Shown here: positions 1-64,000 of the stretch, in pieces
Layout of the letters: each line of letters opens with the position of its first letter
Numbering within the stretch: the first letter of the stretch is position 1
Source of the DNA: an uncultured virus (IMG/VR IMGVR_UViG_3300006149_000734)
Lineage: Duplodnaviria; Heunggongvirae; Uroviricota; Caudoviricetes
Length of the DNA stretch: 64,000 nucleotides
Direction: 5' to 3' (one strand)
Virus record (IMG/VR): IMGVR_UViG_3300006149_000734
Program-made: the position numbers and the translations under genes
Notes under the pieces: generated by a model
Database searches by the model: none
What the model was told of the DNA's origin: nothing
Seen by the model: the letters and a program-made list of their open reading frames with translations, nothing else

Positions 1-267
1 CTATTCTCTGGTCAAAGTCAGCTCCGGGCGAGAGTCATCTTTGGACGCTAAATAGTAGCTCCAAGCCAAGACAAAGGTTTCTTGAATTACAGAGTTCTCA
101 TGGCTCTTTGCGGAAATATGATCGAGGATTTCCCCGAAATAATCTTCTTCTGGAAAATCTGGATCACGCGCAATATCGTCCGCAAGGTCACCTATCGGCA
201 AATCGACGCCCTTAAAATTCAGAATCCAAGTTTTGAATGTCCAAGGTCGCTCTTTACTGTACATCAT
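1..267 (-). CDS. YozE/SAM-like small protein
   Basis: TFKTWI..DLPIGDLADDIARDPDFP resembles YozE; RBS GAAGGGGGTG before ATG at 267. Confidence 0.65.
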   Translation of the reverse strand: MMYSKERPWTFKTWILNFKGVDLPIGDLADDIARDPDFPEEDYFGEILDHISAKSHENSVIQETFVLAWSYYLASKDDSRPELTLTRE

Positions 268-344
268 CTTCACCCCCTTCCCCCAGTCAAATTGTACCAT
301 AGACAGGCGGGAGGGGACAACCCAAAAGAAAGCGAGGTAAGAAA

Positions 345-521
345 ATGTCTGAGAAAGGAAAGAAAATCCTTGAAACCATCGGCAAAGCCCTCCCAAGCCT
401 GTCCGATCAGGAAGTGGATAAGCTGCTGTCATTCAGCGAAGGCATGGCCTTTATGGCAGACTGCAAGAACCGCGCCGCCGGTAAGGCGGAAAACCAGAGC
501 GAAGGGAGGGAGATCGCGTGA
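345..521 (+). CDS. Small phage protein (58 aa, MSEKGKKILETIGKALP...)
   Basis: Not in ORF track; RBS GCGAGG; TGA overlaps GTG of next gene. Confidence 0.7.
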   Translation: MSEKGKKILETIGKALPSLSDQEVDKLLSFSEGMAFMADCKNRAAGKAENQSEGREIA

Positions 522-1288
522 ACGACCTCGAAATCCGGCGCGTGCCCTTTATGGGCGCAGAACTCATGGCGGCTCGCGACAATGACGGGCAAATCTGGGC
601 GGGCGTCCGCTGGATGTGCGACGGCATTGGGCTGAGTGAGGGTCAGCGAAAGCGGCAGGTGGCCAACATTCAGACCGACACTATCCTTTCCAAAGGGGGA
701 TCAAATTTGGTCCTCCCTACCAACGGAGGCTTGCAAGAAGTTCTCTGCCTGAAATTGGACTTCGTTCCTCTCTGGTTGGCAAAGATCAGCATCACGCCCA
801 CGATGGAGCGGGAGACCCCGGAGCTGGCGGAACGCTTGGAGCAGTACCAGCTTCACGCAAAGGATGTGCTGGCGGCGGCGTTTCTGCCCTCGTTCTATGG
901 CGCAGAGGAAACAGCGCTGACCCCGCAGCGCGTGCTTACCCCGGATGATTACCTGCGGGCGGCTTCCATCGTGGCAAACTGCCGCAACGAACGGCTACCC
1001 TATGTGTTGGGTTTTCTGGAACAGGGCGGGTTTGAGATAACCGAAGTGGAAAACACTAAACACCCGGACTATGAACTGGCCTACCTCATCAACAAGGCTA
1101 TCAACGAGTACGGATTTTCCTGTGTCCAAATCGGCCAGCTTACCGGCATTTCGCGGGGGCAAATCCACTGTTACCGCAATGGCCGTATACCTCACGGCAG
1201 CCGTGCGAAGTATATTATCCATGTGCTTACAGACGCGATCGCCAAGTTAGAAACGAAAAGCGCCCTGCCAAGTGCAGCGAACACCTGA
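518..1288 (+). CDS. Phage antirepressor N-terminal domain protein with C-terminal HTH
   Basis: VPFMGAEL...LKLDFVPLWLAKI (P22 Ant N-like); C-terminal HTH-like segment. Confidence 0.8.
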   Translation: MNDLEIRRVPFMGAELMAARDNDGQIWAGVRWMCDGIGLSEGQRKRQVANIQTDTILSKGGSNLVLPTNGGLQEVLCLKLDFVPLWLAKISITPTMERETPELAERLEQYQLHAKDVLAAAFLPSFYGAEETALTPQRVLTPDDYLRAASIVANCRNERLPYVLGFLEQGGFEITEVENTKHPDYELAYLINKAINEYGFSCVQIGQLTGISRGQIHCYRNGRIPHGSRAKYIIHVLTDAIAKLETKSALPSAANT

Positions 1289-1365
1289 CAGGGCTGGCGG
1301 AACCCATTGACACATCCAATCGGCCCGCATGAGGATAGTATAGCATCTTCCTGCTGGCTATGCAA
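1256..1365 (-). ncRNA. Predicted antisense small RNA unit 1 (promoter plus hairpin/terminator)
   Basis: TTGCAT-17-TATACT on - strand (1365..1337); stem 1262-1267/1289-1294 followed by short T run. Confidence 0.4.
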
Positions 1366-1377
1366 GGAGGAATTTCT

Positions 1378-1581
1378 GTGACCGAAAAAGAGCGCAATGT
1401 ACTCTATCACACACAGCTGACCCCGGAAACCCCGCTGTGTGTCAACTGCCGGCATTTCTACCAGCATTTCAACGAAAAAGGCCAGACGGTTGAATGCGGA
1501 CACTGCGTATACCCCCGGGTCAAGACCCGGATGCCCTATGACACCTGCGAGCACTTCCAGCGAAAGGAGGTGGAAACGTGA
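1378..1581 (+). CDS. Cys-rich small hypothetical protein
   Basis: CxxC...CGHC...C; RBS AAGGAGG. Confidence 0.65.
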   Translation: MTEKERNVLYHTQLTPETPLCVNCRHFYQHFNEKGQTVECGHCVYPRVKTRMPYDTCEHFQRKEVET

Positions 1582-1763
1582 GACAAGTGGAGGGAGGCGT
1601 ATTCTTGAATGAGCCGAATATCTGGCTGATTGCGGAGACACTGAGAAAGCTGCTTAATGAATCCGTCGCGAAGGACTGCGGCGTGGAGCTGACAAAGGTT
1701 ACTGTCGTGCGGAAGGATACCGGAGAAGCAGTACCACCGGGGAAACGGAAGGGGTTGGTGTAA
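1578..1763 (+). CDS. Hypothetical protein
   Basis: RBS AAGGAGG, GTGA overlap with previous gene. Confidence 0.6.
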   Translation: MRQVEGGVFLNEPNIWLIAETLRKLLNESVAKDCGVELTKVTVVRKDTGEAVPPGKRKGLV

Positions 1764-1766
1764 GTT

Positions 1767-2663
1767 ATGGCCCACGCCGTCCGGTTTCGCCGGGAAAGCC
1801 AAACGGAGTTTTCCAAACAGTTTTCAATCCTGTGCAATACCAAAAGTGCCTGGGAGGTTTGGACAGACTTTGTGACAATGGCCGCGTTGACGATCTCCAA
1901 TGCCTTTGACAGAGAAGGGCCAACCCATGACGACCGGGAGCAGCAGTACTTACGGACCATAAAGCGGTACCCCGAAAAGAAACGGCTGGTTTTTCCACAG
2001 CTGTTTGCCCTGACCGTGGAAGCTCTGGAAGCCAACCCGGATCAAGATTTTCTCGGTGAAATGTTTATGGGCCTGAACCTCGGGAACCACTGGAAAGGGC
2101 AGTTTTTCACCCCGTACAGTATTTGCTGGCTGATGTCTGAAATCACAGTCGCAGACCTAGAGGCGCGTATCGAGCAGAAGGGCTGGGTTGGCATTCATGA
2201 CCCGTGCTGCGGCGCTGGCGCACTGCTGATCGCCGCTCGCAATACGATGGTTCGTCAGAATCTTGGCTTTCGCAATGCGCTCTATGTGGCCCAAGACATT
2301 GACCGAACGGCGGCACTGATGTGCTACATACAGCTGTCACTTTTGGGGTGTGCTGGGTATGTGATAGTGGCGGATTCCCTCCTGCATCCAGTGATCGGAA
2401 AAACTCCGCTTCTGATTTCTCCTATGCCGGAGCAGGAAATATGGGTAATGCCAGCACTTTACGATGAAGTGTGGGCCGCGCGTATCCAATGGGAGCGGAT
2501 GCGGTTGGCGTTGGAGCGTTTGGGTATTATGAAATCTCCGCAAGAACCAAAAAATCCAGAACCGGAGCCCGTCCCTGTGCTGTCAAAATCCGTACAGGCG
2601 GCTCCTGAGACAGGCACTATGCCGCTGAACGAAGGATTTGAGGGCCAACTGACATTGTTTTGA
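1767..2663 (+). CDS. N6-adenine methyltransferase-like SAM-binding protein (no visible NPPY motif)
   Basis: GQFFTP and DPCCGAG motifs of type I M-like MTases. Confidence 0.7.
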   Translation: MAHAVRFRRESQTEFSKQFSILCNTKSAWEVWTDFVTMAALTISNAFDREGPTHDDREQQYLRTIKRYPEKKRLVFPQLFALTVEALEANPDQDFLGEMFMGLNLGNHWKGQFFTPYSICWLMSEITVADLEARIEQKGWVGIHDPCCGAGALLIAARNTMVRQNLGFRNALYVAQDIDRTAALMCYIQLSLLGCAGYVIVADSLLHPVIGKTPLLISPMPEQEIWVMPALYDEVWAARIQWERMRLALERLGIMKSPQEPKNPEPEPVPVLSKSVQAAPETGTMPLNEGFEGQLTLF

Positions 2664-2818
2664 AAGGAGGAGTGTTATGCGCTACGACGTGATGAAAGCC
2701 TACCTGCTGCTGTGTGAACTGTACGGCTGGCCGCAATCCTTCAAGGGCCTGCGCGCATTCGTGTGGCAACTCAAGCATGGTTATCGCAGCATCTGGCTTG
2801 GAGAGGAGGAACACATAA

Positions 2819-3688
2819 ATGAGCAAAATAGAACCGCTCACGTTGAAGGAACGGGAGATGGCAGAACAGTATCATTACTTGGTGGACAATTTCCTTCAAC
2901 GTAAGCGCTTGGCGCCGAACCAGTATTACGACATTGTGATTTTTGGGTATTTGCAGGCTATTCAAAGGGAGTGCCGCAATCCGAGTCCGACACACCAAAA
3001 GAATATTTACGGGCTGATTGAAGTTTGCATGAACCGAGCGGTCCTCCAAGAGTGGCGGCGCCAGTACCAGATTAAGCGAACGGGGGACCGCAAGCATCTG
3101 AGTCTGGACCGCATACCAGCACACACGGACGATGATGAGCTGTCTTTGTATTCTGTCATCGCTGACACCCAACAAAATACAGAAACGCAAGTTGAAGCCC
3201 GAGACCTTACTGAACGGATTCGTGCCATTGCGACACCACGAGAGCGGGAAGCGCTTGATCTGGTGTGCTTAGGATATGAAACCCGTGAAGTCGCGCAGAA
3301 GCTGGGAATTGCGCGAAACACTGCCAGCCGGACACTTTATAATCTTCGTGTCAAAGCGAAGGCTCTTCGAGATGGCCGAGAGGTTATTAGATGCCCTCAA
3401 TGGGCGGATGAAAAAGCCAAAAGAAAAAAGCAGGCCTACAACCGGGCCTATTGGCAAGCGCACCAACTAGAGAGCGCTGCAAAGAGCCGCGCTTGGAAGC
3501 AAGCCCGCAGGATCGCTCACCCAGAGGAAACGCGTGCGAAAGATCGGGCCTACTATGCTGCCCACCGGGAAGAAATCTGCGCCAGGAAACGAGCCAGAAA
3601 CGCTGTTAAACGGGCTGAAAAGCAGGTGCGAGAAAAAAAAACCGTCCCCAGTGCTGCGAACACCAAGGACGGCAAGAGACCGCAGTGA
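2819..3688 (+). CDS. Sigma-70/ECF-like factor with basic C-terminal extension
   Basis: LSLD motif and region-4 HTH (GYETREVAQKLGI). Confidence 0.65.
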   Translation: MSKIEPLTLKEREMAEQYHYLVDNFLQRKRLAPNQYYDIVIFGYLQAIQRECRNPSPTHQKNIYGLIEVCMNRAVLQEWRRQYQIKRTGDRKHLSLDRIPAHTDDDELSLYSVIADTQQNTETQVEARDLTERIRAIATPREREALDLVCLGYETREVAQKLGIARNTASRTLYNLRVKAKALRDGREVIRCPQWADEKAKRKKQAYNRAYWQAHQLESAAKSRAWKQARRIAHPEETRAKDRAYYAAHREEICARKRARNAVKRAEKQVREKKTVPSAANTKDGKRPQ

Positions 3689-3746
3689 CACCTTAGCCAA
3701 GTTATCACTACCGCTCTATTTTGAATCATCAAAAACGGATTGTCAA
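3633..3746 (-). ncRNA. Predicted antisense small RNA unit 2 (paralog of unit 1)
   Basis: TTGACA-17-CAAAAT on - strand; stem 3642-3647/3667-3672 followed by long T run. Confidence 0.4.
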
Positions 3747-3807
3747 GCCCTACATTGCCGTGTAAGTACGATCCTGTTATAAATACACGATGAAAGGAAG
3801 GAACAAA

Positions 3808-4245
3808 ATGGTGGAAATCAAAGTTACAGGTAATCTGCCGCTGGAGGCATTGGCGAACCTGACCGCGCTTGGTATGCATTGTATGAAAAACGCGGAGGTC
3901 CATGCAGCTGCCAGCCGTATCTTGGAGACAGAGAAGAACACAGAAAAAAAGAAAGCAGCCGCTGCCGTCGAAACGCCCCCAGCGGACCCTTCTGGCCCTA
4001 CGGCTGGGGGGAATGGCCAGAGTGCAGCCCCTTCTGAGAAAACTGCGCCCACACAGACTGCCGGCAAGGCCCCCAGGTTGGAGGATGTACGGGCAAAGGG
4101 TATCGAGGCAGCCAAGAGATACGGTCAGGCGGCGGTCAAGGCAATTCTAAAGGAACTCAATGCTGATAATATGACAGCTTTGCCGGAAGACAAGCGGGCG
4201 GAGTTCTTGGAAAAATTGGAAGGGCTGGGTGACAATAATGCCTGA
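3808..4245 (+). CDS. Hypothetical phage protein with Ala/Pro-rich linker
   Basis: Usual position upstream of DUF2800; RBS AAGGAA. Confidence 0.7.
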   Translation: MVEIKVTGNLPLEALANLTALGMHCMKNAEVHAAASRILETEKNTEKKKAAAAVETPPADPSGPTAGGNGQSAAPSEKTAPTQTAGKAPRLEDVRAKGIEAAKRYGQAAVKAILKELNADNMTALPEDKRAEFLEKLEGLGDNNA

Positions 4246-5425
4246 CCGACACGCTCTACTAGGGCCGTCCGGCGCTCACCGTTGGCTAGCCTGCACTCCA
4301 AGTGCCCGTATGGAAAAGGGCATTCCGGACGCGGGGAGCCGCTTCGCCCAAGAGGGGACACTAGCCCACCACATAGGAGAACTGCTGCTGCGCCAGCAAT
4401 GGGAGGGCGCGGATGTTGCCGCCGAACTGGAAGCCGCCCGGGCAGACCCTATGCACTCTGGCGAGATGGACGAGTACATGGAGAGTTACGCGGCCTTTAT
4501 CGAGGAACGCATGGCGGACGCTAAATCTCGGTGCAATGACCCCCGTATCTTCATCGAGCAGACAGTGCGGTTCGACGAGTATATACCGGAGTCCTTTGGC
4601 ACAGCGGATTGCTTGATTCTTTCCGACGAGCTGTTGGATGTAATCGACTTGAAGTACGGCCAAGGCGTTCCCGTATCGGCAGAGGGCAACCCGCAGATGC
4701 GCATTTACGGGTTGGGATGTTTTCTGGCCCTGTCCTGGGCCTACAAAGTTGAAAAGATCAGAATGACCATCTACCAGCCCCGAATAGACAATATCTCCGC
4801 CGCTACCATGACGCGGGATGAACTTCTGGCTTGGGCGGAGAACTACTTAAAACCCCGCGCGGCTCTTGCGTGGGAGGGCAAAGGCGAGTTTTGCCCCAGC
4901 GATGAGAACTGCCGGTGGTGCAGGGCTGCGCCGATCTGCAAGGCCAATCGGGACTACCAGATGGCGTTTGCCCGTGGGGCCTTCGCGGCCCCGCCGTATA
5001 TGTCCTCAGACGAGATCGCGAAAGTGCTGGCACGTCTGCCCGCTCTGCTGAACTGGGCCGAAAGTGTCAAAGCCTATGCTTTGGATGCGGCTATCAACTT
5101 TGGGGAGTATTTCCCTGGTTTTAAGGTGGTAGAGGGCAGAAGCAACCGCCGGTACACCGATGAAGATGCCATTGCCCAAGTACTCCGCAAGGCTGGGTAC
5201 AAGGTGGCCGACATTTATAAGCCCCGTGAACTGCTGGGCCTAACAGCTATGGAAAAACTGATAGGAAAGAAGAAATTCGGAGAACTTGCCGGGGCCTATA
5301 TTGTCAAGCCTGCTGGATCCCCCACGCTGGTCCCGGAGTCCGACAAGCGGCCGCCGCTGAACACCGCCGCAAAGGCGGCAGAAGATTTTAATGACAATTT
5401 TAAGGAGGAATTCAACCATGGCTAA
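4238..5425 (+). CDS. DUF2800 family Cas4-like PD-(D/E)XK nuclease
   Basis: HALLGPSGAHRWLAC, FGTADC, IDLKYG, CRWC motifs. Confidence 0.9.
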   Translation: MPDRHALLGPSGAHRWLACTPSARMEKGIPDAGSRFAQEGTLAHHIGELLLRQQWEGADVAAELEAARADPMHSGEMDEYMESYAAFIEERMADAKSRCNDPRIFIEQTVRFDEYIPESFGTADCLILSDELLDVIDLKYGQGVPVSAEGNPQMRIYGLGCFLALSWAYKVEKIRMTIYQPRIDNISAATMTRDELLAWAENYLKPRAALAWEGKGEFCPSDENCRWCRAAPICKANRDYQMAFARGAFAAPPYMSSDEIAKVLARLPALLNWAESVKAYALDAAINFGEYFPGFKVVEGRSNRRYTDEDAIAQVLRKAGYKVADIYKPRELLGLTAMEKLIGKKKFGELAGAYIVKPAGSPTLVPESDKRPPLNTAAKAAEDFNDNFKEEFNHG

Positions 5426-5984
5426 GAACAACAACCCCACTCACGTTATCACCGGCAAGTGCCGCCTGTCCTACGCCCACGTCTGGGAGCCGTCCCGCAT
5501 GAGCGAGGAGGATCCGTTGAAGTATTCAGCCTGCATCATCGTTCCCAAGTCAGATACGGTCACCATCAACAAGATTAAGGCCGCGGTGGAGGCCGCGATC
5601 CAGGACGGCATCAAGTCCAAATGGAAAGGCAAGAAACCCGCAAATCTGAAACTTCCCCTACGGGACGGTGACGAGGGGCGGCCAGAGGACGAGGCGTTTA
5701 AGGACAGCTACTTCTTTAACGCCAACGGCCGACGGCAGCCTGGTATTGTGGATATGTCCCGCCAAGACATTCTCGATCAGAGCGAGGTCTATAGCGGGTG
5801 CTACTGCCGTTTCTCTGTAGATTTCTATCCCTTTAACGGCAAGCAGAACGGCGTGGCCGCCGGGCTGAACAACATCCAGAAGGTGGCCGATGGTGAGCCT
5901 CTGGCTGGCGGGAGCCGCGCCGAGGACGATTTCGACGACGATTTCACCGACGGCGAGGGCGACGATCTTGGCGACATTATGTAG
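5418..5984 (+). CDS. DUF2815 family single-stranded DNA-binding protein
   Basis: RLSYAHVWEP, LRDGD, VYSGCY, acidic C-terminus. Confidence 0.9.
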   Translation: MAKNNNPTHVITGKCRLSYAHVWEPSRMSEEDPLKYSACIIVPKSDTVTINKIKAAVEAAIQDGIKSKWKGKKPANLKLPLRDGDEGRPEDEAFKDSYFFNANGRRQPGIVDMSRQDILDQSEVYSGCYCRFSVDFYPFNGKQNGVAAGLNNIQKVADGEPLAGGSRAEDDFDDDFTDGEGDDLGDIM

Positions 5985-5993
5985 TAGAAATAC

Positions 5994-6032
5994 AAGCCAC
6001 CCGCCGTCATATAGGCGGCGGGTGGCTTTGTT
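5994..6032. terminator. Intrinsic terminator hairpin between convergent genes
   Basis: AAGCCACCCGCCG...CGGCGGGTGGCTT followed by T-rich tract. Confidence 0.8.
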
Positions 6033-6338
6033 TCAAGAGTAATACTTGTGGACCAGATTGCGCAAATCTTCGATGTACTGTTGAATCAGTTCGGCATCAA
6101 ATTTATCATGGCTTAGTTCAAAACGATAGGTTGCCCAGAAGTCAGAAACATCCATCAGCTGTTCGTCAGAATACTTTAAGGACAGGGGTGCCAAAACGGC
6201 GACAGCCGCGGACAACGGAGAATCTTCTAAAAAATCCGCCTCGGCGAGTCCCACTACCCCACCACGGTCACAGCCATTATACGCACGTCGGATAATGTGT
6301 TCCAATGCATAGGCAGCACTATGGGATATTTTCATCAC
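6033..6338 (-). CDS. Hypothetical moron-like protein
   Basis: Opposite strand, RBS AAGGGAGG, looks AT-richer than flanks. Confidence 0.65.
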   Translation of the reverse strand: MMKISHSAAYALEHIIRRAYNGCDRGGVVGLAEADFLEDSPLSAAVAVLAPLSLKYSDEQLMDVSDFWATYRFELSHDKFDAELIQQYIEDLRNLVHKYYS

Positions 6339-6506
6339 TATGTATCACCTCCCTTTTATGCTGCAATTCTACTCCACGAAAAACGGAAAGTAAAGAGTAT
6401 TTTCAAAAATATGTGAAACGTTCTGCATGCAATACGTCCTCTTGACTGCATTTGATTTGTAGATACTTTACAATATGCGTTTTGACTACGCAGAAAGGAA
6501 AGCCTG

Positions 6507-8819
6507 ATGTTTATGTCTGTCGACATCGAGACCTATTCTAGCGTCAATTTGCTGAAATCCGGCGTCCGCCCCTACACTGAAGCTCCGGACTTCATGATCC
6601 TGTTGATTGCCTACAAGGTAGACTGCCAGCCAACAAAGCTTATTGATCTTGCCGCCTGTGAAGAGAATGAAAAACCATATTCGCTGTTTCCGGAGATAGC
6701 CAGCGCTATTCCCCCAGGCGATATACGGGAGTTTCTGTATCTGTTACAGGACGCGGCGGTGGTAAAAACAGCTTACAATGCGGCCTTTGAGAGAACGTGC
6801 CTTGCCCGGTACTTCAAGCGTCCCATGCCCCCGGAACAGTGGCAGTGTACGATGGTACAGGCGGCCACCCTGGGACTTCCCGGGACGCTGGCGAAGGTGG
6901 GGGCGGTCCTGGGGCTGGAACGGCAGAAGATGGAGGAAGGGAAAGACCTAATCCGATATTTCTGCTCCCCGACCAGGGATGGTACCCGGCATTACCCCCA
7001 AGACGCCCCAGAGAAGTGGGAACTGTTCCGTCGGTATAACGTCCGGGACGTGGACGTGGAAACTACCATCCGGGAGAAACTGTCCCGCTGGCCCCGTCCG
7101 CAGGCGGAACTTGATGCATGGGCACTGGACCAGAAAATCAATGACCGGGGTGTACTCCTGGATCAAACGCTGCTGAAAAAGGCCCTGGAGCTGGACGGTA
7201 TCTATTCTGAACGGCTGATGGGTGAGACCCGGGAGCTGACAGGGCTGGACAATCCCCGGAGCGATACCCAGCTGAAAGCATGGCTGGCCGAGCGGGGTCT
7301 TGAAACAACCAGCCTGGACAAGAAGAGTATCCTCCCACTTCTGGAGGCGGCACCGGATGATACCACCCGGCGCGTCCTTCAGCTCCGGCAAGAGTTCGGA
7401 AAAACCTCTGTTTCCAAGTATGCGGCCATGAAGCGTGGACTGTGCGAGAATGGCCGGGTGCATAACCTGCTGCAATACTATGGCGCAGGGCGGACAGGCC
7501 GATGGTGCTTGACTGGCGATCACGAGGTCTTGACGCCTGCCGGGTGGGTGCGGTTTGATAGATGGGGCGGCGGTGAGATTGCCTGCTGGGCACCGCAAAC
7601 GGAAGCCCTTTCCTTTCAACAGGCGACCGCGCTTTGTTTTGACTACGCTGGTGAAATGGTTTCGATCATAACTCAACGCTGCGAGCAGTGCAGCACACTC
7701 GATCATAAGATGCCGTATTTAGAAAAAAACGGCTCTTGGGAAGCAGCTGAAATCGGCGTCCTATCCCAGCATAGATTTACCATCCCTTATACGGGAAAAC
7801 GACAAGGGACAAACAGCTCGGAGCCGTACCAGCTGCGTGTTTTGATTATGACACAAGCTGACGGGCATTACACCAACAACGGGGATTTACGGTACCATTT
7901 TAGTAAAATACGGAAAATGGAGCGTTGCAAATATCTTCTTCGTAAATGCCAAATTCCATTCTTGGAAAACGAGCATACGAATGGAAGCTGCACCATTACG
8001 ATTAAAAACCGGTATATGCCTATATGGTTAAAACAGTTCAAAGATAAGGTTTTTGGATATTGGCTGCTGGATGAGTCTCCGGATATTCTATTTGATGAAC
8101 TTCCCCTGTGGGACGGGTATAACTGTGGCCCAAACTCTATCCAGTACACAACAGTGGTTAAGACAAATGCAGAGATTATCCAGGCCGCCGCTGTGCTGTC
8201 CGGACGCTCTGCGACGCTTATTACAAAACTGAGAAAGGCGAAAAATGCAAACTGGAACGATGCGTATATCGTAAACATCTGGAATACTCCCGGACATGGA
8301 CAGACGGTGCGGATTGAAAATGTCAGCAGGAGTATATACCACGGCAAGGTCTACTGCGCTGAAACGAAAACCGGATATTTTCTGGTCAGAAGAAAGGGAA
8401 AGGTGTGGATAACCGGAAATTCCGGGCGGCAGGTTCAAGTTCAAAACCTCCCACAAAACAAGCTCCGGGATCTGTCCACCGCCCGCCAGCTGGTCCGCGA
8501 TGGAGATTTTGACCTGCTGGAAATGGCCTATGGTCCCCCGCCCTTCGTCCTCTCCCAGCTGATACGGACCACGTTCATCCCCTCGGAGGGTTGCCGCTTC
8601 ATCATAGCGGACTACAGCGCAATCGAAGCGCGGGTGCTGGCGTGGCTGGCGGGAGAGAAGTGGGTGCTGAAGGAGTTCTACGGGGACGGCCTGATTTATG
8701 AAGCCACCGCCTCCATGATGTTCCACGTTCCCAAGGAGGACATCAAGAAGGGGGGCTCCCGCGCCGATCTGCGCTCAAAGGGCAAAATCGCTCTTTCTTG
8801 TTGTCTAAAGATATTATAA
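6507..8819 (+). pseudogene. Family A DNA polymerase, intein-containing, truncated at motif B
   Basis: DIETYS exonuclease motif, ADYSAIEARV motif A; ends KGKIA then unrelated LSCCLKIL*; motif C absent. Confidence 0.9.
7506..8420 (+). mobile_element. Intein (305 aa) with LAGLIDADG-like endonuclease blocks
   Basis: Begins CLTGDHEVLT, ends VWITGN, +1 Ser; interrupts RTGRW|SGR; internal QADG and LWDG blocks. Confidence 0.9.
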
Positions 8820-8841
8820 CATTATAATTACAAATAGTCAA
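8813..8841 (-). promoter_or_regulatory. Outward-facing sigma-A promoter at prophage B end
   Basis: TTGACT-17-TATAAT with extended TG. Confidence 0.65.
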
Positions 8842-8865
8842 GCGAATACCGCAGATTTTCTGAAA

Positions 8866-9888
8866 TTATTTCACCTGTTCATGGTGTCGGTAGGCGAGGT
8901 GCGCCAGATCAATCAGCCGGATTCCCAGCGTGTTTGCGTTGCCCTGTTGGGCTGCGCCCCCGCTCTGGTAGAAAAGCTGGACGGTCTTTCGGTTCGGCTG
9001 GTTCGCCAGACTGTTTACCCAGCGCAGGGGAATGCTGGACGCTCCGTAAATCGCCCCGGCGAGACCGCCTGTGATTGCCCCGATGGTGTCTGCGTCCCCG
9101 CCCATGTTGACCGCCGCTACCAGCGCGTCCTCGAAGCTGTCCGTGTCCCGGATGGCGTTCATGGCGCAGATCAGGCTGGACACGCAGTAGCCGGACGGCT
9201 CGACCTTATCGCCGGGGAGCATATTCCGAATATCAGCCGTTTTCGTCTCTGCGAATTCCTTTGCTTCCTCTGCCGACAACAAATCCGAGTTGACGATGGT
9301 GTTGATTGCGTCCGTGTAGTACAGGACGGTCAGGGTGCTGTGCTTGTGCCAGTGCGTCATCTGCGCTATGCGCACTGCGGCTTCCAGGGCTTTGTCCCGC
9401 TGGTAGTAAAGGGCGGGGTAGACTGCCCTCATCAGCGCACCGTTCCCGGCCGTCCCGCCGTTGCTGGCCTTGTCGTGCGCTTTGGCAGCATCGAGCCAAT
9501 CCTCCAGCTGGATGCGGTCGCTGCGTCCCATCCTCGAAAGCACTGCCGCACAGCAGCCGCCCACATCCTTTGGGTGCGTTCTGAACCAGCGCAGGAAGTT
9601 CGCCCCGACCATCTGGTAGGGATTGTCCCCGTCTGCGGCGATCCCCTCTGCGACCGCCAGCGTCATCTGCGTGTCATCGGTGACCTCCCCCGGCTCGACA
9701 CTCAGCCAGCCGCCGCCCAGCATTTCCCGGACGGTTCCGTGCTTGCGCTGGATTTCCCCTGCGTTCATGAATTCCAGGGGTGCGCCGAGAGCGTCCCCAA
9801 TCGCCACGCCGAGCATTGCGCCCTCGTAGCGGTCAAGCTGTGCGTTCATCCTGATTGTGTTGATGAATCTGTCATTTGTCCCTGTCAT
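8866..9888 (-). CDS. ADP-ribosylglycohydrolase (DraG/ARH family)
   Basis: GDALG, TDDTQ, GNGALMR, GGDADT motifs; RBS GGGAGG. Confidence 0.95.
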   Translation of the reverse strand: MTGTNDRFINTIRMNAQLDRYEGAMLGVAIGDALGAPLEFMNAGEIQRKHGTVREMLGGGWLSVEPGEVTDDTQMTLAVAEGIAADGDNPYQMVGANFLRWFRTHPKDVGGCCAAVLSRMGRSDRIQLEDWLDAAKAHDKASNGGTAGNGALMRAVYPALYYQRDKALEAAVRIAQMTHWHKHSTLTVLYYTDAINTIVNSDLLSAEEAKEFAETKTADIRNMLPGDKVEPSGYCVSSLICAMNAIRDTDSFEDALVAAVNMGGDADTIGAITGGLAGAIYGASSIPLRWVNSLANQPNRKTVQLFYQSGGAAQQGNANTLGIRLIDLAHLAYRHHEQVK

Positions 9889-10087
9889 TGTTGACCTCCC
9901 CTTTCTCGATTGCCGCCAGATAAAACTCCGCGGCATCGTTCAAAAAATCCGAACGGCTGTAGTCCGGGTTGCTCCGCTTTACCCGGAACACATACTCATC
10001 AATCGCCCTGCGGATGCTGTCGTTGAGGTACATGGTGTACCGGGTCCGCTCATCCTTCAGCTTTTTGGGTCTCCCCATCGCGCCCAT
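9872..10087 (-). CDS. Ribbon-helix-helix regulator
   Basis: GRPKK, YTMYL strand, SRSDFL helix; overlaps ARH start. Confidence 0.7.
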   Translation of the reverse strand: MGAMGRPKKLKDERTRYTMYLNDSIRRAIDEYVFRVKRSNPDYSRSDFLNDAAEFYLAAIEKGEVNNDRDK

Positions 10088-10179
10088 ATGCTCTACACCT
10101 CCTTTGCTTGCGACCTGCCGTCATGGGTGGGGCTTGGTGACGGGCTGCGACCTTTTCCCGTGACCGCAGCCCGCTTTGG

Positions 10180-10374
10180 CTAAAACTCGTAGGCTTTGCT
10201 CCACTGATTGAAGAAGGAAACCGGGTCATCCACTACCTTGCGGTTTGCGAGTTCTTCGCAAATCCATTTTGCACTTTTGATTGTCCCCTTGTAAACCCTG
10301 GAGTTTGACATTGCTATAGCCAGATACAGAATCAGGTTCTCGTTCGTGGCCGCTTTGATCTCCGACTTTTTCAC
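10180..10374 (-). CDS. Small hypothetical protein
   Basis: RBS AAGGA/AGGA, GTG start. Confidence 0.65.
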   Translation of the reverse strand: MKKSEIKAATNENLILYLAIAMSNSRVYKGTIKSAKWICEELANRKVVDDPVSFFNQWSKAYEF

Positions 10375-10443
10375 GGTTCCTGTCCTTTCTCCCCGTCCCG
10401 CCGATGGGTCAGCGTCAGTGTTTGGTTTGTTCGCTTTCGGTTT

Positions 10444-10505
10444 GGCTTGCCTTCATCAGCGGGTAGGTTGCCGCCCTGCCCGGACACCCTTGCGGGTGTT
10501 TCGGC
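10444..10505 (-). ncRNA. Type II hammerhead ribozyme
   Basis: GCC-GAAAC-ACCC(GCAA)GGGT-GTC-stem I-CTGATGA-AGGC; predicted cleavage between 10483 and 10482. Confidence 0.85.
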
Positions 10506-10679
10506 TTAGTTGACCTTGCCCGTCCGAACCGTCCGGGTCTTGTAGATTTCCTCGAAGGCTGCGCCCGTCAGGTCGATGCCAAACCGGGTTTCAATGTTCA
10601 GCTGTGCGTCAAACCTGTTGTTCCCGTTTGCGCTGTAGGTGTGTCCGTCCTTTGTGAATTTCCATGTTGTGTTCGTCAT
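10506..10679 (-). CDS. Small hypothetical protein (57 aa, MTNTTWKFTKDG...)
   Basis: Not in ORF track; RBS GGGAGG; first gene after promoter. Confidence 0.75.
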   Translation of the reverse strand: MTNTTWKFTKDGHTYSANGNNRFDAQLNIETRFGIDLTGAAFEEIYKTRTVRTGKVN

Positions 10680-10713
10680 TTTTGTTTCCTCCCTGTTCGT
10701 TTTCGGTATCTTA

Positions 10714-10742
10714 ATTATAACATCATAAAGTCATAAAGTCAA
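10714..10742 (-). promoter_or_regulatory. Sigma-A promoter of terminal operon with TCATAAAG tandem repeat
   Basis: TTGACT-17-TATAAT; direct repeat in spacer. Confidence 0.8.
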
Positions 10743-10762
10743 GCGTTTTCCCGCAAAAAATC

Positions 10763-10813
10763 AAAAAAAATAATCCCTCCCCGATGCCCGGTGAGGGGCT
10801 GGGGAGGGATTAT
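10763..10813 (-). terminator. Terminator of late/lysis operon
   Basis: ATAATCCCTCCCC inverted repeat plus T run. Confidence 0.8.
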
Positions 10814-10962
10814 GCTGTTCCTGCGCTTTCGGGGGGGATGTCCGGGGCTTTCAAACCCCCTTATACCCCCCTCTGGCGCACAATTTTACCACAAATCTGC
10901 GGTTTTGCCTATCCTCAAAACCTGACAAAAAACCGCCGCTGGGGATTGTGGAAAGTGACAAA

Positions 10963-11322
10963 TCAGCCGGCCGGGATGTCGCTGTCTGGGTCCTGGTTCC
11001 CGAAGTTGGACGCTTTGGCGGCTTCAAAGGTGATGCCGCCCTCCCGGTGGTCGCTCTTTGCCATCGTCAGGTAGAAACTGCAAACCGCGCCGTGCGCCGT
11101 CCACGGCAGTCCGACCATCGCCGAAAGCCAGGGCAGGGAAGCGTCAAATCCCTTGTGGACGCACCACCCGGCGAGTGCAAGCCCTCCGAGCGTCACGATC
11201 CAGAGAAGCCGCCGCGTATCGTCAATCAGGCGTTTGGAGAATTCCTGTTCCTTCCCCTTCTGCCCTGCGGTGCGCTTGCCGCTGGTGCGCCTTGTCCTGC
11301 GGCGTTCCTCCTGCCGTGTCAC
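10963..11322 (-). CDS. Two-TM membrane protein (lysis region)
   Basis: Two hydrophobic segments; overlaps lysin stop. Confidence 0.7.
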   Translation of the reverse strand: MTRQEERRRTRRTSGKRTAGQKGKEQEFSKRLIDDTRRLLWIVTLGGLALAGWCVHKGFDASLPWLSAMVGLPWTAHGAVCSFYLTMAKSDHREGGITFEAAKASNFGNQDPDSDIPAG

Positions 11323-12587
11323 GGCCGTTTCTCCGTGTATGCGAGACTAATCCAGCCAGCCCCGCTCTTGAGCCGTCCCCAGCCGTTCTTTTCCTCCACG
11401 ATGGTGTACACGCCCTTGTCCCGGATGGTCATGGTGACGGCGTAGTTTGTGCCGGGTCCCTTGCGGACATTGAGGGCGGTCGCGGTCACCTTGACGGTGT
11501 AGGGGACTTTGGCTGCCGCCGCCGTGGTGGTGCTTCCCTTATACCCCGCCGCTTCCTTGTAGATGGCGAGGATTTTCCCGGCGTAGCCTGTGTCTGCCGC
11601 CCATTTGCCGGACAGCCCTTCCACGGTCGGTGCGCTTCCCTTTGCCACCAGCTTGTACCGGGGGTCTACGCAGGGGTTCTTCAGCGCGTCCTTCGTGGCA
11701 TACGCCTTGAGGTGCTGAATCTGCGCCCGGATGCCCGTCTGCGCATCTGCGAAACTTGCGCCCTTTGCGCCGCCGCCTACGGCTCCGATGCCGGAGAAGT
11801 TGTTCTGGGACGGCTGGACATCCCCCTTAAACTGCCAGTACCCGGTTTCAAGGCAGGACTGGCAGAACGCCAGATCGCCCCGGACACCCTCTGCCGCACC
11901 CTCGGAAATGTAAAGCTGCGCCAGCTTCTCAGCGTTCACGCCGTTCATCTTTGGCGAGGGGTTTTTGGACAGCAAAAATCCCGCCAGCGTTGCGGCGGGA
12001 ATCTGTGCGCTGCCCAAGATGGCCGTGCTGGAGGCGGAGACGCTCTGCGCCGTTGTGCTTGCGCCCAGCTTGGCGTTGACCTTTGCGGCGATGTCCCCTT
12101 GCCGCTGGTAGAGGTAATCGCCGGGACAGGCTTTGGCGGCGTAGTCCCGGTGGACGGTCATGTTGCATCCGCCCTGGTGGTTCACCCGCTGGCTCTTGTC
12201 CGTAGACCACACCAGCTTCTTGATGCCGTTCCTCCGGCAGATGTCTGCCACCAGTTCAATCAGGGCATTGTAGGCGGCTGGCTTCACGGCGTATGGGTGC
12301 GTGGTATCGCTTGCCACCTCGATGGTGACCGCCCTGTGGTCGTTGGCTGCACTGGATGTACACCACGAGCGGTCTTTTTCTTCGCAGTACATCCCGATTC
12401 GCCCGTCCGGGCCGATGCCGTAGTTGCTGGACGCTTGCCGGGAGGTCGGTGCGAATACCGCGCCGATAGTCTCCACGGCGCACTGTCCGACCACGCAGTG
12501 GATGGTGATGGTGTCGATGGCGTGGTTGCGTGGGCTGGATTTGTTGGGGCTGATTTTGGTGTAGTTCACCAGTGGGCTGTTGCTCAT
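11319..12587 (-). CDS. Endolysin: Amidase_2 + glucosaminidase-like + SH3b
   Basis: ITIHC..SSNYGI..TIEVA; LETG..NNFSGIG..WA; LNVRKGPG..GWISL. Confidence 0.9.
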   Translation of the reverse strand: MSNSPLVNYTKISPNKSSPRNHAIDTITIHCVVGQCAVETIGAVFAPTSRQASSNYGIGPDGRIGMYCEEKDRSWCTSSAANDHRAVTIEVASDTTHPYAVKPAAYNALIELVADICRRNGIKKLVWSTDKSQRVNHQGGCNMTVHRDYAAKACPGDYLYQRQGDIAAKVNAKLGASTTAQSVSASSTAILGSAQIPAATLAGFLLSKNPSPKMNGVNAEKLAQLYISEGAAEGVRGDLAFCQSCLETGYWQFKGDVQPSQNNFSGIGAVGGGAKGASFADAQTGIRAQIQHLKAYATKDALKNPCVDPRYKLVAKGSAPTVEGLSGKWAADTGYAGKILAIYKEAAGYKGSTTTAAAAKVPYTVKVTATALNVRKGPGTNYAVTMTIRDKGVYTIVEEKNGWGRLKSGAGWISLAYTEKRP

Positions 12588-12748
12588 CACTCATCGTCCC
12601 CCTTTCCATCCCCGCCGCAGATTCCCGCGAGGGTTTCCTTGTCCACCACATCGCCGTCCTCATCGTAGACCAGCCCGGTCTTTTTGTCGAGTTTCAGCGT
12701 CCCGGTGTAGGGGAGGTCATCGTCAATCTCCCCGTTGTAGTATCTCAT
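12587..12748 (-). CDS. Small acidic hypothetical protein (53 aa)
   Basis: Not in ORF track; TGATG coupling to lysin. Confidence 0.55.
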   Translation of the reverse strand: MRYYNGEIDDDLPYTGTLKLDKKTGLVYDEDGDVVDKETLAGICGGDGKGDDE

Positions 12749-12756
12749 GTTCAGTT

Positions 12757-13077
12757 TCATGCTGCGTCTCCTTTCTGCGCTGCGCTGTCAGGGGCTTTCA
12801 ATCCGTAGACTGCGCTCTCGATCATGGCATCCAGTTTATCGCCGTCTACTTGGATGCCCCGCTCTGCCAGCCACGCCAGCACATAGGCTTTCTTTTCCTT
12901 GCCCTTGCCCGTTTCGGTGTAGAGCTGCTCTGCGGCTGTGACCGCAATCCGCACCAGAGCCATCAGTTCGACTCTCTGGGTGTCGGTGGTCTTGCTCCGA
13001 ATGTACGGAACGACCACGGCGGTGATGATGGCGGCGATCAGTGTGAATGCCGCTTCAATGATAGGAGTGATGTTCAT
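12757..13077 (-). CDS. Phage holin (LL-H-like)
   Basis: N-terminal TM, AVTAAEQ..GKEKK..IESAV. Confidence 0.85.
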   Translation of the reverse strand: MNITPIIEAAFTLIAAIITAVVVPYIRSKTTDTQRVELMALVRIAVTAAEQLYTETGKGKEKKAYVLAWLAERGIQVDGDKLDAMIESAVYGLKAPDSAAQKGDAA

Positions 13078-13081
13078 GTTG

Positions 13082-13393
13082 TTAATTCCTTTCTCCGATT
13101 AAAATGTCCAGTTTGGTTTCCATTCGGGTAAGCTGTTCTGTGGTAGCCATTTGCTTGTTCTCCAGCTTCTCCATGCGGTCTTTCACTTCGTCCAGGGAGT
13201 GCTTGAGGGATTTCATTTCCTCATCCCTCTTGCTGATCCTCACTTCCTGTGCGGCGGTCTGCTTCTCAATCTCTGCCAGACGGCTCAGTTCCTCGCTGTT
13301 GCGTTTCACCTTGCCCTCCAGCCGGATCAGCCAGACCACGCCGCCGATAATCGTTACCAGCCCGATGCTGTTGACCAGTTCCAGAATCTCCAT
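13082..13393 (-). CDS. TM plus coiled-coil protein (lysis-associated)
   Basis: RBS GGAGG; hydrophobic N-terminus, heptad repeats. Confidence 0.7.
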   Translation of the reverse strand: MEILELVNSIGLVTIIGGVVWLIRLEGKVKRNSEELSRLAEIEKQTAAQEVRISKRDEEMKSLKHSLDEVKDRMEKLENKQMATTEQLTRMETKLDILIGERN

Positions 13394-14525
13394 TCATTCC
13401 ACCTCCTTTCCCCCGCCGCTCCGGTCCCTCCGGGTCTGCCCTTTGCAGGACGAAAGTCTCTGAAATCTTCTTTCTCAGCTTGTAGCTGTTGAAATGCTTC
13501 ATCACGCCCATGTAACTCATCAGGTTCGGGCGTATCTGTTCGAGGGTTGCGTTTCCCTCTGCGTACTGCCACTGAATCCATTTCAATCCGCGCTTTATCT
13601 TTTTGGCAGAGGATTTCCGCAGTTTCCTGTGGGTAGACCATACCCGGAAACCGACAAACTCAATGCCGCAGCGTATCGGGCGTATGCTGGTTTTCCCGTT
13701 GAGGTTCAGCTTCAGTTCTGTGTTCAGAAACCGCTCCACCTGTTCCTTCACCGTCTGGAGGTGCTTTTTGTCATCGCCGAGCACCAGCATATCGTCCATG
13801 TACCTCATGTAAAAATGCTCCCGCAGTTCGTACTTCACGAATTGGTCTGCTTCGTTTAGGTAAAGGTTGGCGAACATCTGGGAGGTCAGGTTGCCTATCG
13901 GCATCCCGCACTCCGTCAGCCGCTCCACCTCCGCGCCCTGCGCTATGTCTGCGTCCAGCGGCAGTCCGAACGCTTCCCGGTCGCAGTTCACGATCCGCTC
14001 CAAAAGCCACAGGAGGTCTTTGTCCTTTATCCTGTGTTCCAGAATCCGCAGGAGCGTGGCGTGGTCTACCCGGTAGAAGTATTTGGTGATGTCCATCTTT
14101 AGGCAGTACCACTCCCTGCCCGTCTCTTTGCCCCGCCTGTCCGCTTGCCGCAGCCAGTATTGGAGCCGGTTGAGGGCGGTGTGTGTCCCCTTGTCAATTC
14201 TGCAAGCGTAGCTGTCGTAGATGAATTGGCTGTCAAAAATCGGGTTCAGCTGGCGGTAAATCGCCCACTGGACTACCCGGTCTTTGAAGCGCAGTGCCAT
14301 GATGAGCCGCTTTTTCGGCTCTGAAATGATGAATTTGTGGTATTCTCCTATCTCGTAGGTCTTGCTCTGCAGTTCCCGCTGGATTGCCAGCAGTTCTTCC
14401 TCCAGGTTCGCCGAAAAACGGAGGACTTCGTGCCTGTACCTCTTGCACTTCCGGGCTTTGAGGTACGCCTCGTACAGATTTTCAAAACTGCAGATCGTCT
14501 GGTAGATGCCGCCTATCCGTTTCAT
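13266..14525 (-). CDS. DGR reverse transcriptase
   Basis: FKDRVVQ, KMDITKYF, GMPIGNLTSQ, RYMDD; likely start MKRIG at 14525 with GGAG RBS. Confidence 0.95.
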   Translation of the reverse strand: MKRIGGIYQTICSFENLYEAYLKARKCKRYRHEVLRFSANLEEELLAIQRELQSKTYEIGEYHKFIISEPKKRLIMALRFKDRVVQWAIYRQLNPIFDSQFIYDSYACRIDKGTHTALNRLQYWLRQADRRGKETGREWYCLKMDITKYFYRVDHATLLRILEHRIKDKDLLWLLERIVNCDREAFGLPLDADIAQGAEVERLTECGMPIGNLTSQMFANLYLNEADQFVKYELREHFYMRYMDDMLVLGDDKKHLQTVKEQVERFLNTELKLNLNGKTSIRPIRCGIEFVGFRVWSTHRKLRKSSAKKIKRGLKWIQWQYAEGNATLEQIRPNLMSYMGVMKHFNSYKLRKKISETFVLQRADPEGPERRGKGGGMNGDSGTGQQHRAGNDYRRRGLADPAGGQGETQQRGTEPSGRD

Positions 14526-14714
14526 GATCCGCTTTCTCCATAAAAAAATGCCGTGCGTAGCAGCGTTCGGCTTTCGCCTACTGACTGCTTTCACGGCAAT
14601 CCAGTTTTTCGCCTTGCGCCGCTGGCTGCGGCCTTCGGTGGGGATATGTGTCCCTTTTGCCCCGTGCGCTGTCCGCGTCCCCGTAGGGGCGCGGCTTCTG
14701 GCTTGCGGGGCGAG

Positions 14715-14829
14715 AGCGGCGCGGAAGCCGATGTTGCCATTGGCGTTCGACCGGGGGTTGTTCAGGTTCAGCGCAGACGCACCTGCGTTCGCACCGTTGT
14801 TCCAGTTCCCGCCGCGAATCGGCAACCGC
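14715..14829 (-). repeat. DGR template repeat (TR), 115 bp
   Basis: Near-copy of 15308..15422 with 10 AAY codons. Confidence 0.97.
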
Positions 14830-14867
14830 ATCGACACAGCCCCCATGTTTTTCCCTTGCGGGGTCTG

Positions 14868-15218
14868 CTACTGCTTCATCGCCTTAATCCACCCGCCGAG
14901 CATGGCTCCGATCTCCGAGAGCATCTTCGACCATATCTCGTATTTCTTCATCGGGAGGTAGCGCATCTCTTTGTTCGCCGCCAGCCGGATAAATCCCCGC
15001 AGTACCTCCAGTTCCACATCTGCGTCCTGCAGTGTGGTCTTTTTGTAGTACTTCTTGTTGGCGGTGATGATCAGCCTGTAAAACGAGTACATGGTCTGCT
15101 TGATGTCCGCTGCGAGAGCGTACCGCTCCGACCGGGGGAATTGCTCAAGGGCTTTGTTTGCGTATAAAATCATATCCTCGGTTTTCTGGAGGATTCTAAG
15201 GTCGTTTCCTTTTTCCAT
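14868..15218 (-). CDS. avd: DGR accessory variability determinant
   Basis: QFPRSERYALA..EIGAMLGGW; lies between target gene and TR. Confidence 0.92.
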   Translation of the reverse strand: MEKGNDLRILQKTEDMILYANKALEQFPRSERYALAADIKQTMYSFYRLIITANKKYYKKTTLQDADVELEVLRGFIRLAANKEMRYLPMKKYEIWSKMLSEIGAMLGGWIKAMKQ

Positions 15219-15247
15219 AGCGTTGTCTCCTGTCCTGGCTATCTGCA

Positions 15248-15270
15248 GGGGATGGGCTATCGCCCACCCC
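15248..15270 (-). promoter_or_regulatory. GC-rich hairpin downstream of VR (target-recognition-like)
   Basis: GGGGTGGGC-GATA-GCCCATCCCC; GRNA-type tetraloop. Confidence 0.65.
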
Positions 15271-15289
15271 CCAGATTGCCGGGTGCAGA

Positions 15290-16408
15290 TTACAGATTAC
15301 CGTAGTAAGCGGCGCGGAAGCCGATGCCGCCATGGGCGCTCGACCGGGGGTTGTTCAGGTACAGCGCAGACGCACCTGCGAGCGCACCGCTGAACCAGTG
15401 CCCGCCGCGAATCGGCAACCGCTCACCAAGGTTGCGCATCCAGTGACCGCCCCGGTTGTCGTAGGCTTCTGCGTCACCGTCCGGCATCAGGCAGAGAGCC
15501 AAAGCCCGCGCCGGGACGGTCAGGCCGCTCTTTGCCGCCGTTGCGGTGAGCATCTGGTATCCGTAGGGAGCCTCGACCGTCTGCTTATGCGCAAGGGCTC
15601 CGGCGATAAGCTGGAACGGCTTTCCTGCGCTTGCCGTGCCGGGGTCTGCGGTGTAGTCGTACTTCAAACTCCCTGCAGTCCCCGGTGCGACAAAGTTCCC
15701 GTCTTTGTCGAGGGCTTTCCAGAGGGTGCTGCTGGGTCCCTGGATGTCCTTGCTGGCATCGGCGTAAATGTCGGCCATTGCGTTTCCGTAGGGGATGACC
15801 TGGATTTCCCCGTCCACCAGCCGCAGACCGCCAGCCCACTCCCAGACGTTGCCGCAGAGGTCGGCGATGCCCGTTGCGCTATTGAAGTCGTGATACCAGC
15901 TGTCGGGACCGCTCCCGGTCGCGGTGCGCTGGATTCTGCCGCTGCCGTCCCTGGCGCAGCTTGCGAAGCCCTTTTCATAGGGTTTGGCGTTGTCTGCGCC
16001 GTAGCTGGTGTTGCCGTGTGGCTGTGTGCCGTTCGCCTTGCACCACAGGGCAATCGCCGCATAAAGGGCATTGGTGGGCAGATGCCATCCCGCGCCCTTG
16101 GCGCGGCAGTACGCTCTCGCTTGGTCGAAGTTCATGTTGACGGCGGGGTCTTTCCCTGCCAGACTGTAGGCTCTGCCGTTCACCACGATGGCGTGGTACT
16201 TGCCGATGTACAGGCAGTCGTAGGTAACCTCGTTGCAGATGAACGCATCGTGAATGTCCTGCGTCCCGCCCGTGATCAGTTCGGAAAACTTCATCTGCGG
16301 GATGCGCACCATGATGGAGGGCATACCCATATCGTCAAAAATGACGGTATTCTTGCCGCCGCTCATGCCCTCAACGGTCAGCTTCAAGCTGTCAAAATTC
16401 GCTTTCAT
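15290..16408 (-). CDS. DGR target protein, C-type lectin/FGE-fold, probable receptor-binding protein
   Basis: DLCGNVWEW, RGG..W, IGFR motifs; C-terminal VR. Confidence 0.92.
   Translation of the reverse strand: MKANFDSLKLTVEGMSGGKNTVIFDDMGMPSIMVRIPQMKFSELITGGTQDIHDAFICNEVTYDCLYIGKYHAIVVNGRAYSLAGKDPAVNMNFDQARAYCRAKGAGWHLPTNALYAAIALWCKANGTQPHGNTSYGADNAKPYEKGFASCARDGSGRIQRTATGSGPDSWYHDFNSATGIADLCGNVWEWAGGLRLVDGEIQVIPYGNAMADIYADASKDIQGPSSTLWKALDKDGNFVAPGTAGSLKYDYTADPGTASAGKPFQLIAGALAHKQTVEAPYGYQMLTATAAKSGLTVPARALALCLMPDGDAEAYDNRGGHWMRNLGERLPIRGGHWFSGALAGASALYLNNPRSSAHGGIGFRAAYYGNL
15308..15422 (-). repeat. DGR variable repeat (VR)
   Basis: 11 mismatches to TR, all at TR adenines. Confidence 0.97.
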
Positions 16409-16414
16409 TCTCTC

Positions 16415-16762
16415 TTAAACCTCCATTTCCCAAAGTGTAAGGGTCACATTGTCCACGTTGAACGGGTCAGCCACGGGACGGATGATGGGTTCGCCGTCAT
16501 CGTTCACCTCGCCGGAATCCTCATCGTGGTATGTCCGGGCGGGGATGTCGATCTGCGCCGCGTAACGCTGCGCCAGTCCGGGGATAACGCCCAGCACGAG
16601 GTTGCCGTAGCAGTCCTGGCAAATGTCCAGGTGCGCATCCTCATCCCTCTCGTACTTGTCCAGCTTCACCGACAGTTCATCGTTGAGCGTGAGCCGGGTT
16701 TTCGCCAGTTCGTACTCCAGATGGCTGTCCTCCGCTGCCGGGGTCTTGAAAATCACTTTCAT
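16415..16762 (-). CDS. Hypothetical tail-fibre region protein
   Basis: Tight operon spacing. Confidence 0.75.
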   Translation of the reverse strand: MKVIFKTPAAEDSHLEYELAKTRLTLNDELSVKLDKYERDEDAHLDICQDCYGNLVLGVIPGLAQRYAAQIDIPARTYHDEDSGEVNDDGEPIIRPVADPFNVDNVTLTLWEMEV

Positions 16763-16938
16763 CTGCTTTTTTCCTCCATTCTCTGAAATTCTTTTGCAAA
16801 CGGCTTGAAATCGGCATTGAATTGCTCTGCCATTTCCCGCTGTTCGCTGGTTGCTCTGCTGTAGTCGATGCCGTACTCGGCCAGCGTCCGGGCGGTCTCT
16901 GCCCTGCGCTCATCACCCTTGATGATTACTGCCGCCAT
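16759..16938 (-). CDS. Small hypothetical protein (59 aa, MAAVIIKGDERR...)
   Basis: Not in ORF track; overlapping start/stop at both ends. Confidence 0.7.
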   Translation of the reverse strand: MAAVIIKGDERRAETARTLAEYGIDYSRATSEQREMAEQFNADFKPFAKEFQRMEEKSR

Positions 16939-17432
16939 CAGATGCCACCTCCTGTCACGTTGTAGCGAATGGTCACGCTCTTTGCGCTGCCGTCAAACTT
17001 GACGCTGAATCCGTTCGCCAGCTTGTTGTAGACCGTCACGATTCCTGCGCTGCCGCCCGTTTCGCTGACCACCTCGATGTTCACGAAATAGTCCAGCGTG
17101 TCACGCGGCGTTGCCAGCGCGACCGTCTTGCCGCTGTTGTTGAACGGGTAGGTCTGCGTGTTGGTCAGCGTGACCGTGCCGCTCTCTCCCCGCACCGTTT
17201 CCAGCCCTCTGCGGTTCTGCAGAACCATGACGGCGAGGTAATCGCCCATCTCCGTCCCGGCGAGGATACCTTCCTCGATGTTGTTGAAGTTCCTTGCGCT
17301 CTGCGGCGTTCCCTGCTGGATGATTTCGCCGGGTGCAGGGGTTTCTTCCACCAGCCCGTTCCCCAGGTTGACCTCTTTGAAGCGGTTCGGAAATTCCACA
17401 ACGTGGTCTTTCCATTCCAGTCTCTGGTACAT
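16938..17432 (-). CDS. Tail-fibre associated protein
   Basis: GTPQSARNFNNIE motif; position. Confidence 0.7.
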   Translation of the reverse strand: MYQRLEWKDHVVEFPNRFKEVNLGNGLVEETPAPGEIIQQGTPQSARNFNNIEEGILAGTEMGDYLAVMVLQNRRGLETVRGESGTVTLTNTQTYPFNNSGKTVALATPRDTLDYFVNIEVVSETGGSAGIVTVYNKLANGFSVKFDGSAKSVTIRYNVTGGGI

Positions 17433-17450
17433 TCCCTGCTTCCTCCTTTC

Positions 17451-17762
17451 TTAGTTTTCGTGAAAATCAAACGTGAAGCGGTACAAAATCCCCGCCGTCA
17501 CGTCCTCACGCATGATGTTTTCCGGCTTCTTCAGCCAGAGGTTGTTGTTTGTGTCGTACAGCTGGATTTCCGAAATCGTCAGATTGCCCGGTGCGGGGTG
17601 GTCAATCATGATTTTGACCGCCAGCCGCCCGTCTGCCAGATACTCCCGCGAAATGATTTCTGCCCGGTAGTAGCTGTTCCCGATCCTGTACTTTGCGTAG
17701 GCGAGTTCGGCTTTGGTGTACTCCTTGTAGCCTTTCAATGCCGTTTCTGTGAGCATACCCAT
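17451..17762 (-). CDS. Hypothetical baseplate/tail protein
   Basis: RBS AAGGAGG; position. Confidence 0.7.
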   Translation of the reverse strand: MGMLTETALKGYKEYTKAELAYAKYRIGNSYYRAEIISREYLADGRLAVKIMIDHPAPGNLTISEIQLYDTNNNLWLKKPENIMREDVTAGILYRFTFDFHEN

Positions 17763-17780
17763 GTGTTCGTGCCTCCTTTT

Positions 17781-19151
17781 TTAAGATTCCCTCGTTACGT
17801 CCGTGCCGCACATTCGGAAAGCGACTGTGTAGCTGTCCGTCTCAATGGTCACGCCGCCGCTCCCTGCGCCCAGCGTCTGGTGGGTCTGCGGCTTTGTCCC
17901 GGTTGGCGTAGCGGCTACCTCGTAGCCCTGTGCGCCGATTTCCGGGCTGATCGCCGCCTGTCCCGCCGCTGTGCGTATCTGCGGGGCGGGATGCCGGCCG
18001 GCTTCGCTGTCGGTGGCTTTCGTGGCGGGGTGCTGTGCGCTGTACGCATCTGCGCCGATGTCCGTTGCGACCTCCACCGACCTCTGCGCCAGCCTGGTGG
18101 CTTCCTGCGGCTTCGTTCCTGCAAGGTCAGCCTGTGCCGCGTACCCGCTTGCGCCCACCTCTGCGGTCACCACTGCGCCGCCTGCGTGGAACAGTGTCTG
18201 CGGGTTCGGTTTCGTGCCGGACAGGTCCGCTGTGAAGGGATGACCGTCCCCAGCGATTTCTGCAGTCACGCCCGTGTCCGCTGTGCCGCCTTTGATGTTC
18301 GTGTGCGGGTATTGCCCGGTCGTGCTTTCCTCGGACGCTGGAGGGGCTTTTGCGGCGTAACCGCCGCCGCCAATCTCCACGCCCACGCCCGTTTGCGTCT
18401 GCTGGAATACCGTGCTGGGCGGGTTCATTCTCTGCGGGTTCTCAATGCTCCCGCTGGCAAATACTGTCCCTGCCGCATCCGGCTGAATTGCCGCCGCCAG
18501 TTCGCCGATGTCCACCGTTACCAGAAGGTCGTGGAGCTGCGCCTTGACATTGATGTTCGGGCGTGTGCCGCATGGGTACTGGTTCGTCAGCCCAAAGCCG
18601 ACAAGATTCCAGCTGGTGTCCACCTCTATCGTGATGTCCACCTTGGTTTCTATCGCCGCTTCAAACGCCAGATGCGAGGGCTTTATCTCCCGGATGTAGG
18701 TGAAAATCTTTGCATAATTCAGCGGGTTCTTCCCGGAAGGGTGCAGGATCACCTCGAAGCGGTACGGTCCCACAAAATCGTTGACCTCCACCTCGCCGTC
18801 CGTGCCGCCGATCAGCGCGGTCACGCCCCTGCGGATGACCTCCGGGTTGATGGGCTTCACGCCCACGATTTTCGAGAGGATTCTCTGCCGTCTGTATGCC
18901 AGCGGGAGCGTTTCGTCCGGCTCGATGCCGTACACCCATTCCCAGATGGCTACGCTCCATGTGCAAGTCTGCGGGTGGATTTCGTTCTGTAATCCCTCTG
19001 CCCATTCCCGCATTTCGTCCCATTCCCGACCGATGACCTCGTATATCCACAGCCCGGTGTAGGAATTGCTGTAAAAGCCTTTGGTCACCATTCCCAGGAA
19101 TGTTTCTGCTTCCGGGCTTTGGATGATGGTGTCAAGGTCAGGCTTGGACAT
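17781..19151 (-). CDS. Baseplate wedge protein (DUF2313/YmfQ-like) with repeated extension
   Basis: WEWVYGI..RRQRI, IKPSHL; GTKP-type repeats. Confidence 0.75.
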   Translation of the reverse strand: MSKPDLDTIIQSPEAETFLGMVTKGFYSNSYTGLWIYEVIGREWDEMREWAEGLQNEIHPQTCTWSVAIWEWVYGIEPDETLPLAYRRQRILSKIVGVKPINPEVIRRGVTALIGGTDGEVEVNDFVGPYRFEVILHPSGKNPLNYAKIFTYIREIKPSHLAFEAAIETKVDITIEVDTSWNLVGFGLTNQYPCGTRPNINVKAQLHDLLVTVDIGELAAAIQPDAAGTVFASGSIENPQRMNPPSTVFQQTQTGVGVEIGGGGYAAKAPPASEESTTGQYPHTNIKGGTADTGVTAEIAGDGHPFTADLSGTKPNPQTLFHAGGAVVTAEVGASGYAAQADLAGTKPQEATRLAQRSVEVATDIGADAYSAQHPATKATDSEAGRHPAPQIRTAAGQAAISPEIGAQGYEVAATPTGTKPQTHQTLGAGSGGVTIETDSYTVAFRMCGTDVTRES

Positions 19152-20373
19152 TGAGCGTCACCTCCCCGGTCACAGGGTACTGTACCTGGGTGATGGCGAT
19201 GTTCACCGTGCCGCCGTTGACTGTCAGCCCTGTGTAATCCTTCACGCCGCTGGTTTTGGCGAGGACAGCCCCGACCTGCACCCAGCGGATGTAGCCTGTG
19301 TGTTCTGCCGGGTTGTCCGTAGCTTCCTGCCCGACCTCCAGCCAGTATTTGTCCAGATTCTCCCGGAACCGTTTTTCAATCGTGCCGATGTCCTCCCCGG
19401 AATCAATCAGGACGTTTGCCTTGATGTCCACTGTCAGCCCTGCAGGGGCTATCACGGTCAGATGCGCTCCGATTGGCATCAGCCGCGCCGGATCACGTTC
19501 TCCTGTCCCCGCTATGTGGAGGTAGACCGCATCCAGAATCTGCTGGTTCGCCGGAACGCCGTTGCTGTCAATGATGATCAGCCGCACCGCTCCTGCGCAC
19601 TTCTCGTTCCCGTACAGGTCTGTGTAGTGCCATTTCTCCGGCAGAGACGGGTCGTTCCACTCCGGGTCTACGATGACCTGTCCGACCGCTGCGACCTCTT
19701 TTCCCCATCGGACGTAGTCTGCGTTGCAGCCTGTCATGGACGTGCCGTTGCGCATTGCGTCCAGTATCCGCTTCTTGTAGTCATCGTCCGTTTCGGCTTC
19801 TACGCCGCCCGTCATGTTCTCCGGGTTCGTGAGGTAGCTGATCCCGGTCAGCGGCTTCACCATCAGCTTGATGGTGTCCCGCGCCACGTTGCCGATCTGA
19901 CCGCCGTCAACCGCCCGGATGTCCATCTCGACCGTGACCAGCCCGCTGCTGTCCGGCGTACCGTCCAGAACGGTCGCTCCAACGGCTTCAAAAATCACGC
20001 TTGCGGTCAGGTTTGCCGGGGTTGCGAATTGGTAGCCAGACGGAATAATCGTGCCGACTTTGCCTGTGACCGCCAGTTTGCCGCTTGCGTGGTTCGCTGG
20101 CTTGCGGAAGCAGTTCACCTTTTCCCCGTGCAAATCCAGCCACTCGCCGTATGACCACTGCACAAAAATCAGCTTTATGGTCTCGTTCATCGTGAATTCC
20201 GCAAACTCCGCTTTCTCCAGTGCGGACGGGCGGGTGAAATCCCACGGGATGTTGCCCTGGCTCTTGTCTATGTCGGCTGGCAGATTTTCAAGCATACGGC
20301 TGTGTATCTGGTCTGCGCTCTGCCCCTGTAAAAAGGGCGGCGGTGTGTATGGGTAGCTGTATTCGTCTGCCAC
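19138..20373 (-). CDS. Baseplate J/XkdT-like protein
   Basis: GEWLD, GGVEAETDDDY, PIGA motifs. Confidence 0.9.
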   Translation of the reverse strand: MADEYSYPYTPPPFLQGQSADQIHSRMLENLPADIDKSQGNIPWDFTRPSALEKAEFAEFTMNETIKLIFVQWSYGEWLDLHGEKVNCFRKPANHASGKLAVTGKVGTIIPSGYQFATPANLTASVIFEAVGATVLDGTPDSSGLVTVEMDIRAVDGGQIGNVARDTIKLMVKPLTGISYLTNPENMTGGVEAETDDDYKKRILDAMRNGTSMTGCNADYVRWGKEVAAVGQVIVDPEWNDPSLPEKWHYTDLYGNEKCAGAVRLIIIDSNGVPANQQILDAVYLHIAGTGERDPARLMPIGAHLTVIAPAGLTVDIKANVLIDSGEDIGTIEKRFRENLDKYWLEVGQEATDNPAEHTGYIRWVQVGAVLAKTSGVKDYTGLTVNGGTVNIAITQVQYPVTGEVTLNVQA

Positions 20374-20391
20374 TCCCTGTCACCTCCTTCG

Positions 20392-20844
20392 CTATGTGTT
20401 CAGTTTTGCCTTGATGCTTGCCGTGTCCCCGTCCGTTCCGACCGCCACGCATTCAATCCACAGGCTGTCCGCTTCCCAGTTGAAAACGAAATCCCGCACC
20501 TGTGCGGTGCGCCCCATTGGGTCTGCCAGCAGTGCTTCAGTTATCGTGCGCTCGAACGCGCTTTCCGTTGCTTTCCTGTCCGGCTCTTTGAACGCTTCCT
20601 CGGCTTCTATGCCCTCGTTCGAGTTGTAGCCCAGGTGCGCCCATCTCTGCGTCAGGATGGACTTGGTACACCACAGCACCCATGCGTCTTTCCCGCTGCT
20701 GTAGAGCAGTTTGTTCGCTCCGTCCGCTACGAAGTCCCCGGCTTCTACGTCCCACATCGGGGCCGGCGGGTATTTGTTCTGTGCTTCCGTTTCCCCTGCC
20801 AGCGCGGACGGAACGTCAAAAACCGGGAATAAATTGTTTGACAT
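20392..20844 (-). CDS. XkdS/DUF2634-like baseplate protein
   Basis: ITEALL motif; directly upstream of baseplate J. Confidence 0.8.
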   Translation of the reverse strand: MSNNLFPVFDVPSALAGETEAQNKYPPAPMWDVEAGDFVADGANKLLYSSGKDAWVLWCTKSILTQRWAHLGYNSNEGIEAEEAFKEPDRKATESAFERTITEALLADPMGRTAQVRDFVFNWEADSLWIECVAVGTDGDTASIKAKLNT

Positions 20845-20977
20845 TGAATCCCTCCTGTCTGCCGCCCGTCAGATGCGCCGAGTTTGGCGGCAGGGCGGCT
20901 CTTTGGCGCGGTTTATCTCTCTACCCGATTGTTTATACCCTGGCGGGGAAGGGCGGCTTCCTGCGCCGCTGTGTGCG

Positions 20978-21496
20978 TCACACGGCGGTTGCCGGGAGAA
21001 CAAGGTCTACAACCACCGCGTCATCGCCCACCCACGCCACCAGCACCCGGTCTCCGGGCTTTATGCTGCGCATCTTCTCCGGGATCAGGACGTGGTGCTG
21101 GTGCATTCCGTCCGCACTGTCCCCGCCAGCAGTCCGCGCCGATGGGATGGGCGGGTCTGGTGCGGCACTGGTTGCTTCCCCCGTTGTGCCTGTGACTTTG
21201 CCGCCGTGATGGTCACAGGTGAGGTCATGCGTTTTGTGGATATGGGAGCCGCTGTGCGGCATCCCTATGTCCTGCGTCTTTGCGAGGATGTTGTGCGTTG
21301 GTCCCAGCGTCACCTGTCTGCACACCATGTAGTCTTTCTGCGGTATCGGCTTTGGGAATCGGTTTGTCAGGAGGCTCATGTCCCCCTGGATCACGCCGAA
21401 ATCCAGCACCTGCGGCTTGTCTCCCATTTGGCTCATCCTGCCCTGCAGGACACCCGCCAGCCTGTTGATTCCCTCGTTGCCCATCGTATCGTCCAT
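20978..21496 (-). CDS. XkdR-like tail spike protein with His-rich insert
   Basis: KPGDRVLV motif; position. Confidence 0.65.
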   Translation of the reverse strand: MDDTMGNEGINRLAGVLQGRMSQMGDKPQVLDFGVIQGDMSLLTNRFPKPIPQKDYMVCRQVTLGPTHNILAKTQDIGMPHSGSHIHKTHDLTCDHHGGKVTGTTGEATSAAPDPPIPSARTAGGDSADGMHQHHVLIPEKMRSIKPGDRVLVAWVGDDAVVVDLVLPATAV

Positions 21497-21506
21497 GCTC
21501 CACCTC

Positions 21507-22745
21507 CTACGCCTTTGTGATTTCGTTCGGGTACACCCAGCCTATCCCGCCGACATGGTACGGGCAGGGGCGGTTAAGCGGCGCGACTATGGTAATCGTG
21601 GACTTGTAATTGGTGAAGGTGCGCCCCTTGCCGTTGCCGTAGCTGTCCACATAAACGGGGCCGTTTAGGATGATTGCGTCCCCTTTCTGGAAGCCCGTAT
21701 CCTGCTTTTGCTCCTCCTGCTTCTTTGCGCTTGTTGACGCTGCGGGGGGCTGGCGCATCAGCGTCATAGTCATCTGCTTTGTGGTGGCGTTATGGGAAAC
21801 GCCGAGGACGCAGAACATCCCAGACAGGTTTCCGGCTTGCACCTCCACGGCATCGCCTTTTCGCAGGAAGGGAAGGTCTGCGGACGTGACCATGATGGAT
21901 TCCTCCGGCTGCCCCCGCTCCTTCAGCGTCTGCTCCGCTTCGGTCTTTGCCTTGCCGATGTCCTTGTCATCATCCCTGCGGATGACCTCCTGCAGAACGC
22001 CGAAGTCCAGATTGCCGTCTATGACGGCTTCCACGCTCGACCGCCCGTCATCGTCTGCCTTGCCGAGAATTTTCACCCGCGTCACGAGGTTGTTCATGCT
22101 CAGCTTGTCGCTGGTGCTTATCGTGGCGGGGTAATCAAACAGGTACACGTCTGTGTTTGTGCCGTAGTCCGCTATGACCAGCTTGCCGTCCTTGTAAATT
22201 GCGACATACTTTGTTCCCGTCTGCTGCCGGACTTCCTCCAGCAGTTTGATGATCATGTCGCTCACGGTCTCGCAGTTGAACACCTTTTTTTCGTGGGTTA
22301 TCTGCTGGCTCCACTGGTAGTCCACCGTCACGCCCCATTCCCCGCAGATTGCGTTGAGGATGGCGGGAGTGGACATTCCTGCGGAAAAATAATAAAAATC
22401 CTTGCTCTGCTGCAGCCGGATCATCGGGTCGTAGACGATGATGCTGTGGTCTTGCTTTGCGGAACGGTTGTACTGCCATTCCCAGATTGTCCCCTCGAAC
22501 AGTTTCTGCACCCCTGCGCCCCAGTTGGCGTGAATGCGGATGATGCGGTTGATTTTCAGCAGGGAACGGATGAGCGCGCCGTTTTCGGTGGAATGCGAGG
22601 AAATGGTGATTGTGGCTTTCTGCGCCAGCTGCCCCTCCTGTTCCTCCCATGCAAGCGTCTGGATGGCGTTGTCGAGTTCGTAGATGTCCCCAGTTTCGGT
22701 TATCAGTTCCACAAAATACTGCACCTGTGCGATATCCACGTCCAT
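21507..22745 (-). CDS. XkdQ-like baseplate hub protein
   Basis: Size and position; LFEG, VTRVKILG. Confidence 0.8.
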   Translation of the reverse strand: MDVDIAQVQYFVELITETGDIYELDNAIQTLAWEEQEGQLAQKATITISSHSTENGALIRSLLKINRIIRIHANWGAGVQKLFEGTIWEWQYNRSAKQDHSIIVYDPMIRLQQSKDFYYFSAGMSTPAILNAICGEWGVTVDYQWSQQITHEKKVFNCETVSDMIIKLLEEVRQQTGTKYVAIYKDGKLVIADYGTNTDVYLFDYPATISTSDKLSMNNLVTRVKILGKADDDGRSSVEAVIDGNLDFGVLQEVIRRDDDKDIGKAKTEAEQTLKERGQPEESIMVTSADLPFLRKGDAVEVQAGNLSGMFCVLGVSHNATTKQMTMTLMRQPPAASTSAKKQEEQKQDTGFQKGDAIILNGPVYVDSYGNGKGRTFTNYKSTITIVAPLNRPCPYHVGGIGWVYPNEITKA

Positions 22746-22761
22746 TTTTTGCGCCCTCCTT

Positions 22762-23448
22762 TCAGCTTGGAATCGTCAGCACCTGTCCGGGGTAAATGGT
22801 GTATTTCGGCATACTGTGTTGCTGGTTTCTTGGGTCTATAACGCCCTTGTTTGCATCGTAGAGTTTGGCGTAATTTGCCCCGCCCAGCCCCATTTGCTGT
22901 GCAATCGACCACAGGCAGTCCCCTTTTTTCACCGTGTAGGTCTGCGCTGGCGGGGGAGATGTCCGCTCTGCGTTTTCTGCTGGCGGTGCGTTCTTCAGCG
23001 GCACAGGCATCGCTGTTTTGTCCGACTTGCGGATGATGATGTCCCTTGCCTGTACCAGCGTTATGGTGTAGTTGATGTCCCCGTACCCGCCTGTGGGCGT
23101 TGCCGTGAAATTGGACAGGTAAACATCGCAGTTGACTGGCGTTTCGGTTATCAGAAGCCGCGCCTTTATCGGTTTGTCGTTTACCACTTTCAGCCCGTTG
23201 AGCCAGTTGTAAACGGCTTTCGGGTCTTTCCATGCCCGGATGTACGGGTCATTCCTCCGGGCTGCGCCCGGAAGAATGCCGCTCCAGCTGAAGCTGTCAG
23301 CCGATGTGCCGCTGGGGATTTTGACTTCCCCGATGCGGAGGATGCTGTAAGTTGCGAATTGGTGTGCTATCTTCACGCTCACCTCTGGGGGAAGCATGGG
23401 GAATTGCAGCCTGTCGCTTGTTGTCAGGTTCGTCAGGTAAATATCCAC
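22762..23448 (-). CDS. LysM-domain tail protein (XkdP-like)
   Basis: YTVKKGDCLWSIA..IYPGQVLTIP. Confidence 0.9.
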   Translation of the reverse strand: MDIYLTNLTTSDRLQFPMLPPEVSVKIAHQFATYSILRIGEVKIPSGTSADSFSWSGILPGAARRNDPYIRAWKDPKAVYNWLNGLKVVNDKPIKARLLITETPVNCDVYLSNFTATPTGGYGDINYTITLVQARDIIIRKSDKTAMPVPLKNAPPAENAERTSPPPAQTYTVKKGDCLWSIAQQMGLGGANYAKLYDANKGVIDPRNQQHSMPKYTIYPGQVLTIPS

Positions 23449-23458
23449 GCTCCACCTC

Positions 23459-26400
23459 CTACCACGCCGCTGTCGGCGTGTTTGCGTATGCCTGTTGAAT
23501 CGCTATCGCCAGTTGGTATGCGATTTCGTCCGTCATTCCACGGACGTTTTCCTTGATGGTTTCCACCAGTGCTTGCGGGTCCTGCGCTCCCGCTCCGTCC
23601 ACGTTGACCTCAAAGGTCAGGTTCTGTATCGTGATTGGTGGGAGTGCCGCCATGCCCTGCCCTGCGCCGCCGCTGGGAGACGGGCTGCCGTTGCCGCCGT
23701 CCGGGTCTGGTAAATCCGGCCAGCCGTCCGGGTTCCAGTCATTCGGGTCTGGTTCGTCCGGCTCTGGTTCGCCAGCTATGCCGCCGTTTGCGTATGGCTG
23801 AACGCCCAGCTTTTCCCCGGTCTGTTCCCAGAGTTCGATGCCGCGCTTCCTGCGCTTTCCGGACAGCGGGATGATGGCTTCTGCGCCGTCCTCTGCGACC
23901 AGCCCCACATGGGGCCTTGTCATGATACCGCCCTCTGCGTGTTTGGCTGTGGCGGCGTTGTATCCTGCGCTTGCGCTGCCCGTCACCTTGTCCCAGATCC
24001 CGCCGAAGAAGCCGGAGACTTTCTCCCCCAGTCTGCTGAAGAATCCGCTGATGCTCTCTCCGATGCTGGAGATGGCGTTCGGGACGGATTCGGTGAAGAA
24101 GCTCACGATGCCGTCCCACAGGTCGCTGAAAAATCCCGGAATGCTCTCCGTGAAGAATGTCTTTAGGGCTTCACCCACGGTTTCCAGTGCCTGTGGCACG
24201 GTCTCCGTGAAGAATCCCGTTATACCTTCCCAAACGTCCGAGAAAAACTGCGGCACTGTTTCAGTGAAAAACGTTGTCAGTGCTTCCCCGACCGTTGTCA
24301 ATGCTGCCGGGACGGTCTCCGTGAAAAAGCCTGTCACGCCGTCCCAAAGGTTGCCGAAAAACTCCGGCACAGTCACAGTGAAGAAGTTTCCGACCGCCGC
24401 CCCTGCCGTTGCGATGGCGTTCGGTACGGTCTCCGTGAAAAAGGTTGTAATGCCCGTGACCAGTTCATTGAATTTCTCCGGCACGGTTTCGGTAAAGAAT
24501 ACCTGTATCTTTCCTGCGGCGTAGCCGATGGCGTAGGGGACGCTCTCTGTGAAGAACGATGTAATTCCTTCTCGGAGTTCATCAAACTTTTGAGGAATCG
24601 TTTCCGTGAAGAAACCCGTCACCTTTTCCTTTGCGCTGTTGATGGCGTTCGGGACGGATTCGGTGAAGAAGCCTTTTGCGCCCTCCACAACCTGTCCGAA
24701 TTTCTCCGGGACGGTCTCCGTGAAAAAGCCCTTGATTGCGCCCCCAGCGGTTGAGAGTGCCTTGGCGATGTTCGAGCCGCCTATCGCCGCTCCAAGTGCG
24801 CCCACGCCGGCCCCGACTGCGCCGCCGATGGCAGTGCCTACGCCGGGGATAATCGAGCCGATAGCCGCGCCCAACCCTGCGCCTTTGAGTGCGCCGCCGC
24901 CAATGTCGAGAGCCTTTTTCCCTGCGCTCTCATCGCCGAGGATGCCGTTGCCCGTGCCGCCGAGGGCTGCGCCCACGCCGGATGCGACCTTTGCGCCTGT
25001 GCTGTCCGATCCAGTCCACTCCTGCGCCATGCCTACGCCTTTTTTCGCGTCTGCGCCCATCGCTATCAGGGAGCCTACGCCGGCCGCTATCGGCATGGCT
25101 TTGGTTGCAAACTGCCCGACTTTGGATGCGCCGCTTGCCAGTTGTGTCCCGAATTTAACGCCATGTCCCAGTGCGCCGTTCTGCGCAAAGGACAGCGCAC
25201 TCTGCGCCGCTGAACCGCCGCTCTTTGCCGCTCCGAAAATCCGCATTCCCTCGCTGATTCCCGTTACGTTACCCACGGCTTTCACGCCGTTGTAGATGGC
25301 TTTGCCGCCCCGGTACAGCTTGGACGCGCCCTTTGCGGCTTTTAATCCACCGTAGCCGAGGACAGCCGCCGACAGACCGCTTGTGCCAGACGCTTCCTTC
25401 CCTCCGGGCAGGAGGGTCATTGCGTCTTTCGCAAGGCTTTTCAGCCCCTCTTTGATTGCCTGGACGATGGCTTCTCCGACTTCCTTGCCGTTGAAGCCCT
25501 CTGCGAATGCGCTTGCGAAGGATTTTCCGATGCTCACGCCGTCTGCGGCTACGCCGCCTACGTCAATGCCCAGAAGCCCCATGATGCCGTCATGGAGGGC
25601 TGTCCCCAGTCCTGCGCCCACGCTCTCTGCGATGCCAGCCAGCCATGCCTTGCCTGTGCCGTTCCACCACTCGGAGAACGGCTCCACGATGATTTTGTCC
25701 CACGCCAGCTTGATTTTCTCCCACAGGGAACCGGCGTTTTTCCACTCCGGGCTTGCGGTCAGTTCTTTCACGGACGCTATGATGCCGTCAATCTTCCCGG
25801 TGACAAAGTCTACCGCCTGTCCGACTGCGCTTTCGATGTCCGGCATATGCGCCGTTACCCAATCCACCAGCCCCTTAGCGTAAGGCTGCAGTTTCTCTCC
25901 GATGGCGATTTTCACGCCCTCGGCTGCGCTCTGGAGAAGGGTAAGGGAGCCAGCCAGATTGTCCAGCTGAACATCTGCCATGTTCTGCGCTGCGCCCTCT
26001 GCGTTGCCGATTGCGTCTGCCAGTTCATTGTACCGATCTGCGCTGGTGCCAAGCAGGGCTTCCACCGATTTGAGGTCGGTCTTGTTGAATATCTCATCCA
26101 GTGCCTGTGTCTTTGCTTCGCCTGACAGGTTATTGAGCGCGCTCTGCAAATCAAGGAAGGTTTCGTTCAACGGGCGCATATTTCCCTGCGCGTCAAATGC
26201 CTGTACGCCGAGGGATTTCAGTGTCTTTGCGGCTTTGTCTGTTGGTGCGGAAAGCGAGAGGATGATGTTTCGCAGTGCTGTGCCGCCCTCCGAGCCTTTC
26301 ACGCCGTTGTCTGCGAGAACGCCCAGCATGGTGGAGAGTTCCGTCACGCCGCCCGACAGGTTCTTTGCCGTGCCGCCGACCGTCAGGAATGCTTCGCCGA

Positions 26401-27166
26401 GCTGCGCCACGCTGGTGTTGGTCTTGGATGATGTACGCGCCATCTGGTCTACCATCATGGAGGTCTGCTCCAGGGTAAGACCGAGAGCCGACTGCGCATC
26501 CGTCACCATATCCGATGCGTATGCGAGGTCTATTCCCCCTGCGGCTGCCAGGTTAAGGACGTTCGGCAGCATCGCCATTGAGGTTTCTGCGTCATACCCT
26601 GCCAGTGCCATGTAGTTTAGGGCTTCTGCCGCCTGTGTTGCAGAAAAAGCGGTTTTTGCGCCCATCTCTTTGGCGAAGTCTGTCAGCGTAGCGAGGTTCT
26701 GGCTGGCTTCCGATGCCGGGTTGTTCAGTTCCTCCACGGAATACCCCATCGTGGCGGCTACCTGTGACATTCCCGCTTCAAAATCCTTGAAGGTATTCAG
26801 CGTGTCTGCCAGGCCGAACGAGATTCCCGCGAACGCCGCCGCCTGTGCTACGGGGCTGGTTATCAGCCCCAGCACCTTCTTAAAGGGGGCGGTCACAAGG
26901 TCAACGGCTTTCATCGTGACCGTCCAGACCTTCCCGGCTATCTGCTTGCCAGCTTTCACCACGCCCTGGATGCCTTTGCTTGCCATATCCTTCAGCGTGG
27001 CGGCTACCTCCAGCTTGCTCTTGCCCTTCATGCTCTGGATTTGCTTCTGGAGGTTCATTATCGACTTCTCCAGCTTGCTGACGTTCTTTTCGGAGGTACT
27101 TGCTCCGGGTTCTGTTGCGTCTGTGACCTGTGCCACAATGTCGATAACGGTCACCGAATCGTTCAC
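23459..27166 (-). CDS. Tape measure protein
   Basis: TP901-type core (FSATQAAEA, GSEGGTALR); FFTETVP repeats. Confidence 0.95.
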   Translation of the reverse strand: MNDSVTVIDIVAQVTDATEPGASTSEKNVSKLEKSIMNLQKQIQSMKGKSKLEVAATLKDMASKGIQGVVKAGKQIAGKVWTVTMKAVDLVTAPFKKVLGLITSPVAQAAAFAGISFGLADTLNTFKDFEAGMSQVAATMGYSVEELNNPASEASQNLATLTDFAKEMGAKTAFSATQAAEALNYMALAGYDAETSMAMLPNVLNLAAAGGIDLAYASDMVTDAQSALGLTLEQTSMMVDQMARTSSKTNTSVAQLGEAFLTVGGTAKNLSGGVTELSTMLGVLADNGVKGSEGGTALRNIILSLSAPTDKAAKTLKSLGVQAFDAQGNMRPLNETFLDLQSALNNLSGEAKTQALDEIFNKTDLKSVEALLGTSADRYNELADAIGNAEGAAQNMADVQLDNLAGSLTLLQSAAEGVKIAIGEKLQPYAKGLVDWVTAHMPDIESAVGQAVDFVTGKIDGIIASVKELTASPEWKNAGSLWEKIKLAWDKIIVEPFSEWWNGTGKAWLAGIAESVGAGLGTALHDGIMGLLGIDVGGVAADGVSIGKSFASAFAEGFNGKEVGEAIVQAIKEGLKSLAKDAMTLLPGGKEASGTSGLSAAVLGYGGLKAAKGASKLYRGGKAIYNGVKAVGNVTGISEGMRIFGAAKSGGSAAQSALSFAQNGALGHGVKFGTQLASGASKVGQFATKAMPIAAGVGSLIAMGADAKKGVGMAQEWTGSDSTGAKVASGVGAALGGTGNGILGDESAGKKALDIGGGALKGAGLGAAIGSIIPGVGTAIGGAVGAGVGALGAAIGGSNIAKALSTAGGAIKGFFTETVPEKFGQVVEGAKGFFTESVPNAINSAKEKVTGFFTETIPQKFDELREGITSFFTESVPYAIGYAAGKIQVFFTETVPEKFNELVTGITTFFTETVPNAIATAGAAVGNFFTVTVPEFFGNLWDGVTGFFTETVPAALTTVGEALTTFFTETVPQFFSDVWEGITGFFTETVPQALETVGEALKTFFTESIPGFFSDLWDGIVSFFTESVPNAISSIGESISGFFSRLGEKVSGFFGGIWDKVTGSASAGYNAATAKHAEGGIMTRPHVGLVAEDGAEAIIPLSGKRRKRGIELWEQTGEKLGVQPYANGGIAGEPEPDEPDPNDWNPDGWPDLPDPDGGNGSPSPSGGAGQGMAALPPITIQNLTFEVNVDGAGAQDPQALVETIKENVRGMTDEIAYQLAIAIQQAYANTPTAAW

Positions 27167-27366
27167 CTGCGACCACCCCCTCTCACATCAAGTTTCAGCA
27201 CGGGGGCTTTTGCTTCTGTTTCCAGCGCGTCCAGCGTGTACTGCTGGTATAAAGCCCTCTCCCCGGCCGGCAGAGCCAGGTATTCCTGAATGCCGCCTAT
27301 CTGCGGGAATCTCTCGCAGACTTTCAGCATCAGGTATGTCCTGCCCCGCGCCTTTATCAGTTTTTT
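27163..27366 (-). other. -1 frameshift extension of tail assembly chaperone
   Basis: Slippery A AAA AAC at 27366..27360; -1 frame open to TGA overlapping TMP start. Confidence 0.8.
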
Positions 27367-27881
27367 GCGGTTTCCTCCATATCATCACCGTAGCCGCTGA
27401 TTTCGTTGATGACATCAATGATGCGGTCTTTCTCCCCGGAAAGCAGAACCGCGTCAATCATTTCCACGCCCTGCAGGACGTTGAGGGCTTCCTGCGCCTT
27501 TTTGTTGTCCCACAGCTTCTTCCTGTCCTCATCCACGGTAGCCGTGTAAATCAGCCAGGAACGGAACAGGGAGGTGTTTGTCTCGATTTCCCGTTTGGGC
27601 TGCCCCCGCTTGCGGGGCGCAAATTTGGTAGCGTGGTCGTGGCACTTGATGGATTCTTCCTCGGAGACCGGGCGGACGCGGAACACGAATTTCAAAGTGC
27701 CAGCGCGCTTGATCTGAATCTGGCGGTAGGTGCTTTCGTTGTCCTTCTCGTTCCCGGCTTCGATAAGCCCTCGGAGCAGGGCGTTTTCGTCCATCAGGAC
27801 TTCCTCCTGCGTAGCGGGAGTTTCTACCCCCGTTTCGGCAGCATCGTACTGTTCGGGCATGGTATTCTTTGTAGTTGCCAT
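27357..27881 (-). CDS. Tail assembly chaperone (XkdN-like)
   Basis: Between tube and TMP; LLSGE motif. Confidence 0.85.
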   Translation of the reverse strand: MATTKNTMPEQYDAAETGVETPATQEEVLMDENALLRGLIEAGNEKDNESTYRQIQIKRAGTLKFVFRVRPVSEEESIKCHDHATKFAPRKRGQPKREIETNTSLFRSWLIYTATVDEDRKKLWDNKKAQEALNVLQGVEMIDAVLLSGEKDRIIDVINEISGYGDDMEETAKN

Positions 27882-27899
27882 TTTTAGTTCCTCCTGTCT

Positions 27900-28394
27900 T
27901 TATTCAACGGTTTTCCACTCTGCTTCTTTGAAAAACTCCAGAATCTCCGGGGTGGCGTTCACGCGGAAACTCCACGCTCTCTTGATGATTTCGCCTGGGT
28001 TGAGGTTCTGAAGGTCGATTGTGCCGTCTGGGACGCAGTTGCGGTAGACCACACGCTCCGTCTGCCCGTCCCTGCGGCGCATCTTGCCCTGGAAGTCAAA
28101 GGTGGGGAAGTAGCCGTTCTGCAAATCGGCAATCAGTTCCGTCAGCATCACGTCATCCCGCACCACGGCTTCGGTCAGCGTCAGGGTGACGCTGTACCCG
28201 GTGTTTACGGCGTAAATCAGCGCGCTCCCCACGGGCTGGTAGTCCGTGTTGGCGGGGCTGATCTGCGTCTGGAACGTGTCTACTTCGGCAAGGAACAGGT
28301 TCGTTCCTGCCTTTGTGGTGACAAAAAGCCGCCCGTCCTTGCCGCTGATCAGTTTTCTTACGTCAAGCAGGCTCTGGTCGTTTAATCCATCCAT
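27900..28394 (-). CDS. Tail tube protein (XkdM-like)
   Basis: ISGKDG motif; follows sheath. Confidence 0.85.
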   Translation of the reverse strand: MDGLNDQSLLDVRKLISGKDGRLFVTTKAGTNLFLAEVDTFQTQISPANTDYQPVGSALIYAVNTGYSVTLTLTEAVVRDDVMLTELIADLQNGYFPTFDFQGKMRRRDGQTERVVYRNCVPDGTIDLQNLNPGEIIKRAWSFRVNATPEILEFFKEAEWKTVE

Positions 28395-28408
28395 CTGTCA
28401 GTCCTCCT

Positions 28409-29836
28409 TTACTCGGTTGTGTCCGGCGCAAAGCGGAATTTGAACGTGTAGTACATCTTCTCCAGTGCGTCAATGTCATCGGCGTAAACCACAAACCATG
28501 CGCTATCGCCCTCCGGCGCGTTGTTCGGGTCAATCTCGACATATGCCCCGGAGAGCAGCTTCTTTTCCGCTACCATCGTCTGGCATACACCGTTGGAAAC
28601 CTGCACCACGGTCATCCGTCCGTCCGGGTCGTTGTTGATGCGCCCGATCAGCCCCTCCACGGTGTCGTTCAGCCGCTGGAACAGTTCAAAGCGTACTTTG
28701 GTGCGCTTGATTTTCTTCCAGCCCTCATCCTCTTTGGCGGTCGGGAGAACGAGCGTGTTCACGCCCTGCTCCACCCAGACGGTATTCGCAGAGGAAACAC
28801 TGAACATCAGCACTCCCGCTTTGATTGCCCGTTCGTACTGGTTGTTGGTCAGCATCTCGGTCAGTTCGACCGCGCCAGTGATCGCAGCGTGGGTGATGCT
28901 CTCGTTACTCGGTGTCCCGGCGATAAGTCCGGCAATCCGGGCGGCCGCCATGTAGCCCTCGTAGACGTTCCCGCTGATGTCCACGAAGCCGTTTCCAACG
29001 TAGACGATCTGGTAATCGTTGTACGCGCTGGCGTGTTTCAGCCTGTCCTCGAAGTCCACCGTTGTCGGCTCTCCGATTACTCCCATGCAGAATGCGCCGC
29101 TGTCGTAGATGCGGTTGAGGAACAGCTGCATCACGCTCTGGATCGCCGTGTCCTCCGTGTCGATGGAGAGGACGTTCCAGCGGTAGGCTTCCAGCACCTC
29201 AAACGCCGCGCTGTACGCCGCCACGTTTACGGTCGGGTCTGTGCCGCCTGTGATTTCCACCTGATCCACCGTTTTGAGGGCTTCGCTGCTGTCCTTGGTC
29301 TTGGTCAGGTTGAAGTAGTCGCTCCCCTTGGTCTGGAACACCGACAGCAGGGCTTCCACGCTGTTCTGCGTGTTGTCGAAGGTCAGCCGTTCCAGCTGCT
29401 CCGTCCCCTCAATAATCAGCAGTTCGCTGGTGTTCTGGTCTGCCAGCGTGGGACGGATTGTCACCGCCAGCTTCCGGCTTCCAGGGTATTTGAGCGTCAG
29501 CTGGATAACCGATTCTCCCTGCGCGTCCTCGATGTTGTAAACGCCGGGTGTGCCGCCCGTGCCGAGCCGGATGCCGTACACCAGCCGCGCCCCGCCCTTA
29601 AACTGTTCCATCGGGACGGCGGTCGTGCCGTTCTCCCCGCCATCGCCGTACTTCTTGGCGATGTCCTCGTACTGCTCCAGCACCGTTGCCTGTCCGATGG
29701 GTCCCCAGTTGGAGCGGAATACGGCGGCGCATTTCCCATCGTCAACCCCTGCGATGGGCGGTGTGCCGTAGTTCTCGTAGCGGAAATACACGCCGGGGCG
29801 CGTCTTTTTCTCGCCGATAATGAAAAACGATGCCAT
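28409..29836 (-). CDS. Tail sheath protein (XkdK-like)
   Basis: RPGVY, WGP, WKKIK, DALEKMY. Confidence 0.92.
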   Translation of the reverse strand: MASFFIIGEKKTRPGVYFRYENYGTPPIAGVDDGKCAAVFRSNWGPIGQATVLEQYEDIAKKYGDGGENGTTAVPMEQFKGGARLVYGIRLGTGGTPGVYNIEDAQGESVIQLTLKYPGSRKLAVTIRPTLADQNTSELLIIEGTEQLERLTFDNTQNSVEALLSVFQTKGSDYFNLTKTKDSSEALKTVDQVEITGGTDPTVNVAAYSAAFEVLEAYRWNVLSIDTEDTAIQSVMQLFLNRIYDSGAFCMGVIGEPTTVDFEDRLKHASAYNDYQIVYVGNGFVDISGNVYEGYMAAARIAGLIAGTPSNESITHAAITGAVELTEMLTNNQYERAIKAGVLMFSVSSANTVWVEQGVNTLVLPTAKEDEGWKKIKRTKVRFELFQRLNDTVEGLIGRINNDPDGRMTVVQVSNGVCQTMVAEKKLLSGAYVEIDPNNAPEGDSAWFVVYADDIDALEKMYYTFKFRFAPDTTE

Positions 29837-30013
29837 TTATTTAACCTCCTTATTCAGAAATTTCTGGATGGTTTCCCTGGCTTCCTCGACCGTTGCCGTT
29901 TCCTTGCCGGCCGTCCGCAGAGCCACGGTCACCACCTCCGGGGTCGTGCCGAAAATCGGGCGCGCCTGTGCCGCCAGTTCGGAAACCTTGTAAGTTGCCG
30001 TGTTATCAGCCAT
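29837..30013 (-). CDS. Small hypothetical protein (58 aa)
   Basis: Not in ORF track; RBS GAGGA; abuts sheath gene. Confidence 0.7.
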   Translation of the reverse strand: MADNTATYKVSELAAQARPIFGTTPEVVTVALRTAGKETATVEEARETIQKFLNKEVK

Positions 30014-30947
30014 TTTTCTGTTCCTCCTTCTCTGCCAGATTGTGGTATGGGTGTATGAGTTTGATTTGGGCGGGTTCTTTCGGCGGCTGCGCCAGCACGC
30101 CGTACTGCCCGGTAAGCCCCAGCTGTCCCTCTCTCAGCGGATCAGCGTTGTGCCGGATGGTTATCCTGTTGATAAACATCGGGCTTGTGTCCGGCAGAAT
30201 GATCTCCCCGTCCACCTGCGCCCTCTGGATGATCGCCTTTGTCCATTTGTTGCGCTCTGTCACGCTCTCTGCGAGGACGTGCGCCGCAAATGTCCCGGTG
30301 AACCATGTCACGGCGTAGCTTTGTCGGTTGGTGCTTGCCGTTCCCTCGAAACGCCAGTAAATCGCCGGGTTTTCGTCCGTTGGCTTCCAGATGGGCGGCA
30401 TTTCGTCATAGCCGATTGCCGTCATCTTCCCGAAGTGACGCTTTGTCCACTCGTTCAGTCCCTGCACGGGATCGGGGTCTATCGTGATTTGCTCTGGAAA
30501 CTCCATCAGTTCAAAGGTCACGGTCAGCCCGTAGATTTCCGGCAGTGTGTCCTGCCCCTGGCTCCCGCCGATGAAGAATTCATCCGACCGCTCCCACTCT
30601 GCGCACACGGTAGCCCGGTCGCTCCCTGTGTAAAAGGTGCCGGAGACCAGTTCCATGAGACGGGCTTCTATTGCCCTGTCCGGGTCCTGGCCCCCGATGT
30701 CCGGGCATTCCCGGCTGCACACGATGTTGAACGTCATCGTTCCCTCTGTCTTGCGCTCCGGGTCGTGGCGCATATCCACGTTAAAGTCAAGGCGCGGGTA
30801 TTTGGGCGTTCCCCATCCCGGCGTGTCATCGTGCGGGGCTTTCTGGTAAAAGAACGCTGGCTGCCCATCAAAGACCGCCAGCATTCCCCCCAGCTGTGTG
30901 TCTGCGCTTACCTGTCCCTCCACGAGCCGCCTGATGTCTGCGCTCAT
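30006..30947 (-). CDS. Neck/tail terminator region protein
   Basis: Position and overlaps. Confidence 0.65.
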   Translation of the reverse strand: MSADIRRLVEGQVSADTQLGGMLAVFDGQPAFFYQKAPHDDTPGWGTPKYPRLDFNVDMRHDPERKTEGTMTFNIVCSRECPDIGGQDPDRAIEARLMELVSGTFYTGSDRATVCAEWERSDEFFIGGSQGQDTLPEIYGLTVTFELMEFPEQITIDPDPVQGLNEWTKRHFGKMTAIGYDEMPPIWKPTDENPAIYWRFEGTASTNRQSYAVTWFTGTFAAHVLAESVTERNKWTKAIIQRAQVDGEIILPDTSPMFINRITIRHNADPLREGQLGLTGQYGVLAQPPKEPAQIKLIHPYHNLAEKEEQKNG

Positions 30948-31240
30948 GTTCCTGCGCCGCCTGTCTGCGGGGCGTTATACTCGTAGTTGACGGTCTGGAA
31001 GTCGCTTGTCCAGTAAACCTCCCACACGCCGATTGCCACATCAGCTGCCGTGATGTCGAGGTAGCTGTTGGCGTTGTTCTGCGTGTTGCAGTAAAGCACA
31101 CGCAGTTTATCCGGGGTGACCTCTGTCACGAAACCGTTTCGTGCCGTGGTATCGCCCGTCCTGCGGATGCGGACGCAATCCCCGCGCTGAATCTGCGCCG
31201 TGTCGAACGCCTTGTAAGACGCATCAATAATCAGTGCCAT
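30944..31240 (-). CDS. Hypothetical protein
   Basis: RBS AAGGAGG. Confidence 0.7.
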   Translation of the reverse strand: MALIIDASYKAFDTAQIQRGDCVRIRRTGDTTARNGFVTEVTPDKLRVLYCNTQNNANSYLDITAADVAIGVWEVYWTSDFQTVNYEYNAPQTGGAGT

Positions 31241-31258
31241 GCGTTCCTCCTTTCCCCC

Positions 31259-31765
31259 TTAAAAGGGTTTCTTGTAGATTTCTTTGATTTTCGGCAGGGC
31301 GCGGTCGATGACCTTTTGCTTGTAGGGTCTTGGCTTCATCTTTCCAGTGCCGTTCTCCAGCATTTCGCCCAGCAGATGCCCTCCAGCCCTCTCCTTGCTC
31401 TCGATGGCGGCTACCGCACGGAAGTGTACGCCATTCTTTTCCACATGAACGTGCGTCCCCCACGAGTTGCGGAATATCCCGGTTCTGTTCGCTGGCGATT
31501 CTCCAGGAGCCGATGCCTTGTAATGCTGTTTTGTGCCTGGCACCAGATAAACTCTCCCGTTGCGGGTTCCTCTCAAAACAAAGATTGAAGCGTTGCGCAG
31601 CTGGTTGCTTGCCCGGTATGTCCGCTGCCCCACTTCTTTCTCCAAACCTTTCAGCGTGGTTGCCACCGTCTTGCCAATGATTTGGGACGCTTGCCCCCAT
31701 GCTTGACCGCTGCTTTGGGTGCTGTTCTGCCCGTGTCCTACCGCTTGCCCGTGGACGGTTGCCAT
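31259..31765 (-). CDS. HK97 gp10-like neck protein
   Basis: ASAPGESPANRTG, LENGT..MKPRPY. Confidence 0.8.
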   Translation of the reverse strand: MATVHGQAVGHGQNSTQSSGQAWGQASQIIGKTVATTLKGLEKEVGQRTYRASNQLRNASIFVLRGTRNGRVYLVPGTKQHYKASAPGESPANRTGIFRNSWGTHVHVEKNGVHFRAVAAIESKERAGGHLLGEMLENGTGKMKPRPYKQKVIDRALPKIKEIYKKPF

Positions 31766-32121
31766 CACACATCGCTCCTTTCCTCGCAGTAGTAAATCGT
31801 CCAGTGGTTCAGCCCTCCGGGATTGTATGGTGCCGTTTGGACAATGTACCGCATCTCTCCACGCACGAGAGAATCCCCGGCTTTGATTCCGAACGGGGCG
31901 ATTCCTTGCTGGATGATCTTGTGCGTGACCGGGTGTTCCAGCTGCCGCCACCGCTCTATTTCTTCTGGTTTAGCCGCAGCGAGGACGGCTCTGATTGTGC
32001 CGAGCCGCTCTGCGCCGTTGCTTATCACTCTGCCGCTGTCAGTTCTGCGGGTTCCGTTCCTGTACACGTCAAATTCCCGCAGTCCCTGTCCCGGCATCAG
32101 GTTGATTGCACCTGTGAACAT
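31765..32121 (-). CDS. Head-tail adaptor
   Basis: THKIIQ, AGD motifs; position. Confidence 0.7.
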   Translation of the reverse strand: MFTGAINLMPGQGLREFDVYRNGTRRTDSGRVISNGAERLGTIRAVLAAAKPEEIERWRQLEHPVTHKIIQQGIAPFGIKAGDSLVRGEMRYIVQTAPYNPGGLNHWTIYYCEERSDV

Positions 32122-32133
32122 TGCGCCGCCCTC

Positions 32134-32583
32134 CTATGTGGTCATTTTGCGGAACGGGTACGGCGGTCCCTCCGAGCCGTGCATGGCTCTTGGGTTTTCC
32201 TCCATCCCTCTGTGGAAATAGGGGGGCGTGTTCTCGATGGACGGGGCGAGGGTAGGAATGGACGCGGTTGCCAGTGCCTGTTTCTTCAACGCTTCGTACA
32301 TCTTTTGCCAGCGTTCTGCCCGGTCTCCGAAGTCGTACTGAAGCACATCTATCTTCGTGTTGACCTGGTACTGCATCTTGAACAGGATTGCTTCCAGCAC
32401 CGCCAGCTTTGCGAACAGCCACGCCTTTTTTCCTTCTTTCAGCCCCGTGAGCATCGCTTCGTATTCCTCATCCGCAAGCGCACAGGTGTCTGCGCCGCCC
32501 TCTGTCTGCGTATCGCCGAGTTCAAAGCGCATCTGGTCTTTTCCCCGCGCCTTGATTTGGGTGGGGTCGTAGCTGTATGTCAT
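32134..32583 (-). CDS. Head-tail connector
   Basis: MRFELGDT..LADEE. Confidence 0.7.
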   Translation of the reverse strand: MTYSYDPTQIKARGKDQMRFELGDTQTEGGADTCALADEEYEAMLTGLKEGKKAWLFAKLAVLEAILFKMQYQVNTKIDVLQYDFGDRAERWQKMYEALKKQALATASIPTLAPSIENTPPYFHRGMEENPRAMHGSEGPPYPFRKMTT

Positions 32584-32592
32584 GCTGTCCCC

Positions 32593-33177
32593 CTATTCTC
32601 TGTGCGACCGGGAATGGGCGGCGAGACCTTGCTGCGACTGGAATTTCCTGCCGCAGACCTCGCAGACGAATTCTCCCACTGTCCCGTTGATCAGGTCAGC
32701 GGCGGTCAGTCCGCCTGTTGCCCCCTCTGCGCCGTCAGAATTGCCCTCTGCCGCGTCTGCGGCTTCTCCCTGGGTGTTTTCCTTGTCGGTGTCCTCCCCG
32801 CCCTCCTGCGGCTTCTCTGCGCCGCTCTGCGGGTCAGAATTGCCCTCTCCTGCGCTTCCCGTTTCGGGTTGGGTGTTTCCCTCTCCCTCGCTATCCGCGC
32901 CATCTTGCGGCTCTCCTGCGCCCCCCTGCTGGGGCGTGGTCTCTTCCTGGGGATTTACCTCTCCCTCGCCTTGACCGCCGCCTGTGGGCGGCTGCGTGTC
33001 CTCCTGCGGGGGTTCTGCGCCGGGGGGAGCGTCCGGGAGGTCAACGCAGAGGATTCTCCCCATCTCGATAAGCCGCCGCCCCATCTGGGGAGAGATCACC
33101 CCATCCGGGATGACCTCTCCCACTTTGTAGTTCCTGTCGAAGCGCACGGGCTTGTTTGCGATATACGCCTTTGCCAT
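32593..33177 (-). CDS. Low-complexity protein with C-terminal C2H2 zinc finger
   Basis: CEVCGRKF..LAAHSRSH. Confidence 0.7.
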   Translation of the reverse strand: MAKAYIANKPVRFDRNYKVGEVIPDGVISPQMGRRLIEMGRILCVDLPDAPPGAEPPQEDTQPPTGGGQGEGEVNPQEETTPQQGGAGEPQDGADSEGEGNTQPETGSAGEGNSDPQSGAEKPQEGGEDTDKENTQGEAADAAEGNSDGAEGATGGLTAADLINGTVGEFVCEVCGRKFQSQQGLAAHSRSHRE

Positions 33178-33192
33178 AAAATCACCCCCTGA

Positions 33193-34236
33193 TTAAAGCG
33201 AGAAGCTGTCGCTCACTGCCCCCTTGAGGAACACGCCGAGGTCTGCGGAGGTGATCTCCGGGTCGGTGCAGAGAAGCCCCTCGATAAACTCCGTATGGGT
33301 GGATTCCTCGCCGGGGTACTGCTGGACGGAGGTGTACTGCCCGTTGCCCAGCATATCCCAGGTGAAGGTGTACCCTGCGCTGGGTTCGTCAATGCTGGGC
33401 GCGCTGGTGGTGTAAACGAGCAGGGCATCGTTCGGGTTGCAGATGAATTCCATCTTGTCTGCCGCTCCGATGGGCGCAGCGTTGTGGACGCTCTCTGCCA
33501 CCACGATTTCGTCCAGCCCGAAAAGTTGCGCCAGAACATTCACGGTCACGCTTGCCGGGTTCGCTTCGCTGCCCTGGTACTTGATGCGCTCCAAAATGGA
33601 GGGGTTGACCGTGAGGGCGGTGAATACGTTTGCGCCCAGCACCATCTTGTTCGGCTTGCGAAGCCCGGACAGGAGCATCCGGGTTCTCAGCTGGTGGAAG
33701 AAGGTCACGGGGTCGCTGTTCTCGTTGTCAAACTGATAAAACTCGTTTGCCCCTGCGGTGCCGGTGTTGATGCCCTTGTAGACATGGGTCCAGCTGTCCG
33801 GGTTGAAATACTTTCCCGCCCAGATGCGGTCGAGGTGGATGTTCATCTGCTCGGCCACCCAACGCACCTTGCTCCGGCGCGGGTCGATGACGGCGGGGGC
33901 GTTCGTCCGCTGGAAGTCCAGCGTGCTGATCTGGTCTACGCCCGTGATTACCTGGTCTACGGTGCAGTGATAGAATTTATCCCGCTTGCCGTAGATACCC
34001 GGTGCGACATGGCCGAATTCCGGCTTGCGGCTCATGTTGTCCCGCGCCAGATCGCCCTTGTCAAACTCGTAATAGTGCGCCGAGGAAGTCGGCACGGGGA
34101 CGATGGGGAATACCTTTCGCGCCACGAATCCCGCCATGTTCTGGAAGTAGGACAGGCAGATGTTCGTCAGATAAAGGTGCGGCTTAAACACCCCTTTCTG
34201 GATGCTGGCCGCCAGTTCCTGTGTAGTGAGTGCCAT
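33193..34236 (-). CDS. Major capsid protein
   Basis: 347 aa; LTNI..Y, FPIVPV, PSAGYTF; position. Confidence 0.88.
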   Translation of the reverse strand: MALTTQELAASIQKGVFKPHLYLTNICLSYFQNMAGFVARKVFPIVPVPTSSAHYYEFDKGDLARDNMSRKPEFGHVAPGIYGKRDKFYHCTVDQVITGVDQISTLDFQRTNAPAVIDPRRSKVRWVAEQMNIHLDRIWAGKYFNPDSWTHVYKGINTGTAGANEFYQFDNENSDPVTFFHQLRTRMLLSGLRKPNKMVLGANVFTALTVNPSILERIKYQGSEANPASVTVNVLAQLFGLDEIVVAESVHNAAPIGAADKMEFICNPNDALLVYTTSAPSIDEPSAGYTFTWDMLGNGQYTSVQQYPGEESTHTEFIEGLLCTDPEITSADLGVFLKGAVSDSFSL

Positions 34237-34262
34237 TGTTTATTTCCTCCTTTGCCCTTTCT

Positions 34263-34697
34263 TTAGTTGCCGCCGCTGGCGGCTTTCTCGTAGCCGCTCT
34301 TGGTCATCTGGATTTGTACCAGTTCCCCTGCGGCTGTGGTGGCGGTCATGGCGATGCCGAGAATGAAATTCCCCGCAGCCGCCTTTTGGACTGCGCCTGT
34401 AGTGGTGGCGGTCAGGTGTTCGCCTTTCTTGATGGCCCCGCCAGCCAGTGCCAGCCCGATGTCCTTAATCAGAACATCGACTTCGGTTCCAGCCTTGGAC
34501 ACGCCACTATCGTTCGCCGCCGTGTCGCTGAGAAGGATGCCGATGGCGGGGTCTCCGTCTGCGGCGGGGAGGATCAGCTTCCCTTCTGCGTCATAGGTCA
34601 CCGCCTTGTGCGGAGCGTCCGTCACGTCTGCCGCCAGCACGTCCCGAATGGTCGCGCTGTTGTTCATAAATGCGTTCAGATACTGCTTGTCTGCCAT
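34263..34697 (-). CDS. Capsid decoration protein (DUF2190-like)
   Basis: Ala/Gly-rich; directly upstream of capsid gene. Confidence 0.75.
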   Translation of the reverse strand: MADKQYLNAFMNNSATIRDVLAADVTDAPHKAVTYDAEGKLILPAADGDPAIGILLSDTAANDSGVSKAGTEVDVLIKDIGLALAGGAIKKGEHLTATTTGAVQKAAAGNFILGIAMTATTAAGELVQIQMTKSGYEKAASGGN

Positions 34698-34703
34698 TTT
34701 TCC

Positions 34704-35933
34704 TTACCTCCCCATGTATTCCGCTTCGTACTGCGCCGCCAGTTCGGGGTTTTCCTCGAACGCCTTGATGATAGCGTCAGGGGAGGACAGCCCGTCCGCA
34801 GCGGCTTTCTGCAGTTCCTGCGCCTTGATGCCGATGGTCTGCGTGGTGCCGGCACTGCCCTGACGGTTGCTGCCGATTTCCCCGAACAGGCCGCTCTTGT
34901 TCAGCGTGGTCAGGCTCTCATCCAGCAGGGCGATGTAATCATCGTAGAATGTGCCGCCAGCTTTCTTGAGGTCGTACAGCTTCGCCGCCAGTTCCGTGGC
35001 GTTCTTCCCCAGCGGCTCGTATTTCTTTGCCACAGAGGTGAGCCGCTCGACCTCAAGGCTCTTTCTCATGGCTTCCAGTTCCTCGTTCTGCCGTTTGGTG
35101 AGTTCCTGGAAGTCAGCCAGTGCCTTTGCCACCTCCGGGTGGAGTTCGCTCCCGCCGCCCTGCGCCACGGGTGCGGGGGTGACGGGGGGCTGTGCGCCCT
35201 TTTCTACGCCGCCCTCCGGCGCGGCCGGCTCTGCGCCGCCAGCGGCGGCTCCCTGTCCGTCCCCGTCAGGAATCCCATACCTCTTTTCGAGGTCGGCGAG
35301 TGCAGCCAGTTCCTCCGGGGTCATCTTGCTCTTGTCAATTTTCATGGTATCCACTACCTCCTTCTCAATTTTGCCGCTCTGCGGCTGTGTCGGATCATCG
35401 CCGAGATTGTACTGCCCCAGCAGTTTTGCCAAGGCTTCCTGTTGCGCCGTGGATTTCTGGATTCCGGCTTCGCTCTGCGGAGTGTCCATCTGTTTCCCGG
35501 CTGCCCACGCCCCTACTGCGCCCTTGACGGTTTCGGCGAATTCGTCCAGGCTTTGCAGCATGAGGGCTTTTTTCTTTTCTGCGTCCAGCGTGTCATCGCA
35601 CAAAATGGAGCAGAAACTGTCCGAAAGCGCATAGCAGTTGTCGAACATCTCACTGGTAACGTGCCGCATTTGTTCCCGGTTGAGACTTGCGCCGAACGTC
35701 TGCGCTTCCTTTTCCACATCATCAACAGGGTTTTCCTCCTGCCCGTCCGTTCCCGTTGCATCCTCGAAGCCTTTTTTGAGCCAGCGGAGGAATTTCTGGA
35801 ACAGCCCCATGTCTGGGTCTGTTTCCTGCGGCTGTTCCCCGCGCTTGAACAGGCGAATGTGAGCGTCTGGGTTGGCTCCCCGGTCTACGAGGTCTACGCT
35901 GGTTACGGACAGATTCTTCAGTTTGGTTGCCAT
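34704..35933 (-). CDS. Capsid scaffold-like protein
   Basis: VDLVDRGAN N-terminus, coiled coil. Confidence 0.7.
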   Translation of the reverse strand: MATKLKNLSVTSVDLVDRGANPDAHIRLFKRGEQPQETDPDMGLFQKFLRWLKKGFEDATGTDGQEENPVDDVEKEAQTFGASLNREQMRHVTSEMFDNCYALSDSFCSILCDDTLDAEKKKALMLQSLDEFAETVKGAVGAWAAGKQMDTPQSEAGIQKSTAQQEALAKLLGQYNLGDDPTQPQSGKIEKEVVDTMKIDKSKMTPEELAALADLEKRYGIPDGDGQGAAAGGAEPAAPEGGVEKGAQPPVTPAPVAQGGGSELHPEVAKALADFQELTKRQNEELEAMRKSLEVERLTSVAKKYEPLGKNATELAAKLYDLKKAGGTFYDDYIALLDESLTTLNKSGLFGEIGSNRQGSAGTTQTIGIKAQELQKAAADGLSSPDAIIKAFEENPELAAQYEAEYMGR

Positions 35934-35935
35934 CG

Positions 35936-36391
35936 CTACTTCTCACCTCCCTCCATCGGTTCCCGTATCGCCCTGCCCTCGATGGAGAACATGGTGTACT
36001 CGCCGTTTTTTATCTTCTCCCAGACTTCATCGTCTGTGATTTTGAAGCCGATCCACCAGCCCTGCGGCAGAGCGTCCTGCGGGATTCCGAGGGCGTTTGC
36101 CTTTTCCTTGGTGAATACGATACTTTCAATCACTTGCCCGATGCCGCCGCGCCTGTGCATCTCTCCGGCTGTCCCGAATTCTGCCACATACTCGTATGCG
36201 GCGTTCTCCAGTTCCTCGGTGTCGATTGCGTCCTGCTGCCAGTCTACAATCTGTTCGCCGTCCACCCGGACTGCCACGTTCGCCCAGCCGAACACGAGCC
36301 GTTTGTCATCGTCCGATTTCATCACCGTCAGGGTGTTTTTCTGCGGCTGCGCCCGTGCCTTTGTCAGCTGGTTGTAGGTCTTTGCTGCCAT
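35936..36391 (-). CDS. XkdF-like prohead protease
   Basis: RLVFGW, GEMH, GWW, FSIEG. Confidence 0.85.
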   Translation of the reverse strand: MAAKTYNQLTKARAQPQKNTLTVMKSDDDKRLVFGWANVAVRVDGEQIVDWQQDAIDTEELENAAYEYVAEFGTAGEMHRRGGIGQVIESIVFTKEKANALGIPQDALPQGWWIGFKITDDEVWEKIKNGEYTMFSIEGRAIREPMEGGEK

Positions 36392-36452
36392 GTGCATCCC
36401 TCCGTTTCTGTTTTACGGTTTATTGGTATATCCGTGTTGTCTAAATCCCGCG

Positions 36453-36481
36453 CAAAAAAGCCGGGCAGATGCCGGGGCTTT
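36453..36481 (-). terminator. Terminator after MuF/partner gene
   Basis: AAGCCCCGGCATCTGCCCGGC followed by T run. Confidence 0.65.
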
Positions 36482-36482
36482 C

Positions 36483-36851
36483 TCACTCCAGATTACGGTA
36501 AAATTCTATCAGTTCCTCGGTGTTGCTGACTTCCGCGAGGACGCTTTCGCCGCCGTCCATGCAGATTTTGCAGAATTCGTCCCGGAAGTTCTCATAGGTG
36601 AGTTCGACAAACTCCCACTCTCCGGGGGCGTATGCGTCTTTGTCCGCGATGAAGGTGAAGCCTGTCGCAGTCTTTTTCCCCAGCTTGCCCTTTATCATGT
36701 GCGGGTGTCTCGGCGGGGAAACAAAGCAAATCCCTTTGAAACCATGATAGTCCGGGTCTACCTTCAGCGCAAAGTCAAAGAATTTCTTTTCTCCGGGCAA
36801 TCGGTAGGCGTAGAGCTTCCCGTTGTCCACGATGCCTGTCTGCTTTGCCAT
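36483..36851 (-). CDS. Hypothetical protein, candidate MuF immunity/partner
   Basis: 122 aa, starts 13 nt after MuF stop, RBS GAGGTG. Confidence 0.7.
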   Translation of the reverse strand: MAKQTGIVDNGKLYAYRLPGEKKFFDFALKVDPDYHGFKGICFVSPPRHPHMIKGKLGKKTATGFTFIADKDAYAPGEWEFVELTYENFRDEFCKICMDGGESVLAEVSNTEELIEFYRNLE

Positions 36852-36864
36852 GTCGCTCACCTCT

Positions 36865-39800
36865 CTAAAATGGGTTTTGGTTGTAGAAGTCCAGCCCAAG
36901 GATTCCCCTCATGCTATCTTCCTCGACTTTCGTTGTGACGGTCACGAAGTCCTCTATGGGTACGCCGTTGAATTCCGTTATTCCCGCTGCGCTGAATTTG
37001 TCCAGCAGGGCTTTCCGTCTGCGCTCATCCTGGCAGGAGATTCCTACAAAGGTATCTGTGCTGATGCCGTGCCGGAACAGGATTTCGTTGTCGCTGGTGA
37101 AGCTGTTATTGCTGTACTTGCTGCCAGTTTCCGACTTGATGAAGTCCATTGAACCGAGCCGCTTCTGCCATCTGGCATCAGTCGTTCTTGCCGCTCCGAA
37201 GCTGTCACCTCTGTGCGCGTACCAGTCTGTGCGGTTCAACACGTCCGGGCTGATGATCACCCGGTAGTCATCGCCGAGAAAGGACATTGCATAACTCATA
37301 TCCGTCTTTGTGCCAAGCCGGGTGAATACGCCGTCACTGCCGCCCGACTTCATGTCTGCGCCGGGGCTTGCGCCGCATTTCTTCATGCCGGAGGTAATGC
37401 GGTAATTGGTGGCGGCGAAGCCGTCACTCTGGCAGATGGCTACCACGGCATCCGGGCTGTCAACGCCAGCCCAGACGTGCGTTGCTCCTGCTTTCCTGTA
37501 GAGCATTGACGCTGAATCGTCCACATAGGTGCTGTAGCCGGGGAATACCTCTTTCAGCTGCATTCCCTGTATGCGCTTATCGTCTATTCCAGCTTTTGCC
37601 AGAATATCGTCTATCGCCTTTTCCCGCGCACTCCCGGTCAGGTATCTGGCTTTTTCAAACGCTTTCGGGTCCTGCTGCCACGCCAGCCTTGTTTTGCGGA
37701 GCAGAAGTTCCTCTGCGTCTGTGGGGTCTGCGGTCAGCGCACTCAGCCCGGTCTTGTCAAACACGGTCTGCATTACCTTTTTGTCGGCTGCGGCGTTCCC
37801 CGTGGCGGGGATTCTCACTCGAAAATAACCCGCCAGCCCGAATTGCTCTTGATTGCCTATGTCGGAGTAGATTTCCATTTCGCCCTGATCCAGCGTCATT
37901 ATCTTGTAAGCGTCCAGCTTCATTCCGACATCCTTGCGGCTGTAGCCGCCCTGCGCATCCCGCGACAGAAATTCCATCTGTTGGCTGTACCCGCGTTTCT
38001 TTGCGTTTTGCGCGGCTTGCTTCCAGCTTTCCTCTGTCAGCTTCCCGGAAAACTCGTAGTAGTCCGTACCGTCAATCGTCACCCTGCGCCCGGTCAGGTT
38101 CAAGTTCTCCACCATGCCGCCGTCCGACCGAACGGCTACGCCGTGTTGGTTCTTTGGCAGGACGGAGAGATCATCCATGACCTCTGACATCCTGTAGCCG
38201 CTCTCCGTCTTGACCGGGGCTGTCGGTGCTGGTGTCGCTGCGGCGGGTGGTGTCTTAGGTGCGGCCGGCTTCGTGGTTTTCGGCTTCGTGGTCTTGGGCT
38301 TGGGCAGGGGAGTGGTCTTTGGCGATGCCGTGGTTGCTGTTCCTGCCAGTTCATCTGCCCATTTGAACGGGGACGCTGTGCCGTTGCGATCCGCTTCCAG
38401 TTCGGTGTAAAAGTCTGCAAAGGTTTGCCGGAGGTTCTGTTTGCGCTCCAAGATGGAATCAAGCAGTTGCTCTGCCGCTTGTCCTTTGCCGCACACACCC
38501 TCTGCGTAGCTGCGGAAGATTTCACGGTATTCTGCGTCCGGGATGGCTTCCACCCGTTTGATGTACTTTAGCGTGTCCTGCAGGTCGAGGTCGATTTCCC
38601 CGTTGGCGTAGCGGCGATACAGGGTGTTGTGGATCGGCTCTGTTTCGCCGTACTTGCTGTTCGGGTGGTAGGTGTAACTCAGCTTGTGGCTTGCAGGGTC
38701 TTTGAGGTATTTGAACGCCTGTTCTTTGTCGATGCCGATAATGCGCCCGGACGAATCTGTGACGAAGTTCCCGCCGTGGCTGTCATAGTTCCCCAGCAAC
38801 CAGTCAGTGACGGATTCCCTCTGAAGCTGTTCTGCCGTCCCTGCCGGAAGCTGACCGCCGTTGTACTGCCACTGTTTGAAGTCCGTACCGCTGGTCGTGT
38901 TAATGCGCTGCTGGAATGCGCCGAATTTCCCGTCAAGCGTCCCCGTCCCCACTGGAACGGCACTGTCCGGGTCTACGATACTCTGCACCTTATACCCGGC
39001 TTCCTGCGAGTAGGCTCTGAACATCTCCGGCTTTCCGCTCTTGCTCTGGGCGGGTTTGAATAACCACTCTTGCCCGTCTGCATCCTCGTAGATGTACATT
39101 TTCCCTGTGCCGCCGAGATTGGCGGGTCCTTTGTAGGTCATACCGTTCGGGATGGGAATGTCCGGGGGGATGGTGGGCTGGTTCGGGTCTGTAGGCTGGA
39201 CGGGCTGTGCGGCCGCAGGGGGCTGTGTCTGCGGTTGTTGCTGTGGCTGCCCCTGCACATCCATTGTACCCGCTTGCGGGGCTGGATTCAAGTTCGTACC
39301 CTCGATTTCCTCATAGGCTACGGCGCAGCGGCATTGCGGGTGTCCGGGCGGGAGCATCTTCCCGTTGCTGAATGGTTCGTCCATGTTGCGCTTTTCCTCA
39401 TCCATCTTGGAGCATATGGGGCAGACGCGCTCATCGTAAGCGGTCAGCCAGACCTTCATGCAGTCCCCGATGTAGCCCTGCGCCTGTGCGTCCTTTGTCG
39501 CTCCATACGCTCCGGCGTTGTAGGCGTATGCCAGTTCTGTTCGGGCGATGGACTGCGCCCTGTAGCGGTGCTGCCTTGCGGCGTACCGCGCCGATGCTTC
39601 CTGCGCTTTCTTCTCTGCGGTCTCCGGCTTGCCTTTCGGGTGTGCCTTGATGTACGCCGCCTTGACCGTATCGTAGTACCGTGCGTTCGCCAGGGCTTGG
39701 GGCTTTGTCAGCCCGATGCAGGGGCGGATCATCCGCGCCGCTTCGTCCGGCGTGACGGCTGTGTACCCACTGCAGTGCGCTATTACAGCGTTCAGCGCGT

Positions 39801-40218
39801 CCCGCTGCTCTTGGGCGAGGTTCGTCACCAGTTCTGCGCCGTGCTGTTTGATGAAGTCCATACTTGCGCTGACGGACGGCTCGTACACGAAATAGGGGTA
39901 TTGCGCCTTGACCTCCTGCGCCGCTGCGTCTGCCGCCGCTTGCCATTTGGGGGCGAGGGTGGAAGTCACCAGTTTGGAGTAGTCTTTCTGCCATTTCTGG
40001 AATTGCTTTTCAGTCAGCCCCCCGGCGAGGTACGCTTCCCGCAGTTCCTTGTAGGTCACGCTGTTCTGCTGGGCGTTCCAGTTGGACACGAGGATTTCTA
40101 CGGTCTCCGGCTCTGCCGCCGTCAGGAATGATTTCAGCTTATTCAGCGTAGCCTTTTTGCCGCCCGGTTGCTTCTTTGGCTTCTTAGGGGGCGGCTTTGC
40201 CTTTGTAAAGCGTATCAT
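36865..40218 (-). CDS. MuF/phage minor head protein with kinase-like and putative ART-like extensions
   Basis: IARTE, CPIC, HPQCRC (MuF); LFKP, DSHGGN, IDKEQAF (kinase-like); GVFTR, NEILF. Confidence 0.85.
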   Translation of the reverse strand: MIRFTKAKPPPKKPKKQPGGKKATLNKLKSFLTAAEPETVEILVSNWNAQQNSVTYKELREAYLAGGLTEKQFQKWQKDYSKLVTSTLAPKWQAAADAAAQEVKAQYPYFVYEPSVSASMDFIKQHGAELVTNLAQEQRDALNAVIAHCSGYTAVTPDEAARMIRPCIGLTKPQALANARYYDTVKAAYIKAHPKGKPETAEKKAQEASARYAARQHRYRAQSIARTELAYAYNAGAYGATKDAQAQGYIGDCMKVWLTAYDERVCPICSKMDEEKRNMDEPFSNGKMLPPGHPQCRCAVAYEEIEGTNLNPAPQAGTMDVQGQPQQQPQTQPPAAAQPVQPTDPNQPTIPPDIPIPNGMTYKGPANLGGTGKMYIYEDADGQEWLFKPAQSKSGKPEMFRAYSQEAGYKVQSIVDPDSAVPVGTGTLDGKFGAFQQRINTTSGTDFKQWQYNGGQLPAGTAEQLQRESVTDWLLGNYDSHGGNFVTDSSGRIIGIDKEQAFKYLKDPASHKLSYTYHPNSKYGETEPIHNTLYRRYANGEIDLDLQDTLKYIKRVEAIPDAEYREIFRSYAEGVCGKGQAAEQLLDSILERKQNLRQTFADFYTELEADRNGTASPFKWADELAGTATTASPKTTPLPKPKTTKPKTTKPAAPKTPPAAATPAPTAPVKTESGYRMSEVMDDLSVLPKNQHGVAVRSDGGMVENLNLTGRRVTIDGTDYYEFSGKLTEESWKQAAQNAKKRGYSQQMEFLSRDAQGGYSRKDVGMKLDAYKIMTLDQGEMEIYSDIGNQEQFGLAGYFRVRIPATGNAAADKKVMQTVFDKTGLSALTADPTDAEELLLRKTRLAWQQDPKAFEKARYLTGSAREKAIDDILAKAGIDDKRIQGMQLKEVFPGYSTYVDDSASMLYRKAGATHVWAGVDSPDAVVAICQSDGFAATNYRITSGMKKCGASPGADMKSGGSDGVFTRLGTKTDMSYAMSFLGDDYRVIISPDVLNRTDWYAHRGDSFGAARTTDARWQKRLGSMDFIKSETGSKYSNNSFTSDNEILFRHGISTDTFVGISCQDERRRKALLDKFSAAGITEFNGVPIEDFVTVTTKVEEDSMRGILGLDFYNQNPF

Positions 40219-41615
40219 TCCTCATCCTCCCCGTCAGGCGGCTTTTCTTCGCCGTCTGCGCCCTCCTGCGGGTCTACAGGCGGGGCTTCCGGCTCGTTCC
40301 CTTGTTGTTCCTTGCCGTCCCCTGCGCCGCCGTCCTGCGGCTGTTCTGGCGGCTTCTGGTTGCCCATGTACGCTGTCTCCGGGTCGCGCTCCGGGAGGTC
40401 TGCGGCAAGCCGCAGATAGTCCTCCATGCTTTCGTCCGGGGTGATCGCGCCGATGCCGACCATCTTGGACACGAATTCCCCAAGCTGTCCCAGGTCTTGC
40501 GTCTCGATGTCCCCGTGCGTCAGAATCGGGTAGTCGGTGATCCCGGCGAAATGCTCCCCGTTGATGTCTATCAACCGGGGGATTGCCTGATTGTTGAAAA
40601 CCTCGCAGATCAGGTCGAGGAACGCTCCCAGCGCAACGCCGAACAGTTCCGTCTTGTCGCTGGAAAGGGCGAAGCTGCCGACCGCCTGGTGTCCCAGCAG
40701 GACGAAATCGGCGAGGACGGTCATCGCCATGCGGGTATCGTACCGCTCTATGATCTGGTTCGTGTCAAACTGCCGCCGCCCCCCGGTGGAGGTCAGCGAA
40801 AACTTCCAGCCGTTGCCCAGCACGATACCCTCGCGCTCATCCCTGCGGACGCTGCGCACGATGCGCTCTGCCTTTGCCAGTTCTGCGGCGTATTCATCGC
40901 TCCAGATGTCCACGCCCTCCGGGGCTTCCAGAACGGGCAGTCCGGCGAGGTCGCGCTCTATGCCGATGCCCTCTATCTCTTGTATGCGCCGCTTGAAGTA
41001 CCAGTTGCGGTAGCAGTTTCGGAGGACGCTGCGCCCCTCCGGGTTTCCCTTGCGGCTCTTGGTCTTGAAATGCAGGGCTTTCTCTATCGGAATGAATACC
41101 TGTTCATATAGCGGTGGGGCGCACTGGACTAAGCCGATGAGGTTGTCCTTTTCATCGTATTTCCATTCCCAGAGCGTGTCCTGCGAACGAATCGGCAGCT
41201 TGCGCCAGCCGATCAGCCCGTCCGTGTACTTGCTGTTGGTCTCCGGGTTCTTCGAGCGTCCCATGCGCCGCTTGTAGACGATTTCGTGGTAACTCCACCC
41301 GTATGTCAGGAAGGAAAGCACCTCTGAGATGAAGTCGCTCCACGTTTCCTCCATATCGTCCATACAGGTGCGCACGAATTCTGCAGCATCCAAGTCTGCC
41401 TGTTCTGTCCCTGCTTCCTGGATGCTCCACTTGCTTTGGCGCATCAGCATTTCGGTGGCGAACAGGATAGCTCCGATGATGTCATCGTTCTCGGACATCT
41501 CTTTGTAAACCTCGATGCCCTTTCGCCCTTGCAGTTCCCGCAGAAATTCCTCGTATATCCAGCCTGTGTCAAAACGGAACAGGCCGGTCTTGCCGTATTC
41601 TCTGAATGTGTTCAT
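40215..41615 (-). CDS. Portal protein (DUF935-like)
   Basis: NPEGRSVLR, IGIERDLAGLP, GSFAL. Confidence 0.9.
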   Translation of the reverse strand: MNTFREYGKTGLFRFDTGWIYEEFLRELQGRKGIEVYKEMSENDDIIGAILFATEMLMRQSKWSIQEAGTEQADLDAAEFVRTCMDDMEETWSDFISEVLSFLTYGWSYHEIVYKRRMGRSKNPETNSKYTDGLIGWRKLPIRSQDTLWEWKYDEKDNLIGLVQCAPPLYEQVFIPIEKALHFKTKSRKGNPEGRSVLRNCYRNWYFKRRIQEIEGIGIERDLAGLPVLEAPEGVDIWSDEYAAELAKAERIVRSVRRDEREGIVLGNGWKFSLTSTGGRRQFDTNQIIERYDTRMAMTVLADFVLLGHQAVGSFALSSDKTELFGVALGAFLDLICEVFNNQAIPRLIDINGEHFAGITDYPILTHGDIETQDLGQLGEFVSKMVGIGAITPDESMEDYLRLAADLPERDPETAYMGNQKPPEQPQDGGAGDGKEQQGNEPEAPPVDPQEGADGEEKPPDGEDEE

Positions 41616-41641
41616 CGCCCTGCGTCACCCCCTTTCTGCGC

Positions 41642-43123
41642 TTATCTGCGCCAGTAGCTGTCTTTGCTCATGTCACCGCCGCCTATGCTGGAGGTCGGTT
41701 TGCTCATCAGGTATAAAATCGCCTGGACGGTTGCGTCCACCGTGTCTTTGTAGGTTGCTCCGGGGAATCGCAGAAGGTCATCTATCAGGTCTGCTTTCCA
41801 CGGCGCAAATTCCGGGAACAGGACATTTCCCGCTTCAAAGTACGGCGCGACCGACAAAGCCCGATCCTCTTTGCTTCCCTTTGGGTTGAACGGTATCATG
41901 CCCGGTATGGTCTTGCCGAGGTAGTCAATGATGGCGGGGCCGTTGGCTTTGTCCTCCACCACCTTTGCCCTCGCTTTCGGATGCTTTGCGGTCAGGCTCT
42001 TTATCGCCGTGACGCTGGTGGTGAAGTCCATCTTGTCGTTTACCACATCCACAAAGAACAGCTGTGCGCCCTTTCGAGCCATCACGATCCCGGCGCACTT
42101 TGCGCTGGCTTCGCTGTTCTTAAACGGCAGGTCCCACGACTGTATGATGGTTGCCCCGGCTGGCAGTTCGGTGTAGGTATGGTTCATCCATTCCCGCTTG
42201 AATATCGTACCTCCGGCCGGCTGCGGTCGCTGCTGGTACATTGCGCTCCAGTCATAAATGCCCACCGTTGCCCGGATTTTCGTCAGTTCTGTCAGCGGGT
42301 ACTTGTATGTCCACAGGGCTTCTCCCTCTTTGCGGGGGTCCCTGGGGTGTCTGTGCGCTTCTGCGACCGCTGGAAGCAGAAGCACCTCCCATTGGTCTGC
42401 GCTGGGGTCCTTCTTTGCCAATTCCAAAAGCCGCCCAGCGAGGTCATCCTCGTGCCAGCGGGTCAGCGTTATCAGGATGGAGCCCTCTCGCTCCTGCCGG
42501 GTGTAGAGCGTGGATGTGTACCACTCCCACAGCTTTTCACGGTAGGTGCTGCTGTTGGCTTCTTCGCGGTTCTTGATGGGGTCATCAATGATGATGTAAT
42601 CGCCGCCCATGCCTGTAATGCCGCCGCCGACACCTGCGCCCCTGTAACTGCCCCTGTGTCCCACAATCTCGAAGATGTCCGAGTTGCGCAGGGCGTGTCC
42701 CGTCACTGTGCGGATGTTCTTCCCGAATAATCGGGATTCGGGGAACAGTTCGATGTAGGGCTTGCTGTCCATGATCCTCTGCACATCTCGGTTCATCCTC
42801 TGCGCCAAGTCTGCCGAGTAGGATGTGCTGATTATGTTTGCGTCCGGGTTTCGCCCGAAGATGAATGCCGGAAGTTTGCGGCTCACCAGTTCGCTCTTTC
42901 CGTGGCGGGGCGGCATGAATACCATCAGCCGCCGCACTTCCTTTTTCGTGAAAGCGTCCAGGTATTCGCACAGAAGTCTGTGGTGCCAGTTCATTTGATA
43001 GCGGTCATCCGTGAACAGGCAAAATTCCGCGATTGACCTCCGCGCCTTTTCGCGGGCGAGTTCCTTTCGGAGCAGTTCTACATTGCGTGGGTTATTCTGC
43101 AAAAATCTTTCCAGTGATTTCAT
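41642..43123 (-). CDS. Terminase large subunit
   Basis: MPPRHGKS Walker A, IIIDDP, YQQRP, DTVDA. Confidence 0.95.
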   Translation of the reverse strand: MKSLERFLQNNPRNVELLRKELAREKARRSIAEFCLFTDDRYQMNWHHRLLCEYLDAFTKKEVRRLMVFMPPRHGKSELVSRKLPAFIFGRNPDANIISTSYSADLAQRMNRDVQRIMDSKPYIELFPESRLFGKNIRTVTGHALRNSDIFEIVGHRGSYRGAGVGGGITGMGGDYIIIDDPIKNREEANSSTYREKLWEWYTSTLYTRQEREGSILITLTRWHEDDLAGRLLELAKKDPSADQWEVLLLPAVAEAHRHPRDPRKEGEALWTYKYPLTELTKIRATVGIYDWSAMYQQRPQPAGGTIFKREWMNHTYTELPAGATIIQSWDLPFKNSEASAKCAGIVMARKGAQLFFVDVVNDKMDFTTSVTAIKSLTAKHPKARAKVVEDKANGPAIIDYLGKTIPGMIPFNPKGSKEDRALSVAPYFEAGNVLFPEFAPWKADLIDDLLRFPGATYKDTVDATVQAILYLMSKPTSSIGGGDMSKDSYWRR

Positions 43124-43643
43124 CGAGGGCAGCCAGTTCCTCATCTGAAACTTTGCTCAGGTCTATGGAGCCGAAGGAAACCTCACCCGCGATGGTCTGC
43201 TTTCCCTCCGTGCGCTCCGTAACCTCTCCCCGGCTTATACGCTCCAGCTTCGCTGCCACGTCTACCATCGTGGCTACGTCCCTGGGGGTCATTTCGTCCA
43301 CTGGTATCCTCTGCAGGGCTTGCAGGGATTTGACCAGCATTGCTTTTGCGATGCCGACATGGTTCTTGCGCATTTCGGCGATGCCTTTTTGGAGTTCCCT
43401 GCAGGAGCGTCTGTCCAGTTCATCGTCCCATGCGTCAGCCCGGATTCCCCAGTGCCACTGGCTGCTCCACCGTTTCATGAGCGCATCGGATTTGGACAAC
43501 TTTTCGGCCACTTTGTGTAGGCTCCGTTCTGCGCCCATATCCCGGTATGCGGCAAACGCTTGAAATGCCTGTGCGCTCTCTCCATCCTGCCGCTCCCACA
43601 GTTCGGGCGGCGCGTCCTGTCTGGTGATTTTCTTTCCTGCCAT
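43092..43643 (-). CDS. Terminase small subunit
   Basis: WERQDGES..YRDMG HTH; precedes large subunit. Confidence 0.8.
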   Translation of the reverse strand: MAGKKITRQDAPPELWERQDGESAQAFQAFAAYRDMGAERSLHKVAEKLSKSDALMKRWSSQWHWGIRADAWDDELDRRSCRELQKGIAEMRKNHVGIAKAMLVKSLQALQRIPVDEMTPRDVATMVDVAAKLERISRGEVTERTEGKQTIAGEVSFGSIDLSKVSDEELAALDEITGKIFAE

Positions 43644-43649
43644 CGTTCA

Positions 43650-45209
43650 TCACCTCAGTTCGCTTTCCAGTCCGTTCGCCGCTTCCCATTCCTGCTTCAG
43701 CGTGGCGTATGGTATCTCTTTGCCGTCCCGGACACATATCCCCGCCACGTTGCCCGTAATCCGGGCGTAGCGGCTCACTATCACGTCAACGTACTTTGGG
43801 TCTACCTCCGTCAGAAAAGCCGTCCTGCGGGTCAATTCTGCGCCGATGAGGGTCGTTCCGCTCCCGCCGAAAAGGTCAAGGACGATTTCGCCCTCTTGGG
43901 TGCTGTTTTCGATTGCCCTTTGCGCCAGTTCCACGGGTTTCTGTGTCGGGTGTTCCGTTCCTGTTTCCCGGTTTACCTCCCAGAGCGTGTTTTCCTTCCC
44001 CTCACTGTAAAGGTAAACGCCTTTCCCTTTTTCCACTCTCAGGTAGCGGCTCTTTTTGTCTTTGGGCGGCTTTTCGGTGATATGCATCTTACTTCCTGCG
44101 CCGTCCGTGATGGTGATCCCGCCCGATATGGTGGTTTCCATCGTGCCGCTTTCCCTGCGGGTAACGCGCCAGACGGTATGTTGCGCACGGTCTCCGAAAA
44201 AGCGAGGGGCGTTCTCCCCCTTGGAGCAGTAAAAGCACGGCTCGTGCGCCCACTGGTAGTCTGCGTGTCCGAGGGCGATGCCGTTCTTTGCCCAGATGAT
44301 GGTCTGCCGCTCCAAAAGCCCAGCGGCGGTCATGGCGTAGTAGAAGTCCTGCCGTCTGCTGCTGGAGTGCCAGATGTAAAACGCCGCATCGTCTATCGTG
44401 AATGCGACTGCGTGTCGGAACGCCGGGAGAATGAGTTCCTGCACCAGACTGTCCTCTGTCAGATTGTCATTCTCCAGCATCTCAAACTTTCCGCTCTGAC
44501 TGACGTAACTCACACCGTAGGGCGGGTCTGTAAATACGCAGTGCGCCAGCTTCCCGTCCATCAGCCGTTCCACGGTTGCCCGGTCGGTTGCGCTGCCGCA
44601 TATCACTCTGTGTTCGCCCAAAAGCCACAAATCGCCCGGTCTGGACATGGGGATTTGCGGCGGCGGGACTTCATCGTCTACGCCGTCCGCTTCGCTGTCC
44701 CCGTCCCCGGCGATGGCGGTCAGCAGATTCGCTATCTCATCCTCGGTATAGCCGGAGAGGATGACCGGGACTTCCCCTGTATCCATCTCTGCTATGAGGT
44801 CTGCGATCTTCGTGTTGTCTATCTCGGAGAGTTCTGCCAGCCTGTTGTCCGCTATCAGGTCTGCCCATTCCTCCGCTTCGCTGCTGTAGTTCTGGTAGTC
44901 CACGGGTACGCATTCCGCACCGAATTCCAACGCCGCCGCCAGCCGCCCGTGTCCCCGGACAACAAATCCGCTCTGGTTGCTCACCGTGATTGGAGCGCGC
45001 CAGCCTTGCGACTGGATGATGTGCGCCAGCAGATGGATTTGGTCTGCCGGGTGCTGGTTCGGATTGCGGGGGTTGCCCACGAGGTCTTTCGGGTCTATCA
45101 ACTTGTCGAAAGCGCAGAAAACGGGAATGTTCCCTGCTGTCGCTCTCGCTTCGGCTGTGCTTTGGTATGTAACTTTCATGGTCTCTCGCTTGGTTTTCTT
45201 CTTTGCCAT
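43650..45209 (-). CDS. ParB-like domain fused to N6/N4 DNA methyltransferase
   Basis: NPRN, GHGRL, ADNRL; DPPY, HPTQKP, DLFGGSGT. Confidence 0.92.
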   Translation of the reverse strand: MAKKKTKRETMKVTYQSTAEARATAGNIPVFCAFDKLIDPKDLVGNPRNPNQHPADQIHLLAHIIQSQGWRAPITVSNQSGFVVRGHGRLAAALEFGAECVPVDYQNYSSEAEEWADLIADNRLAELSEIDNTKIADLIAEMDTGEVPVILSGYTEDEIANLLTAIAGDGDSEADGVDDEVPPPQIPMSRPGDLWLLGEHRVICGSATDRATVERLMDGKLAHCVFTDPPYGVSYVSQSGKFEMLENDNLTEDSLVQELILPAFRHAVAFTIDDAAFYIWHSSSRRQDFYYAMTAAGLLERQTIIWAKNGIALGHADYQWAHEPCFYCSKGENAPRFFGDRAQHTVWRVTRRESGTMETTISGGITITDGAGSKMHITEKPPKDKKSRYLRVEKGKGVYLYSEGKENTLWEVNRETGTEHPTQKPVELAQRAIENSTQEGEIVLDLFGGSGTTLIGAELTRRTAFLTEVDPKYVDVIVSRYARITGNVAGICVRDGKEIPYATLKQEWEAANGLESELR

Positions 45210-45234
45210 TGCTCATTCCCCTTTCCGGCGCGGC

Positions 45235-45328
45235 AAAAAAGCCGTTGCGGTTCTGTCCCGCAACGGCTTTCTCGTAGGCACATTTTTGATTCTGAAATCA
45301 TTATAGCACCTATTTGGCAACGTTGCAA
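45235..45328 (-). promoter_or_regulatory. Late promoter followed by leader terminator
   Basis: TTGCAA-17-TATAAT (45328..45300); hairpin plus T run at 45270..45235. Confidence 0.7.
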
Positions 45329-45357
45329 GGCAGACTTTTGGCAGCGGTAAATGGCAA

Positions 45358-45876
45358 CTATGCCAATGCTCCCGCACCGTATAAAAATACCGACAAACGC
45401 CCGACCAGCCGGGATTTGTGCGCCCTCACCGTCCTCGGTGCGCAGTGCATCAGGTCGGCGATTTCGTCCTCTGATTTCTGCTCGAAGTATTTGTAGCGGA
45501 TGATGTCCCGGTATTCGTCATCGGCGATTTGCTCTATCGCCTTGTCTATCCGGCTGATCTCGTACTTGTCTCCGTCAATGGTCGCTCTCAGGTCGAGCAT
45601 GACAGCTTCCTTGATTTCGTCCGGCTCCAGCCGGATGCCGCTCTTGATGAACCGGGTTATGCTCTTGCTCCGTCCCCGCAGCCCGTATTGTTCGATTTCT
45701 TCCAGCATTTCCTCATCGTCCTTTATCTTGGCTTGCAGGACGGGGTATGCGTACAGCCGTTTCTCTGTCGCTTTGAATACGTCTTTTGGTTCTCTTGCAC
45801 AGGAGAGCCGCGTGGCGATGACCGCCTTGCTGATTACTTCATCGACTGTTGGTTTCTTTTGCTTGCCCTGCGCCAT
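45358..45876 (-). CDS. Late transcription regulator (RinA/ArpU-like)
   Basis: C-terminal sigma4-like HTH; last gene before packaging module. Confidence 0.8.
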   Translation of the reverse strand: MAQGKQKKPTVDEVISKAVIATRLSCAREPKDVFKATEKRLYAYPVLQAKIKDDEEMLEEIEQYGLRGRSKSITRFIKSGIRLEPDEIKEAVMLDLRATIDGDKYEISRIDKAIEQIADDEYRDIIRYKYFEQKSEDEIADLMHCAPRTVRAHKSRLVGRLSVFLYGAGALA

Positions 45877-45977
45877 GCTTGCTACCTCCTGCTATCCATT
45901 GTTCCATGCCTGTTTCCCTCCAATCTCCGGGGGCGGGGGAGGGGAGCGAATTTTCCCGTTCCCCCGGTTTGTCCCGG

Positions 45978-46298
45978 TCACCTGTACCTCACTTGCTTCC
46001 CCAGCTGGCTGGCGAGTTCAATTTCTCCCTTCATGCCCTCGCTGGTCCCGTTCTCATCAAATACCCACACCTCATCGCACCGCTCCAGCAGCTGTTTGGA
46101 CATCTCCAACGCTTTTTCCCGTTCCTCTGGGTCGTGGTCATCCATAAAATCCTTAAAGAACAGGTGCGGCGTGATCGGGATGTGTCCCTCGTTCACCACG
46201 GTCTTGCTGTACTGCGCCGCCGCCCTCATGTTCCTGTTGTACTTTGCCGTGGTGTAGGGGCGGTCTCCCCGCATGGGGGAGCATACGAAAATCAGCAC
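45978..46298 (-). CDS. Nucleoside deoxyribosyltransferase-like (DUF4406-like) protein
   Basis: FVCSP, PH, CDEVWVF, SEGMKGEI. Confidence 0.75.
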   Translation of the reverse strand: MLIFVCSPMRGDRPYTTAKYNRNMRAAAQYSKTVVNEGHIPITPHLFFKDFMDDHDPEEREKALEMSKQLLERCDEVWVFDENGTSEGMKGEIELASQLGKQVRYR

Positions 46299-46822
46299 CC
46301 TCCTACCTCCTTTAACGCTGCGGCTATCATTTCGTCTGGGACTTCCCATATCCGCTGATTGCCCCTGCAGGGGAGCGGTTTCGGAAGCGGCCGGATGTTC
46401 GCCAGCTTCCATGCGTACATCTCCAGCCCGTAATGTCCGAACATGAGTTCATCGCCTGTCGGCAGCGGGATTTCCTCCCAGCCGATGCGATGCCCGTCCG
46501 CGCCCCGCCTGTATGTGCCGTCCGGGTTCATGGCGGGTTTGCTCTCCATCCACCGCTCTCCGCTGGAGTTCCCCATCACCTGGTAGCACTCTACGAGGTC
46601 TGCGACTGCGATGATGGAGCCTTTCGGCAGTTCCTCCATCCGCTTGCCGAGAATCCCCTGCGTCTTGTCCCGGAGTTCCCCGCCGTACTCAAATGGTTTG
46701 TTCTTCCCGGCGTGGATGGCGATAATGCCACGGTAGGGCGTATCCCACGAGCGCGTTTCGTACTGCTTTGCCCCTGCGACAATCAGCGATGCATAGGGCT
46801 GTAAAATGGTGATTGCTTTCAT
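46292..46822 (-). CDS. ASCH domain protein
   Basis: QPYASLI..GAKQYETRSW..IHAG. Confidence 0.9.
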   Translation of the reverse strand: MKAITILQPYASLIVAGAKQYETRSWDTPYRGIIAIHAGKNKPFEYGGELRDKTQGILGKRMEELPKGSIIAVADLVECYQVMGNSSGERWMESKPAMNPDGTYRRGADGHRIGWEEIPLPTGDELMFGHYGLEMYAWKLANIRPLPKPLPCRGNQRIWEVPDEMIAAALKEVGGC

Positions 46823-47085
46823 TCTGTAGAATCCTCCTTCCCTGTGAAAAGCGTACCCACTGCCGCTTCAATCTGCGCCAGCCGCTTTTCTCCGATGCCT
46901 TTGACGTTCTTGATTTGTTCCATGACCGCCGTGAGGTCTGTCCCCGGCACGGACGCTCTGCCGTCCTTTATGCCCTCCAGGTAGATGCGGGTGCAGAATT
47001 CGTCCAGCTGGGCGTGGTCAAATTTCTTGACTTCCTTGTACTGCGCCCGTGTTGTGGTGTACCGCCCGTTTCTCTTTCGTTTCAT
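46819..47085 (-). CDS. Hypothetical protein with HhH-like motif
   Basis: VKGIGEKR. Confidence 0.7.
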   Translation of the reverse strand: MKRKRNGRYTTTRAQYKEVKKFDHAQLDEFCTRIYLEGIKDGRASVPGTDLTAVMEQIKNVKGIGEKRLAQIEAAVGTLFTGKEDSTE

Positions 47086-47366
47086 CCTTTTTGTCGCTCC
47101 TTCCCGCGTCCGTGGATGTACTCTGCCTGTTGCTCATCCTTCTTGAGTTCCCGCAAATCCAGCACAAAATCCTGCACCGTGCGGGAAATAATCAGGTAAA
47201 ACAAGGGGAGAAGCAGGGCGAATCCCTCACCGCCTATCGCTTTGTACCCGCGTTCTGCGTATGCGACCTCTGATCCAAAGTGGAACAGGATAATCCCGGC
47301 GATGGTCAGCAGTATGTACTTCACCAGCGTGTCCTTCCATGTTTTTTTGCGCTTTCGGTTATTCAT
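47082..47366 (-). CDS. Membrane protein
   Basis: Two TMs, ERGYKAIGGE. Confidence 0.75.
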   Translation of the reverse strand: MNNRKRKKTWKDTLVKYILLTIAGIILFHFGSEVAYAERGYKAIGGEGFALLLPLFYLIISRTVQDFVLDLRELKKDEQQAEYIHGRGKERQKG

Positions 47367-47505
47367 TGTTGTCCGTTCCTTTCTCCCAATATGGGCAGTC
47401 GGTATGGTCTGCGTCCACGAAATCTGCCCGGTGTGGGCTGTCTCCGTTGCAGCATACGCCCTCGTAGCTGGCGTACCAGTGGCAATCTGCGCACCGCCTA
47501 TTCAT
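47359..47505 (-). CDS. Small Cys-rich protein (48 aa)
   Basis: Not in ORF track; overlaps both neighbours. Confidence 0.55.
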   Translation of the reverse strand: MNRRCADCHWYASYEGVCCNGDSPHRADFVDADHTDCPYWEKGTDNNE

Positions 47506-47677
47506 TGCGCTTCCTCCTGTTCCACGCTCTCACGGTCGGTGCGTAATATCCGCAGTTTACGCACGTCACCCCGTGAAGCTGTCCAAAGAGGCGAAGCAGT
47601 TTCGGTGTCCCGATTGTGAACGCTTTTCCCCTTGCGAGAGAAACGCTCCCGCATTTCGGGCATTTCTTTGGTCTCAT
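47498..47677 (-). CDS. Lar-like zinc-ribbon protein
   Basis: CPKCG..CVNCG..AWNRR. Confidence 0.65.
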   Translation of the reverse strand: MRPKKCPKCGSVSLARGKAFTIGTPKLLRLFGQLHGVTCVNCGYYAPTVRAWNRRKRNE

Positions 47678-47937
47678 TTCTCTGTCCCTCCGTCCTGCGT
47701 GAACAGGCTTGTCTGGTTCCGTTCCTCGCACCACTCCGGCATGACCGGGTATAATTCCCATTCCTCTCCGTCTACCTCGTAGTAGATGATTCCGTACCCG
47801 TTCGGTCCCGGCTGGACGGGCTTCCCATCCAGAATGTCCAAGTGCTTCTGTCCGAGTTGCTGGATCAGGGGCTTTCCGGTTTTCGATGCCCGGAACGCTG
47901 CGCTGCTGAACACCAGATTTTCTTCGGTTGCGCTCAT
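47674..47937 (-). CDS. Hypothetical protein
   Basis: ATGA overlaps at both ends. Confidence 0.65.
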   Translation of the reverse strand: MSATEENLVFSSAAFRASKTGKPLIQQLGQKHLDILDGKPVQPGPNGYGIIYYEVDGEEWELYPVMPEWCEERNQTSLFTQDGGTEK

Positions 47938-48353
47938 GGTTGTTCCCCCGTTCTCTTGTGTCCGACAATCCACGCCGGGGGAATAATCCCCCGGAATATG
48001 TACCAGCATTCGCTTCCCGCCCATCCTTCAATCAGGCTCTGGTTTTCCTCCCCCGGAAACTGTGCCATGAAGTCCGGCGCCCGGATGAGTTTCTTCCTGT
48101 GGCTGTACGGGATTACGATGGTCAGCCGATACGCCGTTCTGGAATAGGGGAGGACGATGCGGGTGTCCCAGCTTTGGCGGCTGGATGCTCCGTCCAGCGT
48201 CAGCCATTGCGTCTTTTCCTCTACTCGGAGTTTCCCGTCCTCCCATATCGGGGTGCATCCAAGCGTGAGACCGCTGTCCAGAATCGACTGCAGGGTGTGC
48301 GCCGCGCAGAAATGATACAGGGTAATTGGGCTTCCTGCCTTGCGTTGTTTCAT
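47934..48353 (-). CDS. Small putative ART-fold (Tpt1/KptA-like) protein
   Basis: LYHF..SILDSGL..WLT..GIIPP pattern. Confidence 0.55.
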   Translation of the reverse strand: MKQRKAGSPITLYHFCAAHTLQSILDSGLTLGCTPIWEDGKLRVEEKTQWLTLDGASSRQSWDTRIVLPYSRTAYRLTIVIPYSHRKKLIRAPDFMAQFPGEENQSLIEGWAGSECWYIFRGIIPPAWIVGHKRTGEQP

Positions 48354-48550
48354 CGTTCGTCCCCCTTCGGCTCCGGCACATCAAACGCCAGGTGCAGGAG
48401 GTAGTCGATCACCTTGAGCATGGCTACCTTTGGGACGCTGTTGTGCGTCTCCATTTTCAAGATTGTGTGGATGGCAGCTCCCTTTTCCTCATCGGTGTAA
48501 TCCGGGCTGTCGATTCTTGCGAAAATGGCGTATGCTTTCCCGAATTTCAT
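48350..48550 (-). CDS. Hypothetical protein
   Basis: RBS and overlap. Confidence 0.6.
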   Translation of the reverse strand: MKFGKAYAIFARIDSPDYTDEEKGAAIHTILKMETHNSVPKVAMLKVIDYLLHLAFDVPEPKGDER

Positions 48551-48563
48551 AATCATCCCCCTT

Positions 48564-48923
48564 TCAGTTGTCCACGTAGACGATGATGCATGGCTTCCAG
48601 TACGGTGCGTATAACTCCATCTCGGCTTTGATGTAGGCTGTGAATTCTTCATCCGTCCCGGTGAAGTCGCTACGGTTCTCGATTTCTTCCTCCAGTTCGT
48701 CCCGGTCGGTGAAGCAGATTTCATCGTTCACGGTCTGCGGGAAGTCCAGAAATTCGCCGATGCTGGCGGTCACGCTGGAGCAGCTCATGTAGCTGTAATC
48801 GCCGCTGTTGCAATCCTCCCCAGCGAACACCAGCAGGGGGAGTTCCGGGTTCTCCAGAATCAGTTGCCGCAGTTCGTCCGTGGCGTGGAGAAGTCCCGTG
48901 CGCTTCTTTTCGTATTCGTTCAT
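48564..48923 (-). CDS. Acidic hypothetical protein
   Basis: RBS GGAGG before MNEYEK. Confidence 0.65.
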   Translation of the reverse strand: MNEYEKKRTGLLHATDELRQLILENPELPLLVFAGEDCNSGDYSYMSCSSVTASIGEFLDFPQTVNDEICFTDRDELEEEIENRSDFTGTDEEFTAYIKAEMELYAPYWKPCIIVYVDN

Positions 48924-48925
48924 TG

Positions 48926-49207
48926 TCAAACCTCCAATCCTCGCACCGTGTCCAGTGCGTCCTCGATTGCGCTTATTGCTTCTTGCAGGGCATCCTTGTC
49001 CCACTTTGCCCGTTCCTGCGCTTTCTGGTACAGGTAGGCTTCGATGCTCCCATCCTCTGCCTGAAGCGCATAAGCCGTAGCCTTGTTGCCCTGTTCGCTG
49101 TTGAATTGGTCGATGCGTTCCTGCGCCGTTTCCATCGTCCAATCCTCCGGGGCTGTGTGGGCGCGGACGATTTTGCCGTCTGCGTCCCGGTAGTAAACGA
49201 TAATCAT
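48926..49207 (-). CDS. Hypothetical protein
   Basis: RBS GGAGG. Confidence 0.65.
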   Translation of the reverse strand: MIIVYYRDADGKIVRAHTAPEDWTMETAQERIDQFNSEQGNKATAYALQAEDGSIEAYLYQKAQERAKWDKDALQEAISAIEDALDTVRGLEV

Positions 49208-49401
49208 TTCGCATCCTCCGTATCGTCTTTCCTCGGCCAGTAGGCTCTGGTCACATCCACGCTGTACCAGAACGACTTGCCGCAGTGTTCGCATTCGGTC
49301 AGGCAGCAGTTTGCGGATATTTCGTCATCCTCGTGCGTGTCCTGCGCTCTGCCGCAGTAAGGGCAGTGCAGGATTTCCGCTCCATCGAAATCATCAATCA
49401 T
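49204..49401 (-). CDS. Zinc-ribbon protein
   Basis: CPYCG..CEHCG. Confidence 0.65.
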   Translation of the reverse strand: MIDDFDGAEILHCPYCGRAQDTHEDDEISANCCLTECEHCGKSFWYSVDVTRAYWPRKDDTEDAK

Positions 49402-49780
49402 GGCTTTCCTCCCCTTCGTCCATCTTTGCGCCGCAGTGTTCGCAGTAACTCTCTGCGTCTCCGTAGCACCTTTTCCCGCACACGGAGCAGTAAGGCTCAT
49501 TGCTCTCGTACCGTTCGTCTATCGTCACCGTGTGTTCTACGCCCATGCTGTCTTTTCCGGTGTACCTGTGGATTCCTCCCATTCCGCGGCGTTTCCAAAT
49601 CCACCGCCCGTGCCGGACGGGTTCTGCGTCCACGGCAGGAATGGTGCCGGGGTTCTGGATGGCCTTGATTGCGTCCTGTACTCCGGCGTTGTACCCTGCG
49701 CCGTAGGGCATGATGGCTTTCGGGTCTGTCCAACCCTGCAGGAGTTCCAGCACCGCTTTCCGGCTTATCAGGTCAGTCAT
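49394..49780 (-). CDS. Phage zinc-ribbon protein
   Basis: DLISR..VRHGRW..CSVCG..YCEHCGAKMD. Confidence 0.75.
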   Translation of the reverse strand: MTDLISRKAVLELLQGWTDPKAIMPYGAGYNAGVQDAIKAIQNPGTIPAVDAEPVRHGRWIWKRRGMGGIHRYTGKDSMGVEHTVTIDERYESNEPYCSVCGKRCYGDAESYCEHCGAKMDEGEESHD

Positions 49781-50201
49781 CGCCGCCGCCCTCCCTTTCT
49801 CCGCTGTCCTCAAAAATCACGGTATCGCCGGAATCAAAGCCGAGTTCCTGGCATTTCTCCATCGTGGATGTGCCGCCGCTGTGGTGCGTAGTCCAAAGCA
49901 GAAGTCGCTGGACGATGTGGAAGTAGCTGTATTCCACCGAGAATCGTTCTTCCTCTGTGTCTGGGTTAATGCCCATGAATTCCAGGTACGTTTCAAACTG
50001 CCCGGTCAGTTCCTGCATCAGTGCGATGCAGCCCTTCACGATTTCAGTTTCGCTGTGGCTCTCCGTGTCTTTGTTGGCGTTCGCCGCTTTCACGAGTGCT
50101 TCCAGCTTCTCGTATTCCTCTTTGGTTGCCACCTCGATAACGGCGTATGGCTCCGGCTTTTCTATCCATGTGCCGCTGGCTTTGTCGTACATCAAATCCA
50201 T
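49773..50201 (-). CDS. Hypothetical protein
   Basis: Operon context. Confidence 0.6.
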   Translation of the reverse strand: MDLMYDKASGTWIEKPEPYAVIEVATKEEYEKLEALVKAANANKDTESHSETEIVKGCIALMQELTGQFETYLEFMGINPDTEEERFSVEYSYFHIVQRLLLWTTHHSGGTSTMEKCQELGFDSGDTVIFEDSGEREGGGDD

Positions 50202-50214
50202 CTCATGTCCCCCA

Positions 50215-51063
50215 TCATGTCGCTGGCATCAGCGTGTCCTGCGCTGCGGTTGCCCCTGCTTCCTGCGATGCGCCTTTCGCCGTGCTGGTCTCCCAGGGCA
50301 ATTCCCGGCGCATATTTTCCTCCCCGACAATCGGGATCAGGCTGTCCTTCATGAAAACCGCTGCCCGTGTCAGGTCTGCCGCTTCGCAGATGTTGTCCAC
50401 CCACGCTTTCTCCGGCACGATCTTCTCTTTGCGCTGTCCTGTCTCTGCGCCGATGATGATCCACCTGTCCCCGCCGAAACTGCCCAGCCCTGCGTCCAGA
50501 TTTTCGTGCAACGGCTCGATGCTCAGGAAGGTGTTCAGCCGGATATGTCCGTTGAACCGCCTGTCGCTCTTGCTGGTAACGGTGGAGCCGTACCAGAAGT
50601 TATCCTCCCGTGGCAGGAGTGCCAGTCTGTCCAGTTCTGCGTATCTGCGGGGGTTCTTCGTCAGGAAGATGTACCTGTGCTGCGGGGCGGCTTGGCAAGC
50701 GTCCAGCACCTCCACGATCCATTTTGTCGGCACCCATGCGCCGAACAGGTCGGCCATCGAGCAGACGAAGATGGTCTGCGGGTTTACCCACTTTTTCGGC
50801 TGCTCCAGCCTGTACCTGTGGAACGTAGGCTCGAAGCCGAAGGGGTAGGGGGCTACCGTCTTGTGTCCGGGTTGACCTTTGCGAACGTGTTTGCTGAGTT
50901 CATGACAGCCGTTTCCCAGTTGCACCACTCCGCCCTGATTCTCCGGGTCGTACCCGCTGAACCGCTCCGCCATTCTCCGGGCGTAGCAGTACGGGCATTT
51001 GTGGCGGCATCCCGTGATGGGATTCCATGTGGAATCGCACCACTCGATTTTTGTCTTTAACAT
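50215..51063 (-). CDS. DUF5131 (Gp37/Gp68) radical-SAM-like protein
   Basis: WNPITGC..CPYCYA, SMADLF, LTKNP, IIGAETG. Confidence 0.9.
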   Translation of the reverse strand: MLKTKIEWCDSTWNPITGCRHKCPYCYARRMAERFSGYDPENQGGVVQLGNGCHELSKHVRKGQPGHKTVAPYPFGFEPTFHRYRLEQPKKWVNPQTIFVCSMADLFGAWVPTKWIVEVLDACQAAPQHRYIFLTKNPRRYAELDRLALLPREDNFWYGSTVTSKSDRRFNGHIRLNTFLSIEPLHENLDAGLGSFGGDRWIIIGAETGQRKEKIVPEKAWVDNICEAADLTRAAVFMKDSLIPIVGEENMRRELPWETSTAKGASQEAGATAAQDTLMPAT

Positions 51064-51066
51064 TGT

Positions 51067-51261
51067 TCATTCCTCGCTTTCGGTTTTTTCTATGGCATCA
51101 AGCAGACTTATCTGCCCGTCCAGCGGTTGTTGATCCAGTTCTTTTTCCTTCGCTTTCCTGGCGCATTGGCATCCGTATCCGCGCTTGACTGATTCCTCGC
51201 TCACCAGAATTCTTCCGCATTCCTTGCACCGCCTTGCTGTGAGCGTGAAGTATTCGCTCAT
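51067..51261 (-). CDS. Small zinc-finger protein
   Basis: CKECGR..GYGCQC. Confidence 0.7.
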   Translation of the reverse strand: MSEYFTLTARRCKECGRILVSEESVKRGYGCQCARKAKEKELDQQPLDGQISLLDAIEKTESEE

Positions 51262-51285
51262 CCGCTTTACCTCGCTTTCGGTCTG

Positions 51286-51831
51286 TCATGTTTCGCTTTC
51301 CCCGTTCAGCCAGTTGGTTATGCATTCCCCGCACGATGTATCGCAGTCCGGGTGTTTCTGGCTATACTCCATCGGGCAGAATCGCCGCTCATTCTTGTTC
51401 AGTTCCATAGCCATGTCTGCCGGAGTAGTGCAAGCCCTGATCCGGTCGAACCGGGTAGCGGATACCTTGGCGAGTTCTTCCAAGTGCCGCATGGCTACCT
51501 GTGCCGCCGTTTCGGGCTGTTCGCTGTCATCTGCGAAGCCGCGCCACTTCCACCAGCTGTAGCCAGCGCAGTCCTTCGCCCCCGGTCTGAAGCATCGTCC
51601 GGCTGCCCAGTGGATGCAGGATCGGCAAGTGTTCCCGGTCGAAAAATTCCAGATGTCCTTCACCGCTGCCGCCAGAAGCGTTTCCAGTTCCTCAATCCGG
51701 GCGGCTGCGTACAGGCACATCGGGTCATCCCCCAGCCGCAGGATGTCTTTGATTTTCTGGTTCATCTCCGGGTAGGTATGGATTTCCATGCTTCTCGCCC
51801 TCTTTTCTTGCGTTTTAGTTCGTTTGACCAT
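51286..51831 (-). CDS. Cys-rich hypothetical protein
   Basis: Operon context. Confidence 0.6.
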   Translation of the reverse strand: MVKRTKTQEKRARSMEIHTYPEMNQKIKDILRLGDDPMCLYAAARIEELETLLAAAVKDIWNFSTGNTCRSCIHWAAGRCFRPGAKDCAGYSWWKWRGFADDSEQPETAAQVAMRHLEELAKVSATRFDRIRACTTPADMAMELNKNERRFCPMEYSQKHPDCDTSCGECITNWLNGESET

Positions 51832-53764
51832 TTATGTTGTCTAAATAATCGAAAATTGTTAGTTGTTCGTATTCCGGCTGTTGATTATTTGCCATCGGCG
51901 GCTCGTGTGCCTTTATTCTGCTGTGCTTTACATCGCAGGATGGCTCCGCCAGCATTTCCTCTGCTATCCCTGCGAGGACGTGGTATGCGTTCGGTATTGC
52001 CAGCGAGTTGCCCCACATCTTGTACTCTGCGCTGTCGTTTCGGGGGTCTTGCAGCCACTTGCGCACCTGTTTCCGGGTTTTCGGTTTCGTGTCCGGCTTC
52101 GTGACCTTTCGGTGCGTCTCGAACACGTCCATCCACCAGTCGATTTCTTCCTCTGTCGGTTCCGGTGTTTCCAGTCCATCGAGCCAGTCATCCGGGTAGC
52201 CCTGCAATCTACCGCATTCCAGCGGGATGAGCCGCCGCACTATGTACGGGTATCCGCTTTCGTCCTGCGGCTCCAGCAGAATCTGTGCGTCATGCATACA
52301 GTTCAGCGTCCGGGCTTTATCGTCCAGTGATAAATCGTGGACTTGCCCGTTGCCTATGGTGAACGGCTGCCCTGGCGCACATACGGCGTGCTGATCCGAG
52401 GTGTTGAGCGTGAAGCACACGCCTTCGTTGATGCCGTCCCCCTGCGGGCCGTTCTCTTTCCTGCGTCCTATCATGCTCCCCTGGATGGCGATGGTCGGAT
52501 GCGCCACAAAGCCCTGCGTGTCCTCTGCCGTGAGCGTGTGGGCTGTTTCCTCGCTTGCTGTGAAGCAGTCCCTTGCTATCGAGAACGCTGGTTGCACCAC
52601 CAGCGGCTGATTGCCGCCACCTGTGCCGTACTTTGCGACCACCGTTTGTGCGATGTCCCCGCTGTCTCTGAACCGGGTATCTTGCCCGTGGTTCTCGAAA
52701 ACTCGCGCCACGATGAGGTTGCCGCCCTGATTGCACGTTGCGTCCCCGCCGTTCGTGTTCAGCGTCCGCGCCACTCTTGCCGGGTAGCACCCGCTGTCCG
52801 GGTTCGGGCTTTGCCATGCGTTGCTTGCTCTGCTGGACAGCCCGTATGCCGCTGGGAGCATCACGCCGACCGTTGCCTGGCCCCCTGTCGGATTACCTGT
52901 CCCGATGCAGGGGGATTTTTCCTCATCGGTTATCGGGTCTTGCGTCAGGTGAAATGCTACCATCGGCGGGGGGCCGTGCATCTCGGAGCGGAGCGTCCCG
53001 GCTATGCCCTCGGATACCTCCATGCGGCTGCCGCCCTGGTCGTTTAGGCAGACTGCCCTGCCTGATTCCTCAAGGTGCTTTCCAGCAGTTCCGGCAGTTT
53101 CTTCCCCCGCTCCTGCGCCCTGCGGAGAATCCCCGCACAGGCGGTCGCACTCAAATTGTATTTTTCCGGCACTGTTTCCTCCAAAATCTGCGACAAGGTA
53201 GATTCTCTTTCTTCGCTGGGGTACTCCCCAAAATTGAGCATCGTACACCCTGTAGGCAAGAGACCAGCCGTTTCCGCCGTAGAGGTCTGCCATCGGCCAT
53301 CGCTTGTCAGGTAGTGGCACATCGGGGGCGTTTGGCTCTGCGATTCGGATGATCTCTGTAAGGACTGCCTGGAAGTCCCGCCCTGCGTTGCTGCTAAAGG
53401 CTCCGGGGACATTCTCCCAGACGATGTATCTCGGTTTCCGTCCATGTGTCTTTTCCCTCATTTCCTTGATGATTCGTATTGCTTCGAGGAACAGCCCCGA
53501 CCGCTCCCCGCTCAGTCCCTGCCGCCGGCCGGCTACGCTCAGGTCTTGACACGGGCTGCCAAAGGTCACGATGTCCACGGGTTCGATTTCGCCGCCGTTT
53601 ATCGCCGTAATGCTCCCCAGGTGCTTCATGTCCGGGAATCGCCGGGTTGTCACCCGGATGGGGAACGGTTCAATCTCCGAAGCCCACAGGGGCGTTATCC
53701 CTGCCATCGTTCCCGCCAGGGGGAAGCCCCCCGCACCGTCAAAAAGTGAGCCTAATGTCATCAT
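51815..53764 (-). CDS. C5-cytosine DNA methyltransferase with long variable region
   Basis: FDGAGG, GSPCQ, ENV, QRRKR, RLQGY, GNS. Confidence 0.95.
   Translation of the reverse strand: MMTLGSLFDGAGGFPLAGTMAGITPLWASEIEPFPIRVTTRRFPDMKHLGSITAINGGEIEPVDIVTFGSPCQDLSVAGRRQGLSGERSGLFLEAIRIIKEMREKTHGRKPRYIVWENVPGAFSSNAGRDFQAVLTEIIRIAEPNAPDVPLPDKRWPMADLYGGNGWSLAYRVYDAQFWGVPQRRKRIYLVADFGGNSAGKIQFECDRLCGDSPQGAGAGEETAGTAGKHLEESGRAVCLNDQGGSRMEVSEGIAGTLRSEMHGPPPMVAFHLTQDPITDEEKSPCIGTGNPTGGQATVGVMLPAAYGLSSRASNAWQSPNPDSGCYPARVARTLNTNGGDATCNQGGNLIVARVFENHGQDTRFRDSGDIAQTVVAKYGTGGGNQPLVVQPAFSIARDCFTASEETAHTLTAEDTQGFVAHPTIAIQGSMIGRRKENGPQGDGINEGVCFTLNTSDQHAVCAPGQPFTIGNGQVHDLSLDDKARTLNCMHDAQILLEPQDESGYPYIVRRLIPLECGRLQGYPDDWLDGLETPEPTEEEIDWWMDVFETHRKVTKPDTKPKTRKQVRKWLQDPRNDSAEYKMWGNSLAIPNAYHVLAGIAEEMLAEPSCDVKHSRIKAHEPPMANNQQPEYEQLTIFDYLDNINGQTN
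53044..53445 (-). CDS. Nested alternative-frame ORF inside C5-MTase
   Basis: LSQILE..KYNLS..ACAGILRRA..RGK.LP; start uncertain. Confidence 0.5.
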   Translation of the reverse strand: MDGNRDTSSGRMSPEPLAATQGGTSRQSLQRSSESQSQTPPMCHYLTSDGRWQTSTAETAGLLPTGCTMLNFGEYPSEERESTLSQILEETVPEKYNLSATACAGILRRAQERGKKLPELLESTLRNQAGQSA

Positions 53765-53799
53765 ACCCGTTTCCTCGTTTCTCTGCGTTCTGCTTCCTG

Positions 53800-54372
53800 C
53801 TACCGCCCGATGCGCCAGAGCCTGTCAACCGTTGCGAGGTAGTCTATCGCCGCCGCGCCGCCCAGCTTCACCCGCCATTCCTCCGGCAGTTCGTCTTTGC
53901 GGACGCTTGCTTTCCCGGTCGTGTTCCAGTCCGTCCACATCGGGTTGAAGCACACGCTCCCGCCCTGCTTTGCTTCCCTTGCCGTGATCGCGGCTTGCCA
54001 GTAGCACCAGGGGATCAGGTAAAAATCCGAAAGCTGGAAGCTGATCAGCACAAAGCCTATCCCGTTGCCCTGCGCCGTCCAATCCCGCAGGAAATCGCAT
54101 TGATGCGGCTCTACCCGCTTCAAGTCTATCTTGTCTGCGGCGCAGTGCTTTGCTTCAAAGGCTATCGGCGTTCCTGCGTACTGCCCCATGAAATCCACCG
54201 TTGCCTTTTCCTCGTACTTTGCGCTCACGATCTGCCCTGTGCCGTTTCTGAGCGGCTTGCAGAGCGTGTGTTGTTTTGTTACGATTGCCCTCCCGGTCTG
54301 CTGGTATCTGTTGTTTGCGTACTCTATCAGCCCCTCGAAGGACATTCCCCGGTTTCCGTATGTGCTTGCTAT
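53800..54372 (-). CDS. recU: Holliday junction resolvase RecU
   Basis: NRGMSFE, TVDF, FEAK, HQ motifs; start uncertain. Confidence 0.88.
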   Translation of the reverse strand: MASTYGNRGMSFEGLIEYANNRYQQTGRAIVTKQHTLCKPLRNGTGQIVSAKYEEKATVDFMGQYAGTPIAFEAKHCAADKIDLKRVEPHQCDFLRDWTAQGNGIGFVLISFQLSDFYLIPWCYWQAAITAREAKQGGSVCFNPMWTDWNTTGKASVRKDELPEEWRVKLGGAAAIDYLATVDRLWRIGR

Positions 54373-55496
54373 TGCGCTCCCCTCCAATCCGGCCAGCTCA
54401 TCGTCAGCAGTCTGCACGTTTCGTGGAGCCGGCTTAAAATTGCCCGTATCCTGTGTTCGCCTACGCCTTTCGGACTTTCCACAGCTACCAGGTCGTTTTC
54501 GTTGAAATTCGTTGTGACGATCAGCGGCCGCTGGCACTCGTAGCGGTCGTTGATGATGGCGTAAAGCTGCGCCGTTGACCAGTCCGTTGCCTGTTCCTTG
54601 CCGATATCGTCAATCACCAGCAGTTCGCACGTTTTCAGCCTGTCAAGGACTTTCTTTTCCTCCTGCCCGGTATCGTCAAAGGTCGCTTTGATGTCCCGCA
54701 GAAGGTCATCCGCTGTCTTGAAAATCACGTTATGTCCCTGCTCCATCAGCTGGATCGCTATCGCCGCTGCGAGGTGCGTCTTTCCGGTCCCGAAGGTTCC
54801 CTCGATGTACAGCCCGTCCCCGTTCGCCATGTGCGCCGTGAAGTTATCGGCGTACTCTTTCGCCGTCCTGTGCGCTTTGGCTCTCCCCGCTGTGTCTGTC
54901 TGGAAGTTTGCGAATGTCCGGGCGAGGAATCGCTTTTTCATGCCGCTATGCGCCAGTGCGGTCTCTACTCGCTTCCTGCGGCTGAGTTCTTCCTCCTGCC
55001 GCCGTTCTTCCTCCTGCCGCCGCTGTTCCTCGGCTTCCAGTGCGTCCCATTTTGCCTTTGCCTGTTCGCACTCGCACCGCAGCGGCACATTCGACCATCG
55101 CTCCACTTCCCACTCGTATGCGCCGCTCTGCCGATGCCGCATGATGCCGATGTGTTCGAGTGTTGCGCCGCAGAATTCGCACCGTCCCGGCTCCGGGATC
55201 ACCAGCGGCTCTGCCTTGCGGTCGTAAAATCCCAAGTAGCCGCTATCGTCTCCCCAAGGGTTCAGCCCTTTGACTGTCATCCTGGTTTTATGCGACAGCC
55301 GCTGTATCTGCGTGACCGTGGCGTAATTCGGCGGGGTTGTCAGGCCGTTTGCGCCGTAGTACCCGTTGCCGAAATAGCAGACCGCCTGTTTAATTGTCAG
55401 TGTCTGTGTCGCTATCTGCGCTTCTAAAGCCTGTGCTTCGCTGGAAGTCAGCGTAACCGTCTGCGCCGCCGATTCTTTCCGTCTTTCTTCCGGCAT
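54369..55496 (-). CDS. DnaC/IstB-like helicase loader
   Basis: GTFGTGKT, LVIDDIGKE, TTN; N-terminal Cys ligands. Confidence 0.9.
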   Translation of the reverse strand: MPEERRKESAAQTVTLTSSEAQALEAQIATQTLTIKQAVCYFGNGYYGANGLTTPPNYATVTQIQRLSHKTRMTVKGLNPWGDDSGYLGFYDRKAEPLVIPEPGRCEFCGATLEHIGIMRHRQSGAYEWEVERWSNVPLRCECEQAKAKWDALEAEEQRRQEEERRQEEELSRRKRVETALAHSGMKKRFLARTFANFQTDTAGRAKAHRTAKEYADNFTAHMANGDGLYIEGTFGTGKTHLAAAIAIQLMEQGHNVIFKTADDLLRDIKATFDDTGQEEKKVLDRLKTCELLVIDDIGKEQATDWSTAQLYAIINDRYECQRPLIVTTNFNENDLVAVESPKGVGEHRIRAILSRLHETCRLLTMSWPDWRGAQ

Positions 55497-56367
55497 TTGC
55501 CGCACCTCCCTCTTGGGCTGGTATCTCATCAAGCCAGCGTGTCTGCCTGAGCCATGTTGCCGGGTTCGGGATGTATTGCCCCCCGTCCCGCTTCCACTGC
55601 GGGTTGCGGCTGGCGTGTGCCTTGACGCTTGTCAGGATTTGCTCGAACAGTGCCTTGTCCGGCTTCAGCCGCTTCCAGACCTTGAGTGCGTCACCCTTGC
55701 CCTGCTTTTTCGGGTAAACTGCCCAGAATTGATCAAATCGCTTTTCCTGTGCGTCCGGCTCGGCACCCTCGCCATTCCCCCCGCTTGCGGGGGGTAAGGG
55801 GGGTGTTGTCCTGTCCTGTCCCTGTACGGTAGTGTCCTGTCCTGTAGTGTCCTGTACTGTACTGTACTGTAGGGGCGGGACTGTCCCGTTTTCCGTGGGC
55901 CTGTCCCGTGGGACAGGTTCGGGACAGTCCGCTTTTTCTCTTGGGACAGCGGCGGGACTTGTGCCTGTGTCCCGCCCTGCTTCTGCTTCCGCTTTCTTCC
56001 TTGCGCGGTATTCTGCTTTCCTGTCCCGTTCTTTTTTCCGGCTCTCGATGCGCTTGTCCCCAAGTTGTCCCGAATAGTCGTACCAGTCATGGATTGTAAT
56101 GGCTCCATCACTGTTGTTGTCTAAAAAGCCAGAAGAAATCAGTGCGGCTTTTGCCTTGGCTGGGTCTTTTCCCTCGTATCCGATTGCGTCTGCTATCTCG
56201 TAATCGTCAAACTTTGATAGGTCACCGTCCGGCGCGAAGTCAATCGCCCACCACCAAAGGCAGTGCAAATGTCCGATTGCGGCCGCCACCGTGACCTTCA
56301 GTTCCCTTGCGAGGCGTTTGGTCTTGTAGTGGTGGCGAAGTTCTTGGTGGCTTTCAATCCAAGCCAT
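55390..56367 (-). CDS. Replication initiator protein
   Basis: IHDW, FDQFWAVYPKK, IPNPATWL. Confidence 0.85.
   Translation of the reverse strand: MAWIESHQELRHHYKTKRLARELKVTVAAAIGHLHCLWWWAIDFAPDGDLSKFDDYEIADAIGYEGKDPAKAKAALISSGFLDNNSDGAITIHDWYDYSGQLGDKRIESRKKERDRKAEYRARKKAEAEAGRDTGTSPAAVPREKADCPEPVPRDRPTENGTVPPLQYSTVQDTTGQDTTVQGQDRTTPPLPPASGGNGEGAEPDAQEKRFDQFWAVYPKKQGKGDALKVWKRLKPDKALFEQILTSVKAHASRNPQWKRDGGQYIPNPATWLRQTRWLDEIPAQEGGAANAGRKTERIGGADGYADFQRSTGFRSADSDTDTDN
55805..56075. repeat. Iteron-like cluster, probable replication origin
   Basis: Many TGTCCC/GGGACA copies plus a TGTCC/TGTAC pentamer tract inside the initiator gene. Confidence 0.7.
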
Positions 56368-56380
56368 TATCCGTCACCTC

Positions 56381-59300
56381 CTATCCCATTGAAACCTCGC
56401 TGCCGTTGTCCCCTGCGGTCACTGTGATGTTCTGCGCAAACCTCGCTTTCAGCTGCGGGTCATGGCTGATTGCCAGAATCCGCATCTCCGGGTTGCGGTT
56501 CGCCATGTTGGTGAGCGCATCTGCGTATGCGTCAGTGCCGTCACCGTCCAAAAATGGCGGCTCGTCTATGAAAAGCATTCCCAGCTGTACCCCGGCTCTC
56601 CTGGCTTTCACATCTGCCAGCGCAAGGGTAACCGCCAGCGCAATCTTGACCTTTTCGCCACCGCTGTGGCTGCTGTAGGGTCTGCACCCGCCCGTCAGAC
56701 TGGTTATCCAAACATCCAGACTGTTGACCAGCTTGCTGTTGGTCTTGTTTTCACGCTCTGTGCGGAAATCCACCGCCATCCTGCCGCCTGTCATCGCCGA
56801 GAGGATTGCGTTGGCTCTGCCCTGTATCTCCGGCACGATGCCCCGGATGATGACATACTGGATTCCGTCAATCCCGAAGCTGTTTGCCAGCGTCTGGTAG
56901 TCTGCCAGAAGCCTTGCGGCGTTGCTCTTTTCGTCCCGGTAGGTCTCCCATTGGGCTTTCGCATCTGCGATGGCTTCCAGCTTTGCCTTTAAGCCGCCTA
57001 TCCGGGTCGCTATCTGGTCGATGCTCTTTGCCAGATCGTCCCGTGTCGGTCGAAGGTCTGCCAGCGGAGCGTCCGGCACTCTCGACTGCATCTCTGCGGC
57101 TTCCTGCGCCGCCACAGCTGCGTCCTGCCGCGTTTTTTCGATGTCCTTGGTAAGTATGTCCACCGTAGTCTGCAACGCCGTCACGGTCGCTACAGCGGCG
57201 GCACAGGCGGCTTGCAGGGCTGCTGTCGATTCGTTGTCCTTGATGGTCTGCCGGAGTTTTGCCGCAATCTGCGCCCACTCTTGGAGCGGCGGGAGTTTCT
57301 TTGCGATTTCCTGCAGTTCCTTTTCGGTTTCTTCCAGTTGCGTTGCCTTGTCAGCTTCCTGCTGTTCCAGATTGGTGATGGTTGCCGCAGCCGCTTCCAG
57401 CCTTGCCGACTGTCCGGCTACCGGGGCCGCCCTGCGCTCTCTTTGCCCAAGCGCATCAAGGTCGGCTTGCGGGTCTCCCAGCGCATCCAGTTTGCTCTGC
57501 GCATCGGCGATTTCCCTTTGGGCTTCCTCGTATTTTGCCCGGTCTGCTTTCTTGACCGCTTCCAGTTCCTTCTCCAGCCCCGCAAGTTCAGCCTTTGCCG
57601 CCTGTGCGTCCTGCAGGAATGCGCAGGATGCCTTTTCCGCTATCGGGCATCCGCTGTCTGTGAGAAGCTGTGCTTTTTTCCGGGCTGTCTCGACCTGACT
57701 GTTGAGCCGCCCAATCCGTACCCGGCTGTCTCCGAGGAAGGTCTGCACAGCGGCTTTCTTCTCCACGATGTGCCGTGTCAAGTCTGCCTGTGCTGCCAGT
57801 CTGGGGGTGAGTGCCTGTCGGTCTGCCCGTACTGCTTCCATTTCCCGCACAGCCGCTTCGATCTCATCTCTGCGTTCAAGGATTGCCGTCTGCCCCTGCT
57901 TTGCCGTCTGAATCTGGGCGATTTCGCTCTGCAGACGCTGGGCTGTTGCCCGGAGCGTGGACTGTTTGTCTGTCAGGGATTTAAGCTGGGCTTCATCCTC
58001 TGCCAGCGGTTCAAGGTCTTTCCGAGCCTGGGTCACCGTTTCAGCCGCCTTTGCCGCAGCGTCCGCCATGCCAGCGAGTGCGCTCTGGTTGTCCCGTTCA
58101 GCTTTCTGTTTCTGCAGTTCCCGTTCCTTTTCCTGCGCCTGTGCGGTCAATTTGGCGGCTTCCTGCGCCTTTTCCTGCGCTTGCCTTATAAGTTCCTGTC
58201 TGAGTGCTTCCTCGCGCTCCAGCGCCTTTATTTGCCCGTCTACGGCTGTCATCTGCGCCGTGTAAAGTGCCTTGTCCCTCTCGCACTCACTCAGTTCGTT
58301 CTCGACCTGTTCCCTCGCCGCCATCTGAGCGTCCAGAACGCTCATGCGGTCATTGAGTGCCGCCAGCTTGCGCCGTTGTTCGCTTGCCTTTTCCTTTGCG
58401 ATCCCCTCTGCCCGGTCGTAAAGCCCAAGGTTGAGAAGGCTGGACAGGACTTCCATCCTGCGGTCGCTGTCGGATTCCAGAAAAATCCCGTATGCGTCCT
58501 GCCGGATCAGGGCGATGGAGCAGAAGGTCTGGCAGTCCATCCCAATCGTGCGGATTATCTTTTCCTGTGTCAGCGGCATCGTAGTATCGCCGTAGTTTTC
58601 CCATTCCCCGGTGTCCCGGTTCTTCCTTGCCAGTGCCAGCGTTCCTTTGCTCTTTGTGCGGGTTCTGGACACCCGGTACTCGTAGCCGCCCATCTCAAAC
58701 TCGAAGGTGATTGCGCCCTTCTTTTCGCCCTCACGCACCCATTCGCCTTTTGCTCCGTCCCGGCTGGTTTCGTACAGGCAGTCTGCGATGGCATCCATGA
58801 AAAGGCTGCTCTTGCCTACGCCGTTCTGCCCGTTGACCATCGCCATGCGGATTTCCTCGAAGTCAAACGCTGCGTGGGTGTAGCTGCGGTAGTTCGTGAC
58901 CTCTACCCGTTTCGGCAGGAATGCCCCGGTGTGCTGATTGGTTTCCCGCCCGTCATCGGCTTGCCGGATGATCGGGTCTGCCAGTTCGTCCAGTCGCTTG
59001 ATGTCATCGTTTGTCAGCTTTCCGTCCGTTTCCTGCACCGTGGTCAGGTAGCTGTGGAGTGCCGCTCTGGGGTCATCCTCGGTGGCGGTCTCTGTGATCA
59101 GCGTGTCCTGCGGTTCGTCCCGGATGAAGTCTGCCACATAAAACGCGCCATGCTGCATCAGGCTGGTTTGCAGTGCCGCCCGGTTCAGTGCCTTTTCCTG
59201 TTCCTGCGTGGCGTTGTAAAAAATCCGCAGGATTGCGCCCTCTGCCTGTGAGGGCAGTCCCTCCAGCGTCCCGGTCTCAATGAATCCGGCCAGCTGTTCG

Positions 59301-60172
59301 TCCGTCAGCTTCAGCGTCAGGTGTCTGCGCTCCGGCGTGATAATGAAGCGGCTCTGGATGACTTCGTTCCCTTCGATTTCGTGGATGTAGAAGCCATGTT
59401 CCATGCCCTCATCGTTGAATGTCAGCTGGTTCGGGCTGCCGCTGTAGTAGGCCGGCGTGTTGCATCCGAGCCGCTGGGGTTTGTGGATGTGTCCGAAACA
59501 CCCCAGCGTCACCCCTGCACTGTCGATGGTCTGCGGCAGGATCACCACATCCTGCCCTGCGAGGAATGTCTGGCCGCTCTCCGATTCGCACCCTGCGACT
59601 GTGTAGTGCGCCACCAGGACGCTCGGTGTTGCCCTGTCAAGCTGCGCCGCCTGTCCGAGTATGATTTCGTTGACCAGCGTGGTGGCGTTCTGGTTCTCTG
59701 TCTCTGCGTCTGCATCCGGCATGAACACCCGAAGCCGCCCCTTGTCAAATCCCGGCATGGCGAGTATCTGGACGGGTCCCTCGCTGGTATTCAGCGTGTC
59801 CACCTCCGGGGTTGTGTAAATGGTCAGGTTGTGCATCCCCTGGGTGAGAAGCCGCAGGGCGTTGAACGCTTTCGGGTTGTCGTGGTTCTGCGTCCCGAAA
59901 AGAAGCACCACCTTTTCGCATTCCCTGCAAAGCGGCCGGATGAAGTCTGTCACTGCCGCGGCTATGTCATCCAGTGCCGTGTCTGCCCATACCCGGCTGC
60001 GGTTGAAAAGGTCTCCGGCGATAATTGCCACATTCGGCTTCTCAACCGCCGCTGTCTGTGCTATCGCTCTCATGCATTTGAGCGTGTCCTCGCGCCTTGC
60101 GTTGCTCCCATCCTTGACGGGGCCGTTCAAATCCCCCAGATGAAGGTCGGCGCAGTGTAAAATCTTCATCAT
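56381..60172 (-). CDS. SbcD-SbcC (Mre11-Rad50) fusion nuclease/ATPase
   Basis: ADLHLG, GD, GHIH; GQNGVGKS, coiled coil, SGGE, IDEP in one ORF. Confidence 0.9.
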   Translation of the reverse strand: MMKILHCADLHLGDLNGPVKDGSNARREDTLKCMRAIAQTAAVEKPNVAIIAGDLFNRSRVWADTALDDIAAAVTDFIRPLCRECEKVVLLFGTQNHDNPKAFNALRLLTQGMHNLTIYTTPEVDTLNTSEGPVQILAMPGFDKGRLRVFMPDADAETENQNATTLVNEIILGQAAQLDRATPSVLVAHYTVAGCESESGQTFLAGQDVVILPQTIDSAGVTLGCFGHIHKPQRLGCNTPAYYSGSPNQLTFNDEGMEHGFYIHEIEGNEVIQSRFIITPERRHLTLKLTDEQLAGFIETGTLEGLPSQAEGAILRIFYNATQEQEKALNRAALQTSLMQHGAFYVADFIRDEPQDTLITETATEDDPRAALHSYLTTVQETDGKLTNDDIKRLDELADPIIRQADDGRETNQHTGAFLPKRVEVTNYRSYTHAAFDFEEIRMAMVNGQNGVGKSSLFMDAIADCLYETSRDGAKGEWVREGEKKGAITFEFEMGGYEYRVSRTRTKSKGTLALARKNRDTGEWENYGDTTMPLTQEKIIRTIGMDCQTFCSIALIRQDAYGIFLESDSDRRMEVLSSLLNLGLYDRAEGIAKEKASEQRRKLAALNDRMSVLDAQMAAREQVENELSECERDKALYTAQMTAVDGQIKALEREEALRQELIRQAQEKAQEAAKLTAQAQEKERELQKQKAERDNQSALAGMADAAAKAAETVTQARKDLEPLAEDEAQLKSLTDKQSTLRATAQRLQSEIAQIQTAKQGQTAILERRDEIEAAVREMEAVRADRQALTPRLAAQADLTRHIVEKKAAVQTFLGDSRVRIGRLNSQVETARKKAQLLTDSGCPIAEKASCAFLQDAQAAKAELAGLEKELEAVKKADRAKYEEAQREIADAQSKLDALGDPQADLDALGQRERRAAPVAGQSARLEAAAATITNLEQQEADKATQLEETEKELQEIAKKLPPLQEWAQIAAKLRQTIKDNESTAALQAACAAAVATVTALQTTVDILTKDIEKTRQDAAVAAQEAAEMQSRVPDAPLADLRPTRDDLAKSIDQIATRIGGLKAKLEAIADAKAQWETYRDEKSNAARLLADYQTLANSFGIDGIQYVIIRGIVPEIQGRANAILSAMTGGRMAVDFRTERENKTNSKLVNSLDVWITSLTGGCRPYSSHSGGEKVKIALAVTLALADVKARRAGVQLGMLFIDEPPFLDGDGTDAYADALTNMANRNPEMRILAISHDPQLKARFAQNITVTAGDNGSEVSMG

Positions 60173-61206
60173 CTGCCATTCCTCCTGCTATTCGCTTTCT
60201 GGCAGTCCGGGCAAAGGCACCGACCGAATCTCCGTGTGGAGAAATCCCGGATTGCTTCTGGTGTCCATTTCTGTCCGCTCGTGCCTTTCGCTTCGGTTAT
60301 CTGTCTGCCGCACCCTTCGCATACGATGCCCTGCGGCGGCTCCGGGGCCGGCACATCTTCCCAAGGCAACGCATCCGATTCGTAGTCCGGGTACTCATCT
60401 TCCCTGTAGGGTTCGCCCGTGTCTGCCGCGTCCTCCGCCGCCATCTGCATCGCCCCGTCCGAAAGTGCCAGCGGCTGTTGCTGTTGCGCCTGTTGTGCGA
60501 TTTGCGGCTGTGCGCTCGTTGTCTCGAACAGCAGCCCCATGTCCCGGAGCGAGTTGCTGATTAAGGCTTGCCGCATCTCCGGCGCATCCAAGTTCGGGAC
60601 AATGTGTGCGACCACAAAGGGTTTCATCAGTTCCTGTTTCGTGTACCCCTGCGCCAATCCAAGAGCCGCTCTCAGGCATCTCATGTAGGCTTTTGTCTCT
60701 GCCATGCTTGCCCTGTGCGGCAGAAACTTCTTATACTGCGCGTCCGTCATGGATGCTTTCTCCAGTGCGCAGTCGATTTCCTTGCTTTTGGTAATCAGCC
60801 GGAATCCTCCGCTCGGCTCCGGCACCCGGACGGTCACCGTGTGCTTCACATCGTAGGCGTGGGGGCAGCTTCCGCAGGACTGCGCCCTGCCTGTTGCTTT
60901 CGCCATTTCAATGCACCGCTTGCAGACCTCCGGCTGTTCGCCCTCGTTCTGGACGATGCTGATGTTCGCCGCCGCTGCCAGCTTTGTGCCGCCTACGGCT
61001 GTAATGGCGTATTTGCCCGTCTGCCTGTCGTAGTAGATGTCCCGACCGTTGCCCTTTTCGTCTGTTGTGGTGTCAAGCTGCACCTCGTTGACGATGATCT
61101 TCTGCATGTTGCTCATGACTTGCATGGAAGTCACGGGGATCAGGACATTGTATTTGTCCTTTGGGTAGTTGTTCAGCTGGACGATTGTGTCTTGCGCTGT
61201 CATCAT
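60169..61206 (-). CDS. Hypothetical recombination-module protein with Zn-binding motifs
   Basis: Between SSB and SbcCD; several CxxC; MAETKA. Confidence 0.6.
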   Translation of the reverse strand: MMTAQDTIVQLNNYPKDKYNVLIPVTSMQVMSNMQKIIVNEVQLDTTTDEKGNGRDIYYDRQTGKYAITAVGGTKLAAAANISIVQNEGEQPEVCKRCIEMAKATGRAQSCGSCPHAYDVKHTVTVRVPEPSGGFRLITKSKEIDCALEKASMTDAQYKKFLPHRASMAETKAYMRCLRAALGLAQGYTKQELMKPFVVAHIVPNLDAPEMRQALISNSLRDMGLLFETTSAQPQIAQQAQQQQPLALSDGAMQMAAEDAADTGEPYREDEYPDYESDALPWEDVPAPEPPQGIVCEGCGRQITEAKGTSGQKWTPEAIRDFSTRRFGRCLCPDCQKANSRRNGR

Positions 61207-61226
61207 TATCTTTGCTCCTTTCGGTT

Positions 61227-61616
61227 CTAATGCCACGGCATATCGCCGTCATCGTACTCTCCTGCGTCCATCGGCGGTTCAAACTGTGCCGCCTGTGCCG
61301 CTTCCTGCTTGCTGTCTGCGAAGTGGATTTGGTCTGCGGTCAGTTCGTAGGCTTTCCGCTTCACGCCGTTGCGGTCGGTGTAGCTACGGGTCAGCATTTC
61401 GCCCTGTACCACCACCCGCTGTCCTTTGTGGAGGTACTTTGCGGCGAATTCTGCCCGTTCCCGCCATGCCACAACATCAAAAAAATCGGTTGCGGCGTTG
61501 CCTTTGGTGCGCTTGCGCTCCACCGCCAGCGCGAAGGTTGTTACTGCCACGCCGTTCGGGGTCATCCGCAGTTCCGGCTCTGCTGTGAGCCGTCCCATAA
61601 AAACGCAAATGTTCAC
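61227..61616 (-). CDS. ssb: Single-stranded DNA-binding protein
   Basis: GRLTAEPELR, acidic tail. Confidence 0.92.
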   Translation of the reverse strand: MNICVFMGRLTAEPELRMTPNGVAVTTFALAVERKRTKGNAATDFFDVVAWRERAEFAAKYLHKGQRVVVQGEMLTRSYTDRNGVKRKAYELTADQIHFADSKQEAAQAAQFEPPMDAGEYDDGDMPWH

Positions 61617-61647
61617 GGTTTCTCTCCCCTTTCTCTGAAAGTCCCCA

Positions 61648-61763
61648 TTGACAAAATCCCTTGTCCCTGGGTATAATGGGGTTGCGTCAGAGCGTTGTCA
61701 TTCGCTTTGTTCGCTTTCGGTTGGGTGCGGTCTGCAAGCGCAGCAGGCCGCGCTCTTTTTTTT
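61648..61763 (+). ncRNA. Predicted antisense small RNA unit
   Basis: TTGACA-18-TATAAT, ~80 nt transcript, 13-bp stem plus T8. Confidence 0.6.
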
Positions 61764-61800
61764 GCGTCCAAAGCGTCTGCACTCATCCTGTCCCCCTTGC

Positions 61801-62043
61801 CTATGCTACTTCAAGGGTTTTTGTCCTGTAGTCGTAGCTGACCGTGTGCGTCTTGCCGGCCGCCGTCCGCACCGTCCTGCGGTACTTTCCATCTGCGTGG
61901 GTCTCTGCGACCGTCTCGCAAGCCGGGAGGTGCTGCGCTATGTACTCGCTGGTTGCCGCCTGTGCGCTTGCGTACAGCTTTTCGGCCACCCGGTAGAAAA
62001 CATCGAATGCCCTTTGTCCTGCTTCGTTGTATGGGATCGTCAT
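61801..62043 (-). CDS. Hypothetical protein
   Basis: RBS GGAG. Confidence 0.65.
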   Translation of the reverse strand: MTIPYNEAGQRAFDVFYRVAEKLYASAQAATSEYIAQHLPACETVAETHADGKYRRTVRTAAGKTHTVSYDYRTKTLEVA

Positions 62044-62495
62044 TCTACTCCCTCCGCGTAAACGATGACCGACAGCAGTTTGCTGTTGATTTGTCGGACA
62101 AACTCCATCGCTTTTTTGAAATCCGGCTTTTCGTGTTCCTCGACCTTGCCGTTCTCCATGATCCGCTGGATGTCATCGACCACCTGTCTCAGCCGCCACT
62201 CTGCGATGGAAAGCTGGGCGATCATGTCTCCGTGCGTCTGCGGCATTACCACGTCCGGGAGGTATTTTCCCAGGACGCTGGTGTTCCTCAAATGCCACCA
62301 CGCCAGCAGCGGTGACTTGTAGTGATTGCTCATTGCGTCCACGATGTCATCCGGCACTTTTGCTCGGTCGTTTTCGTAGTCCGAGAGCGTCCGCGGGGAA
62401 ATCGCCAGCAGTTCTGCCGCCGCTTCCTGCGTAAATCCTGCGGATGTTCTGCACAATTTGTAGAGATTCTCGCATCCTTCGCTCGTGGTACTCAC
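62040..62495 (-). CDS. XRE-family HTH regulator
   Basis: TQEAAAELL..TLSDYE. Confidence 0.85.
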   Translation of the reverse strand: MSTTSEGCENLYKLCRTSAGFTQEAAAELLAISPRTLSDYENDRAKVPDDIVDAMSNHYKSPLLAWWHLRNTSVLGKYLPDVVMPQTHGDMIAQLSIAEWRLRQVVDDIQRIMENGKVEEHEKPDFKKAMEFVRQINSKLLSVIVYAEGVE

Positions 62496-62689
62496 CTCTC
62501 TTTCGGTTTATAATCTTGTTCAAGGGCAGTAAGCAGTTCCTCTGTCATGGCTTCCAGGATGGCATCAAGCCGTTTTTCCCCGGATGGGTGTTTGTCCCCG
62601 GATGCCCGTTTAGCCGCCGTGGTCGGCGGTTTCTGGTGAGTAGTGCCGCCCCCCCCGCCGCTTTTTTGGAAGTTGTGGGGGATTTCGGG

Positions 62690-62911
62690 TTAGTCGGTTT
62701 CTTTGCCACGCTGAATCCCTCCGTCCTCCGGGATGTAGGCTTCTCCTTGCTCTGCTGCGATTGCCTTGGAAAGCAGGGTAGAACAAGCCATTGCCAGCGA
62801 CATCCGATGCTCCCACGCCCAATCGTTCAAGGTGTTATAAATGTCCGCCTTGAGCCGGGATGAGAAGCACTGGTATCCGGCTCCACGCTCCTGCCGCTGC
62901 TGTACCGCCAT
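62690..62911 (-). CDS. RHH-like protein in the Cro position
   Basis: First gene of early operon; RBS AAGGAGG; strand-helix-helix pattern. Confidence 0.6.
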   Translation of the reverse strand: MAVQQRQERGAGYQCFSSRLKADIYNTLNDWAWEHRMSLAMACSTLLSKAIAAEQGEAYIPEDGGIQRGKETD

Positions 62912-63029
62912 TAGTTTCACCTCCTTAAAAAATCACGGTTTTCCTCTTTCATTTGTTGCGCATTTGTGCTATACTGCTGTTGCGGTGCGTTTACAAAGTT
63001 TTTTGTCTCCTTTGTTCATCGCTATTGCA

Positions 63030-63058
63030 AGTATATCACTGCATTTGCGGTTTGTCAA
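63030..63058 (-). promoter_or_regulatory. Early lytic promoter
   Basis: TTGACA-17-TATACT. Confidence 0.75.
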
Positions 63059-63138
63059 CGGAGTTTTACACTTTTTCAGAGCTTTTTTTGTATGTTCTGA
63101 AAATTTGCACCATAAAAACAAAAAGGGAGGTGGTGGTC

Positions 63139-63555
63139 GTGACCATCAATGCACGGCTTTTTACGCTCTTGGCTGACACCCATAGGACGCAGAAAGACTT
63201 GGCTGATTTCATTGGAATAAATGAGCGAAATGTCGCTTCTTGGAAGCAGCGTGGCTCTGATCCTCCTGCGAAGCTGATTCCAAAAATCTCCGAATTCTTC
63301 AGTGTGTCTATGGAATGGCTTTTAACCGGAGAGGAACGCCCCCGTGATTCCTTCGTGAATAACGGCTCTGTCGCTGGGAATCTGGGGCCGCACACGGGGA
63401 CTATCATCGTCCGAAACGGCGGGGAAACATTTCTTTCCGAGGAATGCGCCGAGTTGGTGCGGGTGTATGAATCGCTGGATGTCCGTCAGCGCATCCAGCT
63501 GTTGAAGTCTGCCTTTGAGATTGCTGACGGCTCTAAATCTGAACAATCCGAGTAG
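63139..63555 (+). CDS. CI-like XRE repressor
   Basis: TQKDLADFIGI..VSMEWLLTG; divergent from early operon. Confidence 0.85.
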   Translation: MTINARLFTLLADTHRTQKDLADFIGINERNVASWKQRGSDPPAKLIPKISEFFSVSMEWLLTGEERPRDSFVNNGSVAGNLGPHTGTIIVRNGGETFLSEECAELVRVYESLDVRQRIQLLKSAFEIADGSKSEQSE

Positions 63556-63560
63556 GAGGT

Positions 63561-63833
63561 GTGCCTATGTGTATTTCTGAATCTGTGTCGCGGTCTGTCC
63601 GGGTCCGCGGCTCCTGCGCCGAGTGGTTGCCGCTGGTGCGGGATTGCCTGTCCAGCCGGGGCTTTCGGAACATCGCCGTGGATGCCGGCCGCCGCTGTCT
63701 GACCGCTGATTATGGTGATCCGCCTGTGTGCAGCGGTATTTCCGTCACGCTTGCTCCGTCTGCCCTGTGCGGCGGGACGGATGTGTCTGTGGTGGTGTCT
63801 GCGTCTTTGGAAGGAGGGTGTTCTGCATGGTAG
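63561..63833 (+). CDS. Hypothetical protein
   Basis: RBS AGGAGG. Confidence 0.55.
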   Translation: MPMCISESVSRSVRVRGSCAEWLPLVRDCLSSRGFRNIAVDAGRRCLTADYGDPPVCSGISVTLAPSALCGGTDVSVVVSASLEGGCSAW

Positions 63834-64000
63834 GTGTTTTCAGCTTCCTGCTGGTTGCGTCCGGCGTTGCCCTGGTGGTTGCCCTTGTCCTGCTGGTTGT
63901 AAGGGCGGTAAGGAAAAAGCCCAAAAAATCCGTTGCTCTCATGGCCGCTGCCTGTGTCGCTGTTTTTCTTGTTTCCTCTGTGGGCATTGGCATGACCTAC
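63827..64000 (+). CDS. Membrane protein (partial)
   Basis: RBS AAGGAGG; two hydrophobic segments; runs off window. Confidence 0.65.
   Translation, partial: MVGVFSFLLVASGVALVVALVLLVVRAVRKKPKKSVALMAAACVAVFLVSSVGIGMTY

Follow-up and report, generated by a model that had tools for sequence, protein, structure and literature searches.

Injection together with the phage DNA is the presumed route of MuF toxins and polyvalent proteins, few of which have been characterised. In the Bxa/Bsi/BAH system, the toxin of a Bacteroides stercoris prophage is accompanied by two immunity proteins (Alexei et al. 2024, PMC11699363); the dual-immunity logic has thus already been characterised for Bxa, and the same account assigns two immunity proteins to Apk2 as well. 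In the MuF polymorphic toxins as described by Jamet et al. (2017, PMC5576092), and likewise in Apk2, the MuF gene comes right after the portal gene, and a C-terminal toxin-like domain is followed by a small ORF of <150 aa, in a prophage setting; the text of Jamet et al. nowhere uses the word 'kinase'. Polyvalent proteins of phages and conjugative elements, according to the description of Iyer et al. (2017, PMC5512222), carry several effector domains on one virion-associated polypeptide, with MuF, ART (ADP-ribosyltransferase) and kinase domains among them.

The window analysed here is the whole 64,000-nucleotide stretch of an uncultured virus (IMG/VR IMGVR_UViG_3300006149_000734), and all its features discussed below lie on the minus strand. 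With a probability of roughly 60%, the product of one of its genes is a MuF effector of the polyvalent type, which belongs to a temperate, myovirus-like prophage, resembles Bxa/Bsi/BAH and is equipped with an extra kinase module. What is new is an ART family missed by Pfam, a kinase module that has escaped annotation, and the frequent pairing of the two.

The ORF at 36865..40218 is open and translates into 1117 aa; it represents a real gene rather than a chance ORF, because its C-terminal part matches 69 proteins and its kinase-like part 243. Residues 1-305 (39304..40218) form the MuF (SPP1 gp7-like) head-morphogenesis domain that the initial annotation had placed at the N-terminus, and this domain is recognised by PF04233 (52.3 bits against a cut-off of 29.6, E 1.1e-13), by phrog_28652 over residues 26-303 (E 2.3e-64) and by TIGR01641 (41.2 bits against 39.65, E 1.7e-10). 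A Q/P-rich linker (residues ~306-361, 39136..39303) leads to the kinase-like module (residues ~360-625, 38344..39141, in agreement with the span of ~39140..38360 originally proposed), and a P/T/K-rich linker (residues ~640-686, 38161..38301) to an alpha/beta plus helical sub-domain (residues 687-880, 37579..38160), after which the ART-fold catalytic core takes up residues 881-1117 and the stop codon (36865..37578). The motifs previously read from this ORF are all present in its translation, namely IARTE, CPIC and HPQCRC within residues 1-305, GGTG, LFKP, DWLLGNYDSHGGN and IDKEQAF within residues ~362-505, and THVW, GGSDGVFTR and NEILFRHGI within residues 913-1052. The sub-domain that precedes the core of the ART bears a weak resemblance to T3SS chaperone folds.

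The MuF gene immediately follows a portal gene (40215..41615, Portal_Mu match at E 1e-33), its start codon overlapping the portal stop codon (ATGA), and a large terminase-like gene (41642..43144) lies upstream of both. Translationally coupled to the portal gene, the MuF domain would carry the protein into the capsid. MuF, kinase and ART folds are joined in one polypeptide, in keeping with polyvalent proteins, which unite at least two effector-type domains; the gene also shares with MuF polymorphic toxins a C-terminal extension bearing a toxin-type enzymatic domain, and a small downstream ORF of <150 aa that co-varies with it.

The kinase-like module has a protein-kinase-like fold of the PI4K/HipA branch, in line with the PI3/4K-HipA kind of kinase suggested at the outset. 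Its predicted catalytic set comprises K388, D479-x-H-x-x-N484 and D497; among 30 homologues of 33-57% identity, K388, D479 and D497 never vary, and N484 hardly does. The module itself is recognised by neither PF00454 (14.3 bits vs a Pfam cut-off of 27.1, E 0.04) nor PF07804, and its profile found no match among solved structures; a second kinase copy in the homologue P0263, 27% identical to the module (E 6e-25), passes the cut-offs of both HipA_C (34.1 vs 30.5) and PI3_PI4_kinase (33.7 vs 27.1). Held on its flexible linker, the module, as a complete kinase of the PI4KII/CtkA/HipA-like kind, would phosphorylate a host substrate; kinase folds can also perform other chemistry, for example AMPylation or glutamylation.

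The C-terminal region, likewise called ART-like from the start, has a DarT-type fold, and 13 polar or aromatic residues of the module, lining its cleft, are invariant in 38 aligned homologues. The invariant positions of the core include R940, S951, D955, F965, RTDW996-999, D1005 and N1044-E1045. As regards the motif set from THVW to NEI on which the initial annotation relied, the NEI end stands, given the invariance of N1044-E1045, whereas the THVW end is weaker than had been implied: classical H-Y-E ARTs have a His on strand 1 that this family does not conserve, 19 of the 38 homologues keeping it and 13 having Tyr. No Pfam ART family matches the MuF-ART protein, in which PF14487 (DarT) finds nothing at E <= 0.1; hhalign against nine DarT sequences gave a single, non-significant match (probability 11%), which puts NEILFR on the strand of the DarT catalytic Glu. 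In Thermus DarT, the catalytic residues are R51, Y71 and E160 (PMC9967889). Their order and spacing are those of R940, F965 and E1045, and the two sets may be equivalent. The enzyme would use NAD+ to ADP-ribosylate a target in the host.

The ADP-ribosylhydrolase (ARH) gene at 8866..9936 (PF03747, E 2.1e-58) has as its best solved relatives DraG (E 1.6e-42) and entry 6dre (E 8e-37), which I take to be Tri1. It is located at the prophage end, ~27 kb from the ART gene, in the same prophage and not adjoining it; a near-identical prophage in another genome (G001) has an ARH at the same end, which is 85% identical vs 97-98% for the rest of the prophage. Of 20 related long viral records, 12 have PF03747, among them nine of the ten that are >= 90% complete; seven of the eight records lacking it are < 90% complete. 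Since related phages are kin, this co-occurrence may partly reflect shared ancestry. In 12 of 26 loci with a non-MuF ART homologue, nearly all of them in candidate-phyla bacteria and mostly in Saccharibacteria, an ARH also lies within 6 kb of the ART, and the link between the ART and the ARH gene named in the initial annotation extends across both phages and phyla, as expected of an ARH-family hydrolase in a Bxa-type system. Judging from this co-occurrence, the ARH would reverse the ADP-ribosylation and is a candidate enzymatic immunity protein, or eraser. Characterised ARHs of the DraG/Tri1 class take ADP-ribose off protein arginine; because the linked eraser is DraG-like, the most likely target of the ART is protein arginine, and the alternative is nucleic acid.

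According to that alternative, which is unlikely but the most probable of the competing explanations, the architecture is the same and the ART core, DarT-like in fold, acts as DarT does on DNA or RNA bases or ends, which would make it a phage-delivered counterpart of the DarTG defence toxin. The likeness of fold does not fix the substrate, however, there is no DarT Pfam match in the protein, and the linked eraser is of the DraG/Tri1 type and not a macrodomain or NADAR protein as paired with DarT. Stalling of host replication, or the marking of DNA upon injection, could be the effect of such an ART.

The 122-aa ORF (36483..36851) begins 14 nt past the MuF stop codon and is preceded by a GAGGTG ribosome-binding site. 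The terminator proposed behind it is only plausible, for a hairpin followed by UUUUUU is indeed present (36448..36490, -18.1 kcal/mol), but with a z of -1.0 it is no better than shuffled sequence, and on the minus strand a consensus scan reported no terminator. The encoded protein has no match in Pfam, PHROG, NCBIfam or PADLOC. A tblastn search finds a homologue immediately behind the ART gene at 65 of 80 viral loci, and an HMM finds it at 12 more, which brings the count to all 77 loci with downstream DNA; this synteny spans ART identities of 32-100% and includes a MuF+ART form devoid of the kinase (L018). The homologue is also present in all 14 MuF-type genome loci with downstream DNA, in 13 at E <= 7e-16 and in one (L126) at 1.9e-4.

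The predicted complex of the 122-aa protein with the ART reaches ipSAE values of 0.86/0.86/0.85 vs 0.00 for the best control; the score is the model's own confidence, derived from alignments made in this analysis, and in a benchmark the 0.86 mark was attained by 116 of 157 solved complexes and by 2 of 215 mismatched pairs. The runs share >= 92% of their contacts, with a partner pLDDT of >= 88, and the predicted interface covers invariant active-site residues of the ART, touching S951, D955, F965, D1005 and residues 1042-1043, just before E1045. Synteny and predicted complex uphold the initial view of this ORF as a candidate immunity gene: the protein is predicted to be a structural immunity protein of the ART, one that would bind over the active site and keep the enzyme silent in the producing or lysogenic cell.

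Strict synteny and a confident complex demonstrate partnership, not inhibition, and it is conceivable, if rather improbable, that the 122-aa protein acts as a chaperone in assembly or packaging, or as a cofactor activating the C-terminal region, and owes its conservation to a role in the folding, loading or ejection of the fusion. Its gene is part of the late head operon, in which the genes for protease, scaffold and capsid follow, and the likeness of the sub-domain before the ART core to T3SS chaperone folds, albeit weak, would fit such a role. The predicted interface, however, falls on the invariant F965, S951, D955 and D1005 and on the residues before E1045, and small-ORF homologues follow non-phage ARTs in candidate-phyla bacteria, where there is no capsid to fill: a 122-aa-like small ORF is found directly downstream in 16 of 20 non-MuF ART loci with downstream DNA (E <= 0.1; six of them at E <= 1e-3). 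Moreover, genome G490 has a stand-alone copy of the gene without the ART, which suggests the behaviour of an orphan immunity gene, and at a Synergistaceae locus an ART fragment is flanked by two copies, in the manner of immunity arrays.

Least probable is a loss of catalysis in one or both of the enzyme-like modules, which would then serve as structural or DNA-binding capsid cargo (ejection or pilot proteins): the activity of the modules is deduced, the strand-1 His is variable, the Pfam kinase and ART models stay below threshold on the MuF-ART protein, and the Bxa middle region, likened to the present one by description and not by sequence, is reported as non-toxic in E. coli (PMC11699363), but the kinase keeps its Lys, Asp and Asp without exception, and its Asn almost always, in homologues of as little as 33% identity, the 13 residues of the ART cleft do not vary, and a dead domain would have no use for the dedicated binder and the eraser that co-occur with it.

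An all-against-library search matched the kinase-like part to 1355 representative clusters. Of the 150 top-ranking representatives that bear the kinase, at least 75 also have an ART: 64 end in the same DarT-like ART and, among the 84 that were Pfam-scanned, at least 11 end in an unrelated ADPrib_exo_Tox ART. Two or three kinase copies occur in 56 of the 150; NUDIX domains are found in five kinase-bearing proteins, and LPD38, a polyvalent-protein domain, on one kinase-bearing relative. The three-part layout of MuF, kinase and ART is not rare and is widespread in metagenomes; the stretch itself was found, as contigs only, in 19 public runs from 11 studies, and the phage family to which it belongs is plentiful in samples of rodent gut. 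The ART partners, the NUDIX domains and the multiple kinase copies speak for the tentative idea, with the odds against it, that kinase module and ART form a functionally coupled pair in place of two independent cargoes; it goes with this idea that the ART may be an injected DarT-like enzyme acting on nucleic acid. In a coupled pair, the kinase could phosphorylate the ADP-ribosylated target or the ADP-ribose mark, thereby blocking host erasers; alternatively, it could prime the substrate, or regulate the ART in the way that SidJ regulates SdeA.

Taken as a polyvalent MuF effector with a binder and an eraser, the locus defines three families without a name in current domain libraries, namely a DarT-like ART, its predicted cognate inhibitor of ~120 aa, and the widespread PI4K/HipA-like kinase module. 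ART, inhibitor and ARH travel together in prophages of Clostridia and in chromosomes of Saccharibacteria, and constitute a three-gene system ready for testing the use of reversible ADP-ribosylation by phages at infection; the frequent pairing of kinase and ART raises a concrete question on two-enzyme effectors.

As for known systems, the kinase module shares the fold and the layout of the catalytic Lys, DxHxxN and Asp with PI4KII-alpha, H. pylori CtkA and the HipA kinases, although sequence similarity to them is marginal. The ART has no significant sequence similarity to DarT (solved entries 7omu, 8baq, 7omv, 7yk3); moreover, DarT stands alone in a toxin-antitoxin pair, whereas here the ART is fused to a capsid protein, its neighbours are the family-less 122-aa protein and head genes, and the eraser is a PF03747 ARH in place of the DarG macrodomain or NADAR antitoxin, which is absent. 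In Tre1/Tri1 and DraT/DraG, the mark set by an ART is undone by a partner hydrolase of the DraG family, as proposed here; the ART folds of Tre1 and DraT are different, and binding and hydrolysis would here be split over two proteins.

A kinase-like homologue also precedes a C-terminal ART in gene 54 of mycobacteriophage BK061312.1 ('minor capsid and ADP-ribosyltransferase domain fusion protein') and in Aikoy gene 15, in a head-gene context and at 26-39% identity (E down to 3e-29); in these fusions the kinase-like part is without annotation, the ART is ADPrib_exo_Tox (R-S-E type) and the N-terminal domain is VG15. The ARTs of the polyvalent proteins, as described, belong to the Tox-ART-HYD2 (H-Y-D) clade, unlike the DarT-like, Glu-bearing ART found here, and their kinase clade is without the C-terminal subdomain and occurs mainly in Verrucomicrobia-Chlamydia and Bacteroidetes (PMC5512222); going by that description, it would be set apart from the present module, whose C-lobe is helical and which is frequent in phages of Bacillota and Actinobacteria.

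The system presented here, known from computation alone, differs from Bxa as described (PMC11699363) in its host, an Oscillospiraceae-type Clostridium and not Bacteroides, in the DarT-like fold of an ART without Pfam match, in the ARH, which adjoins the toxin gene in Bxa and lies ~27 kb away at the prophage end here, and, comparing by description, in the middle module, a kinase fold here and a domain to which that paper assigns no function. The two have in common, as far as that description extends, an N-terminal MuF domain encoded within the region for head morphogenesis, a middle region of ~300 aa and a C-terminal ART, an immunity protein that is small, non-enzymatic and placed by modelling in the active site of the ART, and an ADP-ribosylhydrolase as the second, enzymatic immunity.

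Taken together, the computations support reading the locus as a MuF polyvalent effector, in which a predicted active kinase and a DarT-like ADP-ribosyltransferase (ART) undetected by Pfam are accompanied by a candidate small inhibitor and a phage-borne, DraG-like eraser. The locus belongs to a prophage on the minus strand, extending from about 8.9 kb to 62.5 kb of the window, whose genes include a terminase, a portal, head genes, a contractile tail, a diversity-generating retroelement, a holin and an amidase. The MuF protein gene (36865..40218, minus strand; 1117 aa) lies downstream of a Mu-type portal gene (40215..41615, minus strand), the stop of which is overlapped by its ATG. It is followed, in this order, by the 122-aa ORF (36483..36851, minus strand), an XkdF-type protease (35936..36397; PF14550, E 6e-27), a likely scaffold gene (34704..35933), a cement-like protein gene and a likely capsid gene (33193..34236). 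The nearest of the genomes searched (G001) harbours a near-identical prophage, with 97-98% identity over window positions 10694-64000 and a MuF protein that is 100% identical.

The initial annotation had described a MuF head protein with kinase-like and ART-like cargoes followed by a candidate immunity gene, and the observation is confirmed. All the motifs it quoted are found at the places it gave in the translation, which also contains two low-complexity linkers, and residues 1-305 form the MuF domain (PF04233, E 1.1e-13; TIGR01641; phrog_28652, E 2.3e-64). A GAGGTG ribosome-binding site precedes the 122-aa ORF, the start of which lies 14 nt past the MuF protein stop. As to the terminator said to follow this ORF, a hairpin with a U-run is indeed there (-18.1 kcal/mol), but its stability does not exceed that of shuffles (z -1.0), and it is missed by a consensus scan, which returned no terminator on the minus strand. 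The proposed interpretation of the two cargoes as a dual effector, phosphorylating and ADP-ribosylating, is supported as far as computation reaches.

The kinase-like module has a marginal Pfam match to PI3_PI4_kinase (E 0.04, residues 463-502), and searches of solved-structure sequences, with the kinase region as well as with the kinase profile, returned no match. The AlphaFold2 model, built from an alignment of 30 homologues, is confident (pLDDT 93.6, pTM 0.90), and Foldseek retrieved kinases only, the top TM-scores being those of CtkA (0.50-0.54) and PI4KII-alpha (0.52). Across the 30 homologues K388 (in LFKP), D479 (in DSHGGN) and D497 (in IDKEQ) are invariant and N484 is nearly so; judging from the alignment, these would be the Lys that binds ATP, the Asp and Asn of the catalytic loop and the metal-binding Asp typical of such kinases. 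The homologue P0263 carries two kinase copies: the second, 27% identical to the window's kinase domain (E 6e-25), clears the curated cut-offs of both HipA_C and PI3_PI4_kinase. Given the fold matches, the invariant catalytic residues and P0263, the module is therefore read as a predicted active atypical kinase of the PI3/4K-HipA branch. An exhaustive search of representatives found it in 1355 clusters at E <= 1e-3 (944 at <= 1e-10 and 316 at <= 1e-30), either standing alone in proteins of 243-293 aa or placed variously within proteins as long as 6330 aa; the clusters of ten kinase-bearing proteins, when looked up, had no informative names.

The C-terminal region has no match in Pfam, in NCBIfam or among solved-structure sequences, and a dedicated search gathered 69 relatives, nearly all of them with MuF. 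A model of its 431 residues, aligned with 37 relatives, reached a pLDDT of 92 and a pTM of 0.90; the final ~220 residues adopt an ART fold (core 881-1117), for which the top eight Foldseek matches are all DarT structures (probability 0.97-0.99). R940, S951, D955, G959-G960, F965, R996-T-D-W999, D1005, G1008 and N1044-E1045 are invariant in the 38 sequences, and R940, F965 and E1045 resemble, in order and spacing, DarT residues R51, Y71 and E160 (PMC9967889). The THVW motif highlighted in the initial annotation is present, but its His is not invariant, the position being occupied by H in 19 sequences, Y in 13 and A in 3. A cholera-toxin-like R-S-E reading of R940, S951 and E1045 was rejected, because the Arg sits in a helix, 11 residues before the Ser, and not on strand 1. 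Membership of the DarT family itself was also considered: in an hhalign comparison with nine DarT sequences from genomes the sole match places NEILFR on the strand of the DarT catalytic Glu, with a non-significant probability of 11%. Since DarT structures are matched and no DarT sequence is matched significantly, the ART core is DarT-like in fold, yet lies outside the DarT family.

For the 122-aa protein there is no match in Pfam, PHROGs, NCBIfam or PADLOC (the last being equally silent on the MuF protein and on the ADP-ribosylhydrolase, ARH), and its scores in the ESM Atlas (0.81-0.82), which contains no model of it, are at chance level. Among 120 confirmed viral loci with relatives of the C-terminal region, 80 were kept, three of which end inside the gene; in 65 of the remaining 77, which have downstream DNA, a tblastn homologue of the 122-aa protein lies directly past the stop of the ART gene, and in the other 12 an HMM detects a homologue (E 1.5e-9 to 2.8e-48), which in most cases overlaps that stop codon. 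That the small gene might be the partner of the kinase was rejected, because a MuF+ART form devoid of the kinase (L018) retains it.

In structure prediction with each partner given its own alignment, the C-terminal region and the 122-aa protein form a complex with ipSAE values of 0.86, 0.86 and 0.85, as against 0.00 in all three controls; such a mark is reached by 116 of 157 solved complexes and by 2 of 215 mismatched pairs. The runs share at least 92% of contacts, and the pLDDT of the partner is at least 88. On the ART side the interface involves model residues 259-271, 279, 291-296, 318-321 and 356-357, thereby covering S951, D955, F965, D1005 and the residues just before E1045, and on the side of the 122-aa protein it includes the loop 42-53 with the conserved His51. 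The modelled contact geometry is that of an active-site-blocking immunity protein, which the 122-aa protein is thus predicted to be. The small-protein profile, run on 301 genomes of the order in question, matched only G001 (the same prophage) and G490; in the latter, a stand-alone 123-aa homologue lies among non-phage genes on a 2.2-kb contig (C42, locus L096, 385-753, minus strand), and neither the whole MuF protein nor the C-terminal-region (A1) profile has a match in this 91% complete genome. L096 could be an orphan immunity gene.

The ARH gene (8866..9936, minus strand; PF03747, E 2.1e-58) is the last on the minus strand, beyond the lysis cassette, and among solved structures it is closest to DraG (E 1.6e-42) and entry 6dre (E 8e-37). 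Comparison of the sequences indicates that it moves with the phage, since G001 has an ARH, only 85% identical, at the same prophage end, while window positions 1-8898 have no match in the fetched G001 region. Of 20 long viral records with the ART gene, 12 contain PF03747, among them 9 of the 10 that are at least 90% complete; the eight records where it was not found (seven at 71-86% or 61% completeness, one at 93%) are no proof of absence. According to a survey of viral NAD/ADP-ribose systems, the ARH family is much rarer in viruses than macrodomains (PMC9503650).

Other features of the prophage deserve mention. The tail region (13266-16408, minus strand) houses the diversity-generating retroelement, consisting of a reverse transcriptase (13266..14846, minus strand; RVT_1, E 1e-23), a bAvd (14868..15218, minus strand; E 9e-34) and a target protein with an FGE-sulfatase/C-type-lectin-like domain (15290..16408, minus strand), with a template/variable repeat pair of 115 nt, 90% identical, at 14715-14829 and 15308-15422. 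An SbcC/SbcD-like fusion of 1263 aa (Metallophos plus SMC_N/AAA_23) and two DNA methyltransferases, one of N6/N4 and one of C5 type, are also encoded on the minus strand (56381-60172, 43650-45209 and 51815-53764). A public sequencing run on record as RNA (X8) contains 0.99 of the sampled words, its contigs covering every bin of the stretch compared; this run and three others consist of contigs of flat depth, and are therefore silent on transcription and on separate expression of the 122-aa gene. A second X8 contig bears 12 clustered substitutions at 38314-38374, where the kinase module ends and the P/T/K linker starts, a pattern suggestive of variant strains or of recombination where the domains meet.

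The association of kinase and ART extends well beyond the window. Among the 150 best kinase-bearing representatives, each a cluster at 50% identity or less, 64 end in the window's ART family, 55 have two kinase copies and one has three; being the nearest relatives of the window's kinase, they are not independent samples. A Pfam scan of 84 of them found 11 ending in ADPrib_exo_Tox and 5 with NUDIX, besides MuF, minor-capsid-2, Rho_N, 2H, SLT, WXG100_2 or LPD38 domains. The pairing with two unrelated ART families suggests, at the level of domain architecture, a functional link between kinase and ART. ORFs of 734-766 aa on contigs of Mycolicibacterium sphagni (L158) and Mycobacterium hubeiense (L159) join the kinase-like module to the core of the window's ART (model residues 242-407), and extend the pairing into Actinobacteria. 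Mycobacteriophage proteins titled 'minor capsid and ADP-ribosyltransferase domain fusion protein' or 'ADP-ribosyltransferase' contain the kinase module, unannotated in those records; it is preceded by a VG15 capsid domain, or else by an N-terminal region, and followed by an ADPrib_exo_Tox ART at the C-terminus.

A genome scan for relatives of the ART yielded 44 loci. The 100%-identical one belongs by title to an uncultured Oscillospiraceae bacterium, and MuF-type forms occur in Dysosmobacter, Flavonifractor, Oscillibacter, Dethiobacter, Tissierellales, Halanaerobiales, Thermoanaerobacterium and Christensenellales. In 26 further loci (L132-L157), nearly all from candidate-phyla bacteria, mostly Saccharibacteria, and one titled Gammaproteobacteria, the ART core is the only conserved part, housed in proteins of ~480-1160 aa; nine of these proteins scanned with Pfam showed no domain. 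In 12 of these 26 loci, as against none of the 18 others, the window's ARH has a homologue no more than 6 kb away, and in 16 of the 20 with downstream DNA an adjoining small ORF resembles the 122-aa family at E <= 0.1 (6 at E <= 1e-3; best 4.4e-8). Conservation of the trio of ART, small partner and ARH thus spans very different genomic settings.

In twelve Candidatus Saccharibacteria loci (L134, L136-L141, L143-L146 and L152), non-phage proteins of 500-1160 aa, with N-terminal parts devoid of Pfam domains, end in the same ART core; each gene is followed by an ORF of ~130 aa (166 aa in L152), weakly similar to the 122-aa protein, and by an ARH gene, convergent or nearby. On a Synergistaceae contig (L131, 504-1770) a 168-aa ART-core fragment sits between two small-protein homologues (504-869 and 1420-1770), much like the toxin-tip/immunity cassette arrays seen at loci of polymorphic toxins.

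Jamet et al. 2017 (PMC5576092), whose text lacks the word 'kinase', defined the toxins that are fused to MuF and have a small immunity ORF behind them. Iyer et al. 2017 (PMC5512222) described polyvalent proteins in which MuF, ART and kinase domains occur; by their account the ARTs are of the H-Y-D clade, and the kinase clade is without C-lobe and found mainly in Verrucomicrobia-Chlamydia and Bacteroidetes. The supplements and alignments of that study may already include the window's kinase or ART family. No paper retrieved by literature searches on MuF plus DarT, or on minor capsid plus ART and kinase, describes a MuF protein bearing a DarT-like ART or a PI4K/HipA-like kinase. Among characterised systems, Bxa of a Bacteroides stercoris prophage comes closest. 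As reported (PMC11699363), it comprises MuF, a middle domain of ~300 aa and, at the C-terminus, an ART specific for Arg; two proteins neutralise it, the small binder Bsi, which is modelled in the active site, and the ARH1-like hydrolase BAH. The Bxa middle domain (residues 323-620), described there as uncharacterised and non-toxic, equals the window's kinase-like module in size and in position between MuF and ART. By analogy, the window locus would follow the same logic as Bxa with different parts.
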